Of a stretch of 25,615 bases of DNA, positions 1 to 25,615 are shown piece after piece. The notes below the pieces were generated by a model. It saw nothing but the letters and a program-made list of their open reading frames with translations. It searched no databases and was not told the origin of the DNA. Position numbers and translations under genes: made by a program. How positions within the stretch are numbered: the first letter of the stretch is position 1; each line of letters opens with the position of its first letter. This DNA comes from a virus: the UHGV virus genome UHGV-0137099. One strand, 5' to 3'.

Positions 1-21
1 CGACTCCGGAACGCGCCTCCA
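1..21 (+). tRNA. cysT: tRNA-Cys, 3' end only (truncated by the window edge)
   Basis: Bases 1-21 CGACTCCGGAACGCGCCTCCA match, from memory, the T-arm/acceptor 3' end of enterobacterial tRNA-Cys(GCA) ending in CCA; it sits 13 nt upstream of the tRNA-Leu as in the cysT-leuZ arrangement. Confidence 0.6.
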
Positions 22-34
22 CTTTATATCCCGA

Positions 35-121
35 GCCCGGATGGTGGAATCGGTAGACACAAGGGATTTAAAATCCCTCGGCGTTCGCGCTGTGCGGGTT
101 CAAGTCCCGCTCCGGGTACCA
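35..121 (+). tRNA. leuZ: tRNA-Leu (anticodon UAA), type II tRNA with long variable arm
   Basis: 87 nt; acceptor stem GCCCGGA pairs with TCCGGGT followed by ACCA; anticodon stem AGGGA/TCCCT with loop TTTAAAA giving anticodon TAA; T-arm GGTTCAAGTCC. Likely integration target of the adjacent integrase. Confidence 0.85.
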
Positions 122-163
122 TTGGGATAAAGCTAATAAAATCAATGATAAGCAGTGTCGTGT

Positions 164-189
164 AAAACCACCTACGGGTGGTTTTTTTA
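164..189 (+). terminator. Rho-independent terminator downstream of the tRNA genes (possibly bidirectional)
   Basis: Hairpin CCACC-TACG-GGTGG flanked by AAAA upstream and TTTTTTT downstream. Confidence 0.6.
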
Positions 190-252
190 TGCCTGAAATT
201 CTCCTTTCCGAAGATGCGTCCGAAGATAATTTTTCAACGAACGCATAGCGAT

Positions 253-1269
253 TCATTTTTTCTGACCGCCGACAACCGGCACGATTTTAGTTTTCCTGTC
301 GTAAATCGCCGTTTGTCTCGAATTCTTATGTCCTGAAATCGCCTGTTTCTCCTCGAGGCTTCCTTCCAGATCAGAGACACCTTTCGCTTTCAGATCGTGG
401 AAAGTGAAATCTATCTGCAGGTGTGGGTTCTTTTCCTGCGCTGCGATTTTGGCGTCGCGCCAGCGTGAATTAAAACCATCGCGGGTATATTTGCTGCCGC
501 TGGTCTGGTGAATGACAAACAGGCTACGGATGCCCGGCTTTAACGGCAGGGAACGGGCGAGGGCGACAGCGGCGCGCAGGCGTGGAGACCATGCTTTGAT
601 TTGCTTCACGCCTGTTTTCCCCTGGCGGATAAAGATCCCGGTTTCGCGTATCTGGTCTTCAGTCAAAGCCAGCACATCGCTTTGTCTGGCGAGACACAAA
701 TAAGCGATTTCCATGGTGGCGCGAACTACGTCCGGAGCAACATCGTAAACCGCTTTGTATTCTTCGTCGGTGATGTAACGCTCTCGGGCCGTCTCTTTGA
801 ACTTCTTAACGCCCTGACAGGGATTATGATGAACGTAACCGCGCTCATAACCCCAACGGAATACCCGCGAAAGAAAACTCTTTTCCCGATTAGCCTGCGT
901 TTTACTGGCCATGCCACGCTGATCCATATAGCGCCGGATGTGTTCTGGTTTAATTTTATCCGGGTTAACCTTCCCGAATACCGGCAACACTTTGCCTGCG
1001 TATTTCGTGTAGTCTTTTCGGGTTTCTGCCGCTAAATCCTGCCAGTCAGGGGAAGACATAAATTGCTCGGCCAGCGCCTGAAACGTCTTGCGCTCGACTT
1101 CTTCTCCCATGGCTTTTTCATATGCCAGCCATACAGCTGATTGAGGCTCGGAGAGCGCACATAGCCTGATAGCCTTGTTATCTTTATTCCTGAATTCATA
1201 CGCCGCCTTGCCGCGATACACGCGGGGCGGCATCCAGTTATCTGCGGGGTTCTTACGCTTTCCGGCCAT
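253..1269 (-). CDS. int: Tyrosine-type site-specific integrase (lambda Int family)
   Basis: 338 aa; C-terminal catalytic region TFHDLKAKG ... GHKNSRQTAIYDR resembles lambda Int TFHELRS ... GHKSDTMASQYRDD (His/Arg/Tyr recombinase motifs); adjacent to a tRNA and reading toward it. Confidence 0.93.
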   Translation of the reverse strand: MAGKRKNPADNWMPPRVYRGKAAYEFRNKDNKAIRLCALSEPQSAVWLAYEKAMGEEVERKTFQALAEQFMSSPDWQDLAAETRKDYTKYAGKVLPVFGKVNPDKIKPEHIRRYMDQRGMASKTQANREKSFLSRVFRWGYERGYVHHNPCQGVKKFKETARERYITDEEYKAVYDVAPDVVRATMEIAYLCLARQSDVLALTEDQIRETGIFIRQGKTGVKQIKAWSPRLRAAVALARSLPLKPGIRSLFVIHQTSGSKYTRDGFNSRWRDAKIAAQEKNPHLQIDFTFHDLKAKGVSDLEGSLEEKQAISGHKNSRQTAIYDRKTKIVPVVGGQKK

Positions 1270-1498
1270 TAAAGATAGCTCCGAAGTCTGGTTCTTCCTC
1301 CCGCACCGTCTCTTCCTGCTGGTTGCGGTATTTAATCGGGTTCAGGAAATGGCCCCACGTCGTTTTAGGATGGCCGTCTGCCCTTTCCATGAAAAAGACT
1401 CCGGCCCGGCGTAGCGCTTCACACTGCCGCGATTTAAGCGGTGTCCCCGTCAGTTCGATCATTTCCTCTCTGGTGATGATGTCGTGATCGTGTCTCAT
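1253..1498 (-). CDS. xis: Excisionase-like small DNA-binding protein (putative Xis)
   Basis: 81-aa ORF directly upstream of int, overlapping the int start by 17 nt (classic xis-int arrangement); start preceded by GAGGAAAGACC. Product assigned by position and size only. Confidence 0.55.
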   Translation of the reverse strand: MRHDHDIITREEMIELTGTPLKSRQCEALRRAGVFFMERADGHPKTTWGHFLNPIKYRNQQEETVREEEPDFGAIFNGRKA

Positions 1499-1654
1499 GG
1501 TCTTTCCTCAGCATGCCGGCTATCGCGTTGTCTGCCGTATCGCAAGCGCGTTGGATATCGGACTGGGTCAGAGTCCTCTTTCTAACGCTGGCTGATAGCC
1601 TGCCAATTTTGATATCGAAATCTGAAAGTAAAAGTGTGCCTGGTTGCCAACGTA

Positions 1655-1691
1655 GCATTGTGATCTCCGGTTCATAGGTAGATCACAATGC
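1655..1691. repeat. Perfect 12-bp inverted repeat (GCATTGTGATCT / AGATCACAATGC) with a 13-nt spacer
   Basis: Read directly from sequence; lies in the non-coding gap upstream of xis on the minus-strand operon. Confidence 0.7.
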
Positions 1692-1707
1692 TAACGACGG
1701 TTGCGAG

Positions 1708-1893
1708 TTATTTCTGATTAGGCTTAATCAGGTTTGGTTTATTACGGAACGCGCCATTTTCGCGGGTGATTTTGGCACTGCGCGGGAAATGCATAGCCAG
1801 TTCACAACGCGCGCAGGCTTCGATTATCCCGTTAGTACCGTCCGGAAAAACGACGTGAAGCGCGTCGCCTCGTTTCAGTGTGAGTTTCAGCAT
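1708..1893 (-). CDS. Hypothetical small protein (61 aa, from the internal ATG of the 73-aa track ORF)
   Basis: ATG at 1893 lies 2 nt after the stop of the upstream gene (TGAtATG coupling); same strand as the operon. No recognisable motif. Confidence 0.4.
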   Translation of the reverse strand: MLKLTLKRGDALHVVFPDGTNGIIEACARCELAMHFPRSAKITRENGAFRNKPNLIKPNQK

Positions 1894-1894
1894 A

Positions 1895-2461
1895 TCAGCG
1901 CACCTGCAGTGAACGTTCGCCAATCTCAAGGTGAGCGCCCGGCACTGGGTTTAACAGTTCTTCCGGTATCTCTCCGCCGTCAGCGCTAATCTGGGCCGCT
2001 GCTGCCTGTGCTGATTCAATCGCTTCCTTGATGGCTTTCTTGTCCGGAGTGACTAACGTCTGAACTGTCACTAATTCATCCGGCAGTAATTCATCGTTAT
2101 CGATCACGACGTTTATAGCCCCCTTGCGTGCGGTAAAAGTATTTTTGGCGGTTTTAACCGTATCCTGACCGGCGGCCAGAAGGCACTGGAGAACATACTT
2201 CTTCAGGTTAGCGATCTTGCCTTCGAATGATTTTTTTCGGGCGGCGAGGCGTTTGGCCTCTTCATCGCAGGTTTTCGCCAGACCTTCCAGATTGCGAACG
2301 TGGACGAATACGGCATCCAGTTTATCGCCGAGTTGTAACTCGAGACCTTCCATTGTGTCGGCGATCATTTCCGGAGACAGACCAGAACCATCTTCATTTT
2401 CCAGAAGCGCCTGGAGTTTTGACATATCGGCAGCGATAGCAATAGCAGTAGTGGAAGTCAT
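1895..2461 (-). CDS. Hypothetical coiled-coil protein of the recombination module (possibly Gp157-like)
   Basis: 188 aa, acidic, helix-rich; start ATG overlaps the stop of the upstream annealase gene by 1 nt. Family assignment is by position next to an annealase only. Confidence 0.5.
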   Translation of the reverse strand: MTSTTAIAIAADMSKLQALLENEDGSGLSPEMIADTMEGLELQLGDKLDAVFVHVRNLEGLAKTCDEEAKRLAARKKSFEGKIANLKKYVLQCLLAAGQDTVKTAKNTFTARKGAINVVIDNDELLPDELVTVQTLVTPDKKAIKEAIESAQAAAAQISADGGEIPEELLNPVPGAHLEIGERSLQVR

Positions 2462-4611
2462 TATGCTTTCTCCTCGGCTTTATTCAGTTCCTTAATACGG
2501 CCATCCTTAATGGTGATGAGTCGGCGGAGTCGGCCAGACAGATAGCGTTCATGCTGCGTATCGCCGTTGGCCTGGGCGGCTTTAATGTGTACATCGATCT
2601 CACGTGCAATAGGGGAAAATACGCCATTGATTTCGTTCACCGTCACGCCATGCGCCAGGGTATTCGCAACGCGGCTTAATTTGTCGTCAAACTCCTGGCG
2701 AAGCCGTGCTGCATCTTCGGCTGATTCGCTGGCATTCTTCAGGTCAAACTCGGCCTTATTCTTCTGGCGGTACTCCAGATTGTCGTAAAGCCCCATAAAG
2801 ATATCGCCGCTGAATCCGAGGCCGGATAACGCTTTTTTGGTCGCATCAGTCAGTGATTTCTTGGCTGCTTCGCCGTCGCAGGTGATCCCATATTTACTGC
2901 CGTAGATGTAGGGTGTACAGCCGTATGCTGTTTCCTCACCTCGTACGCCGTTCAGGATGTACCAGAGCCGGACAGTCACAACATGGTGCTGTTCGTTGAC
3001 GGTATTACCATTCCCATCAAGAACCAGCTCCCACGATGCGTTGTTGTCTTTTCCTTTTACCTGGCGAGAGATCGGCGCGCCAATATCGAAACGCTCTTCA
3101 ACAATATCCACGCCCCAGCCGATACCCTTAGGGCCAAACTCACGGGTGGCGAGCATGGTCATGTAGGTACCGTTGATCGAGGTGCCACCGCCGTTCTGTG
3201 TGAAAGCCTTAGTAAACCTTTCGTCGGTTTTAAATACGCGTTTCCAGAGGTCTAAATTGTCTTCCCCGATGATTGGTTTTCCGACAGCCTGCACAACATC
3301 CTCAGCGTTAGGCAGGCTTTCAGCGTGAGCGATTTGTTTTGCTAAACGCTCGGAATCATCAGCCAGTTTTTCAGCCTTAACGCTTAACTTCTCTTCCGGC
3401 TCTGCACCTTCACCAGAGGCATATACGCCATAACCCATATCATTGAGCGTCTCACGCGCCTGTTTGGCCTGGGTGTCGGTTACAACCGGCTGCGGCGCTT
3501 CCACTTTTTCGCCCACGTTTGAGGCGGTATTTTGCGTCGCCTCTGGTTGTTTAACGGATCCTGTCTCGGTTTCCTCAAAGCGGCCGTTGGCCGCCAGCCA
3601 TGAATCGATATGGCGGCGCAGGCTGTCAGGGAAATGGTAGGTATCTTTCGCCGGTACGTTTTGTACCACGCCGAAGATGCTGGCGCGGTCGTATTTGAGT
3701 ATCTGCGGCGTGGTGTGCAGCGATGCTGACCAGCGTTTAAAATCTTCCCGGTCATCGGAAATCATCTTCTTAGCGTCCAGAAGGTTTCCGGATAGTACCG
3801 GCGCATCAGGCGCCAGCGGGAGAAGGGCGGTAGCGATCTCCTGATCCAGCGTTGCATAAGTGTGTTTATACCCGCGCTTAGAAATTACCACTGGCGTTTT
3901 ATCATCGGTGCTGGTGCTGAGAGCGGTATTTTTATATACGCCAGGGGCCAGTTCGTCGCGTTTGCCCGGATTCTCAAGCCAGCTTTTAACGAACTGAGAG
4001 ATAGCCGCTTTACCCGGCGTCTGGTTTTCAAAGTGGGAGAAAATACCCTGAATAAGATTGTTCAGACCTTCCACATGCATGCTTTGAATCGGGAAGTTAT
4101 TTTGCAGGGCGCACAGCACGTTAAAGTTGAAGCGGTCTTCTTCTTCAAATTCCCCATCGTGGTTTTTCAGGTTATCCAGATAATCCACAACCTGAGAATA
4201 AAGATGGCCATCAATCGCCGCGGTGCTAAAAAGCAGGACGGCAGCAAAGCGTTCTTCAGCGGAAACGGTCATAAGGTCGATCACTTCATCGTCGGCAGGT
4301 AAACCAGCACTACTTCCGGAAGCGCTATCCTGCACAGTAGAAATCCATTTTTCACCGTCAAAAGTATGCTGCTGGGCGAATGACTCATCGAACTGGCCAA
4401 CGGTAGGCAGCGGCTGGCCTTCAATGTGTTCCCACAGTTTCGGTTTGAAATAGTTGTCACCATTGGCCGGGTATGATTCCCAGAGTTTGCCGGTCATAAT
4501 GCTTTCGGCCACTTTTTTGTTTGGCGCATCGATTGCGATCGTCAGCTGAACGGCGCCGCAGTCTTTAATCGCCGATTTCTTTGGCTCAAATAAGCCGTTG
4601 TAGATGGTCAT
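2461..4611 (-). CDS. Rad52-family single-strand annealing protein with a ~450-aa N-terminal extension of unknown function
   Basis: C-terminal region FGPKGIGWG ... AYGCTPYIYGSKYG ... AAKKSLTDATKKALSGLGFSG resembles the Rad52 annealing core (FGYNGW ... KARKEAVTDGLKRALRSFG). Start chosen at ATG 4611 (MTIYNGLF...), which is directly preceded by GAGGAAAGACCA; the track's longer start at 4644 lacks this. Confidence 0.75.
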   Translation of the reverse strand: MTIYNGLFEPKKSAIKDCGAVQLTIAIDAPNKKVAESIMTGKLWESYPANGDNYFKPKLWEHIEGQPLPTVGQFDESFAQQHTFDGEKWISTVQDSASGSSAGLPADDEVIDLMTVSAEERFAAVLLFSTAAIDGHLYSQVVDYLDNLKNHDGEFEEEDRFNFNVLCALQNNFPIQSMHVEGLNNLIQGIFSHFENQTPGKAAISQFVKSWLENPGKRDELAPGVYKNTALSTSTDDKTPVVISKRGYKHTYATLDQEIATALLPLAPDAPVLSGNLLDAKKMISDDREDFKRWSASLHTTPQILKYDRASIFGVVQNVPAKDTYHFPDSLRRHIDSWLAANGRFEETETGSVKQPEATQNTASNVGEKVEAPQPVVTDTQAKQARETLNDMGYGVYASGEGAEPEEKLSVKAEKLADDSERLAKQIAHAESLPNAEDVVQAVGKPIIGEDNLDLWKRVFKTDERFTKAFTQNGGGTSINGTYMTMLATREFGPKGIGWGVDIVEERFDIGAPISRQVKGKDNNASWELVLDGNGNTVNEQHHVVTVRLWYILNGVRGEETAYGCTPYIYGSKYGITCDGEAAKKSLTDATKKALSGLGFSGDIFMGLYDNLEYRQKNKAEFDLKNASESAEDAARLRQEFDDKLSRVANTLAHGVTVNEINGVFSPIAREIDVHIKAAQANGDTQHERYLSGRLRRLITIKDGRIKELNKAEEKA

Positions 4612-4655
4612 TGGTCTTTCCTCTTGGTTTCTGGCGCAGGTCACGCGCCGGTTAA

Positions 4656-4979
4656 TTAAAACGGTACGTCGCTTTCTTCAATCGGAGAGTGATCGATGCA
4701 CAGCAGCTGCTGAATCTGGTCTTCAATAACACCCAGCTCCTTCTTAGCTTCGGCAGAGATTTTCTCTTTCTTCGCGCGAAGGGCATTAACCTGCATACCA
4801 ATAATGTCGATTGGTTCTAAAGCCGGGATGGCAACCTCTACCGTTTTGGTAGTAACGAGGACATACAGATCAGGGTATTGCTGTGACATGTCACAGGTGA
4901 ATGAGTGATAAGACGTTGGTAGATATGGGTTCGTTGTGGCCATAACGTAAACAGTTACGGGGATGGTAAGCGCTTCCAT
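4656..4979 (-). CDS. Hypothetical protein (107 aa)
   Basis: ORF on the operon strand with a strong SD (AAGGAG, 6-nt spacing) before ATG 4979. An alternative layout is an upstream 47-aa ORF from 5035 coupled to an internal ATG at 4889 (see findings). Confidence 0.5.
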   Translation of the reverse strand: MEALTIPVTVYVMATTNPYLPTSYHSFTCDMSQQYPDLYVLVTTKTVEVAIPALEPIDIIGMQVNALRAKKEKISAEAKKELGVIEDQIQQLLCIDHSPIEESDVPF

Positions 4980-5035
4980 AGCGACTCCTTGTTGATGTAT
5001 ACTCAGAGCCGATCAGTGTTGACTCTGTCGGCATT

Positions 5036-5427
5036 GGTCTTTCCTCATCACAAGCTTGGTCGCTTGTGATAAGTCCGAATGGTTTGGTCACCGTTCGGGG
5101 TAACTGGCCCGCCTTGTGCGGGCCTTTTGCCATCTAAAGGTTGCCGGTCTTTCCCGGCTGTCAGGGCTGGTCACGCCCGTTGGTCATTGGTCTTTCCTCC
5201 CGGTCTTTCCCGGCGCCAGAGCTGGTCAGGCTCGCTGGTCTTTCCTCACAGGCTCCCTCTTTTCGAGGGCTTCAGTTTTCACTGAACGGTCGCATAAATC
5301 TTTACTGTGTTAAAAAAATGCCCGGGGCGCCCGGGCCAAGACTACACACAGCAATTCGTATTCGTTGCGGTCTTTCCCGCATGTCATCGTACTGTCGGCG
5401 ACCCGAAGAATTCGTGCCCGTCTTTCC
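5036..5427. repeat. Array of at least 7 copies of the core GGTCTTTCC (minus-strand sense GGAAAGACC), several extended to CGGTCTTTCCCGG...CTGTCAG/GCTGGTC units
   Basis: Copies at 5036, 5146, 5189, 5202, 5237, 5369 and a degenerate one at 5419; the same core precedes start codons at 1499 and 4613. Confidence 0.8.
5312..5336 (-). terminator. Rho-independent terminator for leftward transcription
   Basis: GC hairpin GCCCGG-GGCGC-CCGGGC; on the minus strand it is followed by ATTTTTTT. Confidence 0.6.
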
Positions 5428-5581
5428 GGACTGTCAGAACTGTTTCTGAACAACTGCCGCGTGGTTAGTGCGTCGTTGATGTGATGTAATTTAGGTAAAT
5501 CTAACAAATTGGTCAATGATTAAATTAGAAAAAACGAACAATATGAGCGTAAAAAAATACATCTATCTGATTAGAAAGGGA

Positions 5582-5968
5582 TTATTTTTGTTTGCGGGCT
5601 TGCAGTAACTCTTCAAATAAACGATTGAAACCGTCTACTTTTTCGCGAAGTTCCGTTAAATGCCGCTCTTTTTCAGATTCAGGGAGTGACGAAAAGAGTT
5701 TTAAAAGCTCTGTTTCTCGTTCATCTAACGGCGGCGGGGTGTCTACCGGGGTTCCCGGAGTGGCGGCTTCATCGCCGTAAAGTATCCAGGTAGGGCTGCA
5801 TTGAAGTGCGTTACTTAAAGCGAATAGGTTTTTCCCGCCAGGCTCACTATCACCGGTCTCCCACTGGGAGATAGTGACGTGCGCGACGTTAACCAGCTTC
5901 GCTAAAGCGCGCTGAGTAAGTTTGAGATCTTTTCTACGCGCTCTGATGCGCTCACCTGGCATTGTCAT
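5582..5968 (-). CDS. Phage repressor, short XRE-family HTH protein without a LexA-like peptidase domain
   Basis: 128 aa; N-terminal HTH (LKLTQRALAKLVNVAHVTISQWETG); divergent from a Cro-like gene; no SD upstream of the ATG, so possibly leaderless like lambda cI from pRM. Confidence 0.8.
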   Translation of the reverse strand: MTMPGERIRARRKDLKLTQRALAKLVNVAHVTISQWETGDSEPGGKNLFALSNALQCSPTWILYGDEAATPGTPVDTPPPLDERETELLKLFSSLPESEKERHLTELREKVDGFNRLFEELLQARKQK

Positions 5969-5970
5969 AG

Positions 5971-6025
5971 TTAGATAATTCTAAATTTCCTTGACTTCGT
6001 TATCTCGAACACCTAATTTGTTAGG
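5971..6025. promoter_or_regulatory. Immunity-region operators and a rightward sigma70-like promoter (pR-like)
   Basis: Palindromes TTAGATAATTCTAA (5971-5984) and CCTAATTTGTTAGG (6012-6025); -35 TTGACT (5991-5996), 17-bp spacer, -10 TAATTT (6014-6019); SD CAGGAGGG before the cro-like ATG at 6049. Confidence 0.55.
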
Positions 6026-6048
6026 AAAATCTAACAGGAGGGTGTTTC

Positions 6049-6243
6049 ATGTTAACAACTGATGCGATCAAATATTTTGGTAGTAAGAGAAAACTGGCTG
6101 AGGCCGCTGGCGTTAAGGCTCCTACTGTCTATGCGTGGGGGCGTTTGGTTCCTGAAGGTAAAGCGGCTCGTTTGTCTCTGATGACTGATGGCGAACTTGT
6201 TTATGACCCAAAGGCTTACCAACTGCCAGCCAAATCAGCTTAA
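6049..6243 (+). CDS. cro: Cro-like repressor (P22 Cro family)
   Basis: 64 aa; IKYFGSKRKLAEAAGVKAPTVYAWGRLVPEGKAARLSLMTDGELVY parallels P22 Cro IDHFGTQRAVAKALGISDAAVSQWKEVIPEKDAYRLEIVTAGALKY (recalled from memory); divergent from the repressor. Confidence 0.8.
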   Translation: MLTTDAIKYFGSKRKLAEAAGVKAPTVYAWGRLVPEGKAARLSLMTDGELVYDPKAYQLPAKSA

Positions 6244-6305
6244 CAATTGGCGGCATCGAAATCTGATTACGCTTAATCAATTTTCAGCGACAGGAGACGC
6301 TCGAA

Positions 6306-6752
6306 GTGGAATACCTCGAAGAACTTAAACGAGAGATCTTTAACTGGGCAGCGGAAAGCGGGCAGGAGCTGGTTGCTATCGAGATAAGCCGCATGTGGTT
6401 TCGTCTTGGTGGTAATACCGGTTCGCTGAAGCTGCACCAGATCGAAGATGCAGATGGAAACGCCGACTGGCGGGCAATCAACAACAACCGCCAACAAATT
6501 TTTCGTTGGTTGAGAGGCGAGACCAAAGCCGCGAGAGCCAAAACTCTGGCGCTGGTCAAAGCGATGGAAGCGGCGCTGCCGGCAGAGCGTTACGCTCGCT
6601 TGGGTATGTCCACCCAGTATTTAATTTGTGTGGCCATTCGTGAGTTTGCCGCGGCGATTATCGCGTTGTTACTCGACGCCAGAGACGGGCCGCAGCAAGT
6701 CGCCAGAGCATTGCAAGCTATGCGAGAAACACAGCGCCTGACCAGCGTTTAA
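6306..6752 (+). CDS. Early regulatory protein, possibly CII-like / YdaT-family
   Basis: 148 aa with GTG start and AGGAG SD; sits where cII lies in lambdoid phages (right after cro). Family call is tentative. Confidence 0.45.
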   Translation: MEYLEELKREIFNWAAESGQELVAIEISRMWFRLGGNTGSLKLHQIEDADGNADWRAINNNRQQIFRWLRGETKAARAKTLALVKAMEAALPAERYARLGMSTQYLICVAIREFAAAIIALLLDARDGPQQVARALQAMRETQRLTSV

Positions 6753-6772
6753 CCTGTACCGAGGAAAGACCA

Positions 6773-6994
6773 ATGAGAACACAAGACCGCATCACCTGGC
6801 GGAACGGGTTTCGCCGGAACGGGGTACAAGTCCCGATAGAAGATATCGAATCGATTTTCGAGGAACGTCGCGCTACTGCGCTGACAATCTGGGAACGCTA
6901 TGAACTGCGTAAGGCAGACCTACAGGAAGCGGGACTCACCCAGAAAGAATACGAAATCGCCTGCCGCCAGCTGGCTGACTCGCTGGGGATTTGA
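6773..6994 (+). CDS. Hypothetical protein (73 aa)
   Basis: Start preceded by the conserved GAGGAAAGACCAATG module and an upstream GC hairpin. Confidence 0.5.
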   Translation: MRTQDRITWRNGFRRNGVQVPIEDIESIFEERRATALTIWERYELRKADLQEAGLTQKEYEIACRQLADSLGI

Positions 6995-6996
6995 CT

Positions 6997-7980
6997 ATGA
7001 GTATGACGCTTATGGCCAAAGCAATGGCAATCAAGACCGGAAACCCGATTCGAAAACTGGTGCTGATCAAACTGGCTGATAACGCCAATGATTACGGCGA
7101 ATGCTGGCCGTCTTACAAACATATTGCGGATCACTGCGAGTGCAGCAAAAGCGCGGTGCGTGACCATATCGATGCGTTAATTTCTATGGGCCTGCTGGTG
7201 AAAGAAAATCGCCCGGGCGTAAAAAACGGGAAGGGTAACGCGTCGAATTTGTACTGTATGAAACTTGATAACCCTATGCCGCCAAAAAGCATAGCCCCTA
7301 TGCCGTCAGAAAGCACAGGTATGCCGCCAAAAAGCATAGCCCCTATGCCGTGTGGCGGCACCAGAACCAGTCACTCTTTTGAACCAGTCATAGAACCTAA
7401 AGATCCCCCTAACCCCCAGACGGGGGAAGGCGATGAAAAAATTAATTCTGATGCTAAAAAAGCGCTGGATTTTTACAACGAGCAAACCGGTACCCGCTGC
7501 CGTGACCTGAAACCTTTTGTGATGATGCTGACGCCGACCACCACCCGGGAAGGTTACACCCTGGACGAATTGCAGTTAGTTATCCGCTGGGTGCTGGCCA
7601 CATGGCGCCGCCGTGGCGATAGCCTGCCGAAGCCAGCGAACATCTGCCGGGTAAACCGCTTTGATGGTTATCTTGCTGACGCTGAAGCATGGGCGGTGAC
7701 AGAAACCGATATTGATCCGGAAGCCGTTATGAACGGCTACAACGAAATTTTTGCTGACGTTCTGCCTGCTGCTGAACTGGACACCGACCGCCGCCGGATG
7801 ATCACCCGACTTGCCGCCCACATGAAAAACAAAACCACGGGCGCATTTCTGGGTTATTTCGAAAAATTCCGCGCTGACGCCTCCGATTTTTACTTTGGTG
7901 AAAATGGCGGATGGCGCGCCAGCTTTGACTATCTGATGAAACCAGAGACATTGCGTAAGACCAGGGAGGGCGCTTTATGA
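6997..7980 (+). CDS. Replication initiation protein (lambda O-like role), N-terminal winged-helix DNA-binding domain
   Basis: N-terminus IRKLVLIKLADNANDYGECWPSYKHIADHCECSKSAVRDHIDALISMGLLV looks like an HTH replication-initiator domain; contains internal iteron-like DNA repeats; directly followed by a DnaB-like helicase with ATGA overlap. Start could be TTG 6991, ATG 6997 or ATG 7003. Confidence 0.7.
   Translation: MSMTLMAKAMAIKTGNPIRKLVLIKLADNANDYGECWPSYKHIADHCECSKSAVRDHIDALISMGLLVKENRPGVKNGKGNASNLYCMKLDNPMPPKSIAPMPSESTGMPPKSIAPMPCGGTRTSHSFEPVIEPKDPPNPQTGEGDEKINSDAKKALDFYNEQTGTRCRDLKPFVMMLTPTTTREGYTLDELQLVIRWVLATWRRRGDSLPKPANICRVNRFDGYLADAEAWAVTETDIDPEAVMNGYNEIFADVLPAAELDTDRRRMITRLAAHMKNKTTGAFLGYFEKFRADASDFYFGENGGWRASFDYLMKPETLRKTREGAL
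7272..7350 (+). repeat. Iteron-like repeats inside the initiator gene (candidate origin of replication)
   Basis: 30-bp unit ATGCCGCCAAAAAGCATAGCCCCTATGCCG occurs twice (7276-7305, 7321-7350), built from alternating CTATGC / GCATAG half-sites; followed by an AT-rich stretch around 7430-7480. Confidence 0.55.
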
Positions 7981-9383
7981 TGCAGATGATGTATTCCACT
8001 CAGGAACTGGAATGTCTGGTTCTTGGCTGCCTGATGAACGGTGGCGCCACGCCAGACGCCTTTGATGTGATTGCCAGCACTCCGAGCGAAGCTTTCAGCG
8101 TCGCATACTACAGGCAGATTTACGGTGTGATCAAAGCGCAGGCCTTGAGCGGCGGCTTAATTGACATGATGTACATTAGCGAAGCCATTGGCGGACAGGG
8201 GACGCTGGCCAATCTCGCCGATATTTGCAAATTCCCGACATCGATCGTCAATCTCAAAGGCTACGCCAAAAAAATGGTTAAGGCCTGGCGAAGCAGAACC
8301 ATCGCGCAATTACTCCAGGATGGTGCGGATGGTATTCGTGATGCGATAAACCAGGAACAGCGCGATCAGGTTGTCGAAACTGCCGTTGCGCAGCTGCTGG
8401 ACATGACCGGCGACACTGGCGACGTGCAGCCGGTACATATCAGCGAATTATTGCCGGTGTACATGGAAACCATTCAGAAGCGCATGGACGGTGAAGAGGG
8501 TACCCGCAACCTGAAAACCGGGATCGACGAGCTGGATGAAGTCACTGGAGGTTTTAACCCACAGGATTTGATTGTTGTCGGTGCACGCCCGGGTATGGGA
8601 AAAACCGAGCTTGCGCTGAAGATTGTCGATGGTGTTACCGCTGCCGGCGGTGGAGTGTTGATATTCAGCATGGAAATGGCCGCTGCGCAAATCTTAGAAC
8701 GCTCTCTGGCGGGTTCTGGCAACATGTCAGTGTCACGCCTGCGTAATCCCCTCGATATGCAGGACGAGGACTGGGCGCGCTTTACAGCGGCCATGGAGAC
8801 CATGAACGGGCGCGATATCTGGATCGTTGATGCTACCGATCTGACGATTGAGCAAATCCGCGCCGTTGCCGAAACGCATAAGCGCCGGTATCCGCATCTG
8901 GCGATGATCGTTGTCGATTACCTTGGCCTGATTAAAAAACCGAAGGCAGAGCGTAACGACCTCGCGATCGCCCACATATCCCGAAACCTTAAAACTATGG
9001 CTATGCGCCTGCATACGCCGACTTTCGCGCTTAGCCAGCTTTCCCGCGCTGTGGATTCCCGCCCAGCGGCCCAGCGCCGCCCGGTCATGTCAGATCTGCG
9101 CGATTCAGGTTCTATTGAGCAGGACGCCGACAGCATCATGTTTCTGTATCGCGATGAGGTTTACAACCCGGAAAGCCCGGCGGCTGGCGTCGCTGAAATT
9201 ATCCTGGGTAAAAGCCGCTTCAGCGCCGCAGGCGCAATTATTTATCAGGAATTTAAAAACGGACACTTTCTGTCTATGGATCAGCATGTTGGCAAAGAGA
9301 AAACACGTATCCAACTGGAGGCCGCGAAACCCCGGAAACAACCCCGTAAATACTCTGAGAAATTCAATACCGATGCATTTTAA
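7977..9383 (+). CDS. Replicative DNA helicase, DnaB family
   Basis: 468 aa; Walker A GARPGMGKT, Walker B-like IVVDYLGL, helicase C-terminal motifs (SQLSRAVDSR, SDLRDSGSIEQDAD). Confidence 0.93.
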   Translation: MMQMMYSTQELECLVLGCLMNGGATPDAFDVIASTPSEAFSVAYYRQIYGVIKAQALSGGLIDMMYISEAIGGQGTLANLADICKFPTSIVNLKGYAKKMVKAWRSRTIAQLLQDGADGIRDAINQEQRDQVVETAVAQLLDMTGDTGDVQPVHISELLPVYMETIQKRMDGEEGTRNLKTGIDELDEVTGGFNPQDLIVVGARPGMGKTELALKIVDGVTAAGGGVLIFSMEMAAAQILERSLAGSGNMSVSRLRNPLDMQDEDWARFTAAMETMNGRDIWIVDATDLTIEQIRAVAETHKRRYPHLAMIVVDYLGLIKKPKAERNDLAIAHISRNLKTMAMRLHTPTFALSQLSRAVDSRPAAQRRPVMSDLRDSGSIEQDADSIMFLYRDEVYNPESPAAGVAEIILGKSRFSAAGAIIYQEFKNGHFLSMDQHVGKEKTRIQLEAAKPRKQPRKYSEKFNTDAF

Positions 9384-9421
9384 CCGCGCCTGACCAGCGC
9401 GATTTAACAGAGGAAAGACCA

Positions 9422-10090
9422 ATGACCACGAATTTAAATTACCCAAAACCAGTAAAACCGGATGATGGCTGCAACTGGCTCCCCGTTATTCTCTGGCGCA
9501 TGAACGCCGGCGCGCGCGCCCGTAGCCGTTCCGTGTTCGTTGCGGCGCCACGTCCGGCACCTGTACCCGGCATCACCCCGCAAAAACCGATTAAACGTGA
9601 AATTATCGCCCCTACGGTTTCCGGTCGCAGGCGAAAAACCCACATCGGCACTGTGATTTATTCCAGAGGTGAAAAAAACGTTCGCCTGAGTGAAGGTGCT
9701 ACCGTCTGGTCTGCTGGCTCTAATGAGCATTTCGATAAAAAAACGGGCCGGCGCGTTGGCAGTATTGGCCGTCACCGTCTGGTGCTTGAGAGTATTCGCC
9801 CATTGCGGGCCAGCGACGAACAGCAGGACGCCGGGAGCATCACCGCGCAGCAACTGGTATCCGTGATGAAAGGCAAAACGCTTTCTTACCAGGGCATTCT
9901 AGCATTAATCCAGAAGCACTACCCAGATTGTCAGGTGACGATTAAAGAACTTCACGATCGCGTGTTCGGCATGTTCATGTCGAATTACGTGGGTATCACC
10001 CGTCACGACGATATGCCGGTGGTTCACTTCACGCTTAACAGCGTCGATCCCCGTTATTACATCGAGTCAGCGAAGAACAAGAGGGCATAA
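9422..10090 (+). CDS. Hypothetical protein (222 aa, basic N-terminal half)
   Basis: ORF preceded by GC hairpin CGCGCCTGACCAGCGCG and AGGAAAGACCAATG; no recognisable motif. Confidence 0.55.
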   Translation: MTTNLNYPKPVKPDDGCNWLPVILWRMNAGARARSRSVFVAAPRPAPVPGITPQKPIKREIIAPTVSGRRRKTHIGTVIYSRGEKNVRLSEGATVWSAGSNEHFDKKTGRRVGSIGRHRLVLESIRPLRASDEQQDAGSITAQQLVSVMKGKTLSYQGILALIQKHYPDCQVTIKELHDRVFGMFMSNYVGITRHDDMPVVHFTLNSVDPRYYIESAKNKRA

Positions 10091-10093
10091 GGC

Positions 10094-10327
10094 ATGGCCG
10101 GGCAATCAGATTACTTGCCGCCCGGCTTACCGCTCAATCGCGCCAAATGGCCGCAGGAGTGCCAGATCAAAGAGCACTACGACATGCGCGCCTCGGCACT
10201 CATACGCCAGCTGTTCGAGAAGAAAGTTACTCGACAGGCCATCGTAGAACAGATTGCAGCGACGCCGGAAAGCTACCGGGAGTTTTTCAAAGAGAGATTG
10301 AATTTTTGGCGGGAGAAGCGGACATGA
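10094..10327 (+). CDS. Hypothetical protein (77 aa)
   Basis: Tightly packed ORF 4 nt after the previous stop. Confidence 0.45.
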   Translation: MAGQSDYLPPGLPLNRAKWPQECQIKEHYDMRASALIRQLFEKKVTRQAIVEQIAATPESYREFFKERLNFWREKRT

Positions 10328-10494
10328 AATTTTCAACACCTGATTTTATGCATTGCAGCCGCAGGACGCTGATGCTGTTCGTACTCAGTGCAAATGTTGT
10401 TGGCTGGATAGTCATTATCGCTCTTATTTGGGCTGGATGTGAGGTTGTGCAGTGGGCGCTGGAATATCTCCGCAGTAGTGGGGTGCTGGCGTGA
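10324..10494 (+). CDS. Small predicted membrane protein (56 aa)
   Basis: ATG overlaps the upstream stop (ATGA); hydrophobic core LMLFVLSANVVGWIVIIALIWAG; its stop overlaps the next start (GTGA). The track's longer start at 10147 would overlap the upstream gene. Confidence 0.4.
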   Translation: MKFSTPDFMHCSRRTLMLFVLSANVVGWIVIIALIWAGCEVVQWALEYLRSSGVLA

Positions 10495-11081
10495 ATAACA
10501 AATACACCTTGATTTATGCGGATCCGCCCTGGACGTACCGCGATAAAGCCAAAGATGGCGAGCGTGGCGCCGGGCATAAATACCAGACCATGACTGTGCT
10601 CGATATCTGCCGTCTCCCGGTCTGGGAACTGGCCGCTGAAAACTGCCTGCTGGCTATGTGGTGGGTGCCGACTCAGCCGCTGGAGGCGTTGCGAGTAGTC
10701 GAGGCGTGGGGCTTCCGTCTGATGACCATGAAAGGCTTTACGTGGAACAAATGCTACAGCCGGCAGACCGACAAACTGGCCCTCGGAATGGGCCATATGA
10801 CCAGAGCGAACAGCGAGGATTGCCTTTTCGCTGTGCAGGGGAAATTACCCGCCCGGCTGGATGCCGGGATCGTTCAGTCATTCGTGGCCCCGCGTCTGGA
10901 GCATTCGCGCAAACCGGATATCGTGCGCGAAAAGCTGGTGCAGCTGCTGGGCGATGTACCGCGTATTGAGTTATTCGCCCGCCTGTCGTCGCATGGTTTC
11001 GACGTGTGGGGTAATCAGTGTGAATCGCCAGCGGTGACGCTGCTGCCGGGCATTGCAGAATATATCGGGGAGGTAGCATAG
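10491..11081 (+). CDS. MT-A70-family N6-adenine DNA methyltransferase
   Basis: 196 aa; catalytic DPPW motif (LIYADPPWTY) and downstream conserved blocks typical of the MT-A70 family; GTG start. Confidence 0.8.
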   Translation: MNNKYTLIYADPPWTYRDKAKDGERGAGHKYQTMTVLDICRLPVWELAAENCLLAMWWVPTQPLEALRVVEAWGFRLMTMKGFTWNKCYSRQTDKLALGMGHMTRANSEDCLFAVQGKLPARLDAGIVQSFVAPRLEHSRKPDIVREKLVQLLGDVPRIELFARLSSHGFDVWGNQCESPAVTLLPGIAEYIGEVA

Positions 11082-11264
11082 ATGGCAGATTTTAGCGCAA
11101 CCAAAAGAACCGCGTCGCTCGAAGATTGGGGCGACGCGCTGGAATTAATCGTCGAATTAAATGGTAAATCATTCGATATCACAGAAATGGAGATTGAAGC
11201 CGCTTACGAGGCATATAAGCGAGTTGATGATTTTTTTTATGACGAATGGGGTGATGATCAATGA
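11082..11264 (+). CDS. Small very acidic protein (60 aa; 17 Asp/Glu against 5 Lys/Arg)
   Basis: ORF exactly filling the gap between the two methyltransferase genes; composition counted from the translation. Confidence 0.5.
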   Translation: MADFSATKRTASLEDWGDALELIVELNGKSFDITEMEIEAAYEAYKRVDDFFYDEWGDDQ

Positions 11265-12094
11265 TTGAAAAAAAAATCAGGCATCCTGTAATCAGATATC
11301 ACGGCGGGAAATTCCGACTGGCACACTGGATTATCGAGCAGATGCCGGACCACGTCTGCTATGTCGAACCGTTCGGCGGCGCTGCTGGCGTATTGCTTCA
11401 AAAATCGCGTAGCTATTCAGAGGTGTACAACGATCTCGACGGCGAGGTGGTGAACCTGTTTCGTGTGTTGCGCGACCCTGAATTAAACCAGCGCCTGCAG
11501 GATGCCTGTTGCCTGACCCCGTATTCACGCGATGAGTTCTGTCACGCTCAGCAACCAGCCACTAACCCTATCGAACGCGCCCGCCGTATGGTGGTTCGTG
11601 CCTGTATGGGGTTCGGCTCTGCCGCAGGTATCGGCGGTCAATCCGGCTTCCGCAGCGACAGCAAACGCAAATACGCTACGGCGGCGCATCTATGGGAGCG
11701 TTACCCGGCTAATCTCGCTGTTGTCTGTCAGCGCCTTCAAGGAGTCATCATCGAGAACAAAGACGCTCTGGCGGTAATGCGCGCCCACGACGCAGAAACG
11801 ACGCTGCATTACATCGATCCGCCATATATGCCGGAAACACGAGTGCAGAAAAATCGTTATTACAACCATGAAATGACCGTTGAAGGGCATGAGCAATTGC
11901 TCGCTGTGTCCAGAACGATGAAAGGCATGGTGATGATTAGCGGTTACGACACTGATGTCTACAACGACATGCTATCCGGCTGGGCGAAGACCGAGAAAGC
12001 ATCGCGCATCAGTGCCGGTCGCGGTATGAAAGTCCGTACTGAATGCCTCTGGCTTAACCCTGCAGCACAACAGAAACAGGAGCGTGCAGCATGA
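11261..12094 (+). CDS. Dam-like (D12 class) N6-adenine DNA methyltransferase
   Basis: 277 aa; SAM-binding motif EPFGGAAGV and catalytic DPPY (HYIDPPYM). Confidence 0.88.
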   Translation: MIEKKIRHPVIRYHGGKFRLAHWIIEQMPDHVCYVEPFGGAAGVLLQKSRSYSEVYNDLDGEVVNLFRVLRDPELNQRLQDACCLTPYSRDEFCHAQQPATNPIERARRMVVRACMGFGSAAGIGGQSGFRSDSKRKYATAAHLWERYPANLAVVCQRLQGVIIENKDALAVMRAHDAETTLHYIDPPYMPETRVQKNRYYNHEMTVEGHEQLLAVSRTMKGMVMISGYDTDVYNDMLSGWAKTEKASRISAGRGMKVRTECLWLNPAAQQKQERAA

Positions 12095-12127
12095 CAAAAT
12101 GCTGTAAGTGCTGCGAGAAGGTGATTT

Positions 12128-12466
12128 ATGGCTAAGTCATCCGCAGAACGTAAAGCCGCGCAGAGGGCGCGGCAATCTGCCGCCGGCAACCGGAAAATTG
12201 AGCTGGTTCTCGATGCGCAGGAAATGGACATGCTGGCGCGTAACTGCGCCGCCCGGCGCCCGGGCCGTGAACCGTACGAACTGGCCGAGTACATAGCTAT
12301 GCTGATCCGTCAGGATGATGTGCGGCTTAGTGGCCACATCAAATCGATCAGCAAACGCCTGTGTGGAAAGTGCGGTGAGTCGCTGCCGATCACCTCCTGC
12401 CCGTGTGCTGGTGATTCGCAATGCTGGGTAACGCGCGGGTGGCACGAAACTAAGCTGACAGTGTGA
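12128..12466 (+). CDS. Hypothetical protein with C-terminal Cys cluster (CGKCGESLPITSCPCAGDSQC)
   Basis: 112-aa ORF; possible small zinc-binding protein; no family recognised. Confidence 0.45.
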   Translation: MAKSSAERKAAQRARQSAAGNRKIELVLDAQEMDMLARNCAARRPGREPYELAEYIAMLIRQDDVRLSGHIKSISKRLCGKCGESLPITSCPCAGDSQCWVTRGWHETKLTV

Positions 12467-12541
12467 GGAGTAATCATTTTTTATGAAGCCTTATATGTTC
12501 TTGATAAAAGATGTGATTTATCAATTTATGCCCTTAAAAAT

Positions 12542-12570
12542 TTGCGATCACTACTCGTTGGTAGTATATA
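12542..12570 (+). promoter_or_regulatory. Sigma70-like promoter inside an AT-rich moron
   Basis: -35 TTGCGA (12542-12547), 17-bp spacer, -10 TATATA (12565-12570); followed by palindrome ACTGTGAATTTATACAGT and SD GGAGAGG. Confidence 0.45.
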
Positions 12571-12609
12571 TACTGTGAATTTATACAGTATTATTGTTGA
12601 GGAGAGGTA

Positions 12610-12801
12610 GTGGTTGATAAGAAAGACGCAGGAGACCTTCTCCCCGACAATGGTGATGTACTGATTACTTGTGAAAATGGGAAGATTAAGAAGACCAGAA
12701 TTGTCCATCCCGATGAGCACGTAGCGACACTTAACGCGTTGTTTGAATTAGCTAAATTGACTGGTTATACCATTATCAAACCAGACGGCAATATGCTATA
12801 A
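12610..12801 (+). CDS. Hypothetical small protein (63 aa) in an AT-rich moron
   Basis: GTG start after SD GGAGAGG; local GC clearly lower than its neighbours; own promoter-like sequence upstream. Confidence 0.4.
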   Translation: MVDKKDAGDLLPDNGDVLITCENGKIKKTRIVHPDEHVATLNALFELAKLTGYTIIKPDGNML

Positions 12802-12869
12802 TTACACCGTTGGCCTGAACACCCAACACCATGTAATTCTGAACAATTGCTGCGCTAAAGGGGATCCCA

Positions 12870-13466
12870 ATGGCGCAGTATTCTTTTGTAAAAGCACCCG
12901 GCGGTGTATTAATTCCGGCAACGCCTGACGCCCGCGATTTTTTAGAAAAAAAAGTCCGCCTGGGCGGTATTTTGTATGCAGATTTTAAGCAGGCAAGAAA
13001 CCCGGCATTTCACCGTAAATTTTTTGCCCTCCTGAATCTTGGATTTGATTACTGGCAACCTTCCGGCGGTGCAATATTGCCAGCTGATAAAAAACTGGTT
13101 CGTGGTTATGTGCAACTGGTAGCCCACTATGCCGGGCATGCAGACACGTTGCAGGAACTGGCGGATCAGTACCTCCGCGATGAGGCAGAAAAACGCGCAG
13201 GGAATATCAGCGCTGTTAAATCGTTTGAAGCATTCCGTTCCTGGGTAACTATCGAAGCTGGTTTTTATACCGAATACCAGATGCCTGATGGCACCACCCG
13301 CAAAGAACCCAAATCCATATCGTTCGCAAAAATGGACGATGTAGAATTCTCCCAGCTGTATAAATCCGTATTAGACGTCCTCTGGAATTTTATTCTATTC
13401 CGCACCTTCCCCAATCAGCAGGCAGCGGAAAACGCAGCCTCTCAGCTTTTCAGTTATGCGGCCTGA
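12870..13466 (+). CDS. Hypothetical phage protein (198 aa)
   Basis: Long clean ORF with SD AAAGGGGA upstream; no catalytic motif recognised. Confidence 0.6.
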   Translation: MAQYSFVKAPGGVLIPATPDARDFLEKKVRLGGILYADFKQARNPAFHRKFFALLNLGFDYWQPSGGAILPADKKLVRGYVQLVAHYAGHADTLQELADQYLRDEAEKRAGNISAVKSFEAFRSWVTIEAGFYTEYQMPDGTTRKEPKSISFAKMDDVEFSQLYKSVLDVLWNFILFRTFPNQQAAENAASQLFSYAA

Positions 13467-13476
13467 GGCGGACACT

Positions 13477-13953
13477 ATGAAATTCAATATTCGCTCTCAG
13501 ATCGTCGAAATGGATGTGGCCGACGCCCTGAATTTTGTGGGTTACCCCATCCACATTGGCTCGAATGGCTATGCAAAAGTCACCGGCTGGCATTTTGGCA
13601 AGGAAAGATACCTTCATCGCGTCATCATGAATGCGGGACCTCAGGATGTTGTTGATCACATTGATGGTAATAAGCTCAACTGCTCCCGCTCAAATTTGAG
13701 GATCTGCACACAGTCAGACAATACCAAAAACGTTGGTTTGAGGAGTGACAATAGCTCGGGAATTCCGGGAGTTTACTGGGTACCCACTCGCCTCAAATGG
13801 GCGGCGCAAATTTCAGTTGATGGCAGGACTGTTAGTTTAGGCCGCTTTGATGAAATGGCCGATGCTATCGATGCCCGCCGGAAAGCAGAAGATTTGTATT
13901 ACGGGGAGTTTGCAGCCAGCAAGGGGGTGCTTTGTGAAAAAGCGCACCAGTAA
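13477..13953 (+). CDS. HNH endonuclease with C-terminal AP2 DNA-binding domain (homing-endonuclease-like)
   Basis: HNH block HRVIMNAGPQDVVDHIDGNKLNCSRSNLRICTQSDNTKN; AP2-like block GIPGVYWVPTRLKWAAQISVDGRTVSLGRFDEMADAIDARRKAEDLYYGEFA. Start set at ATG 13477, after the upstream stop. Confidence 0.8.
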   Translation: MKFNIRSQIVEMDVADALNFVGYPIHIGSNGYAKVTGWHFGKERYLHRVIMNAGPQDVVDHIDGNKLNCSRSNLRICTQSDNTKNVGLRSDNSSGIPGVYWVPTRLKWAAQISVDGRTVSLGRFDEMADAIDARRKAEDLYYGEFAASKGVLCEKAHQ

Positions 13954-14248
13954 ATCAGACAAACAGCATTTCCAAGATCTCGTAGAGATAGGTTGTATTG
14001 TCTGCAAAGTACACCTCGGCGTGTACTCCCCCCCTGAAATTCACCACATCCGCAAAGGGCAGGGCATAGCCCAGCGCGCCGACCACAAAGAAACTCTCCC
14101 GCTTTGCCCTCCACACCACAGAACCGGCGGACACGGCGTAGCTATCCATGCAGGGCAAAAAACATGGGAAGAAAACTACGGAACGGAGACTGAATTGCTC
14201 GAACAGGTCACTAACGAGGTAAAGGAATTACGCTTATGCAGAATTTAA
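13934..14248 (+). CDS. HNH-family nuclease, Ref-like (recombination enhancement function) candidate
   Basis: Cys/His pattern CIVCKVH ... HHIRKG ... LPLCPPHH typical of zinc-finger HNH nucleases; GTG start at 13934 preceded by AAGGGGG. The track's longer start would overlap the HNH-AP2 gene. Confidence 0.5.
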   Translation: MKKRTSKSDKQHFQDLVEIGCIVCKVHLGVYSPPEIHHIRKGQGIAQRADHKETLPLCPPHHRTGGHGVAIHAGQKTWEENYGTETELLEQVTNEVKELRLCRI

Positions 14249-14400
14249 TTCCGTCTCTAAGAGCAGCAGATAACGCTAAAAAATGCGGTTGGCCAACGCG
14301 TCCGGAAAGCATGAAATTCTGTTCAGGCTCCTTTTTCATTCTGGCGGGCGGTGATTTTGCCCTTCTCTATGCTCGCGCACGCGCGCGTTTAGGGGGCTGA
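14236..14400 (+). CDS. Hypothetical small protein (54 aa)
   Basis: Uninterrupted reading frame filling the gap before the next gene; below the track's 60-aa cutoff; weak support. Confidence 0.25.
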   Translation: MQNLIPSLRAADNAKKCGWPTRPESMKFCSGSFFILAGGDFALLYARARARLGG

Positions 14401-14403
14401 TTT

Positions 14404-14700
14404 ATGCCGCTGGTCGCCACCTTCCGTACAGACTGGTTCAGAGTCATTACCGACCTGACCCGAAAAAATCTCACCACTCAGCAAATCGCCGATGAACTTG
14501 GCGTTTCAAAATCCGCCGTCCTCGGCTGGAAATCTGGATCAGAGCCTCGCCATGGTCACGGTGAAGCATTGATTGCTCTCTGGTGTCTGGCTACCAGCTC
14601 AGACCGTAAAAAACTCCCTACTGTGCTTTACCGGCAGTGGTGGACGTTCCGCCGCCCTGTTTTTGGTCGGGAAACTGACCAGAAGGGCAACACACAATGA
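14404..14700 (+). CDS. Hypothetical HTH-containing protein (98 aa), possible late regulator
   Basis: SD AGGGGG upstream; HTH-like segment LTTQQIADELGVSKSAVLGW. Confidence 0.5.
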   Translation: MPLVATFRTDWFRVITDLTRKNLTTQQIADELGVSKSAVLGWKSGSEPRHGHGEALIALWCLATSSDRKKLPTVLYRQWWTFRRPVFGRETDQKGNTQ

Positions 14701-14728
14701 CGACTCACTAATTCAGGAGTGAAAAAAA

Positions 14729-15169
14729 ATGGCTCGACCGAAAAAAATCGTTGAGACGCCGGGGCAGGAAAAATCTGCGCCGGAAGAAAAAACGCTCGTT
14801 ACTGAGGGGCAGTTAATTACTGCTGAACAGAACGGCGCGCAGCACCAGGGAAACGGCAGCGGCGAAGAGACCGTGCAGAAAAAGGTTTCAACACTGCTTG
14901 ATGGTACTCAGTTGGCAGAACGTAACGCCATTCTCGCCACGCTGAACGCGCAGGGTGCTGCCATCGTTGCCCGCTTCGAAGAGTACGCCTTCACCGACAT
15001 TGTCGGCCACCCGCTGACCAACTGCCTCGATTTCCTCGATCTGGTACGCAAAGCCACTGATTTAAGCACTGGCGGCACAGCGGAGCAGGTGACAAACGAG
15101 GAAGGCAAAAAGCAACCCGTACGCAGCGCGCCGGTATTAACCGAACATGGCTGGCACGTTCCGGGCTAA
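14729..15169 (+). CDS. Hypothetical protein (146 aa)
   Basis: ORF with SD GGAGTG upstream, in the leader of the virion module. Confidence 0.5.
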   Translation: MARPKKIVETPGQEKSAPEEKTLVTEGQLITAEQNGAQHQGNGSGEETVQKKVSTLLDGTQLAERNAILATLNAQGAAIVARFEEYAFTDIVGHPLTNCLDFLDLVRKATDLSTGGTAEQVTNEEGKKQPVRSAPVLTEHGWHVPG

Positions 15170-15179
15170 GGAGAGTTTT

Positions 15180-15401
15180 ATGTGTGGTAGCGCACCCAAA
15201 GTTGTTCAGTCAGACCCGCAGGCCGAAGCCGATGCAGCAGCTGACGCAGCGGCCAAAGCTGCGAACGCTGACGCAGCAGCGCGCAAAAAGCGCAAACAGG
15301 GATCATCCCTGCTGGCCAGTGGCGCAGAAGGCGCGACGGATACAGGTTCTTCCCTGCTGTCCACTGGCGCACAGGCCGCAAAAAATACGTTAGGGGCTTA
15401 A
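15180..15401 (+). CDS. Hypothetical Ala-rich small protein (73 aa) carrying two SSLL-S/A-G repeats
   Basis: Strong SD AAGGAGAG 5 nt before ATG 15180; near-identical 21-bp direct repeat in DNA (TCCCTGCTGGCCAGTGGCGCA / TCCCTGCTGTCCACTGGCGCA). Confidence 0.45.
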   Translation: MCGSAPKVVQSDPQAEADAAADAAAKAANADAAARKKRKQGSSLLASGAEGATDTGSSLLSTGAQAAKNTLGA

Positions 15402-15404
15402 TTC

Positions 15405-17030
15405 ATGGATCAACTCGCCAGCCGGTTAATCAGGCGCGCTGACACGCTGAAAGCAAATCGCCAGGTGCATGAAAGCGTCTGGCGAGAGTGCTACGACTAC
15501 ACCTATCCGCTGCGCGGGGCCGGGTTTTCGTCTGAGGTGCTGGACGCACAGAGCGCGAAACATAAGGTTGCAAAGCTGCTGGACGGCACAGCCACCGACA
15601 GCGCCCGCATGCTGGCGTCCGCGCTTATGTCAGGGATGACCCCGGCGAATGCTCAATGGCTGAACCTCGACAGCGAATTACTGCCTGATGACGCTAAGGC
15701 GTGGTTGTCCACCTGTGCAACGCTGGTATGGGAAAATATCCACGCCGCTAACTTTGACGCGGAAGGGTACGAGGCCAATCTCGATGTGGTCTGCGCTGGC
15801 TGGTTCGCGCTGTACGTCGATGAGGACAAGGAAGAGGGCGGATTTACCTTTCAGCAGTGGCCGCTGGCGCAATGCTTTGTGACCTCCACCCGCCGGGACG
15901 GCATCGTTGACACGATTTATCGCTGCTATCAGCTCACCGCTGAACAGGCAGTGAAAGAATTTGGCGCGGACAGGGTAAGCGAAAAAATCCGCGATGCTGC
16001 AAAAAACAAACCCGACGATAAATTTGATTTCCTGCACTGTATTTTCCCGCGCGATACCTACGCCGAAAATGCGAAGCTGGCGCGCAACATGCGTTTTGCA
16101 TCGTTCAACGTGGAAGTGAGCGGCAAGCGTATTGTGCGTGAATCCGGCTATCACGAATTCCCTGTATGTGTCCCGCGCTGGATGAAAATCCCCGGCGGCT
16201 CCTACGGCATCGGCCCGGTATACGACGCGCTGCCGGACTGCAAAGAGCTGAACGAAACCAAACGCATGGAGAAGGCCGCGCAGGATCTGGCTATCTCCGG
16301 GATGTGGATTGCTGAAGATGACGGCGTGCTTAATCCGCGCACGGTCAAAGTCGGCCCGCGCCGCATCATCGTGGCAAACAGCACCGAAAGCATGAAACCG
16401 TTGCTCACCGGCGCAGATTTCAACGTTGCGTTTACCGCTGAACAGCGTCTGCAGGCTTCCATTCGCAAAATCATGATGGCCGATCAGCTACAGCCGCAGG
16501 ATGGCCCGGCAATGACCGCTACCGAAGTGCATGTGCGTGTCGCGCTGATCCGCCAGTTGCTCGGCCCGGTCTATGGCCGTTTTCAGGCTGAATACCTGCA
16601 ACCGCTGGTGGAGCGCTGCTTTGGTATTGCGTTCCGCGCTGGCGTTTTCCCTCCCGCCCCCGAGAGCCTCCAGAGTGCCAATTTTAACGTGCGTTATATC
16701 TCCCCGCTGGCCCGCGCGCAGAAGCTGGAAGATGTGACCGCCATCGAGCGCTACGGCCAGAACATCATGCAACTGGCGCAGGCGTACCCCGATGTACTGG
16801 ACAACATGGACAGCGACGAGGCGAGCAAGGTTGTCGGCGAGGCTCTTGGCGTTCCCGCAAAAGTCATGCGCTCTGCTGATGCGGTCGAGCAACTTCGACA
16901 GCAGCGCCAGCAGATGCAACAGCAGCAGGCGCAACAGCAGATGCTGATGCAGGCCGGGACGGAAGCCGCAGGCGCAGCAGGGCAGACAGCAGGTGCAATT
17001 ATGGGACAACGACTGGCGGGCAACCAATGA
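15405..17030 (+). CDS. Head-to-tail connector (portal) protein, podovirus/T7-like type
   Basis: 541 aa, immediately upstream of scaffold-like and capsid genes; Gln-rich C-terminus (QLRQQRQQMQQQQAQQQMLMQ) as in T7-type connectors. Assigned by size, order and composition, not by alignment. Confidence 0.65.
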   Translation: MDQLASRLIRRADTLKANRQVHESVWRECYDYTYPLRGAGFSSEVLDAQSAKHKVAKLLDGTATDSARMLASALMSGMTPANAQWLNLDSELLPDDAKAWLSTCATLVWENIHAANFDAEGYEANLDVVCAGWFALYVDEDKEEGGFTFQQWPLAQCFVTSTRRDGIVDTIYRCYQLTAEQAVKEFGADRVSEKIRDAAKNKPDDKFDFLHCIFPRDTYAENAKLARNMRFASFNVEVSGKRIVRESGYHEFPVCVPRWMKIPGGSYGIGPVYDALPDCKELNETKRMEKAAQDLAISGMWIAEDDGVLNPRTVKVGPRRIIVANSTESMKPLLTGADFNVAFTAEQRLQASIRKIMMADQLQPQDGPAMTATEVHVRVALIRQLLGPVYGRFQAEYLQPLVERCFGIAFRAGVFPPAPESLQSANFNVRYISPLARAQKLEDVTAIERYGQNIMQLAQAYPDVLDNMDSDEASKVVGEALGVPAKVMRSADAVEQLRQQRQQMQQQQAQQQMLMQAGTEAAGAAGQTAGAIMGQRLAGNQ

Positions 17031-17260
17031 TCAAAAAAGACGTAACCCCTGAAGACTACCGGCGCATTTTCGAGGAAATGCCCGGCGGGCCGCAGGTGCT
17101 GGACGACATTACCCGCCGCTTCGGGCGTGAGGCATATGTCAAAGGCGGTACTGAGGGCGACCGCGAAACCTGTTACCGGGCCGGACAGCGTTCCGTTCTC
17201 GATTTTATTCTCAGTCAAATCAACAAGGCCGATGGAGTAGAAGACTATGTGGAAGATTAA
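17027..17260 (+). CDS. Hypothetical protein (77 aa)
   Basis: ATGA overlap with the portal stop. Confidence 0.5.
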   Translation: MIKKDVTPEDYRRIFEEMPGGPQVLDDITRRFGREAYVKGGTEGDRETCYRAGQRSVLDFILSQINKADGVEDYVED

Positions 17261-18095
17261 ACACTTATTGATGAACGCCGAGCAGGGCGCAGAAGCGCCA
17301 GCAGGCAGCACAGGGGGCAATGATGGTGGCAATGGCGATGGTACTCAAAATCCGGGCGGCGGTAATCCTGCTGGTACTTCGCTACTCAGCACCGGCGCGG
17401 TCGAACAAGGCGCGGATGACTGGCTACCTGAAAAATACCGCGTTATGGGCGATGACGGAAAACTCAACGTTGAAGGCTCAGCCCGCAAACTGGCGGATGC
17501 TTACTCGCACCTTGAAAAGCGCATGGGCAGCGGGGACACGCCGCCGAAAACTGCTGATGAGTATGCGCCAAAGGTAGAGGTCGAGGGCTTCAAGTGGGAC
17601 GAATTCAAAGCCGACCCACGCATGCAATCCTTCATGAAATCGGCGCATGCCAAAGGCATCACCAACGATCAGATGGGTTTCATCCTGGGCGAATATGCAC
17701 AGCTGGCCCCCGAACTGGTTAACGGTGCTGCGACGCTGGATTCGGAAGCCGCCGCCACGCAGCTGCGCGAGACGTGGAAAACTGACGCCGAGTTTAATAA
17801 AAACATCGGTCTGGCTTTCCGGGCGTTTAACTCTCTGGCGGATGACAGCGACAAAGGGCGTATGGATGAAATCGGCAATAACCCGCTGGTGATCCGCATG
17901 CTGGCGAAAATCGGCGCTGAAATGCAGGAAGATGCACCGGCGGGCGGTGATGTGAATCTCGAAGAGCAGCAATCAATCCGCGACCTGATGAAATCCCCGG
18001 CGTATATGGATCCTAAACACGCTGACCATGAGAACGTTTCCGCCCGGGTTCGCGCCTATTACCAGAAGCGTTACGGCGATCAAACTGTAGCGTGA
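17247..18095 (+). CDS. Putative capsid assembly (scaffolding) protein
   Basis: 282 aa, strongly acidic, Gly/Ala-rich N-terminus, between portal and major capsid; assignment positional. Confidence 0.5.
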   Translation: MWKIKHLLMNAEQGAEAPAGSTGGNDGGNGDGTQNPGGGNPAGTSLLSTGAVEQGADDWLPEKYRVMGDDGKLNVEGSARKLADAYSHLEKRMGSGDTPPKTADEYAPKVEVEGFKWDEFKADPRMQSFMKSAHAKGITNDQMGFILGEYAQLAPELVNGAATLDSEAAATQLRETWKTDAEFNKNIGLAFRAFNSLADDSDKGRMDEIGNNPLVIRMLAKIGAEMQEDAPAGGDVNLEEQQSIRDLMKSPAYMDPKHADHENVSARVRAYYQKRYGDQTVA

Positions 18096-18128
18096 CATGT
18101 CACGACAACTTAACCAGAGGAAAGACCA

Positions 18129-18485
18129 ATGAGCGACAAAGATATCGAACAGCAAATTCAGGCTAAAGGCTTAACCGCGCCGCGCGTCACTCCACAGCAC
18201 ATTGATAGCGTTATTGCTGAATGTCATTACTTTACGGCTGGCGAGGCTGCGCGCGCTGGGTGGCCTGACCCTAATGCCGCCGATCCGATTCACCCAAATC
18301 TAGACCTACTTACTATCTGCGTTCTGGTGCTACGTAACGGCTTCACCGTCACCGGCGAAAGCGCCTGCGCCAGCCCGGAAAACTTCGACCCTGAAATCGG
18401 GCGCAAGATTGCACGCGATAACGCGGTAAATAAAATCTGGATGCTGGAGGGGTATTTGCTCAAACAGAAATTAAGCGAACAGTAA
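18129..18485 (+). CDS. Hypothetical virion-module protein (118 aa)
   Basis: Preceded by palindrome CGTGACATGTCACG and AGGAAAGACCAATG; between scaffold and capsid genes. Confidence 0.5.
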   Translation: MSDKDIEQQIQAKGLTAPRVTPQHIDSVIAECHYFTAGEAARAGWPDPNAADPIHPNLDLLTICVLVLRNGFTVTGESACASPENFDPEIGRKIARDNAVNKIWMLEGYLLKQKLSEQ

Positions 18486-18506
18486 TACTGCTATCGATAA
18501 AACTTA

Positions 18507-18535
18507 GCCCGCCAATGTGCGGGCTTTGTTATTTG
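18507..18535 (+). terminator. Putative intrinsic terminator or attenuator upstream of the capsid gene
   Basis: Hairpin AGCCCGC-CAATGT-GCGGGCT followed by TTGTTATTT. Confidence 0.45.
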
Positions 18536-18700
18536 GTCGGGATTCCGACCGCACACCTCGATAACAATCACTCCATAACCAGCCCGGCGGGGACGCCGGA
18601 TACCTGATTTCTCCCGCAATGCGCCAGCGCCAACCGCATTGTGCAGATTTGGGCCGGGAAACCGACACCCCGCAGGCGATTTTTTACTGGAGTGATTTTT

Positions 18701-19606
18701 ATGCCATTTGATGCAAACAAGAACATGATTACCGCTGCGTTTGTTACGCAGTTTCATGATTCTTTCGAAATTGCTGCACAGCAAAAGGATTCGCGCCTGC
18801 AAGCGGCTGTCCATGACCGTGGCAGCATCACCGGTGCGTCGTTCACCATCAACGATATGGGTACCATTGAGATGACCCAGATCACCACGCGTTTCGGTGA
18901 TACCGTCTGGGATGTTCCGGAGGCCGGTACCCGTAATGCGCTGATGGCCGACTACGGCGTTTTCGTACCGGTCGAGAAACGCGACCTGCGCAAGCTGATT
19001 GCCGACCCGCAGGGGCCGTATTTGCAGCTCACCCTGTCCGCCGCCAACCGCAAAAAAGACGATGTTATTTACCGCGCGCTGCTCGATGCGGTACTGCGTA
19101 AGACTGAGAACAACGGCGCGTATGCATCCGTTACCCTCCCGGCCTCGCAGAAAATCGTTGCTGGCGGTACTGGCATGACCAAAGCCAAACTGATCGCAGC
19201 AAAAGCGATGTTCCGCCGTAACGAATGTGACGAGCAGAACGGCGAAGAGCTCTACATGACGTACAACGCCGACATGCTGACGCAGATCCTCAGCGATACC
19301 ACGCTGACCAGCGCCGACTTTATGGCGGTGAAAATGCTTCAGGAAGGTGCGGTAAACGGTAACTGGCTGGGCTTTAAATGGCTGGCTTACGAGAAACTGG
19401 ACTCTGTGACCGCCGAAAGCGTCACCACCAAAACCGCAGCAGCCTGGTGTAAATCCGCTGTGCATTTCGGTACTGGCGCCGAGTATAACGTCGATATCGG
19501 CCCGCGCCGCGATAAAAATAACACCATCCAGATTTCCGTTGATGCGTCCTATGGTGCTGGCCGTGCCAATGAGAAAAAAGTCGTTGCCATCGATTTTGTA
19601 GCATAA
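18701..19606 (+). CDS. Major capsid protein
   Basis: 301 aa from ATG 18701 (SD GGAG upstream); follows portal and scaffold and is followed by a strong terminator. The track's 321-aa version starts further upstream without an SD. Confidence 0.65.
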   Translation: MPFDANKNMITAAFVTQFHDSFEIAAQQKDSRLQAAVHDRGSITGASFTINDMGTIEMTQITTRFGDTVWDVPEAGTRNALMADYGVFVPVEKRDLRKLIADPQGPYLQLTLSAANRKKDDVIYRALLDAVLRKTENNGAYASVTLPASQKIVAGGTGMTKAKLIAAKAMFRRNECDEQNGEELYMTYNADMLTQILSDTTLTSADFMAVKMLQEGAVNGNWLGFKWLAYEKLDSVTAESVTTKTAAAWCKSAVHFGTGAEYNVDIGPRRDKNNTIQISVDASYGAGRANEKKVVAIDFVA

Positions 19607-19622
19607 AGCCGCTGGTACCTTT

Positions 19623-19650
19623 GCCGGGGGATCCCTCCCGGCCTTTTTTC
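19623..19650 (+). terminator. Rho-independent terminator immediately after the capsid gene
   Basis: Hairpin GCCGGG-GGATCCCT-CCCGGC followed by CTTTTTTC. Confidence 0.65.
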
Positions 19651-19665
19651 ATCTGAGGTAAGGCT

Positions 19666-20229
19666 ATGGCTTCCAGTATCTCTATCTGTTCTAACGCACT
19701 GCTAGCGCTCGGCGCCCATCCCATTAACAGCTTCGACGAAGCGACCGAACACGCCCGCCTGTGCTCCAATATTTACCCTACCGTACGCAATGACCTGCTG
19801 CGAAAACATCCGTGGAACTGCGCGGTAAAACGCGTTGTGCTCTCACCGTCCAGCACCGCGCCCGCATTTGGTTTCGGCTACCAGTTCCCGCTACCGGGCG
19901 ATTTAATCCGGATCCTTTCCGTTGGCCGCGAATATGAGGATATCGGGTACCGCGTCGAAGGAAACCGCCTGCTGGCGAACCAGAACGTGATTTATCTGCG
20001 CTACCTGTTCCGTAACGAGGATGAATCAACGTGGGATTCGTCGCTGGTCAATCTGGCCGAAGCATTTATGGCCGCAAAACTGGCGTATGCCGTCACCGGC
20101 TCCGCGAGTCTGCGCGACAGTCTGACGCAGGAAGCTGCATACCTTCTTCGCCAGGCTAAATCTATCGACGGGCAGGAAGAACCGCCGGAAACACTGGACG
20201 GCTTTCCAACTTATGAATCGAGGTTCTGA
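19666..20229 (+). CDS. Putative tail tubular protein A-like (adaptor/nozzle component)
   Basis: 187 aa directly after capsid and terminator; SD GAGGTAAGG; assignment by size and gene order. Confidence 0.45.
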   Translation: MASSISICSNALLALGAHPINSFDEATEHARLCSNIYPTVRNDLLRKHPWNCAVKRVVLSPSSTAPAFGFGYQFPLPGDLIRILSVGREYEDIGYRVEGNRLLANQNVIYLRYLFRNEDESTWDSSLVNLAEAFMAAKLAYAVTGSASLRDSLTQEAAYLLRQAKSIDGQEEPPETLDGFPTYESRF

Positions 20230-22220
20230 TGCGCGCGAACCTGATAAAAACCAATTTTACAGCCGGGGAAATTTCCCCGCGCCTGATGGGCCGTGTTGAT
20301 ATCGCCCGCTATGCCAACGGTGCAAAAATTATCGAAAACGCGGTGTGCGTGGTGCAGGGCGGTGTCGTTCGCCGACCGGGTACGCGCTTTGCCGCTGCCG
20401 CTAAATATGGTGACCGGACAGCACGACTGATCCCCTACGTCTTTAACCGCTCGCAGGCGTACATGCTCGAATTCGGCGACGGATACCTGCGCATTTACCA
20501 GAACGGCCGGCAGCTGGTAAACGAAGACAATACCCCGTATGAAATCGCCAGCCCGTACACCGTCGATATGTTGTCTGAGGTGAATTACGTGCAGGGTGCT
20601 GACACGATGTTTTTAGTGCACCAGAGCGTCCCGCCGCACCGCTTGCAGCGTAAGGGGCAAACTGATTGGGTACTGGAAGCCGCGCCGTTTATCGTTGAGC
20701 CATTCGACGAAATCCGCGACACGCCGGAGAAATGGTGTAAGCCATCCGTTAAAGAATTCGTTGGCTCAGAAATCACGCTGACGCTCAGTGATGCCGAACC
20801 CGCAGATGGTGACGATTCCCCCGCGTTTACTGGCACCGGCTGGGTAGCGGAGGACGTTGGTTCGTACGTTCGCATTAACAGTGGTCTGGTGCTGATTAAG
20901 AGCATCACCAGCGCGCAGGTCGCAGTCGGTACCATCCGCACCGATTTAAGCGCGACGCAGGCGGCATCCCCCGGAGCCTGGACACGTGAAGATACTGTCT
21001 GGACGGAGGAATTTGGCTACCCCGGCGCGGTGACGCTGTACCAGCAGCGACTGGTTCTGGCTGGTTCCCCACAGTACCCGCAAACAATTTGGTGGAGCGA
21101 AACCGGCGTTTACCTGTCGTTTGAGCTGGGAACGGACGACGACGACGCGATCAGCTTTACGCTGTCTTCTGACCAGTTAAACCCAATTGTGCATCTGGCG
21201 CAGATGAATACGCTTATCGCGCTGACGTACGGCGGCGAGTTTACGATCACCGCTGGCAGCGACGCGGCAATCACGCCCACCAATATTTCGGTAAAAAATC
21301 CCAGCCCGTACGGTTGCAACAGCATTCGCCCGGTTCGCGTCGGTACCGAAATTATGTTTATCCAGCGTGCCGGGAAAAAACTGTATGCCGTGGCGTATGA
21401 CCCCGACAGCTACGTTTCGTATTCCGCCAATGATTTAACGGTGCTGGCCGAACACATCACGGCCGACGGCGTTCTCGATATGGCGTATCAACAACAGCCT
21501 GATGCGTTCGTGTGGCTGATCCGCGCCGATGGCGTACTGGTTACGATGGGAATAGACCGGGCGCAGGATGTTGTCGCATGGTCACGTCAGATCACCGATG
21601 GCGTTTTTGAATCGGTGGCGAGTATTCCCTCGGAAAGCGATGACGTGATTTATGTGCTGGTGCGCCGGGAAGTTAACGGCCAGACCGTTCGTTATGTTGA
21701 AGTATTCGACAACACCCTGAATACCGATTCCGCCGTAACCGGCTCCAGTTCAGAAGGTGCCACCACATGGACAGGCCTTTCTCATCTCAATGGAAAAACG
21801 GTTGATGTGGTGGCCGATGGTTCCGTGATGCCACAGGCAACGGTAACAGACGGGCAAATCACTCTCAGCCGCAAAGCAAAAAAAATCGAAGTCGGCCTGC
21901 ATTATGAAACCACCATTCAGACACTGACGCCGGAAATCTCAACGACCGAAGGTACCACGCAGAACGCCCGCAAGCGTACCAGCGAAGTCACGCTGCGCTT
22001 TATGGAAACCACCGGCGCAGAGTGCAACGGTCAGGTGATCCCGTTTCGTACCTTCGGCCCAAAAATCCTTAACCAGCCCGCACCGCTTTTCACCGGTGAT
22101 CATTATTTCGGGAAACTTGGCTGGGAGCGTGGGGAAGACACTTTGATTATTCAGCAACGCCAGCCGCTGCCGTTTCACCTGCTGGCGATTATTTTCACGT
22201 TCTCCAGCAACGGGGGGTAA
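20229..22220 (+). CDS. Putative tail tubular protein B-like / major tail-tube component
   Basis: 663 aa, translationally coupled to the previous gene (stop/start overlap); assignment by size and order. Confidence 0.45.
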   Translation: MRANLIKTNFTAGEISPRLMGRVDIARYANGAKIIENAVCVVQGGVVRRPGTRFAAAAKYGDRTARLIPYVFNRSQAYMLEFGDGYLRIYQNGRQLVNEDNTPYEIASPYTVDMLSEVNYVQGADTMFLVHQSVPPHRLQRKGQTDWVLEAAPFIVEPFDEIRDTPEKWCKPSVKEFVGSEITLTLSDAEPADGDDSPAFTGTGWVAEDVGSYVRINSGLVLIKSITSAQVAVGTIRTDLSATQAASPGAWTREDTVWTEEFGYPGAVTLYQQRLVLAGSPQYPQTIWWSETGVYLSFELGTDDDDAISFTLSSDQLNPIVHLAQMNTLIALTYGGEFTITAGSDAAITPTNISVKNPSPYGCNSIRPVRVGTEIMFIQRAGKKLYAVAYDPDSYVSYSANDLTVLAEHITADGVLDMAYQQQPDAFVWLIRADGVLVTMGIDRAQDVVAWSRQITDGVFESVASIPSESDDVIYVLVRREVNGQTVRYVEVFDNTLNTDSAVTGSSSEGATTWTGLSHLNGKTVDVVADGSVMPQATVTDGQITLSRKAKKIEVGLHYETTIQTLTPEISTTEGTTQNARKRTSEVTLRFMETTGAECNGQVIPFRTFGPKILNQPAPLFTGDHYFGKLGWERGEDTLIIQQRQPLPFHLLAIIFTFSSNGG

Positions 22221-22672
22221 TGATGATCCGCAACGCTACCGCCGGTGACATTCCGGCGCTTATTGAACTGGGAACCCGGATGTATCTGGAATCCCGCTAT
22301 TCCGAAAACTCACCCTTTGATGCGGACAAATGCGCGGAACTGGCTGAGAGCCTGATTTATTCCACCGCCGGCTGTGTGCTGGTGGCTGAAAAGAATGGCC
22401 AGGTGATTGGCTGGCTCGGCGGCGGTATCGCGGAGCAGTTTTTTTCCCGCCAGTTGATGGCGTTTGAATATGGCCTGTTCATCGCTCCGGAGCACCGGGG
22501 CGGCAGTGCTGGCCCACGGTTGGCCCGCGCATTTATCGAATGGTCGAAAGAACACGGCGCCGCAGTGATCAACATGGGGATCACTACGGGCGTACATGCC
22601 GAACGTACTGGCCAGCTTTATTCCCGCCTCGGTCTGCAACGTACCGGGCTGCTTTATTCGATGGAGGTTTAA
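22220..22672 (+). CDS. GNAT-family N-acetyltransferase embedded in the virion module
   Basis: 150 aa; acetyl-CoA-binding-type segment IAPEHRGGSAGPRLARAFIEWSKEHGA (Q/R-x-x-G-x-G/A pattern) and overall GNAT layout; TAATG overlap with the upstream tail gene. Confidence 0.8.
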   Translation: MMIRNATAGDIPALIELGTRMYLESRYSENSPFDADKCAELAESLIYSTAGCVLVAEKNGQVIGWLGGGIAEQFFSRQLMAFEYGLFIAPEHRGGSAGPRLARAFIEWSKEHGAAVINMGITTGVHAERTGQLYSRLGLQRTGLLYSMEV

Positions 22673-22674
22673 CG

Positions 22675-23163
22675 ATGTGTACAGGTGTTGAAATCGCGCT
22701 GGTGGCTTCTTCTGTTCTCGCTGCAGGTGGTGCAGTGGCCAGCGGCCAGCAGCAAAAGAAAATGGCGAACTATCAGGCCGCGCAAGCTGAAGCCGACGCC
22801 GAAGCATCAAAAGCAGCGGCGAAAGTTGAAGCGGAGCGTATTCGTAAAGCCGGTCGCCAGCAGGCATCTGCCGCCAATGCTGCGTTGGCAGCTTCAGGCG
22901 TTGAGACGGGAGAGGGAACGGCGCTCCGTGTCACGTCAGGTATTGCCGGGGATGCGGAGCAGGACGCCTACCAGACAATCCTTAATGGCGTGAATTCTTC
23001 TAATCGCCTGCAGGCGCAGGCACAAGCCGACAGGATCAGCGGCAGTAATGCGGCGACAGCGGGGAATATCAGCGCCGGCAGTTCGCTTTTGAGCGCTGGC
23101 GGGACGGCGTACAGCGGCTGGCAAAAGGCTAAAACTGGCAAATACGGATTATATGCGGAGTAA
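22675..23163 (+). CDS. Putative internal virion/ejection protein with N-terminal hydrophobic segment
   Basis: 162 aa from ATG 22675; hydrophobic N-terminus VEIALVASSVLAAGGAVASG, Ala/Gln-rich body, SSLLSAG motif near the C-terminus. Confidence 0.5.
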   Translation: MCTGVEIALVASSVLAAGGAVASGQQQKKMANYQAAQAEADAEASKAAAKVEAERIRKAGRQQASAANAALAASGVETGEGTALRVTSGIAGDAEQDAYQTILNGVNSSNRLQAQAQADRISGSNAATAGNISAGSSLLSAGGTAYSGWQKAKTGKYGLYAE

Positions 23164-23168
23164 AAAAC

Positions 23169-25535
23169 GTGAGAATTCCAACGGGTAATTTTGGCAATGT
23201 GACACCGCAGGCACAGCAGACGCGTGTCGCTGTTAGCAACGTAGGCACGATCGGCAATGCGGTGTCTGGTTTTGGGGCCGCCACAGGACAGGTAGCAGAA
23301 CAAGTACAGCATGAGCAGGATAAAGCCGATGTGGCAGCCACACAGGCTATTTTGACCGATCTGGAAGCTAAATCTAATGACCGCTGGGAAAACCCGGAGA
23401 CTGGCGCCACGGTCACGCGTCAGGGCTTTAAATCGTCCGGTGTGGTCACCGATATGGATAAGGCCGACGCTGGCGATTACGAGGAAGCGCGGAAGCGCGT
23501 ACCGCCCAACCAGTTAAACTATTTTGATGCGCAGTGGAAAGCGGGGCAGATACGCCGGACAAGCACCTATAGCGGTTTCGAGCGTGCGCAGACGGATGAG
23601 GCCCAGCGACAGCAGCTGAATGCGACGGTGACCACTTCCGTTGAACAGGAGGCCAGCGCCTACGATAACCCAATGCAGGCAGGGCTGATACGCAGCGCCC
23701 GTAAACACTCGATCGAGATGTATGGCCAGGCGCGTGGTTGGGCCCAAGAGCGCATCGACGCGGCGGTATCAGAAGCGAATCAAAAAGCGCTGGAGCAGCG
23801 AGCGCAGAACTACGCGGTAACCAATCCCACTGGCTGGCTGAATGGCGATTTTACGTTGATTAACAGTAGCACCGGCGAACTAGATATGCGCGCCGTTGGC
23901 CTGGTGGAGTCCGGTGGTAAGCACCGCAATGCGGATGGTAGTCTTGTTACATCGCCCGCTGGCGCGCAGGGTGAATTTCAGTTGATGCCGGACACAGGGA
24001 AAGAACTGGCGGCTAAACGTGGCGTGGAATACAACCCGGACGATCCTGTGCAGCATGCGCAGCTGGCGCGTGATTATGCCGGGCAGCTCAGTAAAAAATA
24101 CCAGTCAGAACCACTGGCCGGGGCCGCGTATAACTGGGGGATGGGTAACGTCGATAAACTGATCGCCAAAGTGGGCGACCCGCGCAAAGGCGAAATCTCG
24201 ATGGCGGATTTCGTTAAGCAGCTGCCCGCAGAAACGCGCGGTTGGTTGTCCCGCTACAACAAAAATAAAACCGGTCTCGACCCGGTAGCAGTAAACAAAA
24301 TCGACAATATCGCCGAAGCGCAGATCCGGCAGCAGCGTACGGCGCTGCGCCAGCAGATTGACCCGATTCTCAATAATACAATGGCGCAGCTGTATAACGG
24401 CGAGGTGCCGGATGCTATGCCGAACGCCTCCACCATTTTGTTTGCGTACGGTGAGCAGGGGCAAACAGCGGTCAAGCAGCTGGATATCGCGATTGATAAC
24501 GCCAGAACCTTCCAGGCTATTCAGTACGCCACCCCGGCAGAACAGCAGGCCGAACTGGCGAAAGTGAAGCCGCAGGCAAACGATCCCGATTTTGCGCTAA
24601 AACTTGATGCACACGGCAAACTTAGCGCGCTGGTGCAGAAGAGCAACGCCAATATTCAGGCGCAGCGCGACTCCGCCCGCTTTAACGATGCGCTGCTCTC
24701 CGGCGAGAAACTCGACCCGAGCAATAAATCTATGCAGAGGGCGGCGGACAATACGCCATCGGCGCTTAATTTCCGCATTAACGATGCAACCACCCACGAT
24801 GCTATCGTACAGCAGGTAAACCAGACCGGCATTGTTCCGTCGCAGGTAACATCACAGCTCAATGCTATTTCCCGCTCCAGTAGCTCAGATGTAGTGAAGC
24901 AAGGCGCTGAAATATTCAATAGGCTTTACGACTCTAAATCTTCTAACGTCAGTGATATGCCAAAAGATATACAAAGTTTTTATCTGACAATTAAGCAATT
25001 GACCGAAGCTGGTATGGCTTCTGATGAGGCAGTGAAACAGGCACAGAATATAACCTATAATCAGAACGATGCATTAAAAAATCAGTTAACTTCGACGCAG
25101 AGCACTAAAGAATATAAAAGCGAGCGAGATAGTGCTATGGATTCAGCTCGAAATAGTATGGCTCAGTGGTTCAGAATTGATCCAAAGGCAAGCGATACAA
25201 CAACTGATGCAGTTAATTTTCGAAATGACTACCAGTCCCTTTACGATATCAACTATCGAAATTCTGGTGGGAATTCTGAAATTGCCAAAAAAATGACCAA
25301 CACTCAAATCTCTCGTAACTGGAGCATTAGCGAAGTGAACGGCAAGGCCCAGTTCATGAAATATGCACCAGAAGCACTATATAACTTTGGTCCGTCAGGT
25401 TGGCAGGCTGAACTGTGGAAAGAAAAAAAAGAGGAACTAATGTATGGCGAGCGTAATAAGGAGATCTCTACCAGCCCAACGCAGTTAGGGAAGGTGCGAA
25501 TAAGCAGGTCATTTCTTCCCAAGCTGACTCGCTGA
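23169..25535 (+). CDS. Internal virion protein with lytic transglycosylase (SLT) domain
   Basis: 788 aa, GTG start; SLT-type motifs GEFQLMPDTGKEL ... AYNWGMGNV; the C-terminal ~200 codons are markedly AT-rich. Confidence 0.75.
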   Translation: MRIPTGNFGNVTPQAQQTRVAVSNVGTIGNAVSGFGAATGQVAEQVQHEQDKADVAATQAILTDLEAKSNDRWENPETGATVTRQGFKSSGVVTDMDKADAGDYEEARKRVPPNQLNYFDAQWKAGQIRRTSTYSGFERAQTDEAQRQQLNATVTTSVEQEASAYDNPMQAGLIRSARKHSIEMYGQARGWAQERIDAAVSEANQKALEQRAQNYAVTNPTGWLNGDFTLINSSTGELDMRAVGLVESGGKHRNADGSLVTSPAGAQGEFQLMPDTGKELAAKRGVEYNPDDPVQHAQLARDYAGQLSKKYQSEPLAGAAYNWGMGNVDKLIAKVGDPRKGEISMADFVKQLPAETRGWLSRYNKNKTGLDPVAVNKIDNIAEAQIRQQRTALRQQIDPILNNTMAQLYNGEVPDAMPNASTILFAYGEQGQTAVKQLDIAIDNARTFQAIQYATPAEQQAELAKVKPQANDPDFALKLDAHGKLSALVQKSNANIQAQRDSARFNDALLSGEKLDPSNKSMQRAADNTPSALNFRINDATTHDAIVQQVNQTGIVPSQVTSQLNAISRSSSSDVVKQGAEIFNRLYDSKSSNVSDMPKDIQSFYLTIKQLTEAGMASDEAVKQAQNITYNQNDALKNQLTSTQSTKEYKSERDSAMDSARNSMAQWFRIDPKASDTTTDAVNFRNDYQSLYDINYRNSGGNSEIAKKMTNTQISRNWSISEVNGKAQFMKYAPEALYNFGPSGWQAELWKEKKEELMYGERNKEISTSPTQLGKVRISRSFLPKLTR

Positions 25536-25586
25536 TTAAAATTTCGCGGATCTGGGCCGATTTTTTTCCCGCAAACACATCGAATT

Positions 25587-25607
25587 AGCCTATTTAGGCT
25601 ATTTTTT
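25587..25607 (+). terminator. Rho-independent terminator after the SLT-domain gene
   Basis: Hairpin AGCCT-ATTT-AGGCT followed by ATTTTTT. Confidence 0.5.
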
Positions 25608-25615
25608 CCACCATT

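Follow-up and report, generated by a model that had tools for sequence, protein, structure and literature searches.

Phage T4 directs unrelated proteins into its prohead by a short peptide, the capsid targeting sequence, which always sits at the N-terminus and is cut off by the prohead protease. For T7-type phages, the sequence-level basis on which core and ejection proteins enter the procapsid, and on which the scaffold communicates with them, is not understood. In the T7 particle, gp6.7 and gp14 are both located on the portal barrel with their C-terminal parts unresolved (PMC11784390), and helices of the T7 scaffold touch the portal (PMC7196576). Scaffold and ejection proteins of P22 co-assemble in the procapsid; the scaffold is needed for the incorporation of the ejection proteins, a flexible scaffold loop docks in the clefts between portal subunits, and the disordered N-terminal scaffold arm is involved, separately, in the exit of the scaffold (PMC12005531). 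Encapsulins load their cargo by short conserved peptides made up of small residues and one or two hydrophobic ones, which are carried on flexible A/P/G-rich linkers at protein ends, are common to several unrelated proteins destined for one HK97-fold shell, and bind the interior of that shell (PMC8229669).

In this study, we analyzed a stretch of 25,615 nucleotides from the virus genome UHGV-0137099, hereafter the window, which is the T7-type structural module of a Klebsiella-type temperate podophage. Three proteins of the module, namely a small protein encoded upstream of the portal gene, the scaffold and a gp14-like ejection protein, share a six-residue core motif, generalised as [ST]-Φ-L-x-x-[GA]. 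The motif is real and ancient, shows specificity for these three families, and lies in predicted disordered regions. It has no earlier description: a full-text literature search for the motif strings returned nothing relevant, and among the matches listed only the English words 'stilts' and 'stiltgrass' were found. Our tentative reading, to which we give a probability of about 0.45, is that of a short linear docking motif, all copies of which would bind one common site in the assembling procapsid.

The position of the motif differs by protein, being N-proximal in the scaffold and internal or C-terminal in the other two, unlike that of the T4 capsid targeting sequence. Also unlike T4, no prohead protease gene was recognized by Pfam and PHROG annotation among the structural-module genes that the window covers. 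P22 differs from this locus in that no common motif has been reported in its scaffold and ejection proteins, and its proteins are unrelated in sequence to those found here.

Genes and motif copies of the window

The gene order and the roles of the proteins are those of T7 gp6.7/gp7.3, gp14 and gp9, except that a single small gene is found here where T7 has 6.7 and 7.3. The scaffold gene lies between the genes for the portal and the major capsid protein (PF19821), and the genes around the gp14-like one follow the order nozzle, GNAT, gp14-like, SLT protein. The GNAT protein was considered as a homolog of T7 gp13 and rejected, as the two display no similarity (T7 gp13 belongs to PF11090). None of the small, scaffold, gp14-like and capsid proteins has a relative in the PDB by sequence search. 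A tblastn screen of a phage collection yielded few isolated phages of this group (YeP4/5/6, Piluca, Acinetobacter TPWB-05 and MD-2021a, vB_EcoM_APEC, and Baldr), and no proteomic or structural paper on the group was found in the literature on these isolates.

Table 1. Genes of the structural module and positions of the motif copies in the window.
Feature	Position	Strand	Remarks
Small 73-aa protein (MCGSAPKVV...)	15180..15401	+	RBS and ATG at 15180; PHROG 9015, E 3.6e-17; directly upstream of portal gene
Motif copy 1, GSSLLASGA, small protein	15300..15326	+	Directly after basic cluster
Motif copy 2, GSSLLSTGA, small protein	15345..15371	+	
Portal protein (T7-type head-to-tail connector)	15405..17030	+	PF12236, E 2.3e-123
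Scaffolding (capsid assembly) protein	17247..18095	+	PHROG 3742, E 1.8e-80
Motif copy GTSLLSTGA, scaffold N-terminal arm	17373..17399	+	
Nozzle	20229-22220		
gp14-like internal virion (ejection) protein (MCTGVEIALV...)	22675..23163	+	PHROG 418 'internal virion protein', E 2.2e-41
Fifth motif-like copy SSVLAAGG	22708..22731	+	gp14-like N-terminal hydrophobic helix
Motif copy GSSLLSAGG, gp14-like C-terminal tail	23077..23103	+	Followed by TAYSGW
SLT-domain internal protein, 788 aa	23169-25535		

The small protein is composed of an Ala-rich helix, a basic cluster RKKRK, the two motif copies and a conserved C-terminal ...NTLGA. The helix spans residues 13-41 in the AF2 model, and the C-terminal half is of low confidence (pLDDT ~52-55). 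The protein is a positional analogue of T7 gp6.7, and both the gp6.7-like position before the portal gene and the N-terminal MC...PK are present (MCGSAPKVV, compared with MCFSPKIKTPK in T7, where this segment forms the portal-barrel loop). Homology to T7 gp6.7 or gp7.3 is not demonstrable, the resemblance being limited to this N-terminus and a loose likeness at the C-terminus. The small protein has no match in Pfam, and PF17570 (the gp6.7 family) is absent even at E up to 10, the score of T7 gp6.7 itself being 98 bits. An hhalign comparison with T7 gp6.7 covers only residues 1-12 with a probability of 0.3%.

The scaffold begins with a conserved hydrophobic N-terminus, continues through a hypervariable disordered linker to the motif, and ends with a DWLPEKYRV box and an all-alpha body. 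Residues 1-52 have pLDDT <50 in the AF2 model, the only local helix there (46-49) falls inside the motif (SLLS = 45-48), and the arm shows no intramolecular docking onto the body of the protein. The location of its gene, the all-alpha body and the flexible ends are traits shared with T7 gp9. PF05396 (T7 capsid assembly protein) does not match the window scaffold and matches 13 of 85 homologs, with E down to 1.8e-5, and hhalign of the window scaffold with T7 gp9 gave E 0.011 over 32 residues. The gp14-like protein resembles T7 gp14 in its gene position after the nozzle gene and before that of the large internal protein, in its hydrophobic N-terminal helix, and in starting with MC. Its score against PF24072 (T7_gp14) is 19.1 bits, which is below the cut-off of 27; all three carriers stay under the Pfam thresholds of the respective T7 families.

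Occurrence, conservation and selection of the motif

The pattern SLL[SA].G has exactly four matches when all 25,615 bases are translated in six frames, and all of them are in the three named genes. The original prediction had placed these peptides correctly to within a few bases. It had also called their carriers otherwise unrelated, in agreement with their three different PHROG families, and had noticed a near-identical 21-bp repeat inside the small gene, where 19 of 21 bases are indeed alike.

All carriers are rich in Ala, Gly and Ser, and the two copies of the small gene agree at 23/27 bases over the whole nonapeptide, as would be seen if the motif were a coincidence of low-complexity sequence or a repeat at the DNA level. 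This explanation is refuted, and we leave it almost no weight. Shuffles that preserve composition, with residues permuted within each of the 35 window proteins (7,882 aa), expect 0.03 copies of SLL[SA].G compared with the four observed, and none of 2000 shuffles reached four. A relaxed six-position pattern was observed five times against 0.61 expected, again only in the same three proteins. The motif also persists in AT-rich pelagiphages of quite different composition, and the shuffles together with the out-of-sample pelagiphage test described below rule out a low-complexity accident. Between genes, the DNA of the motif is identical at 14-19 of 27 positions, as expected of different codons for one peptide, and therefore there is no DNA repeat across genes. 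At the motif positions, Leu is encoded by up to six codons and Ser by codons from both of its families; because codons vary freely, selection acts on the protein, and the motif is under protein-level purifying selection. A repeat or signal at the DNA level is ruled out on these two grounds.

The motif [ST]-Φ-L-x-x-[GA] was found at equivalent places in 80 enterobacterial relatives, in prophages of Burkholderiales, Pseudomonas and Moraxellaceae, and in 80 pelagiphage contigs (SAR11, ocean). In the 80 enterobacterial loci, the strict regex occurs 26.3 times per 1000 aa in the small protein, 3.3 times in the scaffold and 13.5 times in the gp14-like protein, compared with 0-0.07 in the portal, Bbp19-like, capsid, both tail-tube, GNAT and SLT proteins. 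The density in the portal proteins of these relatives is 0, and the portal protein of the window does not carry the motif either. The same contrast between carriers and non-carriers is displayed by the 80 pelagiphage loci and by 38 prophages taken from genomes that represent diverse bacterial species. Pelagibacter phage Baldr served as an out-of-sample test of the regex, which was derived from the window: in all 49 Baldr proteins together (12,113 aa) it has exactly three matches, one each in the small protein, the N-terminal arm of the scaffold and the C-terminal tail of the gp14-like protein. The Baldr scaffold is 26% identical to that of the window.

Small proteins carry two to three motif copies about 15-18 residues apart. 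R35 and L45 are invariant in the family alignment, and copy 1 is kept in 79 of 79 enterobacterial relatives. The small proteins of the window clade and of pelagiphages are homologous by hhalign (E 2.8e-5), and in the alignment motif fell on motif, with copy 1 aligned to GTILTSG and copy 2 to the C-terminal S(L/V)LGG of the pelagiphage proteins. The C-terminal copy of the gp14-like protein is kept in 67/67 enterobacterial relatives as part of a longer conserved block, SSLLSAGGxAYSGW, and the N-terminal look-alike SSVLAAGG is kept in these relatives too. Counterparts of the C-terminal copy are GSTLLQAG in pelagiphages and SLLGGA, SVLSGA or TLLSTG in Cupriavidus, Burkholderiaceae and Pseudomonas prophages.

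The scaffold family, which counts at least 917 genomes, was scanned for with a 10-sequence scaffold alignment as query. Of 122 scaffold representatives (clustered at 50% identity), 33% carry the strict motif and 62% the loose one, where 1% and 7% would be expected by chance; the motif precedes the PEK box by a median of 18 aa. The linker around it is hypervariable and rich in indels, and the motif forms a conserved island there, with majority-residue frequencies of 0.8-0.9, those of the linker on either side being roughly 0.2-0.9 (mostly 0.3-0.7). The motif L belongs to the six columns that are invariant in 42 diverse scaffolds. A by-product of composition, or a lack of conservation in homologs, had been named as what would speak against the shared peptide. 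Because the motif is kept at equivalent positions in very distant relatives and is enriched at least 100-fold over shuffles, this objection falls away, and a functional peptide shared by co-packaged proteins is supported.

Possible roles in assembly and ejection

Several properties of the motif are those of short linear motifs. Its six-residue core lies in predicted disordered regions (residues 1-52 of the scaffold in the AF2 model and the C-terminal half of the small protein). In addition, it stays conserved amid fast-evolving flanks, and its carriers belong to three different PHROG families. Of the functions first proposed for it, an interaction or targeting peptide is favored by the disordered arms, the conserved island and the multiple copies, and a maturation cleavage site finds little backing. 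In a docking mechanism, the motif would be displayed on disordered arms of three unrelated head-interior proteins. The scaffold would present one copy on its N-terminal arm, the small core protein in the gp6.7 position two copies in its C-terminal half besides a degenerate C-terminal xTLGA, and the gp14-like ejection protein one copy in its C-terminal tail besides the look-alike in its N-terminal helix. The common site would most probably be at the portal vertex, where the portal ring and the ring of capsid subunits around it are both candidates, or alternatively in the capsid interior. Core and ejection proteins may be recruited together with the scaffold or handed over from it. The portal is a candidate receptor.

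Several observations speak against a docking tag. T7 assembles the same protein set with degenerate look-alikes only, which are NSAVMSGG in gp9, GSSAASAY in gp14 and KSAFGGKK in gp6.7. Furthermore, in the lineage of Alcaligenes phage Piluca, Acinetobacter TPWB-05 and E. coli vB_EcoM_APEC the scaffold N-arm is absent, the gp14 copy is degenerate and the small-protein copy is kept, so three-way sharing of the motif is not obligatory; 38% of the 122 scaffold representatives have no match even to the loose pattern.

The motif may instead act after ejection, helping the ejected small and gp14-like proteins to build an extension of the tail channel or an outer-membrane one, a role that we regard as doubtful. 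It might do so by docking in the nozzle/adaptor channel or by packing of small-residue helices at the membrane; in that case the scaffold copy would mimic the others and, until maturation, occupy their partner or be chaperoned by it. The T7 nozzle houses an extended channel that 12 gp6.7 and 6 gp14 build together, and gp7.3 has its C-terminal loop anchored between subunits of the nozzle (PMC11784390). A published prediction has the gp14 termini inserting into the membrane of the host once the protein has been ejected (PMC13320782), which favors such a role over a docking tag. The aromatic TAYSGW after the C-terminal copy of the gp14-like protein and the look-alike in its hydrophobic N-terminal helix fit with this as well. 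The basic cluster followed by the motif in the small protein is loosely like T7 gp7.3 ...RKKARAGGKKSLSVARSSGGG, although this likeness is without statistical support (hhalign probability 0.1%). However, the scaffold is not expected to be ejected and yet holds the best conserved island, and the flanks of the motif in the scaffold and small protein are polar or acidic, not membrane-like.

Another reading is a homotypic 'sticker', in which the copies would bind one another, for instance by zipping together as short helices or strands, with no separate receptor. Low-complexity scaffold arms would form a dense internal phase into which the small and gp14-like proteins partition. The motif is always within low-complexity spacers rich in G/A/P/N/D, the small protein has its two to three copies about 15-18 residues apart, and the modeled scaffold arm is not docked on its own body. 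We nevertheless hold this to be improbable, as a six-residue element with just two hydrophobic side chains would self-associate weakly, and the long conserved block around the gp14 copy is more typical of a specific interface.

Cleavage at the motif by a protease of the phage or the host, whether at maturation or following ejection, is very unlikely. It could be suspected from weak matches of the scaffold family to the PHROG 'protease' phrog_458 (E 1.2e-7 for the window and 1.3e-21 for Baldr), from the annotation of the YeP4 scaffold copy as 'endoprotease', and from the reported degradation of T7 gp6.7 and gp7.3 by cellular proteases after ejection (PMC11784390). A scaffold with protease activity was rejected, since neither label is backed by fold or Pfam: the model is all-alpha, and Foldseek found no PDB fold neighbour for it, including no protease-like one. 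T7-type capsids mature without cleavage, and no prohead protease gene was recognized in the covered part of the module, as stated above. The motif sits at N-terminal, internal or C-terminal sites depending on the protein, and there is no obvious purpose in cutting twice within 73 aa and once ~20 aa from the gp14 C-terminus.

A more specific form of recruitment, which we consider unlikely, is a true encapsidation tag that fits into a pocket on the inner side of the HK97-fold capsid protein as the phage counterpart of encapsulin cargo-loading peptides. The two have in common the short conserved core of small and few hydrophobic residues, the flexible linkers and the unrelated carriers. They differ in consensus, which is for example GGDLGIRK or TVFSLIQ in encapsulins and [ST]-Φ-L-x-x-G here. 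Moreover, the carriers here come from a real phage, being its scaffold and ejection proteins; two of them are multi-copy, and capsid binding is putative. If true, such a tag would connect, in mechanism and in evolution, the recruitment of scaffold and core proteins in tailed phages to encapsulin cargo loading, and would offer a portable tag of 6-12 residues to package foreign proteins in T7-type capsids.

Returning to the docking motif, a six-residue element of the scaffold and two core proteins is a concrete, mutable handle on procapsid recruitment, and if the docking reading is true it could serve to bring cargo into the heads of phages. The motif could also help to annotate many small orphan genes upstream of portal genes. 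It is conserved from Klebsiella prophages to SAR11 pelagiphages, and the regions that bear it match parts of the T7 proteins that are invisible in cryo-EM maps, namely residues 51-88 of gp6.7 and 130-196 of gp14 (PMC11784390).

Motif copies in the virion module and in close relatives

The window encodes a T7-type virion module on the + strand from ~14.7 kb onward, with a temperate phage's replication, methylase and HNH genes located upstream. Translating the whole window in six frames gives four matches to the peptide motif SLL[SA]xG, all of them in real genes for the small, scaffold-like and gp14-like proteins. The original prediction of a motif common to three virion-module proteins was thereby borne out, and so was its near-identical DNA repeat inside the small gene, where 23 of 27 bases are common to both copies. 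Copies in different genes share just 14-19/27 bases, thus no DNA repeat extends across genes.

Virion-module genes and motif copies in the window
Feature	Position	Strand	Family match or gene
Small 73-aa protein	15180-15401	+	PHROG 9015
Motif copy	15306-15323	+	small gene
Motif copy	15351-15368	+	small gene
Portal	15405-17030	+	PF12236, E 2e-123
Bbp19-like protein	17027-17260	+	Pfam PF25181
Scaffold-like protein	17247-18095	+	PHROG 3742
Motif copy	17379-17396	+	scaffold gene
Gp49-family protein	18129-18485	+	Pfam PF13876
Major capsid protein	18701-19606	+	PF19821
Tail tubular protein A	19666-20229	+	PHROG 394 'tail protein'
Nozzle	20229-22220	+	PF25675 Phage_nozzle, PHROG 376
GNAT acetyltransferase	22220-22672	+	Pfam PF00583
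gp14-like internal virion protein	22675-23163	+	PHROG 418, E 2e-41
Motif copy	23083-23100	+	gp14-like gene
788-aa SLT-domain internal protein	23169-25535	+	Pfam PF01464 SLT

When residues were shuffled within each of the 35 window proteins, 0.03 strict copies were expected against the four seen. A relaxed six-position pattern gave five matches against 0.61 expected, confined to the same three proteins; the fifth, SSVLAAGG, lies in the N-terminal helix of the gp14-like protein. That the motif arose by chance is extremely improbable, and this origin is effectively refuted.

Conservation in homologs had been proposed as a check, and it was found in 80 IMG/VR loci with portals sharing 71-99% identity with the window portal. 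The motif is present in 79/79 small proteins, usually in two copies, and in 67/67 gp14-like proteins, while the strict pattern matches 72/80 scaffolds and the remainder are mostly conservative variants such as DNLLATGA and GSILESGA. The scaffold motif forms a conserved island, with majority-residue frequencies of 0.8-0.9 across SLLSTGA, next to an N-terminal G/N/D/P-rich, indel-ridden linker at ~0.2-0.9, mostly 0.3-0.7. In the motif, as many as six codons are used for Leu and both codon families for Ser, which indicates that selection is acting on the peptide.

The small protein ends (15381-15398) in a conserved K-x-T-L-G-A, replaced in relatives by KDKLGS, KSTLGS, KTTLGG or T(L/V)LGG, and from its sequence this end looks like a third, degenerate motif copy. 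The small-gene stop and the portal start lie in one frame, one codon apart (TAA TTC ATG, 15399-15407), and translational coupling or occasional read-through is conceivable. A Met-Cys start is found in the small protein (MCGS..., 15180-15188) and the gp14-like protein (MCTG..., 22675-22683), both ejected, as well as in T7 gp6.7 (MCFSP...) and gp14 (MCWAA...); most proteobacterial relatives retain it, whereas pelagiphages do not (MGGK..., MAWF...).

Conservation at great distance and its exceptions

The scaffold of Pelagibacter phage Baldr is 26% identical to that of the window. Its N-arm carries NTVLGSGS eight residues ahead of the DW box, the Baldr small protein carries GTILTSG and SSSLLGG, and the gp14-like protein has GSTLLQAG in its C-terminal tail. 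In a blind scan of all 49 proteins of Baldr (12,113 aa), the window-derived relaxed pattern matches those three only, and 80 pelagiphage contigs display the same arrangement. The motif also occurs in prophages of Cupriavidus, Burkholderiaceae, Pseudoduganella, Herbaspirillum, Comamonas, Pseudomonas, Moraxellaceae, Gilliamella and others, again in the small protein (one or two copies), scaffold N-arm and gp14 C-tail. Across the enterobacterial, pelagiphage and prophage sets, the strict motif density is 1.2-26 per 1000 aa in the three carrier families versus 0-0.12 in portal, Bbp19-like, capsid, tail-tube, GNAT and SLT proteins. When small proteins from the enterobacterial clade are aligned with those from the pelagiphage clade by hhalign, motif falls on motif (E 2.8e-5).

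In 1.84 billion representative proteins, 917 scaffold relatives were identified. Among the best-scoring 150 representatives, 122 had a usable N-terminus; [ST][LIVM]L..[GAS] is present in 33% of these versus 1% expected and a looser form in 62% versus 7%, the median distance from the motif start to the downstream PEK box being 18 residues. When 42 diverse scaffolds are aligned, just six columns are invariant, and the motif leucine is among them.

The whole scaffold N-terminal arm is absent in Alcaligenes phage Piluca, Acinetobacter phage TPWB-05 and E. coli phage vB_EcoM_APEC, where the gp14 C-terminal copy is degenerate (SNIIDTAAQAYGWK) and the small protein retains one copy after the basic cluster plus a C-terminal TTLGG. 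The gene between portal and scaffold is at least twice as long in this lineage (loci L082 21719-22820, L084 7394-8471, L083 7510-8513), and its product in Piluca and vB_EcoM_APEC, the two translated, starts with a hydrophobic, transmembrane-like helix; it may compensate for the missing arm. T7 has look-alikes only: gp9 NSAVMSGG, gp14 GSSAASAYASG, gp6.7 KSAFGGKK and gp7.3 KKSLSVARSSGGG. The C-terminal end of gp7.3 (gene 7.3, 536-835 of the T7 locus L087), ...GRKKARAGGKKSLSVARSSGGGINI, has S-L-x-V and a run of glycines after a basic cluster; its loose resemblance to RKKRKQGSSLLASGA of the small protein lacks statistical support. The stretch of gp7.3 observed to be anchored between nozzle subunits in T7 spans residues 84-98 (PMC11784390).

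Predicted structure and putative docking role

In an AlphaFold2 model built with an 85-sequence alignment, the scaffold body is all-alpha from ~residue 60 (pLDDT 80-90), and N-arm residues 1-52 are predicted disordered (pLDDT <50). The sole local structure of the arm is a four-residue helix (46-49) within the motif (SLLS, 45-48). The small protein is modeled with one helix (13-41) comprising the Ala-rich part and basic cluster, and its motifs lie on the low-confidence tail that follows. Homotypic 'sticker' contacts between such low-complexity arms are a quite doubtful explanation. No PDB fold neighbour of the scaffold model was found, hence no sign of a protease, and a cleavage site is very unlikely.

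The motif is short, repeated, a conserved island on a disordered arm, and common to unrelated proteins of one assembly, an anatomy suggestive of a short linear docking motif. The T7 portal barrel bears 12 copies of gp6.7 and 8 of gp14, whose parts matching the motif-bearing regions here are unresolved (PMC11784390), and helices of the T7 scaffold make contact with the portal (PMC7196576). In P22, clefts between portal subunits hold a scaffold loop, ejection-protein incorporation requires scaffold, and the exit of the scaffold is controlled by its disordered N-terminal arm (PMC12005531). Encapsulin cargo is loaded through short peptides, carried on A/P/G-rich linkers, which bind to the inside of the HK97-fold shell (PMC8229669). 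Given this anatomy and these precedents, we tentatively favour, with a probability of roughly 0.45, that the copies dock at a common site, either at the portal vertex or on the inside of the capsid, during procapsid assembly; this site would couple scaffold with core/ejection proteins as the procapsid assembles. That the motif acts after ejection, in the tail-channel or outer-membrane extension that gp6.7 and gp14 build, is unlikely and would leave the scaffold copy unexplained.

By analogy, the motif may be likened to the encapsulin cargo-loading peptide and the T4 capsid-targeting sequence, and it resembles scaffold-dependent recruitment of ejection proteins in P22. However, it belongs to none of these systems, since consensus, positions and carriers all differ; moreover, for the cleavage step that defines the T4 sequence, no prohead protease gene was found in the part of the structural module lying in the window. 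In position and function the carriers correspond to T7 gp6.7, gp9 and gp14, yet they fall below Pfam thresholds; PF05396 (T7 capsid assembly protein) is matched by 13/85 scaffold homologs. No occurrence of the motif strings was found in the searchable literature, nor is the motif dealt with in papers on the few isolates from this phage group. The observation is solid and broad, and the mechanism that we infer from it is directly testable.

Host and neighbouring genes

The nearest isolates are the temperate Yersinia phages YeP4/5/6. Klebsiella is most likely the host, as suggested by recorded scaffolds of 95-97% identity, mostly named from Klebsiella genomes; an identical scaffold is on record from an ENA contig.

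The Gp49/Sf6 gp66-family gene between scaffold and capsid genes was found in only 15 of 81 related loci (the 80 IMG/VR loci and YeP5). It is the sole module part 80-88% DNA-identical to unrelated Klebsiella, Salmonella and Aeromonas phages and many E. coli prophages, and looks like a mobile insertion. The GNAT gene, between the nozzle and gp14-like genes, occupies the T7 gene 13 position and is retained in YeP5, Piluca, TPWB-05 and vB_EcoM_APEC; no similarity of its product to T7 gp13 (PF11090) was found. In Baldr, a 'putative acetyltransferase' gene without GNAT Pfam match adjoins the small-protein gene on its upstream side. One of the virion proteins could be the GNAT substrate.

An HNH/AP2-domain endonuclease gene (13456-13953) and a RecA-dependent nuclease ORF (PF16786, 13847-14248) overlap at the listed 5' end of the latter, and the pair (13456-14248) lies a short way ahead of the module. 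Upstream of the small gene, 14729-15169 encodes a 146-aa protein without Pfam match; YeP5 has a gene at the same position, and positional counterparts in Piluca and vB_EcoM_APEC have a similar C-terminal ...PVLTE(H/K)GW... ending.

Follow-up and report, generated by a model that had tools for sequence, protein, structure and literature searches.

A YeP4-like temperate podovirus prophage at tRNA-Leu combines a lambdoid early region with a virion block in T7/SP6 gene order

How a prophage with lambdoid control genes comes to carry head and tail genes in the order of phage T7 is the question raised by the viral genome UHGV-0137099, an entire metagenome contig of 25,615 nt that is referred to here as the window. 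An earlier note read the locus as a mosaic of a lambdoid lysogeny and replication region and an Autographiviridae-like structural cassette, and considered such hybrids uncommon. The lambdoid early region, the T7-type order, the module exchange and a terminase at the far end are retained in our interpretation; Autographiviridae descent, rarity and a T7-specific terminator are not. With high probability, the window represents the left ~25 kb (two-thirds) of a ~35-kb temperate podovirus prophage of the YeP4-like lineage, located at tRNA-Leu and composed of two exchangeable modules. Yersinia phage YeP4 and its relatives are a common, little-studied temperate group, of which this prophage is a further member and not a rare hybrid. 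For YeP4 itself, induction from a lysogen and podovirus morphology are documented (PMC6548840).

Module 1 (~130–14240) is a lambdoid early region with Int/Xis, recombination, CI/Cro/CII-like, RepO/DnaB and nin-type genes. The left prophage end is marked by the attachment site, tRNA-Leu(taa) (35..121, plus strand; ARAGORN and Rfam tRNA). Positions 1–260 are 91% identical to the tRNA-Leu junction of a relative in E. coli 23GD11002, which occupies the same tRNA-Leu, adjoining yecA. On the minus strand, a tyrosine integrase (253–1269; phrog_1, E 1e-52), an excisionase (1253–1498; phrog_1266, E 2e-33) and the early-left recombination genes for a Gam-like protein and a 727-aa exonuclease (1895..4644; phrog_253, phrog_2489) were identified. 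The immunity switch (5582..6752) comprises a CI-like repressor on the minus strand (5582–5968) as well as Cro (6049–6243) and a CII-like/YdaT protein (6306–6752) on the plus strand, all assigned by PHROG matches and accompanied by Pfam matches to P22_Cro, HTH_3 and YdaT_toxin. RepO (6991–7980; phrog_428), a DnaB-type helicase (7977–9383; phrog_19) and a Nin-like region with two DNA methyltransferases, a small regulator, NinB/DUF1367, an HNH endonuclease and a Ref-like nuclease (10491..14248) follow on the plus strand. The presence of the tRNA-Leu att site, Int, Xis, CI-like, Cro, CII-like, RepO, DnaB and NinB agrees with the lambdoid lysogeny and replication region named in the earlier note, here the left part. 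Module 1 governs lysogeny and replication via host RNA polymerase.

The joint between the modules is illustrated by phage vB_SmeS_BUCT708. The early region is given as 85% identical in DNA to this phage, with values of 80–86% for window positions 1495–14238, and at the protein level identity amounts to 97% for CI, 94% for RepO, 85% for the DnaB-type helicase and 80% for the 727-aa exonuclease. The DNA similarity stops at ~14238, i.e. at the border between early and late modules. In contrast, the BUCT708 virion block differs, its virion proteins being just 27–34% identical and its terminase lying upstream of the portal. In relatives, the virion block adjoins one of two early regions: a lambdoid one, or one of YeP4/BPP-1 type that encodes a DNA polymerase and primase. 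The mosaic character is thereby supported: module exchange joined the early and virion parts, with BUCT708 combining a similar early region with a different virion block.

Module 2, starting at ~14400, is a self-contained virion block in T7/SP6 gene order. Between 15405 and 25484 the order is portal, Bbp19-like, scaffold-like, Gp49-family insert, major capsid, adaptor, nozzle, GNAT, gp14-like and SLT-domain protein. Each virion gene listed in the earlier note was found in place on the plus strand, and the T7/SP6 order was borne out. The portal, or head-to-tail connector (15405–17030, 541 aa), matches PF12236 Head-tail_con (E 2e-123) and phrog_332 (E 1e-179), a family that also holds epsilon15 gp4; the T7 family phrog_449 is second best. 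It is 82.5% identical to its YeP4 counterpart and matches the PDB entries 8ck0 (E 5e-56), LME-1 9efk (1e-15) and T7 6r21 (3e-7). A Bbp19-like small protein (17027–17260; PF25181, E 1e-12) precedes an acidic protein of 282 aa and pI 4.85 (17247–18095; phrog_3742, E 2e-80), which is tentatively described as scaffold-like on the basis of position, acidity and weak matches: its lineage profile scores 76 bits with HTVC010P gp07, 29 with epsilon15 gp6 and 22 with Bbp18, and does not match T7 gp9. The product could alternatively be a protease, as annotated at the same position in epsilon15 (gp6), BPP-1 (Bbp18) and YeP4 and as suggested by a weaker match to phrog_458 “protease” (E 1e-7); we retain the scaffold-like assignment. 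The major capsid protein (18701–19606, 301 aa, HK97 fold; PF19821, E 2e-70; phrog_3437, E 3e-119) is 88% identical to that of YeP4, and its start was called at 18701, not at the GTG at 18641. A low-confidence AlphaFold model (pLDDT 63) best matched the LME-1 capsid 9eg4, in a fold search that does not separate T7-like from other HK97 capsids.

An additional ORF on the plus strand, absent from the earlier gene list, belongs to the Gp49/Sf6-gp66 family (18129–18485; PF13876, E 1e-35) and is attributed to an accessory insert (moron) with its own 3′ terminator. The epsilon15 gene at 2181–2546 shares 73.6% identity with it. YeP4 and the E. coli relative lack the ORF at this site, and elsewhere it turns up in other positions.

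The tail adaptor (19666–20229, 187 aa; phrog_394, E 1e-61), i.e. tubular tail protein A or T7 gp11 analogue, matches 8ck1_E “Connector Protein” (E 8e-11) and LME-1 orf17 (E 9e-4). The nozzle (20229–22220, 663 aa; phrog_376, E 3e-220; PF25675 Phage_nozzle, E 4.5e-8), or tubular tail protein B and T7 gp12 analogue, matches 8ck1_A “Tail Nozzle” (E 8e-102). A GNAT acetyltransferase (22220–22672; PF00583, E 3e-11) is homologous to SP6 gp28 (lineage profile, 99.9 bits) and occupies the position of epsilon15 gp13, annotated as a GNAT-like internal virion protein. The gp14-like internal virion (ejection) protein with a hydrophobic N-terminus (22675–23163, 162 aa) matches phrog_418 “internal virion protein” (E 2e-41) and epsilon15 gp14 (66 bits), and PF24072 T7_gp14 under the Pfam cut-off (E 0.0024). 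Last comes a truncated internal virion protein with an SLT lytic transglycosylase domain (23169–25484; PF01464, E 9e-10; phrog_1044), 88.6% identical over 772 aa to a 904-aa E. coli homologue.

Alignment with three uninterrupted homologues shows that the SLT gene switches to foreign sequence at 25485–25489 (TTAG followed by GGAAGGTGCG). Within 25485..25615, the TTAG target site (25485–25488) is followed by one end of an ISKpn26-like element (IS5 family), with 93% identity to the terminus of an annotated ISKpn26 family element. Position 25535 was rejected as the natural end of ORF 23169–25535, as the phage gene runs into the element end. The gene retains 772 of ~904 codons, ~131 being lost relative to the E. 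coli homologue. The contig stops inside the element, and the IS stretch has thousands of matches across E. coli genomes. The right end is absent because the element has inserted into the SLT gene, where the contig terminates. As the SLT gene is cut and the rest is missing, this copy is probably defective for infection; alternatively, the insertion could be carried by just part of the sampled cell population.

The content of the right end, i.e. gp16-like protein, terminase, tailspike and lysis genes, can be predicted from relatives that are 78–89% identical. In complete relatives (the E. coli 23GD11002 prophage, YeP4 and 80 IMG/VR contigs) a gp16-like gene comes next, then terS, a terL of T7 type and the gene for a tailspike that carries the T7 fibre N-terminal anchor domain. 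One complete relative, integrated at the same att site, ends in terS-terL-tailspike-lysis. The order adaptor, nozzle, GNAT, gp14-like, SLT, gp16-like, terS, terL, spike is seen in 54 of the 80 IMG/VR contigs; the others are mostly shorter pieces of it, and the capsid-to-spike order prevails. A T7-detectable terL is present in 80/80 and an RNA polymerase in 0/80. The anticipated far-end terminase is thus found in complete relatives, where terL is T7-type. Its absence upstream of the portal was likewise confirmed. ORFs between 12870 and 15401 encode NinB, an HNH protein, a Ref-like nuclease, an HTH protein and two unassigned products, and tblastn of eight large and six small terminases and two phage RNA polymerases against all six reading frames of the window returned no match with an E value under 0.04. 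Directly before the portal, two small conserved plus-strand ORFs of 146 and 73 aa (14729..15401; phrog_17476, phrog_9015) keep their synteny in Enterobacterales relatives and resemble no terminase tested. The order from the HTH gene and portal to the gp14-like gene is kept in ~65 species-representative genomes, none with terL within 10 kb upstream. A single-subunit RNA polymerase was found neither in the window nor in complete relatives or 150 related loci. The group is not uncommon: the capsid family comprises 1555 protein-database clusters and the terL occurs on 525 IMG/VR contigs, in addition to the ~65 genomes. Rarity of the virion block is confined to E. coli (3/5426 complete genomes).

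The capsid gene is indeed flanked by hairpin terminators, a two-way one upstream of the promoter region (18506–18525) and an intrinsic terminator/attenuator 17 nt after the stop codon (19623–19642, plus strand; GCCGGGGGATCCCTCCCGGC then CTTTTTT). The latter keeps its position, with compensating changes, in all Enterobacterales and the Acinetobacter relatives. The reading of this terminator as a T7 mark was not sustained, as stem-loops are annotated soon after the P22 and epsilon15 capsid genes too: directly after gene 5 in P22 and two genes downstream of gp7 in epsilon15, with HK97 and lambda sharing the feature according to the P22 record.

Two putative late promoters on the plus strand were recognised. 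The first (14637..14698, upstream of the ORF at 14729) contains a hairpin and T-run (14637–14655), a 16-bp dyad GGTCGGGAAACTGACC (14665–14680) and a -10-like CACAAT (14693–14698); the second (18535..18568, before the capsid gene) contains a perfect 16-bp dyad GGTCGGGATTCCGACC (18535–18550), 12 nt and a -10-like AACAAT (18563–18568). Both share the 12-nt spacing between dyad and hexamer, the hexamer pattern nAnnAT and a terminator (hairpin and T-run) just upstream, the equivalent of 18506–18525 preceding the dyad in most relatives. At the capsid site the A and T are invariant in 80 relatives. At 0–1 mismatch the dyad occurs three times in the window, compared with ~0.015 expected by simple arithmetic. 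Complete relatives carry 3–5 same-strand copies before late gene blocks. Further copies precede the tailspike in relatives, and YeP4 has them ahead of terS and the lysis genes as well. Where the dyad varies, its copies at every site of a genome vary in concert, and BUCT708, epsilon15 and BPP-1 lack the motif. The capsid-adaptor interval contains no dyad, while the hairpin there is conserved. From these observations we infer that the genome-specific dyad marks putative late promoters; it could alternatively act as an RNA hairpin. Downstream of the second lies a structured, covarying plus-strand capsid leader (18580..18671) with hairpins H2 (18580–18606), H3 (18615–18643) and H4 (18651–18671). 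Among 80 sequences (RNAalifold and pair counts), 98.4% of cells were paired, compared to 28–42% with partners slid, and 70 cells changed on both sides, compared to 5–17, a value reached by 0/500 shuffles. Relatives from Pseudomonas, Xanthomonadales and Burkholderiales carry a match to the covariance model at the same place; no Rfam family matches.

The candidate late-gene activator is a 98-aa helix-turn-helix protein (14404..14700, plus strand; phrog_16553), the first gene travelling with the virion block. In most relatives, over four bacterial orders, it precedes the portal regardless of the early region. It matches nothing in Pfam, NCBIfam or the PDB and has no characterised homologue. The PHROGs label of its family, “repressor”, would suggest the opposite function. 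With activation as the preferred reading, late genes would be transcribed from host-polymerase promoters activated by a module-encoded DNA-binding protein, most likely this one, with the 16-bp dyad over the -35 position of each promoter and, in the window, promoters before the portal operon and the capsid gene. With a terminator behind the capsid gene, capsid mRNA would be made in excess, and transcription would extend into the tail and ejection genes solely by reading through it, by analogy to T7 genes 11–12 behind T-phi. A dodecameric portal, the acidic scaffold and the HK97-fold capsid protein would build the procapsid (roles predicted), adaptor (gp11-like) and nozzle (gp12-like) would form a stubby tail, and the GNAT, gp14-like and SLT-domain proteins would be carried in the head, then ejected, opening a cell-envelope channel together with the gp16-like protein encoded downstream in relatives.

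As to descent, the part of the cassette within the window is not Autographiviridae-like. No RNA polymerase is present and genes lie on both strands. The portal groups with HTVC010P, epsilon15 and BPP-1, as do the adaptor and nozzle. Lineage profiles of the portal gave 398 bits with HTVC010P, 259 with BPP-1, 247 with epsilon15 and 43 with T7, and nothing with SP6 or P22; the nozzle gave 413, 276, 330 and 15 bits with HTVC010P, BPP-1, epsilon15 and T7, and the adaptor 176, 64 and 95 bits with the first three and no T7 match. The earlier note had named clustering of portal and capsid with P22- or epsilon15-type proteins as evidence against its view; the portal does group with epsilon15, whereas the capsid does not. 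It is of HTVC010P type (PF19821), and its sole other family-level cross-match is T7 gp10, not the GP7 proteins of epsilon15 and BPP-1. The head-and-tail core is of the HTVC010P/epsilon15/BPP-1 kind and the right end, known from relatives alone, of the T7/SP6 kind. For the portal, adaptor and nozzle group, T7 offers only a remote match and P22 none; the run of GNAT, gp14-like and SLT genes after the nozzle reproduces the gp13-gp14-gp15 layout of epsilon15.

The window corresponds to one complete metagenome contig (ENA ERZ1744283 NODE_208, 25,615 bp). It starts at its left with a tRNA-Leu(taa) gene (35–121), adjoined by tyrosine integrase and excisionase genes on the − strand, and includes an early-left operon, likewise on the − strand, for a Gam-like protein and a 727-aa exonuclease. 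A divergent CI-like/Cro/CII-like switch is followed by RepO and then by a DnaB-type helicase, and downstream of the latter lie two DNA methyltransferases, NinB/DUF1367, an HNH endonuclease and a Ref-like nuclease. Divergent CI/Cro, a CII-like gene, an O-type initiator with helicase, nin-type genes and an integrase beside att identify this part as a lambdoid early region, and parts of RepO have short matches in many lambdoid phages. Searches of PHROGs and Pfam assigned none of the ORFs to a Q or N antitermination family; a 112-aa regulator at 12128–12466 may have a Q-like role. The HNH endonuclease gene (13456–13953, between the NinB and Ref-like nuclease genes) is missing in the E. coli 23GD11002 prophage and in phage vB_SmeS_BUCT708, two relatives described below, and is probably a mobile insertion.

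From 14404 onward every gene lies on the + strand. The late block opens with the gene of a 98-aa HTH protein (14404–14700, phrog_16553) and, after two small ORFs (14729–15401, phrog_17476 and phrog_9015), the portal gene (15405–17030, PF12236, E 2e-123), unlike the terminase-first late operons of lambda-, HK97- and P22-type phages. It continues with a Bbp19-like protein (17027–17260, PF25181), an acidic scaffold-like protein (17247–18095, pI 4.85), a Gp49/Sf6-gp66 family ORF (18129–18485, PF13876) and the major capsid protein (18701–19606, PF19821), the start of which was corrected to 18701. The adaptor (19666–20229, phrog_394), the nozzle (20229–22220, with a match to PF25675), a GNAT acetyltransferase (22220–22672, PF00583), a gp14-like internal virion protein (22675–23163, phrog_418) and an internal virion protein with a lytic transglycosylase (SLT) domain (from 23169, PF01464) complete the series. 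NCBIfam gave no match for ten virion-module proteins, nor did PDB sequence searches with the capsid and with the SLT protein. The best PDB sequence matches were Legionella phage LME-1 and entries 8ck0/8ck1 (portal, connector, nozzle), which may, in view of a remark in the LME-1 paper, derive from Cobetia phage Carin-1.

Hairpins flank the capsid gene at 18506–18525 and 19623–19642, the latter followed by a T-run and kept in position, with compensating base changes, in all Enterobacterales and Acinetobacter relatives. Eight large terminases, six small terminases and two phage RNA polymerases gave no match in any frame of the window, and none of the ORFs between NinB and the portal resembles a terminase. 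T7 and SP6 RNA polymerases likewise gave nothing below E 1.5 by tblastn against the window, in which all ORFs above 500 aa are assigned to other functions. The earlier note had described, from the sequence alone, a virion module in T7-like order from 15405 onward, hairpin terminators around the capsid gene, a portal without a terminase upstream, and a lambdoid lysogeny and replication region; all of this stands.

At 25485–25489, the phage sequence breaks off at the target site, TTAG, and the terminal part of an ISKpn26-like element (IS5 family; 25485–25615) takes over and closes the contig. A Raoultella homologue carries TTAG at the same spot in an uninterrupted SLT gene. Because of this insertion the last ORF is not intact: the SLT gene is cut at codon ~773 of ~904, and ~131 codons and everything rightward are absent from the window. 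That the contig ends at the IS is most likely due to the repeat nature of the element. With its SLT gene broken, this prophage copy is probably non-infectious. It should also be noted that the Gp49/Sf6-gp66 family ORF, with its own two-way terminator (18129–18525), sits between the scaffold gene and the putative capsid promoter. This insert is 74% identical to an epsilon15 gene placed elsewhere in that genome, is missing at the same spot in Yersinia phage YeP4 and in the E. coli relative, and, as a mobile accessory gene, occupies other positions in relatives from Acinetobacter and Pseudomonas.

The part lost from the window can be read from relatives. E. coli 23GD11002 (NZ_CM180093) carries a complete ~35-kb prophage at the same tRNA-Leu, beside yecA, with the same att site, a lambdoid early layout and a virion block that shows 82% DNA identity over 95% of that in the window. 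To the right of its 904-aa SLT protein are encoded a 964-aa gp16-like protein, a small − strand ORF, a 115-aa ORF (terS) and terL, and then a 729-aa SGNH tailspike, holin, lysozyme and spanin. The prophage has ISEc20 in its early region and no IS in the SLT gene, lacks the HNH gene and the Gp49-family insert, and has been annotated by PGAP only. Close relatives of its terL are present in 525 IMG/VR contigs. The prevailing order in 80 fetched contigs is capsid, adaptor, nozzle, GNAT, gp14-like, SLT, 964-aa protein, terS, terL, spike; 54 of the 80 keep that order from the adaptor onward, and most others are shorter pieces of it. The terminase genes lie downstream of the internal virion genes in every one of the 80, only a few kb short of the end in contigs of ~35 kb. 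The far-end terminase anticipated in the earlier note is thereby confirmed for the lineage through its relatives; the window copy ends before that part.

In a scan of one genome per species, the portal was found in 72 loci. Their hosts are Enterobacterales (including Enterobacter, Raoultella, Serratia, Pectobacterium, Pantoea and Symbiopectobacterium), Pseudomonas, Stenotrophomonas and other Xanthomonadales, Burkholderiales and Acinetobacter, the nearest portal being that of Enterobacter sichuanensis (89%). The order HTH, portal, Bbp19, scaffold, capsid, adaptor, nozzle, GNAT, gp14-like is kept in ~65 of the 72, and no terL was found within 10 kb upstream of the portal among ~65 relatives. The capsid family comprises 1555 clusters at 90% identity in the protein database, many named from Klebsiella, Salmonella, Serratia and Citrobacter, and the block occurs in 3 of 5426 complete E. 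coli genomes, 23GD11002 being one of them. A megablast of the block against 50,697 phage records returned matches only for the Gp49-family insert and the IS end, and no sequenced phage is close to it at the DNA level. As the block is fixed across five host groups with portal identity down to 44%, it belongs to a widespread, old, temperate lineage and not to a recent capture. The view that such hybrids are uncommon is not borne out by the numbers of portal loci, capsid clusters and terL contigs.

The relatives also document the exchange of the two halves. Window 1495–14238 shares 80–86% DNA identity with vB_SmeS_BUCT708 (protein identity 97% for CI, 94% for RepO, 89% for NinB and 85% for DnaB). 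The similarity ends at ~14238, and BUCT708 goes on with terS, terL and an epsilon15-layout virion block, the proteins of which are 27–34% identical to those of the window. The two modules meet in the interval from the Ref-like nuclease gene to that of the 98-aa HTH protein. Among related loci, the virion block adjoins a lambdoid early region in L005, L009, L013, L014 and L053 and a YeP4/BPP-1-type region with DNA polymerase and primase in L006, L008, L011, L012, L015 and L016. The lineage is a clean natural example of module swapping, with the same early region on two podovirus virion blocks and the converse. As a side observation, the BUCT708 record (OM816834) was deposited as a Stenotrophomonas siphovirus, and the genome shows a podovirus virion block of epsilon15 layout; apart from this, it shares its early region, and the lone DNA matches in the capsid region, with enterobacterial phages and prophages. 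Judged by its sequence, the name of the record, and possibly its host assignment, look doubtful.

The descent of the virion proteins was assessed by direct comparison with T7, SP6, BPP-1, epsilon15, HTVC010P and P22. By tblastn, no T7 or P22 virion protein was found in the window, and portal, adaptor and nozzle gave clear matches to HTVC010P, BPP-1 and epsilon15 (E 1e-78 to 1e-15 for nozzle and adaptor against epsilon15 and BPP-1). Profiles built from proteins of the lineage gave a graded picture. The portal profile scored 398 bits against HTVC010P, 259 against BPP-1, 247 against epsilon15 and 43 against T7, with no match in SP6 or P22; the corresponding scores of the nozzle profile were 413, 276, 330 and 15 bits, with 11 bits in SP6 (E 0.012) and none in P22. 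No match in T7, SP6 or P22 was obtained with the adaptor profile (HTVC010P 176, BPP-1 64, epsilon15 95 bits), the scaffold profile (76, 22 and 29 bits) or the gp14-like profile (23, 17 and 66 bits, the BPP-1 match being to Bbp22). The SLT protein profile matched BPP-1 (27 bits) and epsilon15 (35 bits) and found nothing in HTVC010P, T7, SP6 or P22. P22 gave no BLAST or profile match to any window protein. The portal falls into phrog_332 together with epsilon15 gp4, with T7's phrog_449 second-best, and of its tblastn matches in 262 phage records none of those listed is T7-, SP6- or phiKMV-like.

The capsid belongs to PF19821/phrog_3437, as in HTVC010P. Its sole other family-level match is the T7 gp10 family (phrog_267 at 3e-6; T7 gp10A to PF19821 at 3e-4), and neither T7 nor SP6 was detected with the capsid profile. 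There was no cross-match to epsilon15 gp7 or BPP-1 Bbp17 (PF20911) in Pfam, PHROGs, BLAST or the lineage profile. A low-confidence AlphaFold model (pLDDT 63, residues 1–83 unstructured) points to an HK97 fold with the LME-1 capsid as top Foldseek match; the Foldseek ranking does not separate T7-like from other capsids.

Conversely, the right end of the block, as present in the E. coli relative, points to T7 and SP6. Its terL matches T7 gp19 (80 bits) and none of the terL proteins of epsilon15, BPP-1, HTVC010P and P22; tblastn with it matched 2203 phage records, and among the matches listed nearly all are T7-, SP6- or phiKMV-like podoviruses. The 964-aa protein matches SP6 gp37 (54 bits), and the tailspike starts with the T7 tail-fibre N-terminal domain (PF03906) and also matches epsilon15 gp20 (147 bits). 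Within the window, the GNAT matches SP6 gp28 at 100 bits. SP6 gp28 is found just upstream of the SP6 portal; the window GNAT instead takes the place of epsilon15 gp13, an annotated internal virion protein, so that this conserved acetyltransferase sits among the ejection proteins. Because the core proteins match HTVC010P, epsilon15 and BPP-1 and the right end of the relatives matches T7/SP6, the virion module is itself composite, with a head-and-tail core (in the window) of the former kind and a right end of the latter.

These data bear on two readings of the block. Had an Autographiviridae (T7/SP6/phiKMV) cassette recently been captured by a lambdoid prophage to give a rare temperate T7 hybrid, the gene order equal to that of T7/SP6, the placement of the portal in the Pfam family of T7 gp8, the second capsid family match to T7 gp10 only, and the T7- or SP6-like terL, large internal protein, spike N-domain and GNAT would all fit. 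For the window genes, however, this reading is already contradicted: no T7 virion protein was found by tblastn, and the scores of portal, adaptor and nozzle against HTVC010P, epsilon15 and BPP-1 exceed those against T7 by a factor of 5 to 25, with SP6 undetected. It further conflicts with the fixation of the block from Enterobacterales, Pseudomonas, Xanthomonadales and Burkholderiales to Acinetobacter, and with the lack of an RNA polymerase throughout the lineage, as T7 RNA polymerase was not found in the E. coli 23GD11002 prophage, YeP4 or 152 related loci. Recent capture is thus very unlikely. A search with T7 gp5 (DNA polymerase) gave no match, there is no T7-type primase-helicase, and the − strand early-left operon and replication by RepO and a DnaB-type helicase depart from the one-strand organization of Autographiviridae. 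Where an Autographiviridae-like cassette in a lambdoid mosaic had been proposed, the mosaic and the T7-style order are retained and the descent is not (portal 43 bits to T7 vs 247–398); the single-subunit RNA polymerase considered along with it is lacking in the window, the complete relatives and ~150 loci.

According to the other reading, the prophage is a plain epsilon15-like (Uetakevirus) or BPP-1-like (Rauchvirus) one, in which the terminase lies elsewhere only through the point at which the map is opened. The phrog_332 portal, the strength of the nozzle and adaptor matches, the presence of Bbp19, the run GNAT–gp14–SLT as in epsilon15 gp13–15, the resemblance of the Gp49-family insert to an epsilon15 gene and that of the E. 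coli tailspike to epsilon15 gp20 are in line with it. Still, the capsid is of PF19821 and not PF20911, and the lineage terL matches that of T7 and not those of epsilon15, BPP-1, HTVC010P or P22. Moreover, terS/terL are directly upstream of the portal in epsilon15, BPP-1, HTVC010P and BUCT708, whereas here the early genes run into the portal and the terS/terL of relatives follow the internal virion genes, which is a real rearrangement. We consider this reading most improbable.

A 16-bp dyad, GGTCGGGAWWCYGACC, occurs twice in the window, at 14665–14680 (within the 3′ end of the HTH gene) and 18535–18550, both on the + strand and each directly after a hairpin with a T-run. Twelve nucleotides on, each is followed by a −10-like hexamer (CACAAT and AACAAT); in 80 relatives the hexamer A and T are invariant (consensus nAnnAT). 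The E. coli prophage has three dyads, before the portal operon, the capsid gene and the tailspike (19226, 22966 and 35639 of locus L001), and YeP4 has five (1915, 17954, 21348, 32997 and 34938 of locus L003), adding sites before terS and the lysis genes. The dyads always lie on the coding strand ahead of late gene blocks, with a terminator hairpin directly upstream in the window and in many relatives, and the motif is missing from BUCT708, epsilon15 and BPP-1. Distant relatives have variant dyads, each of which recurs at all sites in one genome, namely CAAG..TTCG twice in Pantoea, GTCGAGAACTCGAC three times in Arenimonas and GGCGAGATTTCGCC twice in a Burkholderiaceae genome. Such co-variation within a genome would be expected if a DNA-binding protein encoded by the phage recognized the sites. 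The stretch that follows the dyad was also considered as a boxA/nut-like element, an idea dropped because relatives do not conserve this stretch.

On the basis of dyad pattern, spacing and terminators, the dyads are probably activator-dependent late promoters, in which the dyad would cover the −35 region for host RNA polymerase. The 98-aa HTH protein would be the likely activator: its gene opens the module, precedes the first site and accompanies the block in most lineages. Neither Pfam nor NCBIfam nor the PDB holds a relative of this protein. Promoters before the portal operon, capsid gene and fibre gene would roughly match the places of some T7 class III promoters. Since the capsid and adaptor genes have no dyad between them, transcription of the tail and ejection genes would depend on read-through of the conserved post-capsid terminator. 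This parallels T7 genes 11–12, which lie downstream of T-phi without a promoter of their own until phi13.

Between the predicted start (~18575) and the capsid Shine–Dalgarno lie three further hairpins, H2 (18580–18606), H3 (18615–18643) and H4 (18651–18671). Across 80 distinct leader sequences, 98.4% of cells are paired, vs 28–42% with the partners slid, and 70 cells are changed on both sides, vs 5–17 in the slid controls; none of 500 shuffles was as good, and H3 alone contributes four covarying pairs. A covariance model from Enterobacterales sequences finds the leader at the same position in Pseudomonas, Xanthomonadales and Burkholderiales relatives at 20–62 bits, the alignment for these distant matches being fitted to the model. 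In the distant leaders the stems of H2 and H4 are rewritten, and the loops and 3′ bulges (GAUACC, ACACC) are kept. The model found no leader in Acinetobacter relatives, T7, SP6, P22, epsilon15, BPP-1, HTVC010P or BUCT708, and a comparison with Rfam gave no matching family. When a single sequence is folded, the leader does not stand out (z = −0.44), and of the hairpins supported by covariation the minimum-energy fold reproduces only H3; the evidence for the structure is the covariation. The leader could be a put-like antiterminator, with the ~90-nt RNA acting in cis to let host RNA polymerase pass the post-capsid terminator, or it could tune the translation or the stability of the message for the capsid protein, the most abundant one in the virion. 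As a separate observation, H4 contains GGCCGGGAAACCGAC at 18651–18666, which matches the degenerate dyad with no mismatch and may represent a second binding site, an RNA mimic of the site, or coincidence.

The leader raises the question of whether the dyad is a promoter element at all. It might instead form the first hairpin of a long cis-acting RNA with H2–H4, serving as a put-like antiterminator or in Shine–Dalgarno-pairing control, with the late genes as one long operon from an early promoter. RNAalifold indeed joins CACACC after the dyad to the Shine–Dalgarno GGAGUG with 93% of cells paired, the changes in the dyad would equally fit an RNA stem, and the leader lies upstream of a strong conserved terminator that needs read-through. 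The Shine–Dalgarno helix, however, shows almost only one-sided changes, with one of five pairs changed on both sides, in a single sequence. Moreover, the dyad also stands alone, in the absence of H2–H4, before the portal operon, tailspike, terS and lysis genes, and it keeps its sequence, not just its pairing, across orders, whereas in H2–H4 the sequence varies and the pairing stays. A constant distance of 12 nt to nAnnAT and the terminator upstream of both window sites suit a promoter better. We regard the RNA reading of the dyad as unlikely.

In a bolder reading, the YeP4-like lineage would form a temperate counterpart of T7 that does without a polymerase and has late transcription of its own, with an HTH activator serving three to five genome-specific 16-bp dyad promoters and the capsid leader RNA H2–H4 acting in cis. 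This combined reading is possible, with its chances on balance against it. If it is true, a T7-type terL, gp16-like protein and fibre anchor joined to an epsilon15/HTVC010P-type portal and tail mark the junction of two large podovirus groups. From homology with solved T7-like tails (T7, LME-1), we infer that a portal dodecamer, the scaffold and the HK97-fold capsid protein would build the procapsid, and that an adaptor ring and a nozzle hexamer would form the tail. The gp14-like, SLT and gp16-like proteins, perhaps with the GNAT, would be packaged and ejected to bridge the envelope; a T7-type terminase would package the DNA, and the tailspike would be anchored by its T7-fibre-like N-domain.

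The finding adds one IS-damaged copy to a large group of temperate podovirus prophages for which many sequences and at least one induction (YeP4) are on record, but neither a name nor a detailed study. For annotation, gene order alone is no basis for calling such prophages T7-like or Autographiviridae, and prophage-prediction software may misjudge them. The parts most worth following up are the putative late-promoter set and the capsid leader RNA, not filed in Rfam; dyads and covarying leader are testable handles on a T7-style virion operon run by host RNA polymerase.

Compared with known systems, the window lacks a portal, coat protein and terminase of P22 type. The HTVC010P-type pelagiphages are the best profile matches outside the lineage, with a capsid of the same family at 240 bits; they have terL upstream of the portal and of another type than that of the lineage, marine alphaproteobacterial hosts, and no capsid leader was found in them. 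Epsilon15 and BPP-1 are temperate podoviruses with the order portal, small protein, protease/scaffold, capsid, adaptor, nozzle, GNAT (in epsilon15), gp14-like and SLT. Their portal and nozzle are clearly homologous to those of the window, which shares with them the phrog_332/394/376 portal, adaptor and nozzle and the subsequent GNAT/gp14/SLT ejection set; it differs from them in its capsid family, in the terminase, which in both is upstream of the portal and of a different type, and in having the dyad motif.

T7 and SP6 share the virion gene order of the lineage up to the terminase at the far right, and in SP6 the tailspike follows the terminase, as in the relatives. The Autographiviridae order portal, scaffold, capsid, two tail-tube proteins, internal virion proteins, (fibre), terminase is found in full, its right part by way of relatives. 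In both phages, as proposed for the lineage, the capsid gene is preceded by a promoter and followed by a terminator that transcription must pass to reach the tail genes. Homologues of T7/SP6 proteins in the lineage are terL, the gp16/gp37-like protein and the fibre N-domain (in relatives) and the GNAT; the window portal and nozzle are remote homologues only, and adaptor, scaffold and capsid are undetectable in T7/SP6 with the lineage profiles. The temperate T7-like phages Pasto, HTVC019P and LUZ100 and a P. putida prophage keep the RNA polymerase (PMC10134795), and the lineage differs from these. The situation is the same in LME-1 (PDB 9EFK, 9EG4), a temperate, integrated element for which its authors report a virion resembling that of T7, genes in T7 order and proteins unlike those of T7 in sequence (PMC12407071). 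Its portal, adaptor and nozzle match those of the window at E 1e-15, 9e-4 and 3e-12; it is a distant relative from a different host class, with a head decoration protein that the window block lacks.

The nearest cultured phages are YeP4, YeP5 and YeP6, unclassified Caudoviricetes. All three were obtained by induction of Y. enterocolitica O:9 lysogens, and their heads are icosahedral and their tails very short; the YeP4 region was not called intact in its host by PHASTER (PMC6548840). The early region of YeP4 is of the BPP-1/Xfas53/APSE type, with DNA polymerase, primase and helicase (PMC8579659), whereas that of the window is lambdoid (CI/Cro/RepO/DnaB). YeP4 has neither the Gp49-family insert nor an IS, and its SLT protein has diverged so that only the first 71 residues align. 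As in the lineage, its terS and T7-type terL follow the internal virion genes, terL position and type having been determined on relatives, and it has the same dyad motif, at five sites, and the same capsid leader. Its virion block has the same order as that of the window, with identities of 82.5% for portal, 88% for capsid, 70% for adaptor, 77% for nozzle, 67% for GNAT, 77% for the gp14-like protein and 63% for scaffold, i.e. a collinear block with eight proteins at 62–88% identity. The YeP4-like temperate podoviruses are an informal group without an ICTV taxon, and the prophage is a new, IS-damaged member of this known, unnamed group.
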